DNA of 64,000 bases from an uncultured Prevotellaceae bacterium (GTDB lineage: Bacteria; Bacteroidota; Bacteroidia; Bacteroidales; UBA3663), in assembly GCA_964567855.1 (NCBI GenBank), contig CAZMOE010000008.1, positions 4,921-68,920 of the forward strand, given 5' to 3'. A program made the translations under genes and the position numbers. The notes under the pieces were generated by a model. That model was not told the origin of the DNA. It ran no database searches and saw only the letters and a list, made by a program, of their open reading frames with translations. Shown here piece by piece: positions 1-64,000 of this stretch (position 1 is its first letter; every line of letters begins with the position of its first letter).

Positions 1-552
1 ACCTTCTGCAGCTGTGAAATCCGACATATATTCGACAAAACGCCGGCTGCAGAGGTCTGCCCGCTGACGCCGAAAGACTACGTACCATGCTGCTCCACGC
101 CACTCTACGATGCCATGGGATATGCTCTGACAGCCCTGGACAAATACATGAAAAAGCAGGATGATGCCGTGGCCGTTGTGACCATCATCACAGACGGCAT
201 GGAAAATTCTTCCAAAGAATATAGTGGAACAATCATCAAGGAACTCGTCGAACGCCTGCGCAGCGAAGGATGGACATTCACCTATATGGGAGCCAATCAA
301 GATTCCATAGAGGTGGCCACGAGCCTTTCCATCCGCAATGCACGCAATTTCGCCTTTTGCAGCAACGGAGCAATAGGCGCCATGAGCAAGGATACTCATA
401 CTCGCAGGGGGCTTTACTGCCGACTGGCACAGAGAAAGAAAGAGGAGGTAGACGGCCATTGTGCACCCATGTCACCCGAGGAACGTCGCACCCTCTATAC
501 ATCCATGGCCGACGAAGCCTTTGATGAAGAAGAAAGAACACATAATCTCTAA
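1..552 (+). CDS. VWA (von Willebrand factor type A) domain protein, C-terminal fragment; 5' end lies outside the window
   Basis: Frame 1 is open from base 1 (my translation ...CSTPLYDAMGYALTAL...) and runs into listed ORF 115-552. T.LYDA and VVTIITDGMENSS resemble VWA/MIDAS-region motifs. Stop TAA at 550-552. Confidence 0.65.
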   Translation, partial: TFCSCEIRHIFDKTPAAEVCPLTPKDYVPCCSTPLYDAMGYALTALDKYMKKQDDAVAVVTIITDGMENSSKEYSGTIIKELVERLRSEGWTFTYMGANQDSIEVATSLSIRNARNFAFCSNGAIGAMSKDTHTRRGLYCRLAQRKKEEVDGHCAPMSPEERRTLYTSMADEAFDEEERTHNL

Positions 553-566
553 TAAAACTAACGGAT

Positions 567-1763
567 ATGAAAAAAGCTATTATTTTATTTTGGCATGGAC
601 TGACCGGAATCTTCTCCAGCATTGCCAACTGGTTTACTGTAATTTTGGGAATGAGAGACGATTCCGTATACGGGAGGATCATCCGTCGTATCGTAGGCGG
701 CAGTTTCGCGCTTCTGGTGTTAATAATGACCACGACCATCGGATGGTGCTGGTTTCATGAAATATGTAATCAATGGAGTGTAAGACACGGTTCAAAGAAC
801 GATGAAAGATATTATTCCGTCCAATATCTATCGCCGAATACGCTCTTCTACGATCATAAATACAGCAAAGAGGGTTATGTGAAAGACCGCGACGGAAAGA
901 AAATCCTGGAAAACGTACGTTGGATCGCCAAGCCGTTAGGCCGGGATTCGCTGGTATGTTATAGCGATGGCAAACGTAGGGGATATTTCAATATGTACAC
1001 CGGGGAAAACGTTATCCAGCCGCAATATCACCACGCATGGGTATTCTCAGACGGCCTGGCCTCGGTGGATGACGGCGGCTGGATAAAGTTTATCGACCCA
1101 ACCGGAAATGTTGTCGTCGATACTCATCTGCCATATATCTCCGGCATGGACGGATATGTGTTCCACGAAGGTCTGTGTGTCGTCCGCGATATGCAGCAGG
1201 ATAAGGTCGGTCTGCTTGATAAAACCGGGAAATGGCTTTTGCAACCGGAATACCAGGATATCTATCGGTTTGATTCACTGCTGATAATCAGCAACGGTAC
1301 GGAAGAGGCCGTCATGACGACCGGAATGGAGACTATCATTCCATTTTCCAAAGCAAGTCACTGGATTGAGAACCATATCATCCAGACGACCATGCCGGAC
1401 CACACTTTGCGTCAATACGACCTGCGTGGTAACGTCATAGCGGATTTCTACATCAGCGAAGTAGAACGGATGACCTATCCGACCTCCGAATTGTGTTATA
1501 ATACGACAAAGTATTATGACAATAACGGCAATGTCACAAAAAGTGAAACGGACAACTACGACCCCTATTTTACCCGACGGACAGCCAACCGCCTGTGTTA
1601 TCAGGCAGAGGCCGGATGGTATGGACTGATGTCCAACGACGGACATGTTATCACTCCCCCCTCCTATACTTCAATCACGGCCATCGGTCCGGACCTGTAT
1701 TTATGCAAGTTGTCCGAAGATTACGGAATATTGTTAAACGGAAAAGGGCAACAGGTAAAATAA
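567..1763 (+). CDS. membrane-anchored WG-repeat (KWG-type) protein of unknown function
   Basis: ATG at 567, 14 nt after the upstream stop. Hydrophobic N-terminus (IILFWHGLTGIFSSIANWFTVILG, FALLVLIMTTTIGWCWF). Repeated G(L/W)..V...GK(W/I)G.ID..G..V..P.Y units, e.g. DGLASVDDGGWIKFIDPTGNVV, EGLCVVRDMQQDKVGLLDKTGKWLLQPEY, GWYGLMSNDGHVITPPSY. Confidence 0.75.
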   Translation: MKKAIILFWHGLTGIFSSIANWFTVILGMRDDSVYGRIIRRIVGGSFALLVLIMTTTIGWCWFHEICNQWSVRHGSKNDERYYSVQYLSPNTLFYDHKYSKEGYVKDRDGKKILENVRWIAKPLGRDSLVCYSDGKRRGYFNMYTGENVIQPQYHHAWVFSDGLASVDDGGWIKFIDPTGNVVVDTHLPYISGMDGYVFHEGLCVVRDMQQDKVGLLDKTGKWLLQPEYQDIYRFDSLLIISNGTEEAVMTTGMETIIPFSKASHWIENHIIQTTMPDHTLRQYDLRGNVIADFYISEVERMTYPTSELCYNTTKYYDNNGNVTKSETDNYDPYFTRRTANRLCYQAEAGWYGLMSNDGHVITPPSYTSITAIGPDLYLCKLSEDYGILLNGKGQQVK

Positions 1764-1853
1764 CAGACTAAACGGTACAATCACCTAAAATCAGCCGAAC
1801 GACACACGATTTGTCTGGCAAATTGTTGTACCGATAACGGAAAGACAGAGGAA

Positions 1854-1895
1854 TATCCCCGGAGGCGACAAAGATTCCCGTTGCCTCCGGGGATA
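1854..1895. terminator. bidirectional hairpin between convergent genes
   Basis: Perfect 13-bp inverted repeat tatccccggaggc / gcctccggggata (1854-1866 / 1883-1895) with a 16-nt loop. It lies between the WG-repeat stop (1763) and the kinase stop (1939). Confidence 0.55.
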
Positions 1896-1938
1896 ATGCG
1901 GATAAAGCCGGACTGACAAAGCCTCATCCTTCCGGCCA

Positions 1939-2916
1939 TCACCCGAAACTCATCATGAAAACAGCGCCGAAACCCAGACGGCTGCTTACGGTAAGATTGC
2001 CGCCATGCAACCGCATGATCTGCCGACTGAGACAAAGACCGATGCCCGATCCCTCGCTCTTGGTGGTGAAAAACGGGAGGAAGACAGATTCGAGATTTTC
2101 CCGTGAAATGCCTGGACCGTTATCGCTGACGGTAATATAACACTGACCGGCGGAAAGCGAGGCGATAATTTCGATATTCGCCTCCTGCATTCCGGCCGTC
2201 GCCTCCACGGCATTCCTGATCAGATTGGTCAGGACCTGCGTAATCAGATCGGGATCCACCCGTAGTTCGATATCTTTCCCCGGCAAAAAATGAATATGGG
2301 CCGACTCGGGTGTCAAAGCCAGCAGCTTCCGCTGTTTTTCAAACAACCGGCGGATACTGACCGTCTCCAGCTTCGGCTGCGGCAAATGCGTGAGCCGATG
2401 ATAAGCATCCAGAATTTTCTCGATACTTATACACTGTCCGTTGATAAGTTCCAGTCCCTCCTGCAACATCTCCGGCGAATAACTGCCGGACTGCTTTACC
2501 AGATTATCAGACAAAGAGACTATCGGAGTGATGGAATTGCGCAATTCGTGCGTCATCACCCGTAAGATACGGTCATAATAGAGCTGCTTCGTCTCGATCT
2601 GATAAAGGTTATCCCGATAAAATGCCACAATCTGGTTCATATCGGCATACAATCGTTTTAAAGCCGAATCGTGAGTTTCCGGAAAGCGTACCATGAAATC
2701 ATGATTCACCAAAGATTGCAGGAAATAATCCATCTGCCGGATCAGAAACGAAATCAGATAGAACAACCGCCACAACAGACACACGGCCGTGCAGATCAGC
2801 AGACAACGCACCAGCCAATTCCAGCCCTCGATAAAAGCCACGGCAATCCCACCTCCCGCCAGCAGCAGGGCGATGGCGACCGCTGCCACATACCAACGAT
2901 AATAACGGCTTATCAC
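1939..2916 (-). CDS. sensor histidine kinase, intramembrane-sensing type (two TM helices, no extracytoplasmic domain)
   Basis: H-box MTHELRNSITPI, N-box LIRNAVEAT, G1 DNGPGI, G2 GSGIGL. The N-terminus has two hydrophobic helices joined by only EGWNW. GTG start at 2916 overlaps the upstream stop (GTGA). Confidence 0.9.
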   Translation of the reverse strand: MISRYYRWYVAAVAIALLLAGGGIAVAFIEGWNWLVRCLLICTAVCLLWRLFYLISFLIRQMDYFLQSLVNHDFMVRFPETHDSALKRLYADMNQIVAFYRDNLYQIETKQLYYDRILRVMTHELRNSITPIVSLSDNLVKQSGSYSPEMLQEGLELINGQCISIEKILDAYHRLTHLPQPKLETVSIRRLFEKQRKLLALTPESAHIHFLPGKDIELRVDPDLITQVLTNLIRNAVEATAGMQEANIEIIASLSAGQCYITVSDNGPGISRENLESVFLPFFTTKSEGSGIGLCLSRQIMRLHGGNLTVSSRLGFGAVFMMSFG

Positions 2917-3509
2917 GACTGTTCGATTTTCCTGACCTTATTATATAACGTCTGGCGGCCGATTCCCAAGCGCTTGGCGGCCAGCGTATAATTACCTCCC
3001 ACTTCTTTGAGGACCTCCAGAATATGCTGATTTCCGACCTCCTCGACGGTCATCCTCCGGGTGGAGTCGAGTTTGTCCTTTAAATTCTGTGCCTGACGTA
3101 CGACGTCATCCAATTGCATTTTTTCACGTTGCCTGACAATGGCATCCACCAGTTTGGCAATGAGCGCCTCATTGTCCCAAGGCTTGGTAATAAAGTCTTC
3201 GGCTCCGTTTTTAATGGATTTGACCGCGAGATCCACATCTCCAAAGGCTGTAATGAGCACCACGGCCGGTGCATTCGGCTGTTCTTTGATACGCGCCAGC
3301 CAGAACAAACCGTCTTCACCATCCAGCCTGCGGGCGTCGAAATTCATATCCAGCAGCACAACATCCACATCGCCCGCCGCCAGCAATGCAGGTAATACCT
3401 TGGGATCCGGCATCGCCACTACGGAGCGGAACACTCCGTTCAGCACGAATTTCAATGAACGCAACACCGCCTCATTGTCATCAATAATAAGAACTTTGTA
3501 ATCGTACAT
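2913..3509 (-). CDS. response regulator, REC domain + Fis-type HTH (no AAA+/sigma-54 module)
   Basis: Start trimmed to ATG 3507-3509 (MYDYKVLIIDDNE...). Phospho-acceptor context VVLLDMNF. The C-terminus NYTLAAKRLGIGRQTLYNKVRK is a Fis/HTH_8-type motif. Only about 198 aa, so there is no room for an NtrC central domain. Confidence 0.85.
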   Translation of the reverse strand: MYDYKVLIIDDNEAVLRSLKFVLNGVFRSVVAMPDPKVLPALLAAGDVDVVLLDMNFDARRLDGEDGLFWLARIKEQPNAPAVVLITAFGDVDLAVKSIKNGAEDFITKPWDNEALIAKLVDAIVRQREKMQLDDVVRQAQNLKDKLDSTRRMTVEEVGNQHILEVLKEVGGNYTLAAKRLGIGRQTLYNKVRKIEQS

Positions 3510-3572
3510 CTGTTTTCGATTTCCATCCGGCAATCGACATCTTCCTGCATCGCCGGAACCTGTTTCCAGCGA

Positions 3573-3580
3573 CAAAAGTA
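3573..3580 (-). promoter_or_regulatory. Bacteroidetes sigma-A -7 motif (TActTTTG) for the two-component operon
   Basis: The plus strand reads caaaagta, which is TACTTTTG on the minus strand, 64 nt upstream of the regulator ATG. Confidence 0.45.
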
Positions 3581-3677
3581 CTGTATTTTCTTCAACATGT
3601 GTCTTATTTTGAGACAATCCGCACCTTAAAAAAACATTTTCACGACTTTTCATCTCATAAAAGCACTTCAAAGCATC

Positions 3678-3685
3678 TATTTTTG
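3678..3685 (+). promoter_or_regulatory. Bacteroidetes sigma-A -7 motif (TAttTTTG) for the efflux operon
   Basis: tatttttg lies 54 nt upstream of the tolC-like ATG at 3739. Confidence 0.45.
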
Positions 3686-3738
3686 CATCACCAACCATAA
3701 CAGAACGAACAACGTCTCAACCTGCACACATAATCACG

Positions 3739-5166
3739 ATGAAAGAGATCCTTTCCTTCAGAAATTACCGACCGCTTAGGGCATTAGCAGTCGTCGCCAT
3801 ATTGATTTCAGGGCCACACATACCCTCTTCGGCCGCCACGCCGGCGCAGCCGGCACCAACCATTCTGCAGGAAACGCCCCAGGCATCCCGGGGCACGGCC
3901 ATGACCCTGCACGATTGCCTTCTCTACGCCCGCGACCATGCACGGGCCAACCGAATGGAACAATTATCGCTCGACATGAGCCGCATCGACCAGCAAAACC
4001 GCGCCTTCGCCTTCCTGCCCTATGTCAGCTTCGGTTCCGGAGCCTCCCTCGGTTTCGGCCGGGGCATCGACCCCGAAACCAACAGTTATGCCACCAAGCA
4101 GACGCTGAACAACAGCTACAGTCTTTCCATGTCGCTGCCGCTTTTCGACGGGTTAGTCAAGGTCAACACCTACCGCGCCTATAAAATGATGACCCTCCAG
4201 CAACGCAAACAGACCGAAATCACCGCCGATGCCACTTCGCTGAAAGTGATCCGCGCCTACTACAATATGGTCTACTACGAACAGCTTGTCAACCAAGTCA
4301 AATGCCAGCTGCAAAGCCACCGTGAGAACCTCCGCAAGACAGAACGGCAGGAGGCCCTGGGGATAATCGCCGGAGCCGACGTCGACGAAATGAAAGCGAC
4401 CGTCGCCAATTCGGAATACCAGCTTGTCAATCAGGAAAACCTTCTTGCCACGGCCGAACTGGAGCTTAAGGCCGAAATGAACTACCCCATAGACAGTCCG
4501 CTTACCATCCTCTCGCAAATACGCCTCGACGCCGATCCTCTGCACAGCGGGCCATTGCCCCTGCAAGATATCGAAAACTATGTACAGCACCTTCCCAAAG
4601 CACAGCAAGCCCTGTTGGCTCTCCGCCAAAGTCACTATCAGTTGAAAACGGCCCGCGGCAGCTACTCGCCCTCCCTCTCGCTCTCGGCCGGCATCTCGAC
4701 CTCCTATCACAAGACGCTTAACTTCAACTACGAAGCCGCTCCTTTCAATCAGCAATGGCATGACAACATGGGACAAAACATCAGCATCAGCCTCTCCATT
4801 CCCATTTTCGACCGGTTCGGCACCTTGAACAGCCACCGCCGCGCCAAACTCAGTTACAAACGCCAGCAGATAGCATACGAGGAGACCCTCTTCAATCTCG
4901 AGAAAGAGATGCAACAGGCCCAGATGGAACTGGAGGGAGCCCGCCGCGAGTATCTCGCAGCCGAATCCCGCCTCACGGCCGTAACCACAGCCCACCGCGC
5001 CAATCAGCGCAAGTTCGAGCTGGGCACTCTCTCCGCCCTGGAGCTTTATAGCAGTTCCTCCAATCTCGCTTCGGCACAAGCCACCGTCACCGGCAAGCAA
5101 ATCCAGTACCTCATCAAGCGCATCGAAATGGATTATTACCTGGGGCGTCCGTTTATCAACAACTGA
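3739..5166 (+). CDS. TolC-family outer-membrane efflux channel
   Basis: 475 aa with a signal-like N-terminus. Two long coiled-coil/beta repeat halves with typical OEP motifs (LHDCLLYA..., LQQRKQTEITADATSLKVIRAYYN, LELYSSSSNLASAQ). First gene of the efflux operon. Confidence 0.85.
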   Translation: MKEILSFRNYRPLRALAVVAILISGPHIPSSAATPAQPAPTILQETPQASRGTAMTLHDCLLYARDHARANRMEQLSLDMSRIDQQNRAFAFLPYVSFGSGASLGFGRGIDPETNSYATKQTLNNSYSLSMSLPLFDGLVKVNTYRAYKMMTLQQRKQTEITADATSLKVIRAYYNMVYYEQLVNQVKCQLQSHRENLRKTERQEALGIIAGADVDEMKATVANSEYQLVNQENLLATAELELKAEMNYPIDSPLTILSQIRLDADPLHSGPLPLQDIENYVQHLPKAQQALLALRQSHYQLKTARGSYSPSLSLSAGISTSYHKTLNFNYEAAPFNQQWHDNMGQNISISLSIPIFDRFGTLNSHRRAKLSYKRQQIAYEETLFNLEKEMQQAQMELEGARREYLAAESRLTAVTTAHRANQRKFELGTLSALELYSSSSNLASAQATVTGKQIQYLIKRIEMDYYLGRPFINN

Positions 5167-5201
5167 ATCGATCATCATACATAAAATAATCCGATTACCT
5201 C

Positions 5202-6452
5202 ATGGACAGAATCATAGAACACAAAGGAATCATCCGCAAAAAACATATTCCCTACATCATCGGCGGCTCCTTGCTCACGGGGCTCATCATCTGGGCATTG
5301 GCCGGCGACCGTTCCGCCCGGTTCCGTACAGAAAGAAAAAACATCACCGTCAGTGAAGTTACCCAGGGTGCATTCAACGACTATATCCGCCTCAACGGAA
5401 CGGTCGTGGCAGGAACCATCGTGCAGGTCGCCGCCCTCGAAAGCGGGATTGTCGAAACCAAGCACATCACCGAGGGAAACATGGTACGGAAAGGAGACAT
5501 CATCCTCACCTTACGCAATCCCCACCTCACGCAACAGATTCTCGACAGCGAGGCACAGCTTGCCGAAAAGCAGAATATGCTACGGGATACGGAGATATCC
5601 ATGGAAAAAAACAAGCTTTCCATGCAACAGGATCTCCTCACCACCGCCACCGAATACAATCGCTACCGCCGTGCCTATGAGCAGCAGAAAGCGCTTTACG
5701 AAGAACGGCTCACCTCCCGGGAATCCTATCTCCAGGCACAGGAGAACTACCATCTTGCCGAAAGCCGGCTTCAACTGCTTCACGACCGCATCTACCAGGA
5801 TTCTCTTTACCGCAGCGTACAGGTAGAGAGGCTCCGCGAAAGCCTTGCCAACATGGAACACAATCTGCAGCTCGTCCGCCAACGGGCTGACAACCTGAAA
5901 GTGCGCGCCTCGTACGACGGCCAGCTGGGAAGCCTCACTCCCGAACTCGGCCAGAACATCCCCTCGGGAGCAAATATCGGTAAAATCAACATCCTCGACA
6001 ACTACAAGATACAGGTTAGCATCGACGAACATTATATCGACCGCATCACGCTCGGACTGAACGGGAAATTTGAACAGCAAAGCACCAGCTACAACGTTTA
6101 TGTGAGCAAAGTCTATCCGGAAGTCCAGGGAGGTCAGTTCCGCACAGACCTCATCTTCGGCGACGAACGCCCGGAGAATATCCGAGTCGGCCAAACCTAT
6201 TATATCAACCTCGAACTGGGAGAATCTTCCGAAAGCGTTCTCATCCCGCGCGGCAGTTTCTATCAATCTACTGGCGGACGCTGGATTTTCGTCGTCAATG
6301 AGGAAGGCACAGAGGCCACCCGCCGCAATATCCGCATCGGAAAGCAGAATCCACAATACTACGAAATTACGGAAGGTCTCCAACCGGGAGAAAAAGTCAT
6401 CACCTCCGGTTATGACAGCTTCGGCGAGGCCGAAAAAATCATCATCCTGTAA
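5202..6452 (+). CDS. efflux periplasmic adaptor (membrane fusion protein, HlyD/MacA family)
   Basis: N-terminal TM anchor (IIGGSLLTGLIIWALAG), lipoyl-like GD.I..L motif (VRKGDIILTL), a long coiled coil, and C-terminal beta domains. Positioned between tolC and the ABC ATPase. Confidence 0.85.
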   Translation: MDRIIEHKGIIRKKHIPYIIGGSLLTGLIIWALAGDRSARFRTERKNITVSEVTQGAFNDYIRLNGTVVAGTIVQVAALESGIVETKHITEGNMVRKGDIILTLRNPHLTQQILDSEAQLAEKQNMLRDTEISMEKNKLSMQQDLLTTATEYNRYRRAYEQQKALYEERLTSRESYLQAQENYHLAESRLQLLHDRIYQDSLYRSVQVERLRESLANMEHNLQLVRQRADNLKVRASYDGQLGSLTPELGQNIPSGANIGKINILDNYKIQVSIDEHYIDRITLGLNGKFEQQSTSYNVYVSKVYPEVQGGQFRTDLIFGDERPENIRVGQTYYINLELGESSESVLIPRGSFYQSTGGRWIFVVNEEGTEATRRNIRIGKQNPQYYEITEGLQPGEKVITSGYDSFGEAEKIIIL

Positions 6453-6518
6453 GCGGGAAACAATTACAAAGAACTATAAAACAATATCCACGAATTCAAA
6501 TCAAAAACATTGTATATT

Positions 6519-7202
6519 ATGAAAATCCAAATCAAAAACTTAGAGAAAGTATTCCGTACGGAACTTGTTGAAACCGTAGCCCTGAACAGCATCGACATGG
6601 AGGTTAAAGAGGGAGAATTCGTCGCTATCATGGGTCCCTCAGGCTGCGGCAAATCTACATTGCTCAACATCCTCGGACTTTTAGACAATCCTACTTCCGG
6701 CTCTTATGAGCTTGACGGTCACGAAGTCGCTACCCTCAAAGAAAAAGAGCGCACCAACTACCGCAAAGGTAAAATCGGCTTCATTTTCCAGTCATTCAAC
6801 CTGATCGAAGAACTCAACGTCGAAGAAAACATAGCCCTGCCGCTCAACTATCTGCATATCTCTTCATCCGAAAAGAAACGCCGCGTACAGGAAATCATGC
6901 AGCGTGTCAACATCAGCCATCGCGCCAAACACTTCCCCAACCAGCTCTCCGGCGGCCAGCAACAGCGTGTGGCCATCGCCCGCGCTGTTATCGCCAATCC
7001 CGGGCTGATCCTCGCCGACGAACCTACAGGCAACCTCGACTCAAAAAACGGTCAAGAGGTTATGGAACTGCTCAGCGAACTCAATCGCGAGGGCACAACC
7101 ATCGTTATGGTGACCCACTCGCAAAAAGATTCCACCTATGCCCACCGCATCATCAATCTCTTCGACGGGCAGATCGTGCAATCGCTCGACAATAAAATGT
7201 AA
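6519..7202 (+). CDS. ABC transporter ATP-binding protein (MacB/LolD-type)
   Basis: Walker [10 protein letters not shown], signature [14 protein letters not shown], Walker [14 protein letters not shown]-loop VTHS. The track start at 6510 is TTG, so I prefer ATG 6519 ([12 protein letters not shown]). Confidence 0.92.
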
Positions 7203-7231
7203 AAACATTCCTTACCGACACCCCCGCCCTT

Positions 7232-9586
7232 ATGAAAAGTTTCTTCATTTTCCTATCGCATAACAAACTCTACACGTTCATCAACTTCTTCGGATTAAGC
7301 ATCTCCTTAGCGATCATCTTTATCATTGCCGGCTATACCGGCAACCAACTGCAGACCGATAGCTTCCAGAAAAATGCCGACCGTATCTATATCCTCAGTT
7401 CCGGTAACGGGAAAGCCCACGCGGCTTACGGTGTCTCTCCATTGTTGAGCGGCCGCTTTCCGGAAATAGAGCATGTCGTGGCCCTGCATTGCGAATCCTG
7501 CAGAACTAAGATCAATGACATACAAAGTTACGAGACCGTACTGATGGCCGATTCCGCCTTCTTCAATATGTTCACCATTGACATTAGCGACGGCGACGTG
7601 CAACAGTTCAAACATTCCCGGCAACAATGCGTCATCAGCAAGCAACTTGCCCGTCGGATGTTCGGCGATCGCAACCCCATCGGGCAGAAGATCTCATTCG
7701 ATGACAACCGCGATTTCACAATTTGCGCCGTCATGAAAGATATCAGGAACAGCATCCTGCCCGATGCCGGTATCGTGGTCCCCGTTACCTCCTACCTATC
7801 TTTCTATTATGGTAACGACAAACGATATATGGGAAACGCCGGATTCGCCTACATCTTCCTCATGCCCCACAAGGGTGCAGATCTCGAGGCACGCACCGAC
7901 GATATCCTGCAATGCTTCCGCGAAAACTATTGGGCTTATGACAACCGCGATAGGAAAGTCCAGTTCATCTCCTTGCGCGACAGTTTCTTCCAGCTCGACC
8001 TGGCCGGAGATTTTCCAAGCAACAACAAATTCCATTCCGGCAACAAAAACTTCGTGTTGACGCTCATCTCCGTAGGATTGATACTCCTGATTTTCGCCAT
8101 TCTCAACTACATCAATCTAAGTATTGCCCAAACCACTTTCCGCGCTAAGGAAATGGCCACCCGCCGTCTCCTCGGCACTTCCCGGCAAGGTATCATCGCC
8201 CGCATGATCGGCGAATCGACCATCTTCTGCTCGTTCGCCGTCGGCGTAGGCCTCCTGCTGGCCTATGCGCTCCTACCCTACGCCAATCAATTGCTGGAAC
8301 ACCAGTTCGGACTATTCGATAATATCGAGTGGCAAGGCATCGCCGCCTACCTGCTCGGCTTCATCATGCTCTGTGTGCTAACCGGTATTTGTCCGGCCCT
8401 GCTCCTCGCCCGATATCAGCCCATCGAGGTGGTGAAAGGTATTTTCAAAAGCCACAGTAAAAACCTCTACGGTAAAATCATGATCGGGATCCAATACGCC
8501 ATTGCTATTGCCATGCTCGTATCGTCGGGGATCGTCTATCTCCAGACCCGCCACCTGAAAGAGGCCCCGCTCGGCTACAATACCGAAAACATCCTCTACA
8601 TTCCACGCTACGCCAGCCATTTCCTGAATGCCGTTACCTTCCGCGACCGGATGCTGGCCCTCCCCTACGTCGAGGCTGTCGGGCTGGGCAATGGCACCCC
8701 GCTACATGGCTCCAATAATAACACCATGAAAATGGGCGACCGATGGATCTCTACCCAGGAAATCCGCGGCGATTCCGCCTATTTCGAAATCCTCGGGCTA
8801 CGCCTCAAGCAGGAAAATCATCAGGCGAACCGAAATGCCGTCTATTTCACGGAACAAGTTTTCCGCGAAATGGAGATCGATGAGGATGCCCTCGTCACCC
8901 CGATGCTCGGCAATGCGGAAAAAGGCTGGAAAATAAACATTGCGGGCGTGTACCACGACTTCCAACTCGGCACCATCTTAGACAAAAAACGTTGCGCCAG
9001 CGTCGACAACCGCGGAACGTATGACCCCAATGGCCCATGGAATCCGTGGGACTTCATTGTCAAAATCAAAGGAGATCCAGATGCTGCCAAAAAGGCTATC
9101 GCCGAAGCCTACCGCATCGAAACCGAAGGAGGCGAAGCCGGACCGGGTGAAATAATTTATTTCCACGAGACATTGGATGCAGCCTTCAAGCAGGAAAGCA
9201 ATCTGTTGCAAATCGTCATCATTTTCACGGTGCTCGCACTCCTCATCTCCACCTTAGGACTGCTTGCCATGTCGACCTATTACATCCGCCAGCGTCGTCA
9301 GGACATCGCCGTCAAGCGGGTATTCGGAGCCTCGCAAAGCAACATCGTCCGACAACTGACAGGAACGTTTCTACAACTTGTAGGCATTTCCTTCCTCGTC
9401 GCCGTTCCGATAATCTATATGATCATGCACCGATGGCTGGAAGACTACAACTACCGCATCGAACAACCTGCCTGGCTCTATGTAGCAACAGCCTGCTTCG
9501 CCGGCATCGTTGCTTTCTGCACCATCGTAGGATTCGCCATGCAAACAGCTCGGGAAAACCCGGTCTCCGTGTTAAAGAAAGAATAA
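7232..9586 (+). CDS. ABC transporter permease, FtsX/MacB family (paralog 1 of 3)
   Basis: 784 aa. N-terminal TM, then a periplasmic domain, then TM bundles. FtsX-type motif RAKEMATRRLLGTSR and a second FtsX half (IAVKRVFGASQSNIV). Confidence 0.9.
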   Translation: MKSFFIFLSHNKLYTFINFFGLSISLAIIFIIAGYTGNQLQTDSFQKNADRIYILSSGNGKAHAAYGVSPLLSGRFPEIEHVVALHCESCRTKINDIQSYETVLMADSAFFNMFTIDISDGDVQQFKHSRQQCVISKQLARRMFGDRNPIGQKISFDDNRDFTICAVMKDIRNSILPDAGIVVPVTSYLSFYYGNDKRYMGNAGFAYIFLMPHKGADLEARTDDILQCFRENYWAYDNRDRKVQFISLRDSFFQLDLAGDFPSNNKFHSGNKNFVLTLISVGLILLIFAILNYINLSIAQTTFRAKEMATRRLLGTSRQGIIARMIGESTIFCSFAVGVGLLLAYALLPYANQLLEHQFGLFDNIEWQGIAAYLLGFIMLCVLTGICPALLLARYQPIEVVKGIFKSHSKNLYGKIMIGIQYAIAIAMLVSSGIVYLQTRHLKEAPLGYNTENILYIPRYASHFLNAVTFRDRMLALPYVEAVGLGNGTPLHGSNNNTMKMGDRWISTQEIRGDSAYFEILGLRLKQENHQANRNAVYFTEQVFREMEIDEDALVTPMLGNAEKGWKINIAGVYHDFQLGTILDKKRCASVDNRGTYDPNGPWNPWDFIVKIKGDPDAAKKAIAEAYRIETEGGEAGPGEIIYFHETLDAAFKQESNLLQIVIIFTVLALLISTLGLLAMSTYYIRQRRQDIAVKRVFGASQSNIVRQLTGTFLQLVGISFLVAVPIIYMIMHRWLEDYNYRIEQPAWLYVATACFAGIVAFCTIVGFAMQTARENPVSVLKKE
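9260..9586 (+). repeat. conserved 3' block of permease paralog 1 (pairs with 11744-12070)
   Basis: This 327-nt block aligns without gaps to 11744-12070. Exact shared runs seen by eye include cagcgtcgtcaggacatcgcc (21 nt), caacctgcctggctcta, atctatatgatcatgc and gctttctgcaccatcg. Confidence 0.8.
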
Positions 9587-9721
9587 AGTATTCCTTTTTC
9601 CTGCTGTCCGAATGCGACACCGGGAAAGAGACTTTCCGCTGACACCCGCCGACCTGGAACCGCTCTTCCGTGGCTCATCGGATTTCCACACAACTCCATT
9701 CATCCATAAACATTCATCGAT

Positions 9722-12070
9722 ATGCGTTCCTATTTCGTTTTCCTTTCACGCAACAAACTCTATACCGCGATCAATTTTCTGGGACTGACCGTATCGCTTG
9801 CATTCATCATTCTCATTGCCAGCTATACCAGCAAACAGCTGCAAACCGATTCTTTCCAGGAAAATGCCGACCGCATCTATTTCGTGGGTAGCCAGCGGGG
9901 CTTCAACACTTGCTACTGGCTGCAAAGGTATCTTGTGAATCGTTACCCCGAAATCGAGGCGGCCACGGCCTTGGAGGCCGACATCATGGAAGTTTCGGCC
10001 GGTGAGAACCACCTTTCAACCCAAGAATGCTGTCTGATGGCCGACAGTTCATTTTTCGACATGTTTACCATTCCCGTTTTAGACGGCGACCTCTCCTCAT
10101 TCAAACTTTCCTGCCAATATTGCGTCATCAGCCAGCGATATGCCCGCCGAATTTTCGGCGACCGAAACCCTTTGGGCGAAAAGATCGACATCATCTATGA
10201 GAATCAACCCTTTTCCTTCACCGTCGGAGCGGTTATGCAAAATCTGGACAACAGCATTCTTCCCGAAGCAGCCGTCATCGTACCGGCGGAACCTCTCATG
10301 CTGACGGATACATCCAACGGCCCCAGCCTGAGTAACGTCAATGCCTGCTATACCGTCATCATGACCCACAAGGGAGCCGACATCTCGGCCCGAAGCGAAG
10401 AAATGCTTGAATATTTCAAGAAAATCCTCTGGAACTATTCAAGGGGAAGCAGTACCGCCGTGCGTTTCACGCCCCTCCAGGGCGCTTACTTCAACGACCA
10501 TTTCTCCAAACATCTCCGCGATCATTTCAACGGCGGCAACCGGGATTTCATCTCCATTCTCATCACCGTCGGCATCATCCTGCTGATCTTCGCCTTGCTC
10601 AACTATGTCAACCTGACGATAGCACAATCGGCCATGCGTGCCAAAGAAATGGCCATGCGCCGGCTTTTAGGAACCACTAAGAACGGCATTGTGTACCGGC
10701 TCATCGCCGAATCGCTGATCCTATGCCTATCGGCAAGCGCAGTGGCGTTATTACTGGCCTATGCCCTGCTTCCTGCCGCTACCGAACTGCTGGATTACCG
10801 ATTCACCCTCTTCAACGATTTCAACATCATCCCGGTAAGCATCTCCATAGGAGGCATTCTGCTCATCGGGGTGACGGCGGGCCTCATCCCGGCACTCTTA
10901 ATCTCCCGATATCATCCGATCGAGGTGGTCAAGGGATACTTCCGCTCCAAATCCAAAAGCATTTTCGGCAAATCGATGATCGGCATACAATACGCCATCA
11001 CCGTCTCCATGCTTATCGCTACCGGTATCGTCGGCCTGCAGGTAAAACACCTCATCGACGCACCTTTGGGTTATGACACCGACGACTGCATCGTCATCGA
11101 GAGGCAAGGACAACAACGCCTTGGCATATTGAAGGATAAACTATTGGCTCATCCTCAAATCGTGGCCGTAGGATTCGGCGAAGGACATCCGTTTACCGGT
11201 CTCTCGAATACTCCGATCCACTGCAACGGCAAGCATGTTCCCATGATGTGGGTCAAAGGCGATAAAGAGTACTTCAAGATACTCGGCCTTCGCGTCAAGC
11301 AGCACAACAGCTCCGATACACTGGGATACCATCGCATCTACTTCAACGAATATGCCCTCAAAGAGACCGGATATCCGGAGGATGCCACCGAAATCATCGA
11401 TGAAAAAGGCTACAAGGAAGCGTTTTCCGGCATCTACTACGACTTCCGCTTTCACGACATTCTGACACGCCCAAGAGGGGCACGTATCATCAATTACGGC
11501 GAAAGATCGCCCGACAAATGGCGTCCGAAAACCATTGTCATCAAAACCCAGGGCGACCACACTACCGCCCGACAATATGTCTCGCAAGTTTTTGAAGAGT
11601 TATATCCTGATCTCAGCCAATTAGACAGCCACTCGGCGCCCTATGTCGAAGAACTTCTGGTGCGACATTACAGCGCGGAACGCCGCCTGCTGAAAATCAT
11701 CGGTATCTTCACCGCCCTGGCCATCCTCATCTCCTCCCTCGGCCTGCTCGCCATGTCGACCTACTACATCCGGCAGCGTCGTCAGGACATCGCCATCAAG
11801 CGGGTCTTCGGGGCCTCGCAAGGAAACATTGTCGGCAGACTGGCAGGCACGTTTCTCCTTATCGTCGGCATCGCTTTTGTTGTGGCAACGCCCATCATCT
11901 ATATGATCATGCGTCACTGGCTCGAGGGATACAGCTACCGTATCGTGCAACCTGCCTGGCTCTACGCCGCGACAGCCGCCTTCGTCACGATCGTCGCTTT
12001 CTGCACCATCGCAGGCCTCGCCTTCAAAGCCGCAAGGGAAAACCCCGTCGCGGTCCTGAAGAAAGACTGA
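9722..12070 (+). CDS. ABC transporter permease, FtsX/MacB family (paralog 2 of 3)
   Basis: 782 aa, colinear with paralog 1. N-terminus MRSYFVFLSRNKLYTAINFLGL compares with MKSFFIFLSHNKLYTFINFFGL. Motifs RAKEMAMRRLLGTTK and IAIKRVFGASQGNIV. Confidence 0.9.
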   Translation: MRSYFVFLSRNKLYTAINFLGLTVSLAFIILIASYTSKQLQTDSFQENADRIYFVGSQRGFNTCYWLQRYLVNRYPEIEAATALEADIMEVSAGENHLSTQECCLMADSSFFDMFTIPVLDGDLSSFKLSCQYCVISQRYARRIFGDRNPLGEKIDIIYENQPFSFTVGAVMQNLDNSILPEAAVIVPAEPLMLTDTSNGPSLSNVNACYTVIMTHKGADISARSEEMLEYFKKILWNYSRGSSTAVRFTPLQGAYFNDHFSKHLRDHFNGGNRDFISILITVGIILLIFALLNYVNLTIAQSAMRAKEMAMRRLLGTTKNGIVYRLIAESLILCLSASAVALLLAYALLPAATELLDYRFTLFNDFNIIPVSISIGGILLIGVTAGLIPALLISRYHPIEVVKGYFRSKSKSIFGKSMIGIQYAITVSMLIATGIVGLQVKHLIDAPLGYDTDDCIVIERQGQQRLGILKDKLLAHPQIVAVGFGEGHPFTGLSNTPIHCNGKHVPMMWVKGDKEYFKILGLRVKQHNSSDTLGYHRIYFNEYALKETGYPEDATEIIDEKGYKEAFSGIYYDFRFHDILTRPRGARIINYGERSPDKWRPKTIVIKTQGDHTTARQYVSQVFEELYPDLSQLDSHSAPYVEELLVRHYSAERRLLKIIGIFTALAILISSLGLLAMSTYYIRQRRQDIAIKRVFGASQGNIVGRLAGTFLLIVGIAFVVATPIIYMIMRHWLEGYSYRIVQPAWLYAATAAFVTIVAFCTIAGLAFKAARENPVAVLKKD
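11744..12070 (+). repeat. conserved 3' block of permease paralog 2 (pairs with 9260-9586)
   Basis: See 9260-9586. Same length, same frame, no indels. The periplasmic-domain parts of the two genes are far more divergent. Confidence 0.8.
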
Positions 12071-12200
12071 CGGAGTAACCGGCGGCGCAAGACGGGAATC
12101 GGCTCCATGTAAATGATTGCCGCTTCCCGCCCTGCCGCAGGGAAGCCATATAGAGTGAGAAGGCCTTCCTTTTTTACAGAAACAACTAACTACAATCCAC

Positions 12201-14531
12201 ATGCGATCTTATTTCACATTTCTTTCACGTAATAAGGCATACACAGGCATCGAAATCCTCGGACTTTCAGTATCCATGGCCTTCATTATCCTGATTTTTT
12301 GCCATATCAAGCATGAAATCAGCATACCGACGATGATACCGGGATATGAAAATACCTATCTTATCCATCTCAGTGAAACCCCACACACACCATACGACAC
12401 AGGTGACCAACTCAAGGAAACCATTCCCGAAATCGCCGACATTTGCCGAATACATGATCCTTACGATTGTACGGTAACGGCAGGCGAGTTTGAACTTTAT
12501 AATATCAATGTATGTGGTATGGAAAGCAATTGGGCGGATTTCTTCCCAACCGACGTTATCGATGGCTCCATCACCGATTTTACTGATGTCCGAAATGCAA
12601 TCATCACCAGGCAATTGGCCGACAAGTTATTCAGCGATAAAGAATCGGCTGTCGGGCAAACCATTACCATAGAAAAACAAAATTATACCGTTTCGGGAGT
12701 CATCGATCCGGCCAACTTGCAGATATTCGAGTCTTTCAACATCATCGTTAATATCCGTTCCGCTCTGTTCAAGAAACTGACCGAAGGAAAAGAGAGTTCC
12801 GACAACATGGCATTCCTTTCCTTCATAAAAACCGCTCCCGGCGTAGAAGAAGAACTCCTCGCCCAAAAGTGGGATGAATATGCCCGCACCCGCTGGAAAA
12901 GTCATTTTGATATCGGATGGGAAACCGAAACAGGAGTTACCCGCTTGGATAAGCTCTACTTTCATAGCACATCCTTTTTTTTCATTCGTCACGGTAGCAA
13001 AAGAATGCTCTGTATCCTTTGTGCCATCGCCATCGGTCTGTTTTTCTCTGCGCTCGTCAATTACATCAATCTCGGTGTCGCTCTTGTCGGAAAACGGGCC
13101 AAGGAAATGGCCATCCGCCGGCTTTTAGGCTCTTCCAAGCACGAAATTCGCTTCCGATATTTCAAGGAATCCCTATTCCTGACCTGTGTTTGCTTTGCAT
13201 TAGGGATCGGACTGGCCTACCTCTTCGCTCCGGACTTCTACCAACTCATCGACGCTCGTACCGATCTTTTGGACCATATCGACGGATGGCACGTCGCCGC
13301 TTACCTCTTCACCATTTTGCTCACAGCCGGGCTTGCCTCTCTGCTCCCCGGTATGTTAGTCTCCAAACTGCAACCGCTTGATGTGGTCCGCGGCACATTC
13401 AAACTCAAAAGCAAAATGATCTTCTCTAAAATCTTCATCGTAATGCAAAACGTGTTGGCCATCGTGCTTACCGCCGTGACGCTGACCATGCACCATCAAA
13501 TAGAATATGCCTCACACCGCAACACGGGACTCAATAATACGGATGCCCTCGTTCTCGTCACAGCATTTTCGATGAAAGACGAATTGGCCGCCCTTCCTTG
13601 CGTAAAACGGATAGGTTACGGTTATGCCCTTCCCGGCCTCTCGAAAATGAAAATGAGTATACATACCGAAGGTAAGACCTACCAATTTGTAATATACAGC
13701 ATGGACACGACCGCTTTCCAAATCATCGGTTTCGACATACAGGAAAGATACGACAGAGCGCTTAACTATAGTATTTGGTACCCCCGTAGCACAGCGAATG
13801 CCCTTAACGTCACTCCGGAGCACTCCGCCGTCCCTAATGCGATAGCCCGCTGGAATCTGGACAATGATGCCCCCACCCCGCAACCCGGCGGCGTGACAGG
13901 AGATATACTGACCTCCGCAATATGGGAGGAAAACACATTCATGCCGACAATCTTCACAGTAGCAGATCGAAAAGACAAAAGCACACAGAGACTGCTCATC
14001 GAAACAATCGGTCCCCACGACGAAGCAAAAGCTGCTATCGGGGAGCTTTATGCCCGAATGGCAAAGACCAAGAACGTTCCGGACATCCCCGAAGAATGCG
14101 AATATCTCTCGGAAATTCCTAAAAGAGGGTTGCAACCCTTGCGCCGTACCGCGCGACTCGTCTCCATCTTCAACGGCGTGGCCCTGCTGATCGCCCTGCT
14201 GGGTCTCGTTGCCATGAGCCATTATTACACAGAACAATGTACTATGGAAATTGCAATGAGAAAGATTTACGGCGCCACCCGGAAGCAGATATTGCAAAAA
14301 CTTGCCCGCGGATATTTCTCGATGATGCTTCTCTCGACCGTTATCGCGATCCCGGTAGCTACAGTCATCTGCCGCCGCTATCTGGAAAACTATTCCTACC
14401 GCATACCGGGCCACACCGGAGAATTGGTTGCCGCCACCGCCATCACAATGATCGTCTCAGCCCTCGCCGTAGTCTGGCAAATATCCAAAGCTGCCACCGC
14501 TAATCCTATCGACACCATCAAAAAGGAATAA
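12201..14531 (+). CDS. ABC transporter permease, FtsX/MacB family (paralog 3 of 3, divergent)
   Basis: 776 aa. It has the same N-terminal signature (MRSYFTFLSRNKAYTGIEILGLS) and FtsX motifs (RAKEMAIRRLLGSSK; IAMRKIYGATRKQIL), but its periplasmic domain is largely unrelated. Confidence 0.88.
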   Translation: MRSYFTFLSRNKAYTGIEILGLSVSMAFIILIFCHIKHEISIPTMIPGYENTYLIHLSETPHTPYDTGDQLKETIPEIADICRIHDPYDCTVTAGEFELYNINVCGMESNWADFFPTDVIDGSITDFTDVRNAIITRQLADKLFSDKESAVGQTITIEKQNYTVSGVIDPANLQIFESFNIIVNIRSALFKKLTEGKESSDNMAFLSFIKTAPGVEEELLAQKWDEYARTRWKSHFDIGWETETGVTRLDKLYFHSTSFFFIRHGSKRMLCILCAIAIGLFFSALVNYINLGVALVGKRAKEMAIRRLLGSSKHEIRFRYFKESLFLTCVCFALGIGLAYLFAPDFYQLIDARTDLLDHIDGWHVAAYLFTILLTAGLASLLPGMLVSKLQPLDVVRGTFKLKSKMIFSKIFIVMQNVLAIVLTAVTLTMHHQIEYASHRNTGLNNTDALVLVTAFSMKDELAALPCVKRIGYGYALPGLSKMKMSIHTEGKTYQFVIYSMDTTAFQIIGFDIQERYDRALNYSIWYPRSTANALNVTPEHSAVPNAIARWNLDNDAPTPQPGGVTGDILTSAIWEENTFMPTIFTVADRKDKSTQRLLIETIGPHDEAKAAIGELYARMAKTKNVPDIPEECEYLSEIPKRGLQPLRRTARLVSIFNGVALLIALLGLVAMSHYYTEQCTMEIAMRKIYGATRKQILQKLARGYFSMMLLSTVIAIPVATVICRRYLENYSYRIPGHTGELVAATAITMIVSALAVVWQISKAATANPIDTIKKE

Positions 14532-14601
14532 GCCGGGAGCGATAAGGAACCAATAAACCGTTTTTCTTGTTGACAATGATGTATATTCAAACATAAAAAT
14601 C

Positions 14602-15675
14602 ATGAAAGCAAGAAATTTACTGTTAAGCATGGCCGTTGTCTGCGGCTTTACATTCAGGGCGATGGCCTGCACCGGTCTATCCCTGACCGCCTCCGACGGC
14701 AGTTATGTACAGGCCCGGACCATCGAATGGGCCGCCGAAGGATTGAAAAGCGAATACGTCATCATTCCCCGCGGCCAACAACTGGTTTCCTACACCCTCT
14801 CAGGGGCCAACGGGCTGGCGTTCAAAGCGAAGTATGGCGTCGTCGGGCTGGCTGTCGTCCAGAAAGAATTTATCGCCGAAGGGATCAACGAGGCAGGCCT
14901 GTCGGCCGGGCTTTTCTTCTTCCCCCGTTATGGAAGCTATGAAAGCTACGATCCGGCCGACAACCGTCGTACACTCGGCGATCTGCAGGTCGTGGCATGG
15001 ATGCTCTCCCAATTCAGTACTATTGACGAGATTAAGGCGGCCATCCCCTCCGTCCGTATCATCGGTCTGGAAGAAACTTCGGTGGTGCATTGGCGCATCG
15101 GAGATACTTCCGGCCGACAGGTTGTGCTTGAAATTGTCGACGGAGTGCCTCACTTTTACGACAATGAGGTCGGCGTCTTGACCAATGCCCCCGGCTATCC
15201 GTGGCATATCACCAACCTGAACAACTATGTCAATCTTTTTCCCGGCAGCGCCCCCAACCAGCAACTCGGCGGGGTCACTTTGCGCCCCATCGGAGCCAAC
15301 ACCGGCTTTCTCGGCATTCCCGGCGATGCCACACCACCCTCCCGTTTCGTCCGCATCGCTTTCTATCGCAATACCGCCCCTATCCAGCCCGATGGATTCC
15401 ACAGCGTGCTGCAATGTTTCCATTTACTCAATAACTTCGATATTCCCATCGGCATAGAAAATCCCCGGGGCCAGGCACCCGACATCCCCAGCGCGACACA
15501 ATGGACCTCGGCCATTGATTTGACTCACCGCCGGGTCTACTACAAAACCGCCTATAACAACTCCATCCGCTGCATCGATCTTTCTGAAATCGACTTCGAC
15601 AAGGTATCCTATCAGTCGCATCCGCTGGACGCTGTACAAGAGCAGCCCATCGTAAAAATCGAGATCGGAAACTGA
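14602..15675 (+). CDS. choloylglycine hydrolase family protein (Ntn hydrolase; bile-salt hydrolase / penicillin V acylase-like)
   Basis: Signal peptide ends in A-M-A directly before Cys (FRAMA|CTGLSL), which would expose the N-terminal nucleophile Cys. An Arg lies 16 residues later (ARTIEW, with Glu where BSH/PVA usually has Asp). 357 aa, typical for the family. Confidence 0.8.
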   Translation: MKARNLLLSMAVVCGFTFRAMACTGLSLTASDGSYVQARTIEWAAEGLKSEYVIIPRGQQLVSYTLSGANGLAFKAKYGVVGLAVVQKEFIAEGINEAGLSAGLFFFPRYGSYESYDPADNRRTLGDLQVVAWMLSQFSTIDEIKAAIPSVRIIGLEETSVVHWRIGDTSGRQVVLEIVDGVPHFYDNEVGVLTNAPGYPWHITNLNNYVNLFPGSAPNQQLGGVTLRPIGANTGFLGIPGDATPPSRFVRIAFYRNTAPIQPDGFHSVLQCFHLLNNFDIPIGIENPRGQAPDIPSATQWTSAIDLTHRRVYYKTAYNNSIRCIDLSEIDFDKVSYQSHPLDAVQEQPIVKIEIGN

Positions 15676-15678
15676 AAC

Positions 15679-15701
15679 AATGCCCGACCAGGTCGGGCAT
15701 T
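15679..15701 (+). terminator. hairpin terminator after the BSH-like gene
   Basis: aatgcccgac cag gtcgggcatt: perfect 10-bp stem, 3-nt loop, 4 nt after the stop codon. There is no clear U-tract. Confidence 0.5.
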
Positions 15702-15792
15702 CCCATCCAGGAATCCTTCTCCGCCCAAATGAGGGTCAGAATAAACCGGAGGGACCGCCACCGCCCGGCAACCGGCAAAAATCAAATTCAGA

Positions 15793-15839
15793 AAATATAC
15801 CTCGAAGCTCCTTTTGTCAGGTACCTCCGAGGTATATTT
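15793..15839. terminator. orphan terminator-like hairpin in non-coding DNA
   Basis: aaatatacctcg (15793-15804) pairs with cgaggtatattt (15828-15839). The loop is 23 nt. It is followed on the plus strand by cttttatc. No annotated gene ends here. Confidence 0.3.
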
Positions 15840-15994
15840 CTTTTATCACAGACCGGATACTTGTCCCAGCCCCGCTGTCATGACAATACCGTTCGGCGGA
15901 CATCGGTCCGGAAAAGTTTTCTCGGTCAAAACGGACCTCCATGACACATCCAGCCGTCTGTTCATCGCCGCTCACAGTCCGCACAGATACAAAA

Positions 15995-16054
15995 AAGAAG
16001 ATAAACCGCCTGATTATTGCATGAGAATGCTTAATCCATTCGATTTATCTTCTT
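15995..16054 (-). terminator. terminator of tRNA-Pro
   Basis: An 11-bp inverted repeat, aagaagataaa (15995-16005) / ttatcttctt-type arm (16044-54), starts 1 nt after the tRNA 3' end. On the minus strand it is followed by TTTTTTGT. Confidence 0.55.
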
Positions 16055-16055
16055 G

Positions 16056-16129
16056 TCGGGATGAGGCGACTCGAACGCCCGACCTCGCGCCCCCCAGACG
16101 TGTACTCTAACCAACTGAGCTACATCCCG
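16056..16129 (-). tRNA. tRNA-Pro (anticodon GGG)
   Basis: Minus-strand read CGGGATG TA GCTC AGTTGGTTA GAGT A CACGT CTGGGGG GCGCG AGGTC GGGCG TTCGAGT CGCCT CATCCCG A. This gives a 7-bp acceptor, a T-loop TTCGAGT and an anticodon loop CU-GGG-GG. There is one A:C mismatch in the anticodon stem. CCA is not encoded. Confidence 0.9.
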
Positions 16130-16178
16130 AACTTGTTTTTACGTATCTCTGACGGACCATTTTCCGTTTTTGACGGCG

Positions 16179-16186
16179 CAAAGATA
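16179..16186 (-). promoter_or_regulatory. sigma-A -7 motif (TAtcTTTG) upstream of tRNA-Pro
   Basis: The plus strand reads caaagata, 50 nt upstream of the tRNA 5' end. Confidence 0.4.
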
Positions 16187-16287
16187 ATCAGTGAAGACGA
16201 ATCAGCCAAATTTATTTTACATTTTCTTTTGCAAATCGGCCATTTCATTCACTTTTTTACTTCAACAAGGGGATTCGTACCGCAAAA

Positions 16288-17205
16288 TTACTCCCGGGAA
16301 AGCATAACTTCACGCACAGAGGTCGTACTGCCTTTGTTGACACGCTTCTGGAAGTCGTCATACTCACGTCCCGTATATTCGGAATAACCCAAGATATAGT
16401 CGACGATCATTTCTACATCAAATTCCAGAACGAAATACATCAATGAGGCGCCCTGCACAATGTCGGCAGCATAATTAAATGCGCAGGCCTCGCCGGCTGG
16501 AAAAAGATCGTGGGTAACCCAGCCTTGGTGGCGGCCCATTTCCTGATGCGTCTCGTTATAAAAAATAATGCTGTACTGCAAGCCCGGCAGATGGAACTGA
16601 GAATCATTCTGGACCAAGGCCACACCTTCAGAATGCCGCCCGTCATTGCGTGTCATGGTGTTCTCCACGATATGCACGTCTTCCGAAAGGCGATCATACA
16701 AGGCCTGCGAATAAACGAAGACCATCTGTTTGGCCCGGTTCATCCTGCTGGATAACTCGACATCGCTCGCCATTTCTGCGGAGGGGATACAGCCCGTATG
16801 GAGGGCGAATTTATAATACGGGTAGCGCTCCCAGCATGCCAGCCCGTAGCTGTCACGGATACTATAGAGTCCCAGCCTGTTATTGTCCGGCACCACAATA
16901 AAGACGATACGGCGCTGTACCTCCTGCTTCGTCTGCGTCACGAATACACTGTTGATCCTGACCCGAAGCCGGCCGTTCCCCTCGCGTGTTACCTCCACAA
17001 TATCCGCCTTGTCCGAACTATAGAAGAAATCCATTTGCTTAATGCCCGGATAGAGTTCTTCCATCAATGCTACATCCTGTTGCTGCCAAGCCTTGACAAA
17101 GGTCTCGATGGTCTGACGTGCTTCCTGCTCGGATTTATTTTGACAAGACGCTTCAAGAAAAAGCACACTAAAGAACATCAGCAGCGTAATTACCTTATTT
17201 GCCAT
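16288..17205 (-). CDS. hypothetical lipoprotein
   Basis: Start trimmed to MANKVITLLMFFSVLFLEASC (ATG 17203-17205; alternative ATG at 17211). It has a signal peptide with a Cys after LEAS. I recognise no family. Confidence 0.6.
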   Translation of the reverse strand: MANKVITLLMFFSVLFLEASCQNKSEQEARQTIETFVKAWQQQDVALMEELYPGIKQMDFFYSSDKADIVEVTREGNGRLRVRINSVFVTQTKQEVQRRIVFIVVPDNNRLGLYSIRDSYGLACWERYPYYKFALHTGCIPSAEMASDVELSSRMNRAKQMVFVYSQALYDRLSEDVHIVENTMTRNDGRHSEGVALVQNDSQFHLPGLQYSIIFYNETHQEMGRHQGWVTHDLFPAGEACAFNYAADIVQGASLMYFVLEFDVEMIVDYILGYSEYTGREYDDFQKRVNKGSTTSVREVMLSRE

Positions 17206-17215
17206 AAACATAATA

Positions 17216-17257
17216 CCGTTTGTTTGTTCATCATTCATCATGAAAACAAACAAACGG
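17216..17257 (-). terminator. hairpin after the LTA-synthase-family gene
   Basis: Perfect 13-bp repeat ccgtttgtttgtt / aacaaacaaacgg with a 16-nt loop, 46 nt after the stop at 17303 and only 5-11 nt before the lipoprotein start codon. Confidence 0.45.
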
Positions 17258-17302
17258 CGGCAAGCGGACTATTCGCCGGCTGTTAAGATTATGAAAATGA
17301 AG

Positions 17303-19309
17303 TCAACGACGGCTGAGATCGTTGTAAAGGCTCTGCAGATAGGCTTTTCCCCAACGCTGGGCACGGCCGACCGGATCATTGGAACCGGAAAGGGGATGAC
17401 CGTCGTCGGCATTGTCCTGTATATAGGAAATACTATCGGTCAGGAAGCCGAAACCGTCGGGCCAGGCATAGAAAGCGTAATGCGGCAAGGTGTCGCTCAT
17501 CAAATCTTTGCTGAAATTGAAATCCTGATGGTCCATGCCAAGCCGGGCAAGCAGGGTAGCGGCCAGATCGATCTGTGAGCCCATTGCCTCGACGCGGCGG
17601 GGAGCTCTCACAGCACCGCCGACCCAAAACATAGGGATGTGATAACGTAATGGCTCGTGAGTCATGATTCCCGCAGGAAATTTAGCGTAACAATGATCGG
17701 GGAGACCGATAATGAGCAGATTTTCCCAGTAAGGAGAGTCTTTCAGGCGGTCCACAAAACTGCCGAGACAACTATCCGTATAGGCGACGGAGTTTAAATA
17801 AAGATCGGAGAAACGACCGAAGGGCACATCGAAGGGTTCGTGACTGCTGAGAGTAAGAAACACTTTCATGAAGGGCCTTGCCGCATCGCCGGAAGCACCA
17901 CTCATACGATCGGAGGCCTGCGCGGCGGCCTGTTCAACAACTCTATCATAGAGGAAGTCGAAAGTCTTATGATCGGGAACACCCCACTTGGAAAGACGGT
18001 CGCCAATGGGAAAATCCACATCGGCAACAATCTTCTCCATCTTGCCCGCCATGAGGAAGCTGCGCATATTAGTAAAGTCGGCATCGCCTCCATGAATAAA
18101 TTCAAGGTCATAACCATAATCGGCCATGCGCCCGGAAAGATATTGCAGATTCTGCGACTTGGTAGGATCCTTCATAATGGAATTGGTAGGCTGTCCTGGA
18201 TAGGACGCAAGAACCGCAGCCACCCCGCGATCGGTCCGGAAACTGTTGGCATAAAAATTCATGAAGCCGATACCCTCGTCATAAAAACGGTTGACGGAGG
18301 GCATGATTTCAGGATCGGCACCGGCATAAAGCGGAACGCATGCGGCTCCGGAAAAACTCTCTAAAAGAATCAGAATTACATTCGGGCGGTCTGTGGTCAG
18401 CAGAGAGTCGACCGTCACGGAGTCCGGAACGGCCACAGCCAGGCTGTCACCGAGGATAGACACCGGGGCAATACTCAGGACAAGATCTCCACTGTCAAGC
18501 GTGTCCCCTCCGTCAGCCACAGATACCGGTCTCTGCCTCGGCATGGCAGCCAGTTCCTGCATGGCAGCGGCAGCTTCGGCATCGGTCATGAAACGATACT
18601 GCCTGGAGAAATCCTCATGTTTGGAGATGGAAGAAAGAAAACTGAAAGCCGGATTGATAGCGGCATGATTCAGCTTCATATCGCTGCTGAAATAAACCCT
18701 GCCGACGTTCATCGTGGAAACCGTGACACCGCCGCGGATAGGCAGAACCAGCAAGGCGCAGAAAAAAATGCACACGGCACTCTGCACCAGTCGTTCACGC
18801 AACGGAATCACCGGGTGAAGGGATACCCCGTGACGTTTGCTCAACGGAAAGAACGAGCAAAAGATACGTTGCAGGATCCACCAGATACCGGCAAGCAGAA
18901 AAGGCAATACGATCAACGCCCACATCGGCGCCTGTGCGATGGCATCGCCGGGGTTATCGGTCAGATAAATCAACGGAGTGGCGTCGAGACGAAATCCCCA
19001 GTGGGTATACAATTCCAGATCGACGAAAAAGAAAAGCAGCAACGGAATGAGTACAAGGCGCAGATACCAGCGCATGACATGCGTATGCCAGCGGCCCCGC
19101 ACCCACACGTGAATCAGGGAAAGCAAGAACGGAATGACAGAAAAATAACCGGCGACGGTCAGATCATGCGGAAGACCGTTCCATATAACGGCAAGCCACT
19201 GAACAAATGAGTACTGACCGTAAAGATCCCAATGGTAAAGCATGAAGACGGGCTTTTCGGCCACAAAAAGAAGAACGAACAAAAAATATACAATAATTTT
19301 CCTGATCAC
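17303..19309 (-). CDS. LTA synthase / sulfatase-family membrane protein (phosphoglycerol- or phosphoethanolamine-transferase-like)
   Basis: 668 aa. About 5 N-terminal TM helices precede an alkaline-phosphatase-superfamily domain (PNVILILLESFSG, FIHGGDADFTNM, LTLSSHEPF). GTG start at 19309. Confidence 0.75.
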   Translation of the reverse strand: MIRKIIVYFLFVLLFVAEKPVFMLYHWDLYGQYSFVQWLAVIWNGLPHDLTVAGYFSVIPFLLSLIHVWVRGRWHTHVMRWYLRLVLIPLLLFFFVDLELYTHWGFRLDATPLIYLTDNPGDAIAQAPMWALIVLPFLLAGIWWILQRIFCSFFPLSKRHGVSLHPVIPLRERLVQSAVCIFFCALLVLPIRGGVTVSTMNVGRVYFSSDMKLNHAAINPAFSFLSSISKHEDFSRQYRFMTDAEAAAAMQELAAMPRQRPVSVADGGDTLDSGDLVLSIAPVSILGDSLAVAVPDSVTVDSLLTTDRPNVILILLESFSGAACVPLYAGADPEIMPSVNRFYDEGIGFMNFYANSFRTDRGVAAVLASYPGQPTNSIMKDPTKSQNLQYLSGRMADYGYDLEFIHGGDADFTNMRSFLMAGKMEKIVADVDFPIGDRLSKWGVPDHKTFDFLYDRVVEQAAAQASDRMSGASGDAARPFMKVFLTLSSHEPFDVPFGRFSDLYLNSVAYTDSCLGSFVDRLKDSPYWENLLIIGLPDHCYAKFPAGIMTHEPLRYHIPMFWVGGAVRAPRRVEAMGSQIDLAATLLARLGMDHQDFNFSKDLMSDTLPHYAFYAWPDGFGFLTDSISYIQDNADDGHPLSGSNDPVGRAQRWGKAYLQSLYNDLSRR

Positions 19310-19336
19310 GGCTGTAAATAATTAAATATACGTTCG

Positions 19337-19344
19337 CAAAGATA
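19337..19344 (-). promoter_or_regulatory. sigma-A -7 motif (TAtcTTTG) for 17303-19309
   Basis: The plus strand reads caaagata, 28 nt upstream of the GTG start. Confidence 0.45.
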
Positions 19345-19459
19345 CACCATCCTCCGAAATTTTCGTGCAATCCACTTGTTTTATCAACATATCTTCACAG
19401 AAAACAGCGGTTTGTACCAGCTATCGACCGATATTTTTGCAAATTCATCCGATAAACAC

Positions 19460-19467
19460 TATCTTTG
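19460..19467 (+). promoter_or_regulatory. sigma-A -7 motif (TAtcTTTG) for the S4-domain gene
   Basis: tatctttg lies 84 nt upstream of ATG 19551. Confidence 0.4.
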
Positions 19468-19550
19468 CCGCGCATTTTTCACCGCAACGGCAATCGATCA
19501 TATTTCAAGAGACATTTTCCTTATCTAAAAAACAATCAATCATCAACAAC

Positions 19551-20120
19551 ATGGAAAAATTAGAACGAATCAACAAATATTTAAGCGAAGCAGGAGTATG
19601 TTCTCGCCGCGAAGTGGACGGACTGATTGAAACGGAACGCGTCGAAGTCAACGGAGCACCGGCCCGCATCGGAATGCAAATCGATACGGAACGCGACCAG
19701 GTCTATGTAGACGGGCAACTGGTCGATCCGGCACATCCGGAAAAAAATGCTATCAACCCGGAGCATCTTGCCGACATCAAGAAAACACCGTGGTGGGAAG
19801 AGAGAGAAAAAAAACGGGAAATGCAGGCGAAACAGCTGGCACAAAATCCCAAAAGCAAATTGCTGCGAAAGGGTAAAAAGCAGAACGGGCAGACCACCAG
19901 CATAAAAAAATCACATAAAACGGGCGTGAAGCTCACCTCTGCGGAAAAAGCGGCAAAAAAACAGGAAAACAAGAAAGCCAAAACTTTCGGAGAAGCGCTT
20001 AGCGACAAGCAGAAGCTGATGAACGTCAAAACCCGGAAGCTGGAAAACGCCGTTAACCCGAAAGCCTCGGCCTTGCGCGGCGACAAAAGAAGGAAAACAG
20101 CTCCCCGCCGCAGGCGGTAA
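19551..20120 (+). CDS. S4 RNA-binding domain protein with a long Lys/Arg-rich tail
   Basis: Start trimmed to MEKLERINKYLSEAGVCSRREVDGLIETERVEVNG, an S4 motif as at the N-terminus of RluB/RsuA-type enzymes. The remaining ~120 aa are low-complexity and basic (KKQENKKAKT...RRKTAPRRRR). No pseudouridine-synthase core is present. Confidence 0.7.
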   Translation: MEKLERINKYLSEAGVCSRREVDGLIETERVEVNGAPARIGMQIDTERDQVYVDGQLVDPAHPEKNAINPEHLADIKKTPWWEEREKKREMQAKQLAQNPKSKLLRKGKKQNGQTTSIKKSHKTGVKLTSAEKAAKKQENKKAKTFGEALSDKQKLMNVKTRKLENAVNPKASALRGDKRRKTAPRRRR

Positions 20121-20206
20121 GCCCATTTTCCGGTATCCGCGAGGCATAAACCTCCACACAACAATATTCCTGACAGCCTTTGCGGTTGTCCGCCAGAAAT
20201 ATCAAT

Positions 20207-20239
20207 GACAGCCCGGCATCTGTAAAATGCCGGGCTGTC
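20207..20239 (+). terminator. rho-independent-type terminator of the S4-domain gene
   Basis: gacagcccggcat / atgccgggctgtc: perfect 13-bp stem, 7-nt loop, followed by ggatttatagttt. Confidence 0.6.
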
Positions 20240-20278
20240 GGATTTATAGTTTGCAGACCTGACCGGAGTTCACAAAAT

Positions 20279-20320
20279 CAGCCGCGGGAAAAAGATCCTC
20301 ACAGACTTTTCCCGCGGCTG
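20279..20320 (-). terminator. terminator of the glycan-cluster distal operon
   Basis: cagccgcgggaaaa / ttttcccgcggctg: 14-bp stem, 14-nt loop, 45 nt after the DUF5107 stop. The minus strand continues ATTTTGTG. Confidence 0.6.
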
Positions 20321-20364
20321 ATTCAACGAAATGGACACCTCTCAAAAGAACGCCGATATCCGCA

Positions 20365-23300
20365 TCAGCTTATCTCCCACTCATACATAAAGGTGCGCAA
20401 CGCCTGCACCCCCTGGTGGTTGATATCCAATGCCTCGACTTCGGCAAGATACTGCCGGGCCTTACGGACATCTCCTAACCCCAAAGAGCCTAAAGCCAGC
20501 ATATATTTACAATGAATCCGGTTCTTCCGGTCTAAAGAATCCTCCCAAATAAGCAGATCGGGCAAAGAGACGGCAAAATAATCCATCACCTGAGGCTCGA
20601 AAAGGTGCTGCTTTCCATAACCGACAAGACGATGGAACCGTCCGCGGGCCTCCTCTCCCCGCCCGAGGGCCAACAACGCCAGTCCCTGATAAAAAATCTT
20701 ATCGGGCTTCGCATCATTATAATACATGGCGGCCGCCGGTTCCTGCGGTCCTTCGATAGCACGCAGCCAGCAACGGTGCGCTTGTTCCTGTTCGTCCAGC
20801 AACTGATATGCGCACCCGAGGAAGTAATAAAAATCGTTCTCCTGAGCCCCGAAGAGCTTCCCCTCGCCCAGATGATGGGGATACTCCAGGCATTCATTCA
20901 AAAGGCTGATTGCCTGCTGGCATAATCCGGCAATAGAAGTATCGTTCCGGGTCCTGGATTGCGATTCTGCCCAACATCTGCGCCCCTCGGCCAGCAACAG
21001 TTTCGCCTTTTCCACACGACATATCTGGTATTGCGCCGGCACTTTGCCCTCACCGCCTTCCCAGGGATGGAATACATGACCGTCCAGCAACCTCATCGCA
21101 TCATCATAACGTCCTGTCTGATTCAGGAGAGTGATCTGCTCAAGCAGAAGATCATCCCGCCGGGCTACAAGATCGGGGAAACGTTCAAGCCGGGCCAACC
21201 GTTCCGAATGCGGACGCTGCACACGTTTATACAACTGGTCAAGTTCCATCAGGATACGGGCATCCGCAGGATCAAGGGCAAACGCTTTTTCCATGCAACG
21301 GATAGCCTCGTCCTCTCTGCCGCATTTATTGAAATAGGCCAGGGCCAAATTACGCCATACGGTGGGAAACGCTGCATCCGCAGCTCTGGAACGTTCCCAA
21401 TAGCTGATCGCCAGATCGTATTGACGCTTGTCATAATACAGGCAACCGAGATAATAGGACGCGCGGGCACTATCCGGACGAGCATTGATAGCAGCCTGCA
21501 AAGCAAGACAAGCATCCAGACTGTTGGGGAAACAATAATCCGGGGCGCAGGCCTCAGCCTCTTCATACCTGCCGAGGAAATAATAGGTCATCGGAGAACA
21601 GGCTTTCTCGTCGATGGCAAGCTGCCAGACGGCACGGGCTTCCCGCACGAGACCGGCATGCAGATAATCGAGCGCCAGCTCATCGTAATTATGGCTGCTG
21701 CCGCGCAAAAGTTGTTTGAGGGAAACAAGCAACTGCTCATCGCCGCACAGCAGATATTGCTCATAACGACAGGTGTAATTGAACAAATCGCACGCAAGCG
21801 ATTCCTCAATCAGACGGAGGGCCTCGTCCCGGCGCCCCATCAGGCGCAGAATAGCAACTTTCAACCCGCGGGCCTTATGATTATGCCAGTAGTTATGCAA
21901 ACAGCGGTCGATCTCGTCAAGCGCATCGGCCAACCGACGCTGTTTCACACTGATCTGTGCAGCCTCGAAGTAGCCCGCATCCGCCCAACCCTTATTCCAG
22001 GTAGATTTCCAGAATAACCGATAGGCTTCTTCATCCTTGCCCCGATATTTCAGGCAGAGAGCCAGATTGTAGAGAGGCTCACCGTCATACGGATTCGGGT
22101 TGCGTTTCTGTAACACCCTGACCGCCGTGCGCAAATAGGGCTCCGCCTTGTCGAAACGGCCCCGGCGGAGATACCACAACCCCATCGCATTGTTGCAACG
22201 GTAATCCGACGGATCCCGCCGCAGACCTTCTTCGTAATAATCGAGCGCGCTCCACGTGGCGTGGCGGTATTGCTCCAGATGGAGGCCGGTCAAATAAAGC
22301 TGTTCGACCGTCTTTATATCCTGTGGAAGAAGCGCCGCCTCGGCGGCATCGGGTATAGGACGTATCTCATCGGGTTCCGCATGCCAGACAAGGGGGGTAA
22401 TATAAGTGCCCAGCTGCCGTATCATGACAGTCAGGTCATCCATATCATGTGAGCCAATGACAATTTCACGGTCAAAGATCTCTTCGGGCGACATATCGCA
22501 TTCCGTGGCAAAACATTCATTTCCATCCGCATCAGTAATGGAAACCGAAAGGCGCTGGCGGCTGGTAACGAAAATCTGAAGACGAACGGCATGACCGCAA
22601 CCGCCATCCATACCATCGGAAGAGGCGCAAGAAGTGATGTTCATGATAACATCCCTGTTGGCCTGCTTCACCACACCCAGCTCACGATAAGGCATAAAGT
22701 ATTGGGTGAAAGTTTTCTCCTCATACGGCATCAGCCAGGAGAAGTCCGGCTGATTTTCGGTATAGACACCGGCCATCAACTCAATATAAGGGCCATCCTC
22801 ATCGGTAAGATTCCGGTCCCAAGCACGTCCGAAATCGCCGTTGCCCCAGGTCCACTGCTTCTTACCGGGACTGAAATGGTTGCTGGCCACATGCAACATG
22901 CCTGCACAGGTATCATTCTCATAACCGCCCTCAAAATTATACTTCGAATTGACGGCCATGTAGCTCGTCGGCACCTTGATGTTCTTATAATTGGAAATAT
23001 CGACCCCCGCGGAATAATCGACCTTGTAATAAGTGCCTGTGGCGATGGGGAAAGAAGATACCGCGCGCTTACCATGATCGAAAACCGCATTTATATCAGG
23101 CGGGAAGACGCTCTGATAATGATCGTTCACTGCCACGGCGGGATTGGCCCACCACAAAAACGTCTGAGGCAGATCGGTACGATTATAGAGCACCCCTCTG
23201 ATTTCAAGATAGGCGCATCCCGGACGCAGGGTAAAGCCGGCCATGCCCTTTTGACGGAACATCCGTTCCATTTCGCTGACCCACACCGTCACGCTACCGT

Positions 23301-23721
23301 CTTCATGCTCCTCGATGGTCGTATCGACCGGGAGATAGGTGGACGGCCGGTGATGCTGCGGCCAATTGAACTCGATACCGCCCGAAATCCACGGGCCGGC
23401 AAGACCGACAAGAGCCGGTTTGATCACATGATTATAGTAGACGAAATGACGTTGCTTGATCTTATCGTAAGCCATCTGCACGCGTCCACCCAATTCAGGC
23501 AGGATCATGACTTTGATATATTCGTTTTCAAGCCATACGGCATCATAGGTCCTATCTGTCTTCTCATCGGCGATCGACTCTATGACGGGATAAGGATACA
23601 CCACACCGGAAGAGCCTTGATAAACACGTTTTTCCAAAAAAATCGGATTTTTTTCAGGCGCACCTACCTCATAGGTAGGAATCACAATCTGTTCACGCCA
23701 AGCCTTTGCATATGTTCCCAT
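20365..23721 (-). CDS. DUF5107 domain protein with C-terminal TPR array (YphG-like), no signal peptide
   Basis: 1118 aa. As I recall, the N-terminal ~400 aa (IVIPTYEVGAPEKNPIFLEKRVYQGSSGVVYPYP..., GGIEFNWPQHHRP) match the DUF5107/YphG family. The C-terminal ~650 aa are TPR-like (A..YY.G......G..EEA...). It lies 12 nt downstream of the GH43 gene. Confidence 0.7.
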   Translation of the reverse strand: MGTYAKAWREQIVIPTYEVGAPEKNPIFLEKRVYQGSSGVVYPYPVIESIADEKTDRTYDAVWLENEYIKVMILPELGGRVQMAYDKIKQRHFVYYNHVIKPALVGLAGPWISGGIEFNWPQHHRPSTYLPVDTTIEEHEDGSVTVWVSEMERMFRQKGMAGFTLRPGCAYLEIRGVLYNRTDLPQTFLWWANPAVAVNDHYQSVFPPDINAVFDHGKRAVSSFPIATGTYYKVDYSAGVDISNYKNIKVPTSYMAVNSKYNFEGGYENDTCAGMLHVASNHFSPGKKQWTWGNGDFGRAWDRNLTDEDGPYIELMAGVYTENQPDFSWLMPYEEKTFTQYFMPYRELGVVKQANRDVIMNITSCASSDGMDGGCGHAVRLQIFVTSRQRLSVSITDADGNECFATECDMSPEEIFDREIVIGSHDMDDLTVMIRQLGTYITPLVWHAEPDEIRPIPDAAEAALLPQDIKTVEQLYLTGLHLEQYRHATWSALDYYEEGLRRDPSDYRCNNAMGLWYLRRGRFDKAEPYLRTAVRVLQKRNPNPYDGEPLYNLALCLKYRGKDEEAYRLFWKSTWNKGWADAGYFEAAQISVKQRRLADALDEIDRCLHNYWHNHKARGLKVAILRLMGRRDEALRLIEESLACDLFNYTCRYEQYLLCGDEQLLVSLKQLLRGSSHNYDELALDYLHAGLVREARAVWQLAIDEKACSPMTYYFLGRYEEAEACAPDYCFPNSLDACLALQAAINARPDSARASYYLGCLYYDKRQYDLAISYWERSRAADAAFPTVWRNLALAYFNKCGREDEAIRCMEKAFALDPADARILMELDQLYKRVQRPHSERLARLERFPDLVARRDDLLLEQITLLNQTGRYDDAMRLLDGHVFHPWEGGEGKVPAQYQICRVEKAKLLLAEGRRCWAESQSRTRNDTSIAGLCQQAISLLNECLEYPHHLGEGKLFGAQENDFYYFLGCAYQLLDEQEQAHRCWLRAIEGPQEPAAAMYYNDAKPDKIFYQGLALLALGRGEEARGRFHRLVGYGKQHLFEPQVMDYFAVSLPDLLIWEDSLDRKNRIHCKYMLALGSLGLGDVRKARQYLAEVEALDINHQGVQALRTFMYEWEIS

Positions 23722-23733
23722 ATCAGAATCATT

Positions 23734-25464
23734 TTAATCTTTAACCATTGTAAGCGTGACGTCGTCCACATGACAATAGGCACCGGCAGCGCCGGAGACC
23801 TCAAATCCGGCACGCAACCGGCCGCCCTCCAGCACAACCGACATCTCTACGGGTTGCCATTTTTCAGAAAGCGGAACCTCCACAGCCCCCAAATCATACG
23901 GCAATGCCGGTAATGTTTCTCCGGAAGCACCTCCCACGGGAATGCCATCGTTTACCTCCAACGAAGCAATCGATCCACCGGTCGGCAAAGCCACCTGCGA
24001 CGAGGCAAACATGACGCAGCGCACCGCTTCGCCGCCTCCCTTCACCATGGCACGCAGAAGATAGCGACCGTCAGGCAAAGGAACAGCAGCGGTCCCCTCC
24101 ACCCGTTGTGAGATACGACGACAGAAAGGCATGGATTCGTCCGCCACATTCAAGGACATCTTACCGATCACGTCGGCCTGATCCTCGGCACTATTGTGAC
24201 GATTGAGGCATGGCGAAAGCGAGTCCTCATGCGCCACGACCCGACCGGCGATAAACTCCGTATCCCATCCCGTCAGAAAAGCCTGACGTGGTTTGACCGG
24301 TTCGGGGATTATCCGACGGTCGGCATCGAAACTACCGTTCAAGATGTAGTTATTGTCGGCCGCCACACGCCAATCGCCTGTAGCAGAACAGAAATCCCAA
24401 GAAGAGAGAGAATTGAAAACCGGATTTTCATCTCTGTCGAACGAAACGGGAACCCATTGATTATAGCCCAAACCGTTATTGGCGAAATCTGCCCAGCGGT
24501 CACCGCAATAAATGACGGTCTCTTTCCCGCCAGCAGTGCGATGCGTATAAAAAAAGCCGGTCTGCGTAAGATGAGAAAAGTCTCTTTCACAATTGACGAA
24601 CTTCCGCATTTCGCCGACAGGTTCATAAGGACCATGAATGTCGGTCGACTTCAGAAAATAGGCATGAGAACAATCCCATCCCCACAAATCGGAGGCGCAG
24701 AGATAATAATGTCCTTTATATTTGAACATACAATTTCCCTCGCGGCCGGCACCTTGAAAAACCTGATGACAATCCAGAAGTCCGATGCTGTCATTCTCCA
24801 AAAGCCCGATCTCGGAAATATAGGTCCGGTTACGACCGCTACCCTTGGAATAGACCAAATAACCGCGGTTAGTGTCAGGATCGACAAAAACGGTCTGATC
24901 GCCGGTATTGGGAGTCCCACAATAAGGAGTCATATCCATACTTCTGTAATAGGAAAAGGGACCACGAGGCGAGTCGCTCACCGCGACAAGCACGGAGCCA
25001 TTGTGCTGCATCATGAGCACGTATTTTCCCGCAGCCTTGACGTAAGCGACTCCCATGCGCCCCAGCCAGCCGAGCGGCAACTGCCGATCGAGCAGCTCCT
25101 GACGGGTAATCGCATCGCCGGCAGCATGCCAATGAACAAGATCGTCGGAAACATAAATCGAAACCGATTCAAAAGTACAATGAGGATACTTCCGGCCATG
25201 ATTCTCCCGATACAATGCCGCCTCTCGGTACTTCATGCCGTACCAGAAATAGCGTTCCACTCCATCCGCGGGGTCCTCGTAACGAAAAATGCCTCCACCC
25301 TGACTGTAAAGCGGGATTCCCTCTGCCGTGTCCCAGAAAACATCGTTACGGATGTTATGATATTCCGCCGTTTCCGGAGCGGCCACACCCTTACAGGAAA
25401 AATTTCCCAACACCAGAGCGACCATGCCTAAAGCATACACCGCCACGGACGAATATTTTTTCAT
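23734..25464 (-). CDS. glycoside hydrolase family 43 lipoprotein with C-terminal beta-sandwich (CBM-like) domain
   Basis: Start trimmed to ATG 25464 (MKKYSS...; the track start is GTG). Lipobox LGNFSC. GH43-like blocks are GDQTVFVDPDTNRGYLVY, REGNCMFKYKGHYYLCAS and GDRWADF. Confidence 0.7.
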   Translation of the reverse strand: MKKYSSVAVYALGMVALVLGNFSCKGVAAPETAEYHNIRNDVFWDTAEGIPLYSQGGGIFRYEDPADGVERYFWYGMKYREAALYRENHGRKYPHCTFESVSIYVSDDLVHWHAAGDAITRQELLDRQLPLGWLGRMGVAYVKAAGKYVLMMQHNGSVLVAVSDSPRGPFSYYRSMDMTPYCGTPNTGDQTVFVDPDTNRGYLVYSKGSGRNRTYISEIGLLENDSIGLLDCHQVFQGAGREGNCMFKYKGHYYLCASDLWGWDCSHAYFLKSTDIHGPYEPVGEMRKFVNCERDFSHLTQTGFFYTHRTAGGKETVIYCGDRWADFANNGLGYNQWVPVSFDRDENPVFNSLSSWDFCSATGDWRVAADNNYILNGSFDADRRIIPEPVKPRQAFLTGWDTEFIAGRVVAHEDSLSPCLNRHNSAEDQADVIGKMSLNVADESMPFCRRISQRVEGTAAVPLPDGRYLLRAMVKGGGEAVRCVMFASSQVALPTGGSIASLEVNDGIPVGGASGETLPALPYDLGAVEVPLSEKWQPVEMSVVLEGGRLRAGFEVSGAAGAYCHVDDVTLTMVKD

Positions 25465-25481
25465 GAAATCCACAGTATATA

Positions 25482-27830
25482 TTATTGTTTCAAAATTTTT
25501 GAAGTACGCTCAACAATACGGATATCATCCAGGCTGAACATAACCCCACCGGCATCGGCTTCGGAGGCAAGCAGTTCCCGCTGGACAGGCTGAAGATAAA
25601 CGGGATACTCCCGGCCATAAGGTAGAATCTTGAGTTCGACACGCTTACCGACCAAATCGGCGACCCGCACCAGCATTTCCCGGCCATTCCAATAATTATC
25701 GGCAACAAGCCGACCGTCGGCATATACACGGGCGACATCTCCTTTATAATCGATGCGGAGGAAAAGAGCGTCGATCTGTTCCTGCGATTTGCTTTTCACC
25801 ATATCGGTCACATCGGAAAGATCCCACACGGCAGCCTGGGCGAAATCTGCCTCTACCGGCATCGTCGCCACTTTGGCGTTACCCATTTTCACCGTACGCA
25901 GACCCTTATGCGGCTGCACGGGGCGGGCTTTCATCCTCTTTCCGACGCTCCAAGTCTCCTCGATAAGCCTTCCATCTTCATTGTAGATGATTCCGGTACG
26001 GGAGAAAGCGACACCTTCTCTGACGGAGGTGCCTCCGGCAACGCCTGCGGCACCTCCCACTTTATAGGCGGTCATCGCCTTGTCGGGCGAAAGGATACAA
26101 ACCTCGATCTTACGGCCTGCGGCATTGACGACGGTAAAAGAGCGGTTGAGTTTAGGCGTATATTTTTTGCCGTCGATGCTGATCTCGGCCTGAATGCCTT
26201 CACAGGCGACGAGCCAGAGCTGCGGCACCTTGCCGGAAACCTTTGTAAAAAGCTGGGCGGAAGCCCAATCGATCTTCATGCCCTCAAAATCGATCCCGAA
26301 AGGCCAGACAAAACAGGCATCGGAAGGAACCGTCACCGGGACGGAGGGGAACTTTACCGTCTCGCCCTCTGTCGTGACAAGTTCGAACTGTACACCCTGC
26401 TTGGCAGTAAGCGGCATCATCCGCAGATAGTTATTGACAAAAAGGAAGCCGCTGCGACCGTCGGTGCGGACACTCCAGCGCAGGTGTTCATCCTTCCGGC
26501 CGTTCTCGCTATTGGTAGAAGGGAAAACCGGATCCATATCGCGCATCACTCCACCCCAATCCTGAAGCATCTGATGGAAAACGCGAGTGTTGTGATAAGA
26601 ATGATTCGTCTGTCCCATCTCTCCGAGCGGCGCCTGAAAGTCATAAGACTTGTAGCAGACGTCATTATGCGCCGTGCTTTTGGAATCCTGCATCTCTCCC
26701 ATCGAATGGGCGGCTCCGCCGGCACAGGTACTTTCCGGATTCGTTCCTCCGTGATACATATAATAACCGGGCAGATTCGATCCGCTGCCGACTTTGGTCA
26801 CGCAAAGGGCCAGTGCATCGCGGTCGAAAATATGAATACGGCGGTGATAGGCGGTCTGCATGCCTCCGCCCAATTCACAGGTAAAATAAGGATAAGCCAG
26901 ATCGGAACGCTCCATCTCCGTGCTCTGGTTACTGCCGAAAGTCTCGGTAGCGATATTTGCCGAAAGACGGGTCTGCTTGAATGCGAAAGCATCGGGATAA
27001 GCACCGGGCATGTCTTCAGCCTTACGTTCCCAAAAGCCGTCGGCATAATCGCCGTAAAGAGGAAGAATCTCGCCGAAGACCTCCCGGCCATTCAGTTTCG
27101 GCCAGCCTGTACGGGTATAGAACGGTAAATCATAGCCGATCTCCAAGGCCATCTTCTTCAAGGCCTGATAATAAGGCCACGGACCGCGGCATTCATTCTC
27201 CAGCTGCATTCCGATCACCGGGCCGCCGTCTTTCCACAGAAGTCCGCCAACCTGCTTGTAAATGTTTTCATAAAGCAGCCGCACCGCGGCCATAAAACCC
27301 GGAGCGAGACTGCGTAACTTGTACTGTTTTGGGTCTGCGATCGCCTTGTCGACAATCCATTCAGGGAAGCCGCCCTGATATACCTCGCCATGACAGAAAG
27401 GACCGACGCGAATAACCATCGGCATTCCGACTTCAGCGCAAGTTTCGATGAATTTACGAAGATTCCGGTTTCCGCTCCAGTTCCATACGTTCTCTTCCTC
27501 CTCATGATGAATCCAGAAAACATAAGTCGCCACCATGGTCACACCCCCGGCACGCATTTTAAGCAATTCCCGTTTCCAGTCTCTCTCCGGAACGCGGGCG
27601 TAATGAATTTCTCCCATCACGGGCATGACCGCCTCGCCCCCGATCAGAAAACCTTTGTTATCGACAGTGACCGCCGTACCGGCAGGATTCGCAGCAGTAC
27701 CGAACTGAAAGGTTCCGGCAGAACGGGGAAGCGGTTTTTCAAGCTGTAATCGGTAATCTTGTGCCAGCAAAGCGCTGCAGCAATAAAAGAAACCCGCAAC
27801 CGCCAGCAATATGGATCTGTTGTTTCGCAT
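25482..27830 (-). CDS. beta-galactosidase, glycoside hydrolase family 35
   Basis: Start trimmed to MRNNRSILLAVAG. GH35 signature GEIHYARVPERDWKRELLKMRAGGVTMVATYVFWIHHE...VGPFCHGEVYQGGFPEWI and acid/base region MQLENE. Confidence 0.88.
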   Translation of the reverse strand: MRNNRSILLAVAGFFYCCSALLAQDYRLQLEKPLPRSAGTFQFGTAANPAGTAVTVDNKGFLIGGEAVMPVMGEIHYARVPERDWKRELLKMRAGGVTMVATYVFWIHHEEEENVWNWSGNRNLRKFIETCAEVGMPMVIRVGPFCHGEVYQGGFPEWIVDKAIADPKQYKLRSLAPGFMAAVRLLYENIYKQVGGLLWKDGGPVIGMQLENECRGPWPYYQALKKMALEIGYDLPFYTRTGWPKLNGREVFGEILPLYGDYADGFWERKAEDMPGAYPDAFAFKQTRLSANIATETFGSNQSTEMERSDLAYPYFTCELGGGMQTAYHRRIHIFDRDALALCVTKVGSGSNLPGYYMYHGGTNPESTCAGGAAHSMGEMQDSKSTAHNDVCYKSYDFQAPLGEMGQTNHSYHNTRVFHQMLQDWGGVMRDMDPVFPSTNSENGRKDEHLRWSVRTDGRSGFLFVNNYLRMMPLTAKQGVQFELVTTEGETVKFPSVPVTVPSDACFVWPFGIDFEGMKIDWASAQLFTKVSGKVPQLWLVACEGIQAEISIDGKKYTPKLNRSFTVVNAAGRKIEVCILSPDKAMTAYKVGGAAGVAGGTSVREGVAFSRTGIIYNEDGRLIEETWSVGKRMKARPVQPHKGLRTVKMGNAKVATMPVEADFAQAAVWDLSDVTDMVKSKSQEQIDALFLRIDYKGDVARVYADGRLVADNYWNGREMLVRVADLVGKRVELKILPYGREYPVYLQPVQRELLASEADAGGVMFSLDDIRIVERTSKILKQ

Positions 27831-27909
27831 GACTGTTATCTTATTTTTTATTTGAAGAATTATTAATGACATATCACCTATTCCTGTGAAAAATCTTCGG
27901 TCCGGACGT

Positions 27910-29307
27910 TCATGCGGAATGAGTCAATTCCCGCTCCAGCTCCTCCAGAGAACGGCCTTTGGTTTCCGGCAACCGACGATAAAAGCAAAAGAACCCGCAG
28001 ATGCAAATCGCAGCATAAATCCAAAAGGTTCCGCTACTGCCGAAAGCCATATTCAGCGACGGGAAAGAGAACGTAAGGGTCGTACAGCCCATCCACAAAG
28101 CAAAGGTGCAGGTAGCCATTGCAATTCCACGCACCCGGTTGGGAAAGATCTCGGACAATAGTACCCAGGTGACCGGTCCCAACGACATGGCATAGCAGGC
28201 AATGGCAGCCACTACCAGCACAACCATGAAGAATCCCGTAATGTGAAAATAGTAGCAACTGCCCAGAATGAGATAAATCATTCCAAGACCACCGGCACCG
28301 AACAACATCAGCGAGCGGCGGCCCCAGCGGTCGACCGTATAAAGCGCGACGATCGTGAAAATCACATTCGCAATACCGGTAATGACAATATTGAAAAGGA
28401 CATCACCGACCTGATAGCCGGCAGCCGAAAATATTTCCTGTGCATAGTTGAAAATAACATTCGTGCCGCACCACTGCTGAAATACGGCAATGACAATTCC
28501 CAAAACCAGAACCGCTGCATAACGGCGGGAGAATAGTTCTCTCAGTCCCCCCCTTTCCTGTCGCGCGTCGGTATCGGCAACCTCATGAATATGAGCCAGG
28601 CAGGCATCGGCATAATCTCCGCCTCCCAAGCGGCTCAATGTCGCCCTGGCGCGAGCGGTATATCCCTTCATGGCCTGCCAGCGCGGACTCTCCGGGATAC
28701 AGAATGCAAGCAGGAGAAAGAGCGCCGCCGGCAGGGCTTCGGCCCAGAACATATAGCGCCACCCCTGCTGCCCGTTCCAAGAGGCCAGAATATCGGCGGC
28801 AGTGAAACCCGCCGGGACCGGATCGGCCAATTGCCAGTTGACGATCTGCGCCCCCAGAATGCCGAGCACGATAGTCATCTGATTCAAAGAAACCAACTTG
28901 CCGCGAATCTCCGCCGGAGAAATTTCGGCGATATACATCGGCGACAAGGCCGAAGCAATACCGATACCGATGCCTCCCACAAAACGGGCGATATTAAACA
29001 TCGTAAAATCATCGTACCAGCCGGTGGCTACAGCCGATACCGTAAAGAGAACGGCCGATACAATGAGCAACGGTTTACGTCCATAACGATCGGAAAGCGC
29101 TCCGGCCACCATGGCACCTATCAGGCAGCCCACCAAAGCGGTCGACATGGCCACGCCCTGCCAGAACGGAGAGTCGGAAATGCTGAAAAAAAGTTCGTAA
29201 AAAGGTTTCGCCCCGCCGATCACGACCCAGTCATAGCCGAAAAGCAAACCTCCCATCGCCGAAACGAGACAAATAAAATAGATGAAGCCACGATTATAAG
29301 TTTTCAT
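27910..29307 (-). CDS. MFS sugar porter (XylE/AraE-like sugar:H+ symporter)
   Basis: Start trimmed to MKTYNRGF. Sugar-porter motifs GGLLFGYD, SDRYGRKPLL, PESPRW and PETKGRSLEE. 12 TM-like segments. Confidence 0.9.
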   Translation of the reverse strand: MKTYNRGFIYFICLVSAMGGLLFGYDWVVIGGAKPFYELFFSISDSPFWQGVAMSTALVGCLIGAMVAGALSDRYGRKPLLIVSAVLFTVSAVATGWYDDFTMFNIARFVGGIGIGIASALSPMYIAEISPAEIRGKLVSLNQMTIVLGILGAQIVNWQLADPVPAGFTAADILASWNGQQGWRYMFWAEALPAALFLLLAFCIPESPRWQAMKGYTARARATLSRLGGGDYADACLAHIHEVADTDARQERGGLRELFSRRYAAVLVLGIVIAVFQQWCGTNVIFNYAQEIFSAAGYQVGDVLFNIVITGIANVIFTIVALYTVDRWGRRSLMLFGAGGLGMIYLILGSCYYFHITGFFMVVLVVAAIACYAMSLGPVTWVLLSEIFPNRVRGIAMATCTFALWMGCTTLTFSFPSLNMAFGSSGTFWIYAAICICGFFCFYRRLPETKGRSLEELERELTHSA

Positions 29308-29338
29308 AGTATATAGAATAAATATGTGTTCATGGTGG

Positions 29339-29346
29339 CAAAAGTA
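29339..29346 (-). promoter_or_regulatory. sigma-A -7 motif (TActTTTG) for the MFS-GH35-GH43-DUF5107 unit
   Basis: The plus strand reads caaaagta, 32 nt upstream of ATG 29307. Confidence 0.45.
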
Positions 29347-29406
29347 CAAAGAAAAATCGACACCGCCGGTGGATAATCGTGCTATTTCATGTGGACAATC
29401 GTCCCA

Positions 29407-30309
29407 TCATGGAGTTTCTTTCATGTATTGGCTGCGGAAGCGACCGGCAGAGATCCCCATGATCTTCTTGAACGTGCGTGCAAAATACTGGCTGTCACTG
29501 AATCCCAGCTTATAGGCGATCTGCCCGACCGACAAAGGGGTATCGATCAGCAAAAGGCAGGCCTTGTTCACTTTTAAGCGGATAAAATAGTCCAACGGTG
29601 ACTGTCCCGTTTCCTCTTGAAAACGACGATAGAAATGGGACCTCGAAAAATGTCCTGCGGCAGCCATTTCCTCAACGCTCAGACGGTTTTCCACATTTTC
29701 CTCCATATAATGAATGACCTTGCCGACGGCATCCGTATCACGTTTTTTCCGATATGCTCCCTTCCGATAGACATTTACATAACGGAAAGTCCCCAGCAGA
29801 TGCTGCAAAACAAGATTCGCATAACCGAGAGCATCGGCATTAAGATTCTTGCTGAGTAAAAAGAATATCTCCTCAAACAAATCGATACGTTCGGCGATCC
29901 GGGAATCATCGGCAGGAGAGATACGTGTCGGAACAGCCAATCCCTCGGCAAGACACGGGGCTTTCAGCCCGTCAAAATGCAACCAATAGATCGACCAGGG
30001 ATCTTCCTCTTCGCTGCCATAGGCATGCGCTGCGCCTTTGGGAATCACGATAAACTCATCCTGCGACAATCGGCAACGGCCGCCGGCGACATCGACCCAA
30101 CCGCTGCCATCCCTGACGTAGATGAGAATATACTCCGGGCTGCCGCCCGGACGACGGACATAGTGGAACCGTGCATGGGGAAAATATCCGATGCAGGAAA
30201 GATACAGATCCTGCGAAACCAGGCTCTGTGTCACCTTCCCGACAACGGCCGGAGGTATAGTGAGGAATCGCTGCCCCTCAAATCCGTCCGCTAACTTCGG
30301 TCTGATCAT
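29407..30309 (-). CDS. AraC-family transcriptional regulator (cupin sensor + HTH)
   Basis: Start trimmed to MIRPKLADGFEGQRF. N-terminal cupin-like region (FHYVRRPGGSPEYILIYVRDGSGW..., IPKGAAHAYG). C-terminal AraC double HTH (SHFYRRFQEETGQSPLDYFIRLKVNKA..., GFSDSQYFARTFKK). Confidence 0.88.
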   Translation of the reverse strand: MIRPKLADGFEGQRFLTIPPAVVGKVTQSLVSQDLYLSCIGYFPHARFHYVRRPGGSPEYILIYVRDGSGWVDVAGGRCRLSQDEFIVIPKGAAHAYGSEEEDPWSIYWLHFDGLKAPCLAEGLAVPTRISPADDSRIAERIDLFEEIFFLLSKNLNADALGYANLVLQHLLGTFRYVNVYRKGAYRKKRDTDAVGKVIHYMEENVENRLSVEEMAAAGHFSRSHFYRRFQEETGQSPLDYFIRLKVNKACLLLIDTPLSVGQIAYKLGFSDSQYFARTFKKIMGISAGRFRSQYMKETP

Positions 30310-30329
30310 GGCATACTGATTTATCGGGA

Positions 30330-30337
30330 CAAAGATA
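30330..30337 (-). promoter_or_regulatory. sigma-A -7 motif (TAtcTTTG) for the AraC regulator
   Basis: The plus strand reads caaagata, 21 nt upstream of ATG 30309. Confidence 0.45.
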
Positions 30338-30370
30338 AGCAAATATTCCGCAACAGAGGATGCCCGGATG

Positions 30371-32017
30371 TTAAAATCCGCCTCCGACTACCGCAGCAGT
30401 CCCTTCACGAAGGGCGACAGGAATCCGATGCGTTCCACAACCGGACGGTTCCGTCAGCGACACACCGGGAACGGTATGGATGAAACGGATATCGGAAGAT
30501 TTTTCTCCCCCGATGATCAAAGTAAGCGAATCGGAAGGTGTGGAAAATCGGACACGGTCGAATGTCACGCGGCGTGCATCTAAAAAATGGATTCTTTCAT
30601 TGTCTGCAGCGATATCCAGATTCCGCAAAGTGAAACCATCGACATCATCCAATGCGCGGACAAGTTCACGGCAATGAATTCGCCCGTTCTCAATGGAAAC
30701 ATCCGAAAGCGGCGCCTCCGGAATACAATGCCCGGTCATCAGCCGATCCGCCGAAGCGACAACAAAATCACGTATATGTATATTGCGGACGACGGGAGTC
30801 AAAGGCGTCATCTCTCTGGCGGGAACACGCGCCGCCAGCTCGCCGACATATTTGGACTGCCCCAGCAGATCCCACGTGAAAGCCTCTCTGACATCATTCA
30901 TACGGATACGCTCGCAAAAGAATCCGTCTACCCCTCCCCCTCGGTTACGGCGGGTCTTGAAGCGGACGGCCCGATCGTTACCCTGAAAGACACAATCATG
31001 CACGTAGACGTTGCGGATATGACCGGCAGTCTCACTGCCGCATGTGATACCGCCATGCCCGCTCAGGGCCAGACAATGACGAATCAGGATATTCTCTGTC
31101 GGACGATTGACGCGGATACCGTCTTCCGCGCGACCGGCTTTCATGGTGAAACAATCGTCTCCGTTGCTGAGTGTACAATATTCTATCAACACATTGCGGC
31201 TTGACTCGATGTCGATTCCATCACCAGTAGGAATACCGACGGAATAAACCGTGACGCCGCGAACAATCACACTGTCGCAGTAGATCGGCACGATATTCCA
31301 AGTCACACCCTGCTTGATGGTGATGCCTTCGATAAGCACGCGACGGCAATCGACAGGCGAAATGGCCTTCGGCCGGTAAAAGGAACGACCACACAGACCG
31401 TCGCCGCCCCTTGCGGCAATCGGGAGACGATAATCTATTTCCTGTTCGATGACTTTCGTATTGCTGCGGGCGGTCCGAACTTCAGTATCAGGCGCCGGCC
31501 CGAAAATAATTCCTCTGCCCGTCACTGCGATATCCTCCTGTCCCAGCGCGTAGATGAAAGCACCCGATCCCATCAGTTCGATGCCCTCCACCCGGGTAAA
31601 AACAGCCGGCTGATAGTCGGCCACACTTCCGCTGAAATGCAATTCAGCCCCTTCGGCAATGTGCAGGTTGACCCGGCTCTTCAACTCAATACGTCCGGAC
31701 CGCCACCGGCCGTGCGGGATGACCACCATACCACCTCCTCGCCGGCTCACCTCGTCGATCAAAGTGTTCACAAGATCTGTGATCATGCTATCCGGTTGGG
31801 CGCCCCGCTCCCGAATGTCTATGCACAAAGCCGGAAATTCCGGACGGTGCAAAGTAGGAAAAAAGAACGGGACACCCTCCGGCGGTACTATTGTATCGGG
31901 CAGGAGTTGTGCCCCCACCTCTCCCATCTCCGGGATAACAACCTGCGGAATAGCCCGGCTTTTTACCATCCAACATATCCCTGCCAAAACGAAAATCCAT
32001 ATTCTGCAATTTTTCAT
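30371..32017 (-). CDS. glycoside hydrolase family 28 (exo-galacturonidase / rhamnogalacturonan galacturonohydrolase-like)
   Basis: Signal peptide present. Parallel beta-helix repeats with GH28 catalytic blocks PTGDGIDIESS, NGDDCFTMKAG, SGHGGITCGSE and RFKTRRNRGG. Confidence 0.85.
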   Translation of the reverse strand: MKNCRIWIFVLAGICWMVKSRAIPQVVIPEMGEVGAQLLPDTIVPPEGVPFFFPTLHRPEFPALCIDIRERGAQPDSMITDLVNTLIDEVSRRGGGMVVIPHGRWRSGRIELKSRVNLHIAEGAELHFSGSVADYQPAVFTRVEGIELMGSGAFIYALGQEDIAVTGRGIIFGPAPDTEVRTARSNTKVIEQEIDYRLPIAARGGDGLCGRSFYRPKAISPVDCRRVLIEGITIKQGVTWNIVPIYCDSVIVRGVTVYSVGIPTGDGIDIESSRNVLIEYCTLSNGDDCFTMKAGRAEDGIRVNRPTENILIRHCLALSGHGGITCGSETAGHIRNVYVHDCVFQGNDRAVRFKTRRNRGGGVDGFFCERIRMNDVREAFTWDLLGQSKYVGELAARVPAREMTPLTPVVRNIHIRDFVVASADRLMTGHCIPEAPLSDVSIENGRIHCRELVRALDDVDGFTLRNLDIAADNERIHFLDARRVTFDRVRFSTPSDSLTLIIGGEKSSDIRFIHTVPGVSLTEPSGCGTHRIPVALREGTAAVVGGGF

Positions 32018-32032
32018 ATCTCAATTCTATCG

Positions 32033-34732
32033 TTATTTCAATTTCAGATTCCGGAACCAATGCCTACCGGAATTCAACCGCTTCACTTTACCATCAGGCA
32101 AATGCACCTCCGCTGTGGTATTAGGCGGCAATACGATCATCCATTCTATACCGGAATCCCGACGGTGCCATTCGCTCCGGATAAGCCCATAAGGCGACCG
32201 ATGCGAGGCCACGACCCCGGAGAGCGCCTCCGTATGGAAATCGGGCCTCATGATAACATGTTTGAAACCGGGAATGGAAAGATCGCTGCTGATTCCCGCC
32301 AGATTTTCAAAACACCAAGGCAACAAATCTCCCAACAGCATAACATGATTACCACTATTCATCGAAGGATTGGCGGTATTGCCGTTCCATAATTCCCAGA
32401 TCGTGGTCGCTCCGTTCTTTAGCATATATCCCCAACCGGGATATTCCTCGTTGGAGGCGATCCTGTAAGCAATGTCGCCACAGCCGATAGAAGAAAGGTA
32501 GCGCATCAGCCACTGGATGCCGATCACCCCGCAACTTAAACGTCCCTCATTCTTCTCGACAATCGTCTTGATCAGCGTACGGCGTACAGCCTCTTCCTCA
32601 TTTGCAGGAACAATGCCCATAGCCAATGGCATTAAGTTAGCCGTCACTGTAGAATTGCCATACGTACCCTCTTTCAAAAATTCAGCATTGATCGCCTGGC
32701 ATGTTATTGCCGCCTCTTTTTTATAATAATCCGCATCCGCGTTCCTATTCAAACGAACAGCATGACGCGCCATCATCTTGCAAAGATAAAAGTAGTAGCA
32801 AGAAGAGATGAGCCGGCCTTCCGTAACCCGTGCGGGATCTTTGCTGTGAACCAGTGTAAGTTTTTCAGGTGGTACGCACCAATCGCCGTATCGGTCGTAA
32901 GTGATCAATCCTTTGTCATAAGACCTGCCGCGCACATAACGCAACCACTTGTCGATAAAGGGGTAGCATCTGTCCATCGGGCGAAAATCTCCATACTGGC
33001 GATACAGCATCTCGCAACCGAACGGAAGTGCTGCCGGCCAAGTGATATTGGTATTATAAAGCCGCCAATAGGCAGGAGCGACATCGGAAAGCGCTCCCTC
33101 GGGGCGTTGGGAGTCACATATGTCCCGCAACCATTTTCCGTACAACGGATAAACATCCAATAAATAGCTTTCACCCAGACATCCGGTCGTACGATCACCC
33201 AACCACGGCATCCGCTCATCCCGCTGCGGACAATCAATGGGCATTCCCTTATAATTACTACGGATTCCCCGCAAGGCGGCCTGCACAATGCTGTTCAATG
33301 TCTCATTCCCTTCTATAGTAATATAATTTCCTTCGGCTGATAAATCGTCGCTCAGCAACAAACGCTCCACATCATTGACTTGAAGATCCTTGACGCCGGT
33401 AATTTCCGCATACCGGAAACCGAACCAAGTGAATTCCGGCTGCCACAGGGCCTCCCGACCGTTACCGATATAGAAAGCCGCTTGCTCGGCACTGCGCAAA
33501 TTATCTGTATAAAGCCGTGTGCCATCATGGGAAAGCAATTCGGCGTGCCGGATGCAGACCGTGTCTCCCTTAGCCGGCCGCAAACGGAGACGGAGCACAC
33601 CGGCGCCATTCGTACCGAAGTCAAGAATATAACGTTCCCCATACCGTCGGATATCGACCGGCCTTTCAACCGCATATACCCGCACCGGCTCGGTAATATT
33701 GCCATGCATTTCACCACCGGGATCACCAACCGTTTCAGCATACGGCCAATTACGGTCGTCATATCCCGGCATCGTCCAACCGGGGAATTCCAATCGGCTG
33801 TCATACATCTCCCCATCATACAAATTGGAGTAACGCACGGCACCTTCGGTATTCAGCCGCCAGGAACTATCGGTCGCAATGGTCTCGGTAGTACCGTCAG
33901 CATATTCAAGAATCAAATCGAGACGCAAACGGGGCGTTCCGTAGGTCGTGCGCACATTAGCCTGGTAGTTCTGGGCCGGAGCAAAAAAATAACCGGCCTC
34001 GACCACAACGCCGATAGCATTATCGTCACCCAACATAGAGGTGACATCATAGCTGTTGTAAGCCACGGTTCGAGTGAAATCGGTAGGTACCGGTGTCAGC
34101 CAGTCATCTCCGACGCGCCTACCATTGAGATACAGAACATAAGTACCTAAGCCAGAAACATGGACAGTGGCACGACGCAGATTGCCGTGAGCGCGAAATT
34201 CTTTTCTGAAATAACGCCCCGTACAACGACTGTGCTGCGTGCTGCTGTCATGTACAAGCAAAGTGTCGGTACCAATCCACACCCCCCGCCACAGGGAATC
34301 GTTCAGCAAGCCGGTGGTCCACATCGCGACAGGACTCCAATCGGTATGTTTTTTCCCTGCCACACCACGGACACGCCAAAAATAGGCACGATTGGGCTGC
34401 AAAACAAGTGTGCCGGGGTCAACCCATTGCGAAGTGCTACTCTCGACCCAGCCGGAATCCCAAACATCGCCTTCGCAATGTTCCGCCTTTTCACGAGAAG
34501 AGGAGACAATGAGCCGGTAAGCCGTTTGCCGCACACCGTTACGACCGGAAACCCACTGCCAACCGAAACGCGGCTGCAATTCATCAAGCCCCATAGGGGC
34601 CTCACGGCCTTCGACAGTCAGGGAGGTAAGCTCACAAGATCTCTTTTCCGAAACATGCTTTCCGGAAACTGGTAACATGTGGCCGCTCCATGCGGCCACT
34701 ATAAATAGAAGGTATAATAAGCTCTTTTTCAT
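32033..34732 (-). CDS. alpha-L-rhamnosidase, glycoside hydrolase family 78
   Basis: 899 aa with a signal peptide. N-terminal rhamnosidase block PRFGWQW...RQTAYRLIVSS...VWDSGWVESSTSQWV...LQPNRAYFWRVRG. Central (alpha/alpha)6 region with PIDCPQRDERMPWLGD. Confidence 0.9.
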   Translation of the reverse strand: MKKSLLYLLFIVAAWSGHMLPVSGKHVSEKRSCELTSLTVEGREAPMGLDELQPRFGWQWVSGRNGVRQTAYRLIVSSSREKAEHCEGDVWDSGWVESSTSQWVDPGTLVLQPNRAYFWRVRGVAGKKHTDWSPVAMWTTGLLNDSLWRGVWIGTDTLLVHDSSTQHSRCTGRYFRKEFRAHGNLRRATVHVSGLGTYVLYLNGRRVGDDWLTPVPTDFTRTVAYNSYDVTSMLGDDNAIGVVVEAGYFFAPAQNYQANVRTTYGTPRLRLDLILEYADGTTETIATDSSWRLNTEGAVRYSNLYDGEMYDSRLEFPGWTMPGYDDRNWPYAETVGDPGGEMHGNITEPVRVYAVERPVDIRRYGERYILDFGTNGAGVLRLRLRPAKGDTVCIRHAELLSHDGTRLYTDNLRSAEQAAFYIGNGREALWQPEFTWFGFRYAEITGVKDLQVNDVERLLLSDDLSAEGNYITIEGNETLNSIVQAALRGIRSNYKGMPIDCPQRDERMPWLGDRTTGCLGESYLLDVYPLYGKWLRDICDSQRPEGALSDVAPAYWRLYNTNITWPAALPFGCEMLYRQYGDFRPMDRCYPFIDKWLRYVRGRSYDKGLITYDRYGDWCVPPEKLTLVHSKDPARVTEGRLISSCYYFYLCKMMARHAVRLNRNADADYYKKEAAITCQAINAEFLKEGTYGNSTVTANLMPLAMGIVPANEEEAVRRTLIKTIVEKNEGRLSCGVIGIQWLMRYLSSIGCGDIAYRIASNEEYPGWGYMLKNGATTIWELWNGNTANPSMNSGNHVMLLGDLLPWCFENLAGISSDLSIPGFKHVIMRPDFHTEALSGVVASHRSPYGLIRSEWHRRDSGIEWMIVLPPNTTAEVHLPDGKVKRLNSGRHWFRNLKLK

Positions 34733-34742
34733 ATTCTATCTA

Positions 34743-36809
34743 TCATTTAAAATAATCACACCACTTCAAATAATACATCAGCGCAAAATCCTGATCATTG
34801 GCCATTGGATCGAGAAAGCCTGCCGTCTGCCCGTTGACACGGGTCGGATATATCCAGGCGCATCCGCCACGTCCCTCTTCCGTAAAAAGGCAAAGATTGC
34901 CTTCGAGAATGGTACGCGCACGCTCCATATAACTCCTGTCGCCGGTACAAAGACTGTAGTTAGCGTAACAATCGGCCGTAATGCAACTCCAATAATGAGG
35001 CATGGTATCTCCCCAATAACGATGCTTGCCGAACCAAAAGCCGTCCCAATGGCGAATGGCGATATTGTTGAGATGATAACTGGGCTGATTCCCTCCAAAG
35101 GCCTCGACAACAGGCAACAGACGGCGGGCAGCATCCAAATAGCGTTGTTCGCCGGTCACAAGATACATTTCACAAATAAAGTCAACCGAGGGAGCGACAA
35201 TACTCTGCTCATAGTTCACTTCAAACTTAGGATAGTTCACTCCGTTGGCAATATAAACATCGGCCGCTTTGCGATATTCGCCCAACAGCGTATCGGCCTC
35301 GGCGGTCATCCCATTTTTACGTAGCAACTCCAGACTTTGAACGACGGGCACGTCAATGGTGTAAAATCCGTAGCCGCCTGCACGATAGGCCGCCATCTGG
35401 GTGCGGTAGCCATCCGTCAGGTATTGCTTGTTACCGGTCGCCATGAAGGTTTCAAAATAAAAATGAGCGACCCAAGGATAGTTATAGATACGATGCTTGG
35501 ATTTTCTATCCCATTCGGACCAAGTTTTATAATCCGGATCCTGTATTGCAGTACGTACAAAGCGAGCGTACTTAACCAACGCGTCGCGCAAACGACGATC
35601 CTTTGTGCGCCAGCATTGTTTCGCCAGAAAAATCCCCATTCCGACACGCTCTCTACCCTCACTCAAATCGCTGCGTTTATTGCCTTTCATCCAGTTGAGA
35701 TAAAGTGTTCCGGTTTCATTGTCATAAGGAAGCAATGCGCCGTCTCTCGGATCACCGGGACAATCATATTGTTGATGTGAAACGATAAAATCGGCGCGGC
35801 GGGCTATAAGATCATTGACATTACATGTTCCCAACAATTCTATACGGGTTCCCATGCCATCGGCATATCTACATTCGACACCGATATGGCCTATACGGTC
35901 CACTTTATAGTCCGCGGTCAGCATTCCGTCACGATAAACGGTCTTGATGGCTCTTCCGTCCACATAAAAACGACCGTTCATTAGCCGGGCACAGGCTTCG
36001 GCAGTTCGGGCATCTGCTCGCAGCCGAACTTTATCTCCAGCCTCGGCGACATAACGATCGGCCCCGGCGACAATACCGCCATAGGCGAGCAGTTTTGCAT
36101 AGAAGTCCTGCTCGCCGGCATGAGCAAACAACCGCCATTCAATGGTATCACTCTCTCCAGGAGCCAAACGGCGATCCGAAGGAGCAAGACAAATGATACC
36201 GCGGGTATTGGACATTCCTTTCCGGCTGTCCCGTTCTTTAATGACATATCCGTCCAGACTGCCACGGGTAAGCATCAACCCCAGATGAGGAGCAGCTCCG
36301 CCCATACGCAAAGCATACACATAAGCGGCATTTCCCCCGGCCCAAATATGAGCATGACAACGATGGGAAACGCACGTGGCGGCATCCGGATAGTTATCGT
36401 TGAAAGGGGTATTGATTTCCATCTCATTTAAAAAAATACTCTTGGAAGAGATGTTCTTAAAAATATACTGTTCCACAAGATCATCCCCGTGACAGAATCT
36501 CGCAACATTCAATTCGACACGACCGTCGATATGATATACACTACCCGTCCGACCGACACGGTCAGCCACCGTCCAGGCAACAGTTTTTTCATTATCCAAA
36601 CGGACGCTTCCTAAGCCCCAGCCCCATTCCCGACCGATCCATTCATATTGACGGCCATCGGGACTGACAATCCAATTCATGCCGGACGGGTCTCCGTCAA
36701 TGGTTATTCGGGTAATTCCGCCGGTTTCGGGTGCCACGTCCATTCGAACCTTCTGTGCGTAAAGTGAAACTGCGGTTATCGATATCAGAAATAAAATAAT
36801 TTTTTTCAT
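34743..36809 (-). CDS. secreted protein of unknown function (N-terminal beta-rich half + C-terminal helical, W/Y-rich half; candidate carbohydrate-active enzyme)
   Basis: Start trimmed to MKKIILFLISITAVSLYAQ (ATG 36807-36809). 688 aa. It is wedged between GH78 (10-nt gap) and the GH106-like gene (71-nt gap). I cannot place it in a named family by eye. Confidence 0.6.
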   Translation of the reverse strand: MKKIILFLISITAVSLYAQKVRMDVAPETGGITRITIDGDPSGMNWIVSPDGRQYEWIGREWGWGLGSVRLDNEKTVAWTVADRVGRTGSVYHIDGRVELNVARFCHGDDLVEQYIFKNISSKSIFLNEMEINTPFNDNYPDAATCVSHRCHAHIWAGGNAAYVYALRMGGAAPHLGLMLTRGSLDGYVIKERDSRKGMSNTRGIICLAPSDRRLAPGESDTIEWRLFAHAGEQDFYAKLLAYGGIVAGADRYVAEAGDKVRLRADARTAEACARLMNGRFYVDGRAIKTVYRDGMLTADYKVDRIGHIGVECRYADGMGTRIELLGTCNVNDLIARRADFIVSHQQYDCPGDPRDGALLPYDNETGTLYLNWMKGNKRSDLSEGRERVGMGIFLAKQCWRTKDRRLRDALVKYARFVRTAIQDPDYKTWSEWDRKSKHRIYNYPWVAHFYFETFMATGNKQYLTDGYRTQMAAYRAGGYGFYTIDVPVVQSLELLRKNGMTAEADTLLGEYRKAADVYIANGVNYPKFEVNYEQSIVAPSVDFICEMYLVTGEQRYLDAARRLLPVVEAFGGNQPSYHLNNIAIRHWDGFWFGKHRYWGDTMPHYWSCITADCYANYSLCTGDRSYMERARTILEGNLCLFTEEGRGGCAWIYPTRVNGQTAGFLDPMANDQDFALMYYLKWCDYFK

Positions 36810-36880
36810 CAGAAGTAAGTTTTGAATTAAATAATAGTTCCGCCCCAGACGAAAGCCGGGCTTCAACCAGAGATAAACGC

Positions 36881-39800
36881 TCAATGGTTACCGGAACACC
36901 GGCCACCGGTCTCCGCCACAATCCAGAAGGCCGCGGTCAGGCCAGAAGGCAACAACGCATCATCCGGATGCACAACGGAAGGATAAGCATAAGTGACACG
37001 CCCGGTTTCCGAAAGCGAGCAATCATAAATCATTCTGTTGACCAATGAATTGGCCACATGAATCTCTACTTTATTCATGCCGGGAACCAGAAAATCGGTC
37101 ACGTCGACCATTTCCGGAGAACACCAGACGACACCGGCGTCGCAGCCGTTTATATATACATGCGCACCGAAACAAGATGTTTCCAATCCTAAATACATCC
37201 GCCCATGAATGGTGTCGACCGTTACCTCTTTCCGATAAACCGCAGTGCCGGAATAATAGCGTACTGAGGGATCGGTATGTGTCGTCCAATCGATAAGGCT
37301 ATCGAACAGAATTTCGCCGGCTCCTCCTGCCCGTTCATCAAAACAGACGCTCCAGGCCCCGTCTATAGGAATGCGGGAGCTCCCTGCCGCAGGCCGTTCA
37401 AAGGCGGGAAGAGAATCATTCCGATCGGAAATAACGATGAAAGAAGATTCCCGAGGATGGAAATCGAGATCCAAGGTGACGGAACGGCCGTCGGCCCGGA
37501 TAACAGGCAAAGCAAATCGTTCTCCGGTCACGCTATTCCACCATTGCGCATAACGGCCCGCCGCTTGAAAAGTAAACCGGTTGTGTTCGGCTGTATCTTT
37601 GTGATTGTCGATAAAGAAAACATCCGCATCACTAAGCCGGCGACGGGAGAAATAAAGCCGGTTGCTGTGCGTATCACCAACAGCCAGAGAAACATCGGCG
37701 GATATACCCGCACAAGCGACAACCTCAGACAGCGGCATCCCCCAATATACCCTTCCGCGACCATATTTTTTGTAGCCGGCCGGAGTATTGTCCCACATGG
37801 CGTCCACCAATGCCCGGTAAGCCGCATCCTGCCCCACATCGGCCGCCGATCCGGAACCGATAGGACGTCCGCCATACACTTTGGCACCTTTTTCTACCAA
37901 ACGGGCCATGGCCTGCAATGCCTTGAACGTAATATCGCCATTGCGAGGCAAAACCATAAGCTCATATTGCACTCCGTCGGGCAGAACAATCCTACCGTCG
38001 GAAACATCCATACGCGAAACCAACGCGTCGGTGGTGAACGCATCGAAATCGAAACCTCCGGGAATTTCCGGCAAGCGATAAGTCAGGATCTTGACCGGAG
38101 CATTTTCTCCCAAATAAATGCAAAGCTGCGCGGCCGGTTTTCCCTGACGCAGAACATAGGCATTACGCGCCTGATAATCCCAGAACGGACGGCTGTAAGG
38201 CCAAAACGTATTATTGCGATGAATGCAGTAATGCCGCCCGCCGCCGGTATTGCCAGGATAACGATCTGCCGCCCAAGGCTGATAGGCAGATGCACAGACA
38301 ACGAACTCATTGATGCCGTAGGCATAGGCATAATCGGCCAATTGTTTCAGATCGGACAGCGATGCGGAGAATTTCGCATCGGTATAGGCCTCGGCCGAAG
38401 CAACGGTCTTACCGTAAAGATGCGCGGCGGAGGCACTCTCCTTGATATCGTAATTACCCTCGGGATGGATGGCCCAAAATTCACCTTGCGGCTTGTCAAC
38501 CTTACTCTTGGCAAGAATAGGATCGCCTGGGATACAGAGTGCATTGCCGATGGCCTGGGCCGTAAATGTCAGACCCCGGTCATGGCAGAGACGACTGATA
38601 GTTCCGTAATAATTGTCGGCCATCAGATCGGCAATATTACGGCGAACGTCGAAAAGAATCCGCTCGGAGAGAGCCGTGCTATCGACCACATACCCCATCA
38701 TCACCGGCAGATAAGGAATAAGATCATATCCACGCCTTGCTTCAAATTCCCCGGCGAAGCTATCCGTCCAATTCTGCGATCCGGCCTCGTGGCTATCCAT
38801 CGCGACACCGACCAGACAACCGCTTTTGCTGACCAAAAGCGAATCATGAATACGCGCCACATAATTTTTCCATTGGACTTCGGCTGCCTGACGGGATAAC
38901 TTGTCGCATTCCAGCCCCATCAGGTTCCTGCGACCGTGTTTGATTTTCTTACCGGTCGGGACTGCGTAAAAGCGCATGATTTTCCACCGGCCAGCAGGTA
39001 CCTCCCAGCGGAGCATTCCTATTGTATCCATCCGGTCGGTCAGGTTCACGATGTCGCGCGATGCTATCACTTCGCCGGCAACATATCCCGGTTGTCGGCA
39101 CGGTTCTATATATTCGGCATGCAGACCCACTTTTTCCTCCCACTGGTCTACCCGCGCCGAAGAATGCAATACAACCCTGCCCAATTGCAATGCCGTATTG
39201 GAGATACTGTCATGCCACCAGTCGTGAAGATTCAGCCGGTAACAGGCGGCTGTTTCTGCATCGAAAGCAATGGTTTTTACATTAATTCCGCCATGAGCTG
39301 TGTAGATGGGACGGAGATCGCAGACCTTTCTGTAATTCACACCGTCGTCAGAGGCCTCTAAGCTTCCAGGCGAAGGCAATTCAAAGAAACCGGTTCCCAC
39401 AAATGTATCGGAAGGCGGACCCGGAACATTCGTTGCGCTGGTAGTCGCCTTACCACGGGGTTTCATCTCATAAGAAACGGCCCGGGCTGTGAACGGCCGG
39501 TCAAAATCAAGATTCACATAAATATTACCATGACGCAAAGAGGCCTCTTTCTGCAACACAGCAACGGCACCCTCCTCCCCCAATATGCGGGTAAGATCCT
39601 TTATTTCTCCGGCATTGGTCGAGACACAGATTTTCCGGCAGGAAAAATCCTCATCCGATTCGCCGACAGGGAAAGCCAGCACCGCTATATCCTTATAATA
39701 TCCGAGGTTGGCACGAGGTGCCGGCAACATTCCGGCAAATTCCCGGCCGCCGGCCACAATAAGTTCCTCCGCCTGGAGCCGCTTCATAGCGAGGGCCGGA

Positions 39801-40216
39801 GTAATCCAGGGGCCGCCGGCAACAAAACCGTTGGAAACATGCACCTCGAAGCTCAGCCCCAGCCGCTCGGCCTCTTCTGCCGAAAAACGCAGCATCTGCC
39901 ACCACTCATCGCAAAAGGCGGGAAAGGCATGTTCCATTTTGCCATGTGTCTGGTCATAATAAACAACCCCTCCGACACCGGCACTCCTGAAAGCCTCCAG
40001 ATCGGCGGTAATCCCTTCACGCGTGGTCTCAGTCTCTCCATGAAACCACCAGACTTTGGTACGGGTACTGTCCTGCGGATGTTCAAAACCGTATAAGGCC
40101 TCCTCGAAACCGGCATCCCTCCCGGAGCGGCGGGAATCACAGGACGAAAAGAGAAGCAGACACAGCCACACTGCGGCAAAAAGCATCTTGAAGATAATAC
40201 GGGGTATATTTCTCAT
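36881..40216 (-). CDS. large glycoside hydrolase lipoprotein, GH106-like alpha-L-rhamnosidase (tentative)
   Basis: 1111 aa. Lipobox LLFSSC. The N-terminal block [37 protein letters not shown] and the C-terminal galactose-binding-like block [14 protein letters not shown]...[10 protein letters not shown] resemble what I recall of Glyco_hydro_106 proteins. The family call is unverified. Confidence 0.55.
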
Positions 40217-40290
40217 AAGAACAATAATATTTTCAATCGTTTAATATGTAGAAGGCGAAGATATCCGACCCTGGAAAATATATAAGGCAA

Positions 40291-40298
40291 CAAATATA
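40291..40298 (-). promoter_or_regulatory. sigma-A -7 motif (TAtaTTTG) for the GH106-unknown-GH78-GH28 unit
   Basis: The plus strand reads caaatata, 75 nt upstream of ATG 40216. Confidence 0.4.
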
Positions 40299-40391
40299 CG
40301 TATTTTTCGATAAACAGAGGGATTTCCGGCGTCAATCTCCAAAGCAGCGTAGCCGTTACAGATGGATAACGCCGGAATCCCCCCACCGTCA

Positions 40392-42818
40392 TCAATGATT
40401 TGCCTGAGAAGTGGTCTTCAATTTCAACACACGCCCCTTCATGCCATCGCAAGAGACCCGAATCTGAACCTCACCGGCCTCATGAGTGGCCCGTAAAACA
40501 GCGAGGGCAAAGCCTCTATGTAGCTGTCCGGTCGTTCCGGCAAAAGTTTCACCGGTATAATGATCGTCATTATCGAGTGCCACGAGGCGGGCAGCACCAC
40601 TCACGTCGACGGTAACCGTTCCCGTGGCCGTGGGGACGGCATTCCCTTTGTTGTCAACGGCAAAAATTTTTATGTATTGAAGATCCATACCGTCGGCGGT
40701 CCATCCGGCCGGACTTTCGGCTACCAATTGAATGGCAGAGGCCCTTCCCGTAGTGCGTAATTCATGACGTGCTACCTCTGTGCCCCCTGTGCGGGCGATG
40801 GCAACGATCCTCCCACCATTATCATACGGCACGTCATGCCAGTAAATCATGTTACGCTTGCGGATATCGCTCCGGTCATTTTTCCGGGTACCCATCGACT
40901 GGCCGTTGACCCACAGCTCGACCTCGTCGGCGTTGGTAAAGGTGAAAAGCTGCTGCACGGAACCGGTGGTACGGTTCCAATGAGACGACAAACGCAATCC
41001 GCCGACGGTGACATCGTTCCAGTCGACATTCTCGGCGGCTTCGTCGACCACGCCGATACGAACTACAGGTTCTGCGGAAAACGCGCTTTTCAGGAGATAG
41101 GCCTGCGGGTAAGGCTGAAGCGCATGGCTGAAAAATGAATAATTCCAACCTTTCTTCGGCCAGCCGTTCGATTCGCCCCAGTATTCGATCGCACCCCAAT
41201 AGGCCAGTCCCACCATACGGTCGCGATCCATACCGAAATAAGGAGCCAACAATTCATTGGAGGTAGCCTCACTCTGATAAACGATCAGGTCCGGCTTATA
41301 CTCGAGGTATTTCGGATAGGCTTCGAACTGGTAATTGTAGCTCGCAATATCGGTGACAAGGGAAAGTTCCGGCGGAGTGAAATTACCGTTAAAACCTCGG
41401 TCTTTACGGTTGATCGCTCCGGCACGGGCGGGATACATGGCCACGGTAGTTTTGCGAGTCGGATCATAGCGTTTGAGCAGGGTATCGAAAATCCGATAGG
41501 TCGTCACGCCCCAGTCTCCGGTCGGATAGCCCGCCAGATCTTCCCGCATCTGCAACTCGTTACCCAGACTCCAAAGAATGACCGATGGATGATTTCTATC
41601 GCGCTTCACCCACTCCGTTATCAGCTCCGGCCACATCTGCATAAACGGTCTGCGGCCACCCCAATAGGATTCATCGCTCCATTTATCGACCAATTCGTCA
41701 ACCACCAGGATTCCATATCTGTCGGCCAGGGCATAAAAGGTTTCAGAATAGGGATTATGAGAACAGCGGATATGGTTGAATCCGAAAGCCTTCATCTGCC
41801 TGAATTGCCGCTCGATGGATCGCTCAAAGGCCGCGACTCCCATGGCTCCGAGGTCCTGATGATTGGCAATACCTTGCAGAAAAATTTTCTCGCCATTGAG
41901 TTTAAGACCGAATTTCGGTGAATATTCTACCGAACGGATACCGAACGTTTCAGTTATCCGGTCTATCTCCCGTCCCTGATGCACCAGCCGGACCTCGGCG
42001 GTATAAAGATTCGGTGCATCGCATGACCACAACTGCGGAGTTGCCACCACAGCCGCAGGTAGGGGCATTTCGATGTTTTTTAACTTCGTTCTCGTGACGG
42101 CGGGAACACTCGTTTCTGCCACCGGACTTCCATCGGGCGCGAAAATACGGGCTTCAATGCCGACATCGCCCCGTTTATGGCGCAATCCTTCCACTTCGAC
42201 CTGAATACAAACCTCTGCCTGCCGGGAACTGACCGTTGGGGTCGTGATGAAAACTCCATGGCGGGCAATCGCGGTAGAATCTTTCACGACCAGATGGACA
42301 TTCCTGTACAAACCGCCCCCGGTGTACCAACGCGATCCTCCCTTTTTGCCAGTCGAGGCACATACGGCCACGACATTGTCACCCTCAAAATCCAACAGCG
42401 AAGTGATATCCACCTCCATGCCGAGATAACCGTAATCGGTACTGGCCACTTTCTGCCCGTTCACCCAGACATCCCCGAGTAGCATAATACCTTCAAAGTC
42501 CAGCAAGACCCGTCCGCCCTGCCATGAGGAATCGGCTTTAAAGGTTTTGCGATACCAGCCTTTTCCCATAGCCTTAAAGCCTCTGGCCCCGCCGGCAGAT
42601 TCCGTCCACGGCTGTTCGATCTGAAAGTCATGGGGCAAATCCAGCATGCGCCAGCCGGCGTCATCATAGTCTCTTGCGAAAGCATGTTCCGCGTCGCCGG
42701 CATGAAACTTCCAGTCGAAATTAAATAACTGAACCGAACGAGAGCGAGCGGCTGTTGCCTGCACCATCATCCAGAAAGCGACAAGCATCCACGACATTAT
42801 AAACGACTTCTTTGTCAT
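40392..42818 (-). CDS. glycoside hydrolase family 2 (beta-galactosidase/beta-glucuronidase-type)
   Basis: Signal peptide present. GH2 blocks FNFDWKFHAGD...DDAGWRMLDLPHDF, NHIRCSHNPYSETFYALADRYGILVVDE and NHPSVILWSLGNE. Confidence 0.9.
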   Translation of the reverse strand: MTKKSFIMSWMLVAFWMMVQATAARSRSVQLFNFDWKFHAGDAEHAFARDYDDAGWRMLDLPHDFQIEQPWTESAGGARGFKAMGKGWYRKTFKADSSWQGGRVLLDFEGIMLLGDVWVNGQKVASTDYGYLGMEVDITSLLDFEGDNVVAVCASTGKKGGSRWYTGGGLYRNVHLVVKDSTAIARHGVFITTPTVSSRQAEVCIQVEVEGLRHKRGDVGIEARIFAPDGSPVAETSVPAVTRTKLKNIEMPLPAAVVATPQLWSCDAPNLYTAEVRLVHQGREIDRITETFGIRSVEYSPKFGLKLNGEKIFLQGIANHQDLGAMGVAAFERSIERQFRQMKAFGFNHIRCSHNPYSETFYALADRYGILVVDELVDKWSDESYWGGRRPFMQMWPELITEWVKRDRNHPSVILWSLGNELQMREDLAGYPTGDWGVTTYRIFDTLLKRYDPTRKTTVAMYPARAGAINRKDRGFNGNFTPPELSLVTDIASYNYQFEAYPKYLEYKPDLIVYQSEATSNELLAPYFGMDRDRMVGLAYWGAIEYWGESNGWPKKGWNYSFFSHALQPYPQAYLLKSAFSAEPVVRIGVVDEAAENVDWNDVTVGGLRLSSHWNRTTGSVQQLFTFTNADEVELWVNGQSMGTRKNDRSDIRKRNMIYWHDVPYDNGGRIVAIARTGGTEVARHELRTTGRASAIQLVAESPAGWTADGMDLQYIKIFAVDNKGNAVPTATGTVTVDVSGAARLVALDNDDHYTGETFAGTTGQLHRGFALAVLRATHEAGEVQIRVSCDGMKGRVLKLKTTSQANH

Positions 42819-42844
42819 GATATTTATATTTTATTTTGCGTGGA

Positions 42845-42852
42845 CAAAAGTA
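42845..42852 (-). promoter_or_regulatory. sigma-A -7 motif (TActTTTG) for the GH2 gene
   Basis: The plus strand reads caaaagta, 27 nt upstream of ATG 42818. Confidence 0.45.
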
Positions 42853-42888
42853 GGCAATAGAGTAAGGAGCTCCGGCAAAGTATTCACA

Positions 42889-42920
42889 AAAGAGGTCGAA
42901 AAGTGATTTTTCGACCTCTT
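42889..42920 (-). terminator. terminator of the propeller/AraC regulator gene
   Basis: aaagaggtcgaaaa gtga ttttcgacctcttt: perfect 14-bp stem, 4-nt loop, 13 nt after the stop at 42933. Confidence 0.65.
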
Positions 42921-42932
42921 TGTGGCAATTTT

Positions 42933-45710
42933 TCAACCTTTTCCCGCATCCTGGGCATATTCTGTCGGGCCTTTTCCAAATTCTTTTCTGAAGCATGAAG
43001 AGAAATACTTCGGATCATTATAACCTACGCGAACCGCCAACTCCACGATGCGAATATCCGGCTGCTCTTCCAGAATACGGGCCGCGGCCTTGAGGCGCAT
43101 GATCCGGACAAAGGAAAGCGGATTCATGCCCGACAATTCCTTCATGCGATTGTAAAGAGTGCTCCGGCTCATGGACATCTCCTCTGCAAAACGATTGACA
43201 TCGAAGTCCGCGTCAGACAAATGGAGGTTCACACATTCCGCAGCAGCCTGCAGGAAGCGTTTATCTTCATCCGCCGATCCGTCGACCGGCAACACGATAT
43301 CCAAAGAAAGATTTTTCCCGACAAAAGCCGCAGCCCGTTTCTGTCTGTGTCGGATCAAAAGAAAAATACCTGCTGCCAATGATAAAGCAATGACAAGCAC
43401 CAGTCCAAAAACTTTTATCCATAGGCCGAAAGCTCCTTTTATGGTCAATTCCAACTGTATCGGTGGCCCCCAAACTCCATTTTCATCCGTGGCCTTGAGT
43501 TCGAAGGTGTATGAACCGGCCGGCAAATCCGAGTATGCCGCTTTCCGATGGGCGGCATCGACATGACGCCACCCGTCATCGTATCCATGAAGACGGTAAG
43601 CGTATTGAATGATTTTCGGACGACGGAATTCAAGAGAGGCAAAGCATATCTCCGCACTGGTCTCGCCGATCTGGATATCGGTAAAGACCAATGGCGCGGC
43701 TGAAGACTGCGAAATCATATCGGAAGGGGAAAAATAGATCAGTCCTTTGCCACAACCGAAATACAGTATTCCATCATGGCGGCAGGAAGCATTCGGATAG
43801 AAAAAGTTATCGATCAAACCATCGGCGATAGTGAATACGCGCAAGCCAGTCGGTGTTCCCTCGGAAGAAAGGGATAAACGAACAAGCCCGGCGTTAGTTC
43901 CTATCCAAAGATTGCCGTAATCGTCCGCCTCAATACAAGCCGCCATATCACCGGGTAAATTATAATCGGAATGAACGGAATAAAATCGGTCGGCGACGGT
44001 ATCGTACCGGCAAAGCCCCCCGCCATCCATGCCGAGCCAAAAAGTACCATCCGATGTGCCGGTGAAAAAACAAAGGGGCATTCCTATGGGTAAACTGCCA
44101 TCGGTAAAACAATATTGCCGACAAACGATAGAATCCTGGGAGAACGCTCCTCCTGTTACTCTGATTACACCAAAGGCTGTGGTGGCCAACCACAGGGCCC
44201 CGTTTCGATCTTCTGCGATCGTAATGATCTCTGTAGAAAGTAAAGAGTCGAGACCAAATAATCTAAACTCCCGCCCATCGGCATAACGGACACCGAGACC
44301 ACGGTCCGTTCCGACCCACTGATTTCCGCAGTAATCTTCATGAAGAGCATAAACATGGTTACTGGGTAAAAAATCATCCGTTTCACGCCGATATGTCGCG
44401 ATTTTTCTACCATCGCGAACACGGATAATTCCCCATCCGACAAAAGGCACAAAAATTTCAGTGCCTGCACGATTCGAAGAAAGATGCTGGATATTTTGAG
44501 AATGACGGATCACCGAATACTCGCCATCTTTATAATATTCTAAATTTTTACCAACAGCGACGTAGCACCCGCCGGCACTATCGATACATATACTTTGCAC
44601 ATGTTCGGGTGCTGCAACGGCATTTCCTTGCAAATCCATCTTCCTAAAGAACAAATCGGGAGCCTTCTCGATAATAAAAATACCGTTTCCTCGCTCGGTA
44701 GAAATCCACAAACTGCCATTGCGGCTCATTGATAAGTCTGAAATATCCCTGATAGAAGGAACCGGACCATATAATGCATCTTCCGGTGCAGAAAATATTC
44801 CTTCCTTGTCCAGATTCATGCATAGCAGATTCTCCAAAGTCCCTATCCATAAAGTATGAGTAGCCGGATCCTCAGCTAAAGAGACGACAGGAACCGGAGA
44901 GGAAGAAACCGGCGGATTTTCAGGCGTTGTCAAATAACGCTCCACGATTTCCAATTGCCGATAAACGGAAGAGGTCTCTACTTTCAGCAATCCGCTGCCA
45001 TCGGTCGCCATCCACATGCCACCCCTACTATCTTCCAGAATATCAAGTACCGTTTCCCGGGAAGAAAAAGCCCGTTGCCGCACAAATTCTTTAGTGAATG
45101 GCGAATAACGGAATAAACCCTGCCGCCACGTACCGATCAATATATCTCCGCATTTATCTTCATAAATACTTTGGACATTCATCACCTCCGGAACCTCTTC
45201 TGCCAATTTTCCGGAAGAAAGCACAATCAGACTATCTCCTATGAAATCAAAACGAGCCAGTCGCCGGATAGTACCGACGTACAATTGTCCGGTGCGGGAA
45301 AAACACAGACTATTGACACGTTGCTTGTCGACATCAGGCAGTCGGTAATGCCGCACATGTTTGCGATTCCGGTCCAGTCGCAGCAGACCGTTCTGGGTTC
45401 CGATCCACAGATTCCTGGCAGAATCTTCGGCCAGACAGATGATATCATTGCTATACGCCGCAGACGGAACTTCTTCTATGGTCTTGAAAGGCCGTACCTC
45501 GTACCCGTCATAGCGGTAAAGGCCATAAAATGTCGCAATCCACATAAAACCTTCCGCATCCTGCAAGGTCTGACGCACCATCCCGTTCGGAAGACCCTCT
45601 GCTGTCGTAAACTGAGAGAAACGAAAAGTTGTATTCTCGGCCCCTCTTACACTAAGCAGGACCACAAAAAATATCATTACCCAAAAATAAATCCGGAAAT
45701 GCCGCCTCAT
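42933..45710 (-). CDS. membrane-tethered regulator: periplasmic two-component-regulator propeller repeats + Y_Y_Y domain + single TM + AraC-type HTH (no kinase or receiver domain)
   Basis: 925 aa with a signal/anchor N-terminus. Repeated ...G.LWIGT..GL..Y/F propeller blades. Y_Y_Y block IQYAYRLHGYDDGWRHV...GSYTFELKATDENGVW. TM helix LWIKVFGLVLVIALSLAAGIFLLI. About 35 aa later comes the AraC HTH (FAEEMSMSRSTLYNRMKELSGMNPLSFVRIMRLKAAA..., GYNDPKYFSSCFRKEFG). Confidence 0.8.
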   Translation of the reverse strand: MRRHFRIYFWVMIFFVVLLSVRGAENTTFRFSQFTTAEGLPNGMVRQTLQDAEGFMWIATFYGLYRYDGYEVRPFKTIEEVPSAAYSNDIICLAEDSARNLWIGTQNGLLRLDRNRKHVRHYRLPDVDKQRVNSLCFSRTGQLYVGTIRRLARFDFIGDSLIVLSSGKLAEEVPEVMNVQSIYEDKCGDILIGTWRQGLFRYSPFTKEFVRQRAFSSRETVLDILEDSRGGMWMATDGSGLLKVETSSVYRQLEIVERYLTTPENPPVSSSPVPVVSLAEDPATHTLWIGTLENLLCMNLDKEGIFSAPEDALYGPVPSIRDISDLSMSRNGSLWISTERGNGIFIIEKAPDLFFRKMDLQGNAVAAPEHVQSICIDSAGGCYVAVGKNLEYYKDGEYSVIRHSQNIQHLSSNRAGTEIFVPFVGWGIIRVRDGRKIATYRRETDDFLPSNHVYALHEDYCGNQWVGTDRGLGVRYADGREFRLFGLDSLLSTEIITIAEDRNGALWLATTAFGVIRVTGGAFSQDSIVCRQYCFTDGSLPIGMPLCFFTGTSDGTFWLGMDGGGLCRYDTVADRFYSVHSDYNLPGDMAACIEADDYGNLWIGTNAGLVRLSLSSEGTPTGLRVFTIADGLIDNFFYPNASCRHDGILYFGCGKGLIYFSPSDMISQSSAAPLVFTDIQIGETSAEICFASLEFRRPKIIQYAYRLHGYDDGWRHVDAAHRKAAYSDLPAGSYTFELKATDENGVWGPPIQLELTIKGAFGLWIKVFGLVLVIALSLAAGIFLLIRHRQKRAAAFVGKNLSLDIVLPVDGSADEDKRFLQAAAECVNLHLSDADFDVNRFAEEMSMSRSTLYNRMKELSGMNPLSFVRIMRLKAAARILEEQPDIRIVELAVRVGYNDPKYFSSCFRKEFGKGPTEYAQDAGKG

Positions 45711-45767
45711 ATAAAATTATTCCTTATCTGTGTTCATGATACACCTTTGACTGACAAAGATGCGGAA

Positions 45768-45775
45768 CAAAGATA
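45768..45775 (-). promoter_or_regulatory. sigma-A -7 motif (TAtcTTTG) for the propeller/AraC regulator
   Basis: The plus strand reads caaagata, 58 nt upstream of ATG 45710. Confidence 0.4.
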
Positions 45776-45915
45776 AGGATTAATTTAAATCCGGCTCTCC
45801 AAAATGCACAAAGTTGAAACATCACGATGCCGGAATAGTAAAAAATACGATGTATCCGAGAAAAAGCAGCGTTTAAAATCGAAGTTTTTCCTTCACCTCT
45901 TCTGAAAAAAGCCAG

Positions 45916-47214
45916 TCAAAGAATCGTGCCGATCAATTCATAAGGCTCGGCGGAAAGAATCTTTACATTGTAGAAAGAACCTGTTTCCAATGTACCTTCC
46001 GATGCCGGAATCAGAACCTCAGGATCGATCTCTGGAGAATCGAATTCCGTGCGGCCGACATAATAATCGCCATCTAAACGGTCTATAATGACACGCAAGG
46101 TCCGCCCCACTTTCTGTTCACCCACCGCCAATGATATTTCTTCCTGTGCAGCCATCAGTATATCGAGCCGCTGCTGCTTGATCTCGGCAGGAACATCATC
46201 AGCGTAGTTTTTAGCCGCATAAGTTCCATCTTCTTCCGAATAGGCAAAAGCTCCCATACGTTCGAAACGCTGTTGCCTGACAAAATCAAGCAATTCTGCA
46301 AATTCTTCATCGGTTTCACCAGGAAAACCGACCATCAAAGTCGTGCGGAGATGAATACCCGGCACCTCTTCACGAATCCGGGCAAGCAGTTTTTCGGTTT
46401 CTTCCCGGCTGACATGACGCAACATCCTCGTCAGGACACCATCCGCCACGTGTTGAAGGGCTATATCCAAATATTTACATACATTCGGATACTTGGCCAT
46501 GACCGGCAACAAATCGTAAGGGAAATGTGTCGGATAAGCATAATGCAAACGCAACCATTCGACACCGGGCAGCTGGGCCAAACGCTCTACCAGCTCAGCG
46601 ATATTATAACGGCCATAAAGGTCATGGCCATAACCCGTCAGGTCTTGAGCGATCAGCTGAAATTCATGAACTCCCTGGCTGACAAAACCCTCGACCTCGG
46701 ACACAATAGCCTCTATCGAGCGCGACTTATAATTTCCGGTAATCAATGGAATAGCACAATAGGCACAGCGACGATTGCAACCTTCGCCAATTTTAATATA
46801 TTCATAATGCGCAGGAGTAGTCTGAAAGCGGGAGGCCCTGAATGAATCATCCCACTTATGACCAAGATGCTCCACAATCTTTCGCCAATCGAATTTTCCA
46901 TAAAACGCATCCACTTCCGGAATTTCCGCCCTCAATTCTTCACGATAACGCTCCGAAAGACAGCCCATAACAAAAATCTTCCCGATACGACGACGTTTCT
47001 TTGCCTCGCAAAGTTCCAAGATCATGTTGACACTTTCTTCCTTGGCATCCCCTATAAAACCGCAGGTATTCACAATGACTATTTCTCCATGCACCTCTTC
47101 GGGATCATGGTACATCTTATATCCGCACGCGGCCAACTGCCCCATCAGACGTTCCGAATCGACTAAGTTCTTCGAACAGCCCAACGTGATCAAGTCTATT
47201 CTGTTTTTTATCAT
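45916..47214 (-). CDS. rimO: ribosomal protein S12 methylthiotransferase RimO
   Basis: 432 aa. UPF0004 N-domain (LITLGCSKNLVDSE, VNTCGF), radical-SAM CNRRCAYC and a C-terminal TRAM domain. It lies 29 nt downstream of ftsY. Confidence 0.88.
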   Translation of the reverse strand: MIKNRIDLITLGCSKNLVDSERLMGQLAACGYKMYHDPEEVHGEIVIVNTCGFIGDAKEESVNMILELCEAKKRRRIGKIFVMGCLSERYREELRAEIPEVDAFYGKFDWRKIVEHLGHKWDDSFRASRFQTTPAHYEYIKIGEGCNRRCAYCAIPLITGNYKSRSIEAIVSEVEGFVSQGVHEFQLIAQDLTGYGHDLYGRYNIAELVERLAQLPGVEWLRLHYAYPTHFPYDLLPVMAKYPNVCKYLDIALQHVADGVLTRMLRHVSREETEKLLARIREEVPGIHLRTTLMVGFPGETDEEFAELLDFVRQQRFERMGAFAYSEEDGTYAAKNYADDVPAEIKQQRLDILMAAQEEISLAVGEQKVGRTLRVIIDRLDGDYYVGRTEFDSPEIDPEVLIPASEGTLETGSFYNVKILSAEPYELIGTIL

Positions 47215-47243
47215 AAAACGGCTGAAATTCTAAATACTCCTAC

Positions 47244-48200
47244 TCACTTTCCAAAGAGAGAATCTACAAATGCACGATTATTAAAGACCTGAAGATCCTC
47301 CATTCCTTCACCGAGACCGATATAACGAACAGGTGTCTTCAACTGGTCACTGATGCCGATCACTACACCACCCTTGGCGGTACCGTCCAGCTTAGTGATG
47401 GCCAAAGCCGTGACATCCGTAACGGCAGCAAATTGTTTGGCCTGCTCAAAAGCGTTCTGACCGGTCGATCCGTCAAGCACGAGAAGCACTTCCGGTTCCG
47501 CATCGGGAATAACCTTGCCGATGACTTTCCTGATCTTTCCCAATTCATTCATCAGCCCGACTTTGTTATGAAGTCTTCCTGCCGTATCGATGATCACCAC
47601 ATCGGCGTTTTCCGAAACCGCATGGCTCACGGCGTCATAAGTCACCGAGGCAGGATCGCTACCCATCTGTTGTTTTACAACCGGAACGCCGACACGCTCG
47701 CCCCATATCTGCAACTGGTCTATTGCGGCAGCGCGGAAGGTATCTGCAGCCCCTAAGATCACTTTGTTGCCGGCTTTTTTGAACTGATAGGCCAATTTAC
47801 CGATCGTCGTTGTTTTTCCGACGCCATTCACACCCACTACAAGAATAACATAAGGGCGTTTCACACCGGCACGAACATTAAAACCCTCCAGTTCCTCGCG
47901 TTCATTCTCGGCCAGCAACGCACAGATCTCCTCGCGCAAAATGTTGTTCAATTCTGCTGTGCCAACATACTTATCGCGAGCCACGCGATCCTCAATACGC
48001 TTGATAATACGCAACGTTGTCTCGACGCCGACATCGGAAGTCACCAATATCTCTTCAAGATTATCCAGCACGTCGTCATCGACCTTGCTACGACCGGCAA
48101 TCGCATGAGCGATCTTGCCGAAAATGCTCTGCTTGGTCTTATCAAGGCCGTTGTCGAGCGTTTGCTTTTTCTCTTTGTTGAAAAAATTGAAAAATCCCAT
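47244..48200 (-). CDS. ftsY: signal recognition particle receptor FtsY
   Basis: SRP GTPase motifs GVNGVGKTTTIGKLA, DTAGR and TKLDGTAKGG. 318 aa. Confidence 0.95.
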   Translation of the reverse strand: MGFFNFFNKEKKQTLDNGLDKTKQSIFGKIAHAIAGRSKVDDDVLDNLEEILVTSDVGVETTLRIIKRIEDRVARDKYVGTAELNNILREEICALLAENEREELEGFNVRAGVKRPYVILVVGVNGVGKTTTIGKLAYQFKKAGNKVILGAADTFRAAAIDQLQIWGERVGVPVVKQQMGSDPASVTYDAVSHAVSENADVVIIDTAGRLHNKVGLMNELGKIRKVIGKVIPDAEPEVLLVLDGSTGQNAFEQAKQFAAVTDVTALAITKLDGTAKGGVVIGISDQLKTPVRYIGLGEGMEDLQVFNNRAFVDSLFGK

Positions 48201-48298
48201 TGTGATATCAATGAATTTGTTAACATTTCCGATCCCGGAGAAAACTCATCCGGAAGCAAATAGCTTCGCATTCCGGAAAGTGAACCCGATTCTAAAGG

Positions 48299-48306
48299 CA
48301 AAGATA
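48299..48306 (-). promoter_or_regulatory. sigma-A -7 motif (TAtcTTTG) for ftsY-rimO
   Basis: The plus strand reads caaagata, 99 nt upstream of ATG 48200. Confidence 0.4.
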
Positions 48307-48383
48307 CAAAAAAAATTGCAAGAGAAATATGTAACGGTCTCATTAGTTTACCGCCCGTGACGAAAATCGCCTCCAAAAACATC

Positions 48384-48418
48384 AAAGTGCAATGTTCATT
48401 TGATGAACATTGCACTTT
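48384..48418 (-). terminator. terminator of the rpmB-rpmG-DUF4295 operon
   Basis: aaagtgcaatgttcat ttg atgaacattgcacttt: perfect 16-bp stem. The minus strand continues GATGTTTTTGG. Confidence 0.75.
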
Positions 48419-48446
48419 TCATATCTTTAAAAGAATCTGAGACAAT

Positions 48447-48599
48447 TTATTTTGCCAAAGCCTCTTTCACTTTGTCATTCGGAACCATTTCCTCTTCGAA
48501 AATGTAAGCGCCGGTCTTTTCAGACTTGACCATACGGATAACTTTTGAGAAAGTACGACCTTCTCCCTTTTGCAATGATGCGACGGTTTTCTTTGCCAT
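48447..48599 (-). CDS. DUF4295 small protein (50 aa), absent from the supplied ORF track
   Basis: My translation is MAKKTVASLQKGEGRTFSKVIRMVKSEKTGAYIFEEEMVPNDKVKEALAK*. ATG at 48597-48599, stop at 48447-48449. It sits in the conserved Bacteroidetes position directly downstream of rpmG. Confidence 0.8.
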   Translation of the reverse strand: MAKKTVASLQKGEGRTFSKVIRMVKSEKTGAYIFEEEMVPNDKVKEALAK

Positions 48600-48617
48600 A
48601 GTTCAAATCCTCCGAAA

Positions 48618-48806
48618 TTATTTAATTTCCTTATGAAGTGTATATTTCTTGAGATAAGGATTGTATTTCTTCAACTCAAGACGTTCGGGCGTATTCTTGC
48701 GGTTCTTGGTTGTGATATAACGAGACATTCCCGGAACACCGCTTTCTTTCTGCTCAGTACATTCAAGGATTACCTGAATGCGGTTGCCTTTAACTTTCTT
48801 TGCCAT
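48618..48806 (-). CDS. rpmG: 50S ribosomal protein L33
   Basis: [50 protein letters not shown]..., 62 aa. Confidence 0.95.
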
Positions 48807-48829
48807 AGCTGCTTCTCTTTCTAATCAAA

Positions 48830-49060
48830 TTAATAGAGTACATAACCTGCATCTTTCAATGCGGCAGAAATACCCTTTTTGTTAATAGTACGCAGACCGG
48901 CAGTTGAGACCTTGAGATATACATAGTCATCTAACTCCGGAACATAAAATTTCTTCAACTGCAGGTTCACATTAAACAAACGCTTTGTCCGGCGCTTTGA
49001 GTGGGAAACATTGTTTCCGTGGCCTGCCTTCTTACCTGTGATCTGACAAATCCTAGACAT
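48830..49060 (-). CDS. rpmB: 50S ribosomal protein L28
   Basis: [34 protein letters not shown]..., 76 aa. Confidence 0.95.
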
Positions 49061-49212
49061 TGTTTATATATATTTGTTTATTTGCTTGTTTTCAGTCTCC
49101 GCTATTTTTCCTTTCCGACGGACTGCATCAAACCGTCATCGAGAGCGCATAACATCGACACCTTTAAAACGGAGCGCAAAATAACTATTTTTTTTGCAAA
49201 CTTCCAAATGTA

Positions 49213-49710
49213 TTAATCTTTTTTTTGCGATTCCTCCTGAATAAACGAGCTCATTTGAGATAAAGCGACATCTGCAGCTTGCAAAATCACCATCTCCCTA
49301 TCGCCTGTAAAAAGATGTTTCCGGGCAACGGATTTCCCCTTATAATAGGCTGCAATCCAGACCGTCCCGACCGGATTCCCGACACAACCTCCGGCAGGCC
49401 CCGCCACACCGGTAGTAGCCACCGCACAATCGGCATCCAACAGGGCCGCCACCTTTTCGGCCATCTGCCGTGCTACCGATTCCGACACCACGCCGGCCGA
49501 AACGTCCACTCCTAACAACCGGGTCTTCACCTCCACGGCATAAGAGACCACGCCGCCCTTAAAATAGGCAGAAGATCCGGCCACGGCGGTCATCATAGAG
49601 GCGATAGTTCCTCCCGTACAACTCTCGGCCGCCGCCATGGTCAACCCTGATTCCTTCAGGAGACAGCCGAGGCGCTCTCCCCATTTTGAAAACCGCCGGA
49701 CGGCCGACAT
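49213..49710 (-). CDS. CinA-family nicotinamide-nucleotide amidohydrolase (PncC-like) domain protein
   Basis: Core motif LTMAAAESCTGGTIASMMTAVAGSSAYFKGGVVSYA. I prefer start ATG 49710 (MSAVRRF...), because a -7 promoter motif lies at 49752-49759, inside the longer track ORF that begins at 49770. Confidence 0.8.
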   Translation of the reverse strand: MSAVRRFSKWGERLGCLLKESGLTMAAAESCTGGTIASMMTAVAGSSAYFKGGVVSYAVEVKTRLLGVDVSAGVVSESVARQMAEKVAALLDADCAVATTGVAGPAGGCVGNPVGTVWIAAYYKGKSVARKHLFTGDREMVILQAADVALSQMSSFIQEESQKKD

Positions 49711-49751
49711 ATCCGTTCCAATCATACTCATAAAAACAAAAAAACCGGCTG

Positions 49752-49759
49752 CAAAGATA
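49752..49759 (-). promoter_or_regulatory. sigma-A -7 motif (TAtcTTTG) for the cinA-like gene
   Basis: The plus strand reads caaagata, 42 nt upstream of ATG 49710. Confidence 0.4.
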
Positions 49760-49913
49760 ATATTTTTCATCCTCTCGCCTCAAAAGTCTTCCGACAAAAC
49801 CGCAATATAGAGACATTTTACTATTTTTCACATCAAATCTGTCACAAAGAAAGACTTCCGCCCCGAAAAATATGTTATAACCGGTAGAACCCTCAATATT
49901 TCCGTTTTTTTCG

Positions 49914-49921
49914 TACATTTG
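49914..49921 (+). promoter_or_regulatory. sigma-A -7 motif (TAcaTTTG) only 5 nt before the start codon of 49927-52155
   Basis: tacatttg ccgca ATG. The spacing predicts a transcription start at or within a nucleotide or two of the ATG. Confidence 0.35.
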
Positions 49922-49926
49922 CCGCA

Positions 49927-52155
49927 ATGAAACCGAAAGATATATCTTTGCTACACGAAAGCATAGAGTATATGCTGTCATACGACCGCCTCTATGCAGC
50001 ATTGACCAGAATCATCCAGGAGGCCAAGACGGCCGAATTGTGGGACATCGTCGAGGAAGCCTCTTCCAAGCTCTCCGCCTACGGCTACCTACTGGATTAT
50101 TTCAAACGAGGAGCGGAAGATCCGCAACGGGAGGAGATGCGCAGCCAGCTGACAGAAGAAGCATTCCTGCTGAACAACCGGCTGGCGGACCGGTTGGCGG
50201 AATCCGCCTCGCAGTCGATATATTACAGCAAGCGGAAAGAGGTGCAGTCATGGGCGCAAGAATATTCGACCATCCATCTGCTACAAACTCTCCAGACGCG
50301 ACTCTGCGACCAGATTGCAGCCTCCGGCGACTCCATGGCCGATACTACCCCGATGGAAGTCGTAGCCGAACAGCTTTTTTATGCCATCTGGACCAACTTT
50401 CCTTATACAGAGAACGACCTGCTCGTCACCCGGCAACTGCTCGTCACCGAGTGCGTATTGCCGCACCAGCGGGAACTATTCATTTCAGCACTCACCTTGA
50501 ATCTGCTGCAATGGTTCGACACAGCCAAAGTCCACCTGCTTCTCGACTGCATCGAACCGGTCCAACCCCAGGCGCTGCAGCAACGGGCCTGGGTGGGACT
50601 GGCACTGCTACTTTCTACCTTTCCCAAACGATTCAGCCGAAACGACGCACTCCGCCAACGGATTTCCCGTCTGAGAAACATGTACCTGAAAGAGGACGGC
50701 ACCTCCCCCCTTCTCACACTGCAACTGCAAATATTCCAGTCGCAGGAGGCCGGACGCGTCAAGCAGCAGATAGAAGAGGAAATCACCCCCGAACTGCGGC
50801 GCATCTCCGCCGATCTACGTCAAAAGCACTCTTTACGGCAAAACACTCCCCTCAAAATAAATGAAGAGACGGCCGAGGCCCTCAACCCGGAATGGGAAGA
50901 ACAGATCCGGAAATCCGGGCTCGGTAAAAAATTGCAGAAAATAGGCCATCTGCAACAGGAGGGTACCGACATCATGCTCAACACCTTCGTGGGGATGAAA
51001 CACTTTCCATTTTTCTACAAGCTCAGCAACTGGCTGTTGCCCTACACACCGCAGCACAGTGCCGTAGCACGGCAATGGAAAAACAATCCCGATCTCAAGC
51101 CCATGGCAGAACTGTTTGAACAGCTGTCTTTTCTGTGCAGTTCCGACAAATATTCCTTTTTCCTGTCCTTCAATAATATACCGGAAGCGCAACGAAAGAT
51201 GCTGACCGAAGTGATCCGCTCCCAGAAAGAGGAATACGACGGGCAAAACGGTTCCCGTCCGGCCGGGAACGGCCAGGCAGAGCATCTTTCACGGTGTTAT
51301 CTGCACGACCTCTACCGCTTTTTCACCCTCAATCCCCGCCACGCAGATTTCAGAAATCCCTTCGACAATGACATCCGTCTATTTCTTTCCGAAGCCGTCG
51401 GCGACTGGTTCCGTTCGCCATCCGCATTGCGGATCATCGCCGAATATCTGTTCCGCAAACGACGCTATGAAGATGCGGTCTCCGCTTTCAAACTGCTCTA
51501 CAATCAGGACCGCAGCGAACCCACGTTACAGAAGCTGGCCTTTGCCGCCGACCATCAGCAAATCCCCGACGACTTGCTGACAGAACAAATTCTTGAAGAA
51601 TGCAACCTGCTATATCCTCAAAAGGAATGGACACTCCGATACCTGGCCAACTTCTACATCCGCAGGAAACGCTGCCGGGCTGCCATTCCCTTCCTACAGG
51701 AAGCTCTGCAGGCATTCCCGAATCAACTGAACCTGCTCACCGACACCGCCCAATGTTTCATCCAGCAAAAGGAATTTGCGGAAGCTCTCCCGTTGCTCTT
51801 CAAAGCCGACATTTTAAAGGAAGGGAATCCCAAAGTGGAACAAGCTATCGCCTGGTGCGCACTACTCACAGGCAACAACCGGCAAGCCGAACGCTACATC
51901 GCCAAAGTATTGCATCACAGAGGCTCCGCCCAGGCCTGGCTGAACGCCGGACATATCGCCCTGCAACGCAACGACATCGGCGAAGCCATCAGACGCTATC
52001 TGAAAAGTCTGGACATGCCCGAAAAATGGAGCCTCGAAGACTATAGTCACAACATGGCCCAGGATTTCGACGACCTCATATCGGCAGGTATAGACCCGCA
52101 TCTGCTGAATATGGTCCAGGAAAGTGTGTTGAAAGAGGTTTACGAACAAAAATAA
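49927..52155 (+). CDS. hypothetical protein with C-terminal TPR repeats
   Basis: 742 aa, no signal peptide. The C-terminal third has TPR-like units (YEDAVSAFKLLY, RCRAAIPFLQEALQAFP, FAEALPLLFKA, IGEAIRRYLKSL). I recognise no family for the N-terminal ~450 aa. Confidence 0.6.
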   Translation: MKPKDISLLHESIEYMLSYDRLYAALTRIIQEAKTAELWDIVEEASSKLSAYGYLLDYFKRGAEDPQREEMRSQLTEEAFLLNNRLADRLAESASQSIYYSKRKEVQSWAQEYSTIHLLQTLQTRLCDQIAASGDSMADTTPMEVVAEQLFYAIWTNFPYTENDLLVTRQLLVTECVLPHQRELFISALTLNLLQWFDTAKVHLLLDCIEPVQPQALQQRAWVGLALLLSTFPKRFSRNDALRQRISRLRNMYLKEDGTSPLLTLQLQIFQSQEAGRVKQQIEEEITPELRRISADLRQKHSLRQNTPLKINEETAEALNPEWEEQIRKSGLGKKLQKIGHLQQEGTDIMLNTFVGMKHFPFFYKLSNWLLPYTPQHSAVARQWKNNPDLKPMAELFEQLSFLCSSDKYSFFLSFNNIPEAQRKMLTEVIRSQKEEYDGQNGSRPAGNGQAEHLSRCYLHDLYRFFTLNPRHADFRNPFDNDIRLFLSEAVGDWFRSPSALRIIAEYLFRKRRYEDAVSAFKLLYNQDRSEPTLQKLAFAADHQQIPDDLLTEQILEECNLLYPQKEWTLRYLANFYIRRKRCRAAIPFLQEALQAFPNQLNLLTDTAQCFIQQKEFAEALPLLFKADILKEGNPKVEQAIAWCALLTGNNRQAERYIAKVLHHRGSAQAWLNAGHIALQRNDIGEAIRRYLKSLDMPEKWSLEDYSHNMAQDFDDLISAGIDPHLLNMVQESVLKEVYEQK

Positions 52156-52168
52156 CCGTTTCCATCGC

Positions 52169-52209
52169 CATTGCCGCCCGTTCCTGTTTTGCTGGAACGA
52201 GCGGCAATG
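52169..52209 (+). terminator. terminator of the TPR gene
   Basis: cattgccgcccgttcc ... ggaacgagcggcaatg: imperfect ~15-bp stem with one bulge, starting 14 nt after the stop, followed by ctgtttcc. Confidence 0.55.
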
Positions 52210-52454
52210 CTGTTTCCGGCGCTTACTGCCATGCGGCGACCGTTTCTCCCTATCGCCATCCCCATTCCTTCACAGCCGGAAAGGGCGCAAAGCCTCCGGC
52301 TACCGGCCGCCGACGTCGGCCGCCCCCAAACAACAATCTTATTACCCTTTCATTTTTTCAATATATCCATGACAAGAATGTAAGAAACATTCCATTTAAA
52401 GCGGTCACAAGTATTTTTTAAAAGGATTATGGACAATATTAATAATATATTCAT

Positions 52455-52462
52455 TATTTTTG
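52455..52462 (+). promoter_or_regulatory. sigma-A -7 motif (TAttTTTG) for wecE/wecF-like genes
   Basis: tatttttg lies 32 nt upstream of ATG 52494, in a locally AT-rich stretch. Confidence 0.45.
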
Positions 52463-52493
52463 CCGCCGGTCATCAATCGGCCGTAAAAAATAC

Positions 52494-53627
52494 ATGGAAA
52501 CAATACCTTTTAACAAAATTTACCTCACGGGGAAAGAAACCGACTATATATCCCAGACCCTGGCAGCCGGCAAAACCTGCGGCAGCGGAGAATTTACACG
52601 TCGCTGCGAGTCATTTTTTGAAAACAGGTTCGGCAAAGGGAAGTGCCTGCTGACGACCTCTTGCACAGACGCGCTGGAAATGTGCGCCATGTTGGCCGAC
52701 ATCCAACCGGGCGATGAAGTTATCGTTCCCTCTTATACTTTTGTCTCCACGGCCCTAGCGTTTGTCCGTCAAGGCGCAAAAATCATATTCGCCGACAGCC
52801 GGAGCGACAATCCGAACATTGACGAGACCCGACTGGAGGCGCTCGTCACCCCTCGCACCCGTGCCATCGTACCGGTTCACTATGCCGGTATAGCCTGTGA
52901 CATGGACGCCATCATGGACATTGCCGCCCGCCACAATCTTCTGGTAATCGAAGACGCTGCCCAGGCCGTCGACAGTTTTTATAAAGGCCGGCCGCTGGGA
53001 ACCATCGGTCATCTGGCCGCTTTTTCTTTCCACGAAACCAAAAACCTTCAGTGCGGAGAGGGCGGTATGCTGGTAGTCAACGAGCCGAAGTTCATCAAAC
53101 GGGCCGAAATCCTGTGGGAAAAGGGTACCAACCGGGCCGAATTCTTCCGAGGCGAAATCAATAAATACGGCTGGGTGGATACAGGCTCCTCCTTTCTGCC
53201 GGCGGAATACGTATCGGCCTTTCTATGGGCCCAACTGGAAGAAATGGACAAGATCCAGAATAAACGCAAAACCATCTGGAACACCTATCACGAGCATCTG
53301 CAAGGCATCGGGCATCTGACGCTTCCCGTTGTTCCCGACTATGCCACCAATAACGCCCATGCCTTTTATGCGATCTGCAGCACCCCGAAGGAACGTACCG
53401 AACTGATTGCCTATCTGAAAGAGAAGGGCATCCACGCGGTTTTCCATTATCTAAGCCTGCACAAAAGCACCTTTGCCGCCACTCGCGGCTGGGACGGGGG
53501 CGATCTGCCACAAGCCGACCGATACACGGATTGCCTGATCAGACTCCCCTTGTTCTATGATCTGTCGGTCGAACAGGCCGTTTACATCTCCCAAACAATC
53601 CGAACCTTCTATCAATCCCGCCGATGA
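52494..53627 (+). CDS. wecE: dTDP-4-amino-4,6-dideoxygalactose transaminase (WecE/RffA family, DegT/DnrJ/EryC1 aminotransferase)
   Basis: Colinear by eye with E. coli WecE as I recall it: IPFNKIYLTGKETDYISQ, CGSGEFTRRCESFFENRFG, PSYTFVSTA, VPVHYAGIACDMD, FSFHETKN, EKGTNRAEFFRGEINKYGW.D.GSS and RLPLFYDLS. Confidence 0.85.
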   Translation: METIPFNKIYLTGKETDYISQTLAAGKTCGSGEFTRRCESFFENRFGKGKCLLTTSCTDALEMCAMLADIQPGDEVIVPSYTFVSTALAFVRQGAKIIFADSRSDNPNIDETRLEALVTPRTRAIVPVHYAGIACDMDAIMDIAARHNLLVIEDAAQAVDSFYKGRPLGTIGHLAAFSFHETKNLQCGEGGMLVVNEPKFIKRAEILWEKGTNRAEFFRGEINKYGWVDTGSSFLPAEYVSAFLWAQLEEMDKIQNKRKTIWNTYHEHLQGIGHLTLPVVPDYATNNAHAFYAICSTPKERTELIAYLKEKGIHAVFHYLSLHKSTFAATRGWDGGDLPQADRYTDCLIRLPLFYDLSVEQAVYISQTIRTFYQSRR

Positions 53628-54736
53628 AACTTCATCTGTTCAATGACGAAAAAATAATCAATCGGACCATCGACATGTTCGATGAGGTTTTCCCCGGCGA
53701 AAACCTTTTTGTCGTTGCCAATAAGATCGGAACATTCAAATGGGTCAAAAAAAGGGATAATGTTCTCTCCCGGACAGAGTTCCTGAAGCAAAAAGGCTCC
53801 TTCTCCTTCAACGAAGTCTATATCCATGCGCTGAATCGCCGCAAAATGAACATCATCAACAGGCTGGAACTGAACGGAGCCAAGGTCTATTGGATCATCT
53901 GGGGTTTCGATCTGTACAACAGACTTCTGGCCCCGAAAGGATTCCGCATGGTCGATCCGTCGACCTCATTTTACAAACGTAACAACGGAGGATGGAAAAA
54001 ACTATGGGCTCCCTTCAAAAGATGGCAGAAAAGACGGAAGGCAGAACAGACCGTTCGCTTCATTCGGAACAAAATCGATTATATCGTAACCGATACCACT
54101 GACAATGACTACCAGTACCTGCTCAAATATTACCCTGAACTGAGCGTCAAACCCTGGAAAGATTTCTTCTACTATCCCCTGGATGTCATTTTAGGCGCCG
54201 ACCTGATAAACAGTAGCGTCACCGGCAACGATATCATGATCGGCAATTCGGCCTCTGCCACCAACAACCACGAATACGTCATGAACATCCTTTCCAGATT
54301 GGATATCGGTACCCGCAAAGTGATCGTTCCATTGAGCTATTCGGTAAAAAAACAATATGTAAAACCGGTCATGCAAACCGGCCGCGATCTTTTCGGCACA
54401 AACTTCACCCCATTGCTGAAGTTCATGCCGTTAGAAGACTATAACCGCCTGCAGGCCAGCATCGGCATCGCACTGTTCGGCAACTGGCGGCAGGAGGCGA
54501 TCGGAAATATCATCGTCGCACTCTATCTGGGCGCCAAAGTGTTCCTTTCATCCGTCAATCCGGTCTATGAATGGGCCCACAGTCATGGCCTGACCGTCTT
54601 TGAACTCGAAAAGATCTCGCAGGCAGACATAGACACGCCTTTGGAAGAAAATATCCGGTCGAAAAACCGGGAAATCCTGACCACTCTTTACACAAAAGAG
54701 CGCATGCACCGACTCATGAGAGAATTAGCCGGGTGA
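53624..54736 (+). CDS. wecF: TDP-Fuc4NAc:lipid II Fuc4NAc transferase-like glycosyltransferase (WecF family, GT56)
   Basis: ATGA overlap with wecE. Blocks matching my recollection of E. coli WecF: VYWIIWGFDLYN (FFWHIWGADLYE), IMIGNSASATNNH (ILVGNSGDRSNEH), VIVPLSYS (VVVPMGYP) and LFGNWRQEAIGNIIVALYLGAKVFL ([23 protein letters not shown]). Confidence 0.75.
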   Translation: MKLHLFNDEKIINRTIDMFDEVFPGENLFVVANKIGTFKWVKKRDNVLSRTEFLKQKGSFSFNEVYIHALNRRKMNIINRLELNGAKVYWIIWGFDLYNRLLAPKGFRMVDPSTSFYKRNNGGWKKLWAPFKRWQKRRKAEQTVRFIRNKIDYIVTDTTDNDYQYLLKYYPELSVKPWKDFFYYPLDVILGADLINSSVTGNDIMIGNSASATNNHEYVMNILSRLDIGTRKVIVPLSYSVKKQYVKPVMQTGRDLFGTNFTPLLKFMPLEDYNRLQASIGIALFGNWRQEAIGNIIVALYLGAKVFLSSVNPVYEWAHSHGLTVFELEKISQADIDTPLEENIRSKNREILTTLYTKERMHRLMRELAG

Positions 54737-54803
54737 CCGGGACTCCGGCCGCCTTCCGATTTCCCTTGCAGACCGACCCGGTAACACTCTCTGCCCGCCC
54801 GTC

Positions 54804-54837
54804 ATTCCGGCAAATAACCTTGCCGGAATATTTTTTT
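54804..54837 (+). terminator. rho-independent terminator after wecF
   Basis: attccggcaa ataacc ttgccggaat: perfect 10-bp stem followed by a-TTTTTTT. Confidence 0.8.
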
Positions 54838-54983
54838 GCAATTTTCCCGCCGGTTGCCGGTTCCGTTATTCTTCACGACCGCAATCTTTCATTTTCCAGA
54901 AAGAAACCCCGCTTTCCAGCCGTTTTTTATCAGTTCACCGGCTGATATTCCGTTCTCAAACAAGACCAAATCAAATAAATCAC

Positions 54984-54991
54984 TATCTTTG
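54984..54991 (+). promoter_or_regulatory. sigma-A -7 motif (TAtcTTTG) for leuS
   Basis: tatctttg lies 40 nt upstream of ATG 55031. Confidence 0.5.
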
Positions 54992-55030
54992 CACCGCCTC
55001 AAATAAGAATATTTACACATTATTAATAAA

Positions 55031-57844
<2,814 letters not shown>

Positions 57845-57858
57845 CCAGGATATTTTTT

Positions 57859-57910
57859 CCGGAATTAAGCGTCGCACCGGTTCTTAGAGACCGTTGCCTC
57901 TTAATTCCGG
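57859..57910 (+). terminator. hairpin after leuS
   Basis: ccggaattaag / cttaattccgg: perfect 11-bp stem with a 30-nt loop, 15 nt after the stop. There is no strong U-tract. yitT starts 22 nt later. Confidence 0.4.
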
Positions 57911-57931
57911 GAATTTAATATATGATCGGCA

Positions 57932-58822
57932 ATGAATAAATTTTCCCAAATTGTGGCTAAAAGAAGAATAAATCAGCAGATCAAAGACTATCTTTTCATC
58001 ACAATCGGCATTCTAATCTATTCAATCGGCTACACAGCATTCATCCTTCCGGAAGAGATCGTCATGGGCGGCGTATCCGGTATCTCCTCCCTTTTCTTTT
58101 ATGCGTTCAGATTTCCGACAGCCATCAGTATCTGGGGCATCAACGCCGTACTGCTTCTGATAGCGTTTCACGGTCTTACTAAAACTTTCACCTGGCGCAC
58201 CATTATCGGCGTTTCCATCCTGTCAGCCATGGTCGGCGTACTGCAGCCTTTCTTTGAGGCTCATCCGCTCATCACCACGGGAAAAGATACCTTCATGCAT
58301 GTCATGATAGGCGGCATGATGGCCGGAGCAGGGCTTGGCATTGTCTTCGCCCACAACGGCAGCACCGGCGGAACGGATATCATCGTGGCACTACTGACCA
58401 AACATTTCCGGATGAGTTTCGGCCGTGCACTGCAACTTGTCGACATCTGTATCGTATGTTCCTCCTATATTCTTTTCGGCAGTATGGAGAAAATTGTTTA
58501 CGGCGTCGCCTTCATACTCGTGACCAGCACCATGTGCGACTATGTCATCAACGGTACGCGCCAGACCGTCCAGTTCCTGATTATCTCCAAACGTTATGCA
58601 GCCATCGCCGACGCCATCAACACGCAAAAGAAACGCGGCGTTACCATCCTCAACGGCAAAGGATGGTATTCCAAACAGGATGTGAATGTACTCATGGTAC
58701 TGGCGCGGAAATATGAGACTCAGGATGTTTTCAACATCATCAAAAATATCGATCCCAACGCTATGGTTTCACAAAGTTTCTGCCACGGCGTTTTTGGCGA
58801 AGGGTTCGATAAAATCAAATAA
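57932..58822 (+). CDS. YitT-family membrane protein (DUF2179 C-terminal domain)
   Basis: 296 aa. Five or six TM helices, a GGTGG motif (NGSTGGTDIIV) and a C-terminal soluble domain (RGVTILNGKGWYS...). Confidence 0.8.
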   Translation: MNKFSQIVAKRRINQQIKDYLFITIGILIYSIGYTAFILPEEIVMGGVSGISSLFFYAFRFPTAISIWGINAVLLLIAFHGLTKTFTWRTIIGVSILSAMVGVLQPFFEAHPLITTGKDTFMHVMIGGMMAGAGLGIVFAHNGSTGGTDIIVALLTKHFRMSFGRALQLVDICIVCSSYILFGSMEKIVYGVAFILVTSTMCDYVINGTRQTVQFLIISKRYAAIADAINTQKKRGVTILNGKGWYSKQDVNVLMVLARKYETQDVFNIIKNIDPNAMVSQSFCHGVFGEGFDKIK

Positions 58823-58834
58823 CCACATACCCAA

Positions 58835-59662
58835 ATGAGCACCAACGTCAACAGAGTAGGAATCATTATCTCCACTTACAATAAACCGGAATGGTTGAGG
58901 AAAACCTTACTCGGATATTGCAGTCAGACCCGTCCGGCCGATGAAATCGTCATTGCCGACGACGGTTCCCGCGACGATACCCGGCAGCTCATAGACAGTT
59001 TTCGCGACCGCCTCCCCATCAAACATGTCTGGCAGGAAGACCGGGGCTTCCAAAAATCCGAAATACTTAACAAAGCGCTGGTGGCTGCCGAATCCGAATA
59101 TCTGATATTCACCGACCAGGATTGCATTCCCCGCGAAGACTTTATAGAAACTCATCTGAAATATGCCCGGCCCGGCTACTTCCTGTCGGGCGGCTATTTC
59201 AAAATGACGATGCCCATCAGCCTTGCCGTCACCGATGAAGACATCGCTACGGGAAGAGTTTTCTCAATCCGCTGGCTACGGTCCATGGGGCAACCGCTCT
59301 CGTTCAAGCTCTCCAAACTCTTTCGCAGTCCGGCCTACGCCCGACTGATGAATCTCATCACTCCCGCACGGGCCTCATGGAACGGCTGCAATGCCTCAGG
59401 CTGGCGTAAAGATGCCATTGCCATCAACGGCTATAATCAGGATATGCATTACGGCGGGCAGGATAGGGAATTCGGAGAACGCCTTTGCAACCTCGGCATA
59501 AAACCGATCCAGATCCGCTATTCGGCCATCGTTATGCATCTCGACCACAAACGCCCCTACAGAACCAAAGAATCTATCGAAAATAATTTGGCGATCAGAC
59601 GGCGCACCCGCAGTCAGAAAATTATCAAAACTCCGAACGGCATCACTCTGTTGAACGGATAA
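58835..59662 (+). CDS. glycosyltransferase family 2
   Basis: VGIIISTYNKPEWLRKTL..., IVIADDGSRDDT and FTDQDCIP (DxD), 275 aa. It starts 12 nt after yitT. Confidence 0.85.
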   Translation: MSTNVNRVGIIISTYNKPEWLRKTLLGYCSQTRPADEIVIADDGSRDDTRQLIDSFRDRLPIKHVWQEDRGFQKSEILNKALVAAESEYLIFTDQDCIPREDFIETHLKYARPGYFLSGGYFKMTMPISLAVTDEDIATGRVFSIRWLRSMGQPLSFKLSKLFRSPAYARLMNLITPARASWNGCNASGWRKDAIAINGYNQDMHYGGQDREFGERLCNLGIKPIQIRYSAIVMHLDHKRPYRTKESIENNLAIRRRTRSQKIIKTPNGITLLNG

Positions 59663-59695
59663 TCTGTTGCCGGTGCCGTCATTCCCCTTCATATC

Positions 59696-59723
59696 AGCCC
59701 TTCCGCCGTTACGCCGAAGGGCT
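59696..59723 (+). terminator. weak hairpin after the GT2 gene
   Basis: agcccttc / gaagggct: 8-bp stem, 12-nt loop, followed by ctttcatc. Confidence 0.3.
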
Positions 59724-59931
59724 CTTTCATCATCAAATGTAGTTCCGTGATATGCGAAAGCACTGCCGACGAAAGAAAATGCCGCCGCTGCGAAATATCA
59801 GAAAGCATCTGCAACGTCCGGAAGAGGCCCCGCAATACCGGAAAGGGAAAACATAAGATTCTTACCCCATAAAAAAACGCAGAAACGGCACTTGATCCGA
59901 TAATCGGCCATTCCGGGAAGCCCGAAAGAAG

Positions 59932-59957
59932 CGACAACGGCGCAGGAAGCCGTCGCC
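59932..59957 (-). terminator. weak hairpin after the LPS-kinase-family gene
   Basis: gcgac..cggc / gccgtcgc: bulged stem. The minus strand continues TTCTTTCGGG. Confidence 0.3.
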
Positions 59958-59960
59958 GGG

Positions 59961-60734
59961 CTACTGCGCCTCCCGCTTTTTCAATCCCAACAGGATTTTA
60001 AGCCGATAGAGATTCTCCCGCTTGTTTTCATAACGGCCCAGCAGCCGCAATACCTCCTGGCTACATGAATCCGGCTCCCATCCACGCACCAGGGCATAAG
60101 CCCGGACAATCTCTGCAAGCAACGCCCGGTCATGAGTAATACGCAAAAGATTCTTCAGGCACTGAGAACGGGAGAAGGAGGCGCCCCAAAGCGAACGATT
60201 GATATCGATTATACAAAAATGATAACTTCCGTCTGCCTCACGACGGCACAGAATATTCGATAAGTTCAAATCACCATGCAGGAAACCGGCTCCGTGCAGA
60301 CCGGCAAGAAAGCCGGCAAACCGGCTGACGATTTCCGCCCGGTCGGAAGAAACGGTCTGCTCCAGATAGCGGAGATTGTCATCGGCGACATAGCCGGAAA
60401 CAAAATATCCGATGCTGAACAATCCGCAGCCATCCTTTTCCTCTATATATGCCACAGGCTCAGGCGTATCGATACCTAAGGTCCGCAAGCGAAGCGCATA
60501 ATCGAAGGCCCGCCGGGCCTTGGACCGACCGAAGAAGGTATAAAAAAAACGCTGGTGAAAATAAGGACGTTTATAACGCTTGACTACAAAAGTCCTGCCG
60601 GCATCTTCAAAAAAGCGGACCTCGTTCCGCCCCCGGTAAATCAGCTTACCCTCCTGAAAAGAGGCTGGCAAACGGCGGATGGAAGCTTCGGATCGAGAAT
60701 AAGCCGGATTGATCTCAATATGGATATTCTTCAT
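59961..60734 (-). CDS. lipopolysaccharide kinase (Kdo/WaaP/InaA) family protein
   Basis: 257 aa. Kinase-fold blocks VVKRYKRP, GFLHGDLNLSNIL and IIDINRS. The stop of the upstream gene lies 3 nt before its ATG. Confidence 0.8.
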   Translation of the reverse strand: MKNIHIEINPAYSRSEASIRRLPASFQEGKLIYRGRNEVRFFEDAGRTFVVKRYKRPYFHQRFFYTFFGRSKARRAFDYALRLRTLGIDTPEPVAYIEEKDGCGLFSIGYFVSGYVADDNLRYLEQTVSSDRAEIVSRFAGFLAGLHGAGFLHGDLNLSNILCRREADGSYHFCIIDINRSLWGASFSRSQCLKNLLRITHDRALLAEIVRAYALVRGWEPDSCSQEVLRLLGRYENKRENLYRLKILLGLKKREAQ

Positions 60735-60737
60735 ACA

Positions 60738-61745
60738 TCAATGCAAATATTCAAAAGCGGCAGCCAAGGCCGTGCGTATAAAATAGCCGCTACCGACCTT
60801 TTCACCTAAAGCAGCAGCATTTCGCTGCAATTCGGCATATCTCTCGCGGGAAAGCGAAGCAAGAAGCCCTTCGATCTCATCCAAAGAATCGAATGTCAGG
60901 CAACACTTATGCGCGGTCAGGAACGGCGCAATGGCGGCCTTGCTCCAGATAAGGACAGGCAGATTACAGCGCAGGTAAAGCGATGTCTTATGCGGGTTAT
61001 TGATCAACAGATATTCTCCCCAGTTACCGGAACAGCGATCAACGGAATCACCATCCCAGACAAGGCCGAAATCGCCCTCGGCGGTGGCCACCAGCTCATC
61101 GGAGGGGAGACAGCCTTTGTAATTGATGAAATTCCAGCTTCTCAGAATCTTTTCATCCAGACCCGAACCGTATAAATTCATCTGCCAGCCCTTGGCCGGT
61201 GTCTTGTCAAGGGCATACAGGAAGCCGCTGCGCCATGCGCCAAGGCCACCGGCGAAAATCACCGACCACGGACTATGCGGTTCTCTGTAATCACGGGCAA
61301 CTGAGGGAGAGATATAATCGAAGATTCCCAAACGGATGATCTTATTGGTATATCCCTTGTCAAGCAGCCACTTTTCCATACTTTCATTGTGAACGATGAG
61401 AACATCGCTATTGCTTAAAAGACGATTTTCGCCTTCGGGAGTCAGTTTATGACGACGAAAAGCCCCCAGATCATGAATTAAAGAAACGACCTTGGCCTGT
61501 CTAAGATGTGCAAAAATGCAGGAAATCCTGAAAAACTTCTTCATGGGATACTGCAAAAACAGGACATCGCCGCGCTTCAACACTGTAAGTATCCGGAAAA
61601 TACTGACCAGCTTGGTCCAGAAACGGGAAAACGCATCGCCACGCTTCTGACGGGGAGTCAGACTGATAAATCCCATTTCCCTGACGATGGCATCTACGTC
61701 GTTCTTCGCTTTATTGGGAGAAATAATTTCTATATAATAATTCAT
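60738..61745 (-). CDS. WbbI-like sugar transferase (putative beta-1,6-galactofuranosyltransferase family)
   Basis: Start trimmed to MNYYIEIISPNK (ATG 61743-61745). FGLVWDGDSVDRCSGNWGEYLLINNPHKTSLYLRCNLPVLIWSKAAIAPFL closely parallels the E. coli WbbI block FGLIWDGDSVETCSGAFGEYLKFNNPHKTSLYLSMELPVFIWDKAALADFI as I recall it. Confidence 0.7.
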   Translation of the reverse strand: MNYYIEIISPNKAKNDVDAIVREMGFISLTPRQKRGDAFSRFWTKLVSIFRILTVLKRGDVLFLQYPMKKFFRISCIFAHLRQAKVVSLIHDLGAFRRHKLTPEGENRLLSNSDVLIVHNESMEKWLLDKGYTNKIIRLGIFDYISPSVARDYREPHSPWSVIFAGGLGAWRSGFLYALDKTPAKGWQMNLYGSGLDEKILRSWNFINYKGCLPSDELVATAEGDFGLVWDGDSVDRCSGNWGEYLLINNPHKTSLYLRCNLPVLIWSKAAIAPFLTAHKCCLTFDSLDEIEGLLASLSRERYAELQRNAAALGEKVGSGYFIRTALAAAFEYLH

Positions 61746-61957
61746 AACGTTTTTATTCTTTCTTGGTTCCGCTGTCCAATTCTCCAATCTATGGCGGGCC
61801 TTTACCGGATTTCGGTTCCGTCGGAACTTGCTCCTGGCAATCCCCCCGGCCCATGTTCCGATACGGATGTTATCCTTGCCAATCCGGACCGACAAGCCCT
61901 TTGGACCTCTAAAACATTTTAAACCAATATCTTTTTTATTTTTTTAATAATAGGCCG

Positions 61958-61965
61958 CAAATATA
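61958..61965 (-). promoter_or_regulatory. sigma-A -7 motif (TAtaTTTG), candidate promoter of the WbbI-like/kinase operon
   Basis: The plus strand reads caaatata in AT-rich DNA. This implies a leader of roughly 205 nt before ATG 61745. Confidence 0.35.
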
Positions 61966-62262
61966 ATTAATATTTGAGAATATCCGGCACTTGCCATTTT
62001 AATCTTTTACGTTCCACCGCCATTTCCATAGCCGGAATGGGTATTTCAACAAAACACAGACTTCCAAGAAGCATACTAAATCGACAAATGTTCTTCAAAA
62101 GAGGAAATGCAAAAAGCACATGAAAAGCAACTGCCGATCGCACCGGATTCCTGACCACGGTCATTTCAGTCGAAGTTCTTTACCCTCCAGCCCGGCCACG
62201 TAACCAGCAGCCCGGAAATAAAATATATCAAAAATAAACGGCCTCATTTATAATTTTAATAT

Positions 62263-62270
62263 TATCTTTG
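62263..62270 (+). promoter_or_regulatory. sigma-A -7 motif (TAtcTTTG), candidate promoter of GT2 gene 62494
   Basis: tatctttg follows an AT-rich stretch. This implies a leader of roughly 215 nt. Confidence 0.35.
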
Positions 62271-62493
62271 CAAATCTTTCAACCTAAAACGACATTTTCT
62301 TGCTCTGCATGAACCATTCTTTCGATATGCAACGGAATCCTCCCCGATACAAATCCGGCGCGGACAGCACCACGTTCAGTAAAATACGTCGGCCGCATCG
62401 GCCTGACCGGCGCTTATGCAGTTTGCCATATCACCATTTCCGCCTCCGGCACATTCCTATAACTATGTATTAACCCGCTATAAACACAACCCT

Positions 62494-63414
62494 ATGGAAT
62501 CCGTAAGTGTAATAATCACAACCCGCAACAGGCTCGATCTTCTGAAAAGGGCCATCGACAGCGTCATGTCCCAGACATACCGAAGCATAGAATGTATCGT
62601 CGTTGACGACGCGTCGTCGGATGGAACCGAAGAATACTGTCTTGCTCTTCCTCTGAAATACATACGTATCTCCGAGCAGCCGCATAAAGGCGGCGCCAAC
62701 TACGGTCGCAACATCGGGATAAGGGCCGCCACAGGCAGGTGGATCGCATTTCTGGACGATGATGACTATTGGCTTCCGGAAAAAATAGAAAAACAGGTCG
62801 ATTTGATTCTGGCCAAAAAATGCGGACTGGTATATTGCGGATATAGAAAAGAAATTGTCAGCAGGGAAGGGACCTCATTCCGCAATTGCCTGCCCAAAGC
62901 AAAATGGCAAGGAGACCTGAGCCGCAAAATCCTGACCACCATCAACTGTTGCACGACAAGCCTGGTACTTGCAGAAAAACAATTGCTGTCGGACATAGGA
63001 ATGTTTGACGAAGATATCCTTTTCTGGCAAGATTATGAACTTACAATCCGGGCAGCACAGGCAACACCATTCTATTTTGTCGATGAAATCCTCTGTATAT
63101 ACCGTGTCGACCTGCAGGACCGGCAACGTGTTACCAATAAATACAACGGCTGGAACAATACGGTGCGTTACATCTACGAGAAACACCGGGCCTTATACCA
63201 AAAACTGTCACTCTCCGAGAAGATAAAAAGAAAAAAGATATGGATTCGGGATGCCATCAAAAGATGTAAGAAAGAGCGGCTCATGGAGAGATATTACAAA
63301 CTGCGGGGATACTTTCTCTTGCTCAGTATTCTTCTTCCTCTGACCCGGATTCCCCATTTCTTCAGCCGGATATTTATGGATCCCGACCGTAAGACAACCG
63401 CAAAGAATATATAG
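62494..63414 (+). CDS. glycosyltransferase family 2
   Basis: Start trimmed to MESVSVIITTRNRLDLLKRAIDSV. IVVDDASSDGTEE and FLDDDDYW (DxD). The C-terminus has a TM-like helix (YFLLLSILLPL). Confidence 0.85.
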   Translation: MESVSVIITTRNRLDLLKRAIDSVMSQTYRSIECIVVDDASSDGTEEYCLALPLKYIRISEQPHKGGANYGRNIGIRAATGRWIAFLDDDDYWLPEKIEKQVDLILAKKCGLVYCGYRKEIVSREGTSFRNCLPKAKWQGDLSRKILTTINCCTTSLVLAEKQLLSDIGMFDEDILFWQDYELTIRAAQATPFYFVDEILCIYRVDLQDRQRVTNKYNGWNNTVRYIYEKHRALYQKLSLSEKIKRKKIWIRDAIKRCKKERLMERYYKLRGYFLLLSILLPLTRIPHFFSRIFMDPDRKTTAKNI

Positions 63415-63461
63415 CAAGACCCGGATATCTTTAACGTCCGCAATCCCGTGCAACCGCCGGC

Positions 63462-63496
63462 TCCGGAGGCCGGTCATAAGACAACCGGCCTCCGGA
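63462..63496. terminator. bidirectional hairpin between convergent GT2 and licD-family genes
   Basis: tccggaggccggt cataagaca accggcctccgga: perfect 13-bp stem, 9-nt loop. Confidence 0.6.
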
Positions 63497-63518
63497 TTCC
63501 GGCCACAACGGCGTTTCT

Positions 63519-64000
63519 CTACTTTCCCGATAGTTCAAGATAGCTGCGTTCCGTATCGAAATTCATTCTTCCATGAGTGCTTGGGGCCATCACGGGTTTC
63601 ATATAGTCTCCGAACCGCACGCTGAGGATTTCATCATACCCGACGGGGATCGGCATTTTGATATATTCGAAATCGACCCACTTGACCTCTTTGAAATTAG
63701 AAATTCGTTTTACAGGAGAGGTCATGTTAAGGCATAATTTACAACAAAGATAGGTATCTTCCGCCTTTACGCTTCTCAACAGATCCTCATACCGACGGAA
63801 TGCCTCCACATCTGAAAGTGCCGGGATATGCTGACGGCAATAACGGTAACATTTCTCCGGCAAAAGATTGCAGATTTTGGTTGTCATCTTCAGTTTGAAC
63901 TTTGTATTCTTGAGCCGGCGGATATGCTTGATAAAAGCACGCGGAGAACTGGGGACATAATCGATAACCATGATATCGACGAAAATTCCCTGATTGAATT
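63519..64000 (-). CDS. LicD-family phosphotransferase (phosphocholine/ribitol-phosphate-type), C-terminal part; 5' end outside window
   Basis: The frame stays open upstream of the listed Met to the window edge (my translation ...FNQGIFVDIMVIDYVP...). (D/I)IFP/V.D-like and GDYM.P....H blocks (RFGDYMKPVMAPSTHG) are typical of LicD. Confidence 0.65.
   Translation of the reverse strand, partial: FNQGIFVDIMVIDYVPSSPRAFIKHIRRLKNTKFKLKMTTKICNLLPEKCYRYCRQHIPALSDVEAFRRYEDLLRSVKAEDTYLCCKLCLNMTSPVKRISNFKEVKWVDFEYIKMPIPVGYDEILSVRFGDYMKPVMAPSTHGRMNFDTERSYLELSGK

Follow-up and report, generated by a model that had tools for sequence, protein, structure and literature searches.

The window analysed here is a stretch of 64,000 nucleotides of DNA from an uncultured Prevotellaceae bacterium (contig CAZMOE010000008.1). 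It contains a gene for a regulator of 925 amino acids, starting with ATG, and beyond its stop codon a cluster encoding GH2, GH106, DUF5695-like, GH78, GH28, cupin-AraC, MFS sugar transporter, GH35, GH43 and DUF5107-TPR proteins. The features are summarized in Table 1. No SusC or SusD gene was found in the window. The gene order GH2-GH106-DUF5695-GH78 is kept at the locus of an orthologue that is 77% identical to the regulator. The cytoplasmic cupin-AraC protein is a second regulator encoded within the cluster.

Table 1. The regulator gene, its encoded domains and flanking elements, numbered on the whole window
Feature	Position	Strand	Basis or remark
[quoted passage not shown]
N-terminal hydrophobic helix, residues 1-21	45648..45710	-	AF2 helix 2-21; sequence MRRHFRIYFWVMIFFVVLLSVRG
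Periplasmic tandem beta-propeller sensor, residues 29-690	43641..45626	-	Reg_prop; AF2 all-beta; BT4663 (4a2l/4a2m) top PDB match
Y_Y_Y domain (PF07495), residues 697-757, membrane-proximal	43440..43622	-	Pfam E = 3.7e-13
TM helix, residues 761-791	43338..43430	-	Hydropathy scan; AF2 helix 761-791
Short cytoplasmic linker, residues 792-812	43275..43337	-	pLDDT < 50 at 790-812; junction comparison
AraC-type DNA-binding domain (DBD), residues 813-924, seven helices, two HTH motifs	42939..43274	-	Pfam HTH_18; AF2
Bacteroidetes-type -7 promoter box TATCTTTG (TAnnTTTG)	45768..45775	-	Read directly from sequence
Perfect 14-bp inverted repeat AAAGAGGTCGAAAA-atcac-TTTTCGACCTCTTT, 5-nt loop	42889..42921	-	11 nt past regulator stop
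-7 box TACTTTTG of downstream GH2 operon	42845..42852	-	Invariant in orthologues
Two TTGCC words (42878-42874 and 42857-42853)	42853..42878	-	Read from sequence; just upstream of -7 box
Putative regulon	20365..42818	-	Pfam and ORF spacing; co-directional, tightly spaced

The first-pass annotation described an N-terminal anchor, propellers, a Y_Y_Y domain, a TM helix and an AraC-type helix-turn-helix (HTH), and this architecture is confirmed by Pfam, by the AF2 model and by hydropathy. Pfam gives seven stretches of Reg_prop (E = 1.7e-42) and an HTH_18/HTH_AraC match at residues 842-920 (E = 3.7e-18), with no match to GerE (PF00196), and the NCBIfam matches are exclusively C-terminal and of the AraC family. 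The AF2 model has a mean pLDDT of 82, and is all-beta over residues 29-757, followed by a linker of low confidence at 790-812 and the seven-helix DBD at 813-924. The nearest solved structure is the periplasmic domain of BT4663 (4a2l, phmmer E = 1.8e-61; Foldseek E = 3e-48 over ~790 columns). The DBD matches both the HTCS REC-DBD structure 12aw and the AraC DBD 2k9s. The hydropathy scan reveals a single strong internal TM segment, and this is followed by the positively charged RHRQKR in keeping with the positive-inside rule. Residues 1-21 may be a signal peptide or an uncleaved first TM anchor, the latter as in canonical HTCSs. The single TM helix of the first-pass annotation should therefore be taken to count only the helix that connects sensor and DBD. 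The annotated short spacer between the TM helix and the HTH also stands, but not its figure of ~35 residues; the distance is ~21-25 residues to the first helix of the DBD and ~50 to the start of HTH_18. The class C deletion junction (see below) falls in the linker, which is the counterpart of the post-REC linker in full-length HTCSs.

The H-box, ATPase boxes and receiver that had been reported missing are indeed absent. Pfam detects no HisKA, HATPase_c or Response_reg domain in the regulator even at E <= 1. Alignment with the nearest full-length HTCS (P0012, 1340 amino acids) gives a clean internal gap of ~400-430 amino acids, spanning exactly the HisKA, HATPase and REC domains. Degenerate remnants of these domains are ruled out by the Pfam search at E <= 1 together with the pairwise alignment. 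The protein joins a DBD to one or more TM segments in a single chain that has no phosphotransfer domains, and this corresponds to the definition of a transmembrane transcription regulator (PMC10269533).

The gene was also said to have its own promoter motif and a perfect 14-bp terminator, and both are borne out. TAnnTTTG is the established consensus of the -7 box in Bacteroides promoters, and the box TATCTTTG lies 58-65 nt upstream of the regulator ATG. The inverted repeat after the gene has a folding energy of dG = -22.7 kcal/mol (z = -7.0), and the hairpin is nearly invariant at orthologous loci. It is terminator-like, although it may alternatively serve as a palindromic operator. Elsewhere, an analogous conserved hairpin follows long-form and short-form regulators alike.

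The regulator and GH2 genes are separated by 114 bp (42819-42932), and this intergenic DNA is 89% identical between orthologues despite a dS of ~1.3. The -7 box TACTTTTG, 27-34 nt upstream of the GH2 ATG, is likely to be the regulated promoter of the GH2 operon. The same -7 box is found ahead of SusC in related PULs. The two TTGCC words have a spacing of 21 bp, and a half-site spacing of 21-22 bp is known for the HTCS BT4124 (PMC13292587). They might conceivably be tandem half-sites, but are a lead only, because at the orthologous locus L001 the words are not kept as such (TCACC/TCGCA). No operator in the regulator-GH2 region was identified with confidence by reading the sequence, by comparison of orthologues or by a scan for terminators and sigma-70 promoters, the latter being uninformative for this phylum.

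How common this architecture might be, and whether it always flanks GH genes, had been raised in the first-pass annotation. The short architecture is widespread and conserved, and occupies the canonical position of a PUL regulator. It occurs in 31 of the 120 closest clusters at 90% protein identity, some clusters having 799-1753 members, and in ~25-31 of the best 150 representatives at 50% identity. Cultured carriers are Phocaeicola sartorii, Bacteroides oleiciplenus and B. graminisolvens. Immediately downstream of short forms come SusC/SusD and GH115/GH2, and each of the 15 short-form loci in representative genomes is flanked by SusC/D or GH genes. At several PULs the short form is the only regulator. 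Relatives of the regulator flank GH115-GH2 PULs. Such genes are currently annotated just as 'two-component regulator propeller domain-containing protein', and PUL-prediction pipelines that seek full sets of HTCS domains may miss them as regulators.

The short forms are nested within an HTCS clade, and sequence comparison indicates that they arose from canonical HTCSs by in-frame internal deletions. There are at least two incompatible deletion junctions, such that classes A and B are not derivable from one another, and at least three changes of architecture are required in 100 of 100 bootstrap trees. A single origin for all short forms is ruled out by the incompatible junctions and the bootstrapped trees. 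The class A junction may reflect either one origin followed by spread through recombination, or repeated origins. One short-form deletion begins exactly at the phospho-acceptor His, and the other boundaries differ. The same PUL, comprising SusC (1108 amino acids), SusD (565 amino acids), GH115 and GH2, is headed by the long form P0012 and by the short forms P0006 and P0010. Between the P0012 PUL and those of P0006 and P0010 the proteins are 88%, 83-84% and 81% identical, and the sensors 80-81%. Short and full-length regulators are orthologous replacements of one another in the SusC-SusD-GH115-GH2 family of PULs.

The REC domain holds the DBDs of HTCSs off the DNA (Gao et al., PMC11253607). The latch D/K pair of the DBD is invariant in all 14 in-clade long forms but 18 of 31 short forms carry substitutions in it (Fisher p = 1.6e-4), and in our regulator the Lys is replaced by Arg. 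The CHIP latch motif, carried by 13 of 14 related long forms, has no counterpart in the regulator. Relaxation of the residues on the DBD that contact REC is confined to the short forms.

Canonical HTCSs, such as the heparin sensor BT4663 and BT4124, have a double-propeller and Y_Y_Y sensor homologous to that of the regulator, placed likewise between two hydrophobic segments, together with a TM helix, post-REC linker and AraC DBD, and they share with it a neighborhood of glycan-degrading genes. The distinction is that the HisKA H-box, HATPase_c, and the REC domain with its phospho-Asp and S/CHIP latch are all absent from the regulator, which therefore has no phospho-His, ATP use or REC-DBD latch. 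ToxR, CadC and TcpP have the opposite topology, their OmpR-type winged-helix DBD being N-terminal and cytoplasmic and their periplasmic domain C-terminal, and the folds of their sensor and DBD are unrelated to those of the regulator. With its reversed topology and AraC-type DBD the regulator falls outside the ToxR/CadC family, even though it has in common with it an extracytoplasmic sensor, one TM helix, a DBD placed to work from the membrane and no phosphotransfer (PMC10269533).

TfoS (VC2080) of Vibrio cholerae, compared here by its published description (PMC3903286, PMC7564644), has the same layout as the regulator, i.e. a large HTCS-like periplasmic domain, a single TM helix and a cytoplasmic AraC DBD, without two-component domains. 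Its sensor is structurally related to HTCS sensors (PMC7564644); chitin oligosaccharides switch it on in E. coli, and it binds DNA while anchored in the membrane (PMC3903286). However, it comes from another phylum, senses chitin oligosaccharides, has an sRNA promoter (tfoR) as its target and works together with ChiS, whereas the Bacteroidales short forms come demonstrably from recent deletions inside HTCS genes. BguR of Formosa agariphila (bioRxiv 10.64898/2026.01.10.698779) has a signal peptide, beta-propellers, Y_Y_Y, single TM helix, linker and DBD arranged as in the regulator, and similarly lacks HisKA, HATPase and REC. PUL genes lie immediately downstream of it, and their >80-fold induction depends on it. 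Its output is a GerE/LuxR HTH (PF00196) where that of the regulator is an AraC HTH_18. It belongs to marine Flavobacteriia and to beta-glucan PULs beside SusC/D, its sensor is structurally divergent from that of B. theta HTCSs, and the neighbors of the regulator are instead GH2/GH106/GH78/GH28. Its authors state that a comparable architecture is known only for SusR, so the AraC-type version of the gut is not covered there. One-piece regulators with HTCS-like sensors are already known, with AraC output in TfoS and GerE output in BguR. Both have been characterized and have no phosphorelay, and the architecture is to that extent less new than the first-pass annotation suggested. We found no description of the AraC short form in the literature, only generic uses of 'HTCS-like'.

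We consider it probable from the sequence that the protein is a functional one-component regulator of the adjacent GH2/GH106/GH78/GH28 cluster, tethered to the membrane and independent of phosphorylation, and that it derives from a canonical Bacteroidales HTCS. An HTH tethered to the membrane and acting without phosphorylation had been proposed at first pass, and absence of the relay, selection on the gene, recurrence of the architecture, orthologous replacement and relaxation of the latch all support this. The cluster lacks SusC/SusD, and the cupin-AraC protein might be the main regulator for part of it; both points count against our explanation. We infer the ligand, operator and gating mechanism as follows. 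The regulator would be dimeric, like BT4663, and its periplasmic sensor would bind an oligosaccharide released from a plant glycan that contains rhamnose, galactose or uronate, either pectic RG-type or type II arabinogalactan, the neighboring GH families being our sole guide to the class of ligand. Binding would lead to a scissor-like closure of the sensor that draws the two TM helices together. The two DBDs, each on a leash of ~21 residues, could then attain the spacing or orientation required for paired half-sites, putatively within the 114-bp intergenic region. HTCS DBDs bind tandem half-sites as pairs, with the dimeric protein joining them (PMC13292587). With the half-sites occupied, the membrane-bound protein would switch on the GH2-GH106-GH78-GH28... 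operon and would need neither ATP nor phosphotransfer to do so. Canonical HTCSs have a REC domain that latches the DBD shut until it is phosphorylated; with the latch gone, gating would have to come from geometry or proximity alone. We also modeled a class A member in which half of HisKA helix 1 is retained, and there ~20 linker residues have pLDDT < 50 as in our regulator. No rigid path of coupling from TM helix to DBD is visible in either monomer model, and since both leave the linker at pLDDT < 50 the geometry of coupling cannot be read from them.

The orthologues at 77% and 73% identity are likewise 925 amino acids long, the latter lying on a short contig that shows just the upstream RimO gene. 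Comparison with the 77% orthologue gives dN/dS = 0.108 overall and 0.098 in the propellers, the periplasmic sensor of ~730 residues being under tighter constraint than any other part of the protein. For the DBD pN = 0.106 and pS = 0.756. Both sensor and DBD are under strong purifying selection. That the gene is a decaying remnant, either a recently truncated HTCS pseudogene or a product of mis-assembly, has nothing in its favor beyond the shorter length and is hardly credible. The frame is intact, with 925 amino acids in three lineages down to 73% identity, dN/dS is 0.11, the architecture is common to dozens of diverged clusters that include RefSeq proteins from isolates, and the exact sequence is present on independent contigs. 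The first-pass view that this is no truncation artefact is upheld by the same-length orthologues, synteny and dN/dS, which rule out the pseudogene reading, and in the relatives the short form is intact and conserved rather than a remnant left by a frameshift.

Given that REC keeps HTCS DBDs off DNA, a protein lacking it could be constitutively active instead of ligand-gated. A latch-free DBD that is always competent to bind DNA would then set basal expression or repression of the cluster independently of ligand. Mutations that unlatch HTCS DBDs do make them constitutively active (PMC11253607, PMC13292587), and the short forms are without any REC latch. Yet the sensor is the most constrained part of the protein, and the sensors of short forms are still ~80% identical to those of long-form orthologues, which would be difficult to account for were sensing irrelevant. 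Moreover, TfoS loses function without its periplasmic domain (PMC3903286). We therefore regard constitutive activity as unlikely. Constraint on the DBD equals that on the sensor, and this argues against the suggestion made at first pass that the protein is a decoy or partner, which would heterodimerise with a full-length HTCS paralogue or titrate ligand from it, with no transcriptional role of its own; a pure decoy would need no DBD. Some loci do hold a second, divergent HTCS, such as that of 1315 amino acids upstream at the B. oleiciplenus locus, and some PULs encode two HTCSs (PMC13292587). However, the nearest full-length HTCS among 5.8 billion proteins is 37% identical to the regulator, and the neighboring HTCS at locus L004 22%, and both are too distant for heterodimerisation of the sensors. 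With several short forms being the sole regulator of their PUL, such a role seems very doubtful. Alternatively, ligand might cause the protein to be cut within the TM helix or close to it, the released tail of ~135 residues (linker and AraC DBD) acting as a soluble activator. In favor of this, disorder is predicted for the short linker, the isolated HTCS REC-DBD fragment is a monomer that is competent to bind DNA once unlatched (PMC13292587), and a released tail would no longer have to reach DNA from a place in the membrane. Such proteolysis is nevertheless improbable. There is no conserved protease gene beside the short forms at the loci examined, and paired half-sites favor a tethered dimer. 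The characterized analogues TfoS (PMC3903286) and ChiS (PMC11856585) act while membrane-bound.

Gut Bacteroides control polysaccharide utilisation mainly through HTCSs, and both the route of the signal from periplasm to DBD and the reason for the fusion of kinase, receiver and DBD are still debated (PMC11253607, PMC13292587). That a relay-less variant is widespread and conserved shows that selection can keep this pairing of sensor and DBD without an obligatory relay, the more so as the variant replaces full-length orthologues at the same PUL. We put forward more tentatively, at a little under an even chance, that HisKA-HATPase-REC is a dispensable add-on that has been repeatedly discarded, with short alleles regulating the PULs of their full-length orthologues. 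If that is true, a ligand-driven movement of sensor and TM helix would suffice to gate an AraC DBD, and the phosphorelay would be merely an extra latch or gain control. Pairs of short and long orthologues (the PULs of P0006 and P0010 compared with that of P0012; P. sartorii) would then make membrane signaling by HTCSs testable by allele swapping. The minimal sensor-TM-DBD proteins would be tools with which to dissect transmembrane signaling, and to build glycan switches without ATP-dependent steps.

The regulator is read from an intact open reading frame of 925 aa. Its features and those of its surroundings are collected in the table, where the structural elements are those of an AlphaFold2 model made from 29 homologues (mean pLDDT 82). 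No match to HisKA, HATPase_c or Response_reg was found in the protein with Pfam, even at E ≤ 1, and NCBIfam is concordant. P0012, the closest full-length hybrid two-component system (HTCS; 1340 aa), is 37% identical and aligns with a clean internal gap that corresponds exactly to HisKA, HATPase and REC; beyond it the two sequences align again within the conserved linker that follows REC (...LSLDIVLP..DEDKRFLQ...). These results confirm the first-pass annotation, in which an HTCS-like sensor is joined to an AraC HTH with the whole phosphorelay missing. The top solved relatives are periplasmic domains of B. thetaiotaomicron HTCSs, with BT4663 matched by phmmer at E = 1.8e-61 and by Foldseek at E = 3e-48 across ~790 columns, while the C-terminus matches the HTCS REC-DBD crystal structure 12aw and the AraC-type DNA-binding domain (DBD). 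The gene had also been credited with its own promoter motif and a perfect 14 bp terminator, and both flanking features are real. The latter, a perfect inverted repeat, begins 11 nt past the stop codon and folds with −22.7 kcal/mol (z = −7.0).

Features of the regulator, of its surroundings in the window and of related loci
Feature	Position	Source or remark
Regulator	42933..45710 (−)	window
Reg_prop		7 stretches; Pfam, E = 1.7e-42
Y_Y_Y domain	residues 697-757	Pfam
HTH_18, AraC-type	residues 842-920	Pfam
N-terminal helix	residues 2-21	AlphaFold2 model
All-beta region	residues 29-757	AlphaFold2 model
TM helix	residues 761-791	AlphaFold2 model
Low-confidence linker	residues 790-812	AlphaFold2 model
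Seven-helix DBD	residues 813-924	AlphaFold2 model
TAnnTTTG −7 box	45775..45768	5′ of regulator
14 bp inverted repeat	42921..42889	3′ of regulator
TAnnTTTG −7 box	42852..42845	5′ of downstream GH2 gene
GH cluster	20365-42818 (−)	no SusC/SusD pair
Cupin-AraC second regulator, cytoplasmic	29407-30342	inside GH cluster
MFS sugar transporter	27910-29349	inside GH cluster
Hairpin + TACTTTTG box	L085 14024-14192; L081 5608-5759; L087 3526-3679	relatives' loci; equivalents in L004, L005

The gene is conserved, and is no remnant. Two orthologues, 77% and 73% identical, likewise have exactly 925 aa. The former retains synteny with GH2-GH106-DUF5695-GH78; the latter is on a short contig where RimO upstream is the only neighbour visible. 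Comparison with the 77% orthologue gives dN/dS = 0.108 for the whole protein and 0.098 for the propellers, and in the DBD pN = 0.106 and pS = 0.756 (saturated). The 114 bp spacer between the regulator and GH2 is 89% identical between the orthologues, even though their synonymous positions are almost saturated (dS about 1.3). The equal lengths, synteny and low dN/dS exclude a pseudogene or artefact.

Proteins of this kind, which we term short forms, make up 31 of the closest 120 90%-identity clusters. They are 925-992 aa in length with Reg_prop, Y_Y_Y and HTH_18 only, and two of the clusters comprise 799 and 1753 sequences. The part that follows the TM helix is 134-215 residues long in all 31, compared with 540-595 in the long forms that carry the full HisKA-HATPase-REC. 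At the 50% identity level, where 1.84 billion representatives were searched with the Y_Y_Y-TM-DBD segment, ~25-31 of the top 150 matches were short forms. B. oleiciplenus YIT 12058, P. sartorii DSM 21941 and B. graminisolvens DSM 19988 carry intact short-form reading frames, as do many MAGs. The RefSeq entry WP_278701649.1 (Phocaeicola sartorii) is annotated 'two-component regulator propeller domain-containing protein', and the JGI name for that cluster is 'ligand-binding sensor domain-containing protein/AraC-like DNA-binding protein'; short forms have generic names in databases and are apparently uncharacterised. They lie directly 5′ of SusC/SusD and GH genes, the classic HTCS position. In species-representative genomes, each of the 15 short-form loci adjoins SusC/D or GH genes, and for 13 of them the neighbours include a GH115-GH2 pair.

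How did the short forms arise? Three types of junction are seen. Class A retains HisKA helix 1 as far as KLQFFTNI and, before it, the juxtamembrane segment; it has lost reference residues 836-1230, the first of which is the phospho-acceptor His. Class B keeps RRRMMxRNxLQ and a variable spacer, nothing more, and resumes earlier, at LAFEIKDLNYTD. Since each keeps a segment absent from the other, neither class can be derived from the other. In class C, the group of our regulator, the TM helix runs almost straight into the post-REC linker. Long and short forms are interleaved in a tree of the sensor domain, where the short forms are monophyletic in none of 100 bootstrap replicates; at least three changes of architecture are needed in all 100, and at least four in 97. 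The short forms arose by repeated deletion, and orthologous replacement of a long form is clearest at one sugar-utilisation locus (PUL), which comprises SusC (1108 aa), SusD (565 aa), GH115 and GH2 and is headed by the long P0012 or by the short P0006 or P0010. Between long- and short-form loci the identities are 88%, 83-84% and 81% for these PUL proteins and 80-81% for the regulator sensor, and the P0006 and P0010 loci are no more similar to each other than either is to that of P0012. The regulator-SusC spacers of all three share a conserved hairpin and TACTTTTG box. In the GH115-GH2 PUL the long hairpin (AGGTTGAAACATGTTCC...GGAACATGTTTCAACCT) is followed by the TACTTTTG −7 box 3′ of long- and short-form regulators alike, and the L087 hairpin has one compensatory change, from C-G to T-A. 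Hairpin followed by −7 box is also the layout in the window.

Other reduced or associated proteins were seen in the relatives' loci. A 964 aa Reg_prop-Y_Y_Y-HTH_18 protein of the uncultured Bacteroidales UMGS440 (L072, 9941-12835), 22% identical to our regulator, adjoins a SusC-like gene; in this distant HTCS lineage the short architecture probably arose independently once more. P0039, of a Dysgonomonas MAG (L019, 9962-13375), is a 1137 aa Reg_prop-Y_Y_Y-HisKA-HATPase protein from the same clade of HTCSs; with REC and the AraC DBD missing, it is a truncation complementary to the short forms. A 715 aa periplasmic-binding-protein-type protein (Peripla_BP-HisKA-REC-HTH_18; L083, 5118-7265 (−)), with no HATPase_c match on record, may be another reduced HTCS. 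In B. oleiciplenus-type loci (L004, 3662-7609 (−); also L007, L018 and L027) the short form is closely preceded, in divergent orientation, by a full-length 1315 aa HTCS (22% identical) and a GH2-like gene, which presumably belong to the neighbouring PUL. At L082 (16815-18324 (−)) a small soluble HisKA-HATPase protein of 281 aa and a stand-alone REC of 143 aa lie at a distance of 4-5 kb from P0020, a short form, an association that may be coincidental.

In canonical HTCSs the S/CHIP loop of REC latches onto a conserved Asp (helix α6) and Lys (recognition helix α8) of the DBD, keeping it from DNA until phosphorylation (Gao et al., PMC11253607; PMC13292587). The 14 long forms within the short-form clade all have D and K at these positions, and the CHIP motif is detectable in 13. 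Of the 31 short forms, 18 have another residue in at least one of the two positions (Fisher p = 1.6e-4, which is only indicative as the sequences are related). The Lys is replaced (K→R) in our regulator and its orthologues, and in one of these proteins the Asp is as well (D→G). These substitutions are a signature of existence without REC.

In the window, RimO and FtsY lie upstream of the regulator. On its 3′ side the same strand encodes GH2, GH106, DUF5695-like, GH78, GH28, the classical cupin-AraC regulator, the MFS sugar transporter, GH35, GH43 and DUF5107-TPR proteins, mostly with gaps of 8-57 bp. The window contains no SusC/SusD pair; the cluster has the transporter and a second regulator instead, so that its set of CAZyme genes is non-canonical and accompanied by two regulators. 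The GH families prompt a guess that the ligand is a plant glycan with rhamnose, galactose or uronate: a pectic one of the RG type, or type II arabinogalactan. Elsewhere in the window, a choloylglycine (bile-salt) hydrolase family gene (14602-15675 (+), CBAH E = 4.6e-58) suggests that the organism inhabits the vertebrate gut. An HlyD-type adaptor and ABC ATPase precede three tandem ~780 aa MacB/FtsX-type permease paralogues (784, 782 and 776 aa; 5202-14531 (+)). A 325 aa HATPase_c protein adjoins a 261 aa REC-HTH_8 (Fis-type) protein ~40 kb from the regulator and with no evident link to it (1939-3698 (−)); the latter resembles a response regulator of NtrC-like type that lacks the AAA+ domain.

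The sensor, the TM helix and the DBD have all stayed intact under constraint, the phosphorelay is absent, the position of a regulator is held, and short forms stand in for long forms at related PULs. All this supports the earlier proposal of phosphorylation-independent signalling by a membrane-tethered HTH. By analogy with BT4663, ligand binding would close the periplasmic dimer, as in the scissor-blade model that Lowe et al. reportedly put forward in 2012. Closure might then draw the TM helices together and so place the two leashed DBDs where they could occupy paired half-sites. The DBDs of HTCSs bind in pairs, which the dimeric protein holds together, to tandem half-sites about 21-22 bp apart (PMC13292587). 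Our regulator probably acts on the GH2 promoter, in the spacer between the two genes. Just 5′ of the −7 box there, TTGCC occurs twice at a distance of 21 bp. This is a tentative lead to half-sites, and the pair is not conserved in the orthologue's regulator-GH2 spacer. Monomer models of the regulator and one class A member left the linker without resolved structure.

Because the latch is lost, constitutive activity independent of ligand would be predicted, yet the strong constraint on the sensor speaks against it. It is possible that regulated proteolysis frees the DBD from the membrane. The suggestion that the protein is a decoy or partner of a full-length HTCS is weak, given that the nearest such protein in the database, P0012, is no more than 37% identical, that several PULs have a short form as sole regulator, and that the DBD is conserved.

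Ligand-driven signalling through the tethered DBD would make the protein act like a transmembrane transcription regulator (the class of PMC10269533). Judged by described domain layout, the closest characterised architecture is TfoS (VC2080) of Vibrio cholerae, in which an HTCS-like periplasmic domain is followed by a single TM helix and the AraC HTH; chitin oligosaccharides activate it, even when it is expressed in E. coli (PMC3903286; PMC7564644). Among PUL regulators, the closest is Formosa agariphila BguR, with propellers, Y_Y_Y, TM and a GerE HTH, which is needed for >80-fold induction and for which its authors knew a comparable architecture in SusR only (bioRxiv 10.64898/2026.01.10.698779). 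Our regulator is not a canonical HTCS, as the three defining domains are absent; it differs from the BguR type in its DBD, and from ToxR/CadC in both DBD and a reversed topology. No description of an AraC-type short form in Bacteroidales was found in the searchable literature. The protein is an HTCS that has lost its phosphorelay, and its logic is equivalent to that of TfoS and BguR. After these two the architecture is unsurprising by itself, but the recurrent deletions with distinct junctions, and the orthologous pairs of short and long forms at one PUL, provide a useful natural experiment on HTCS signalling.
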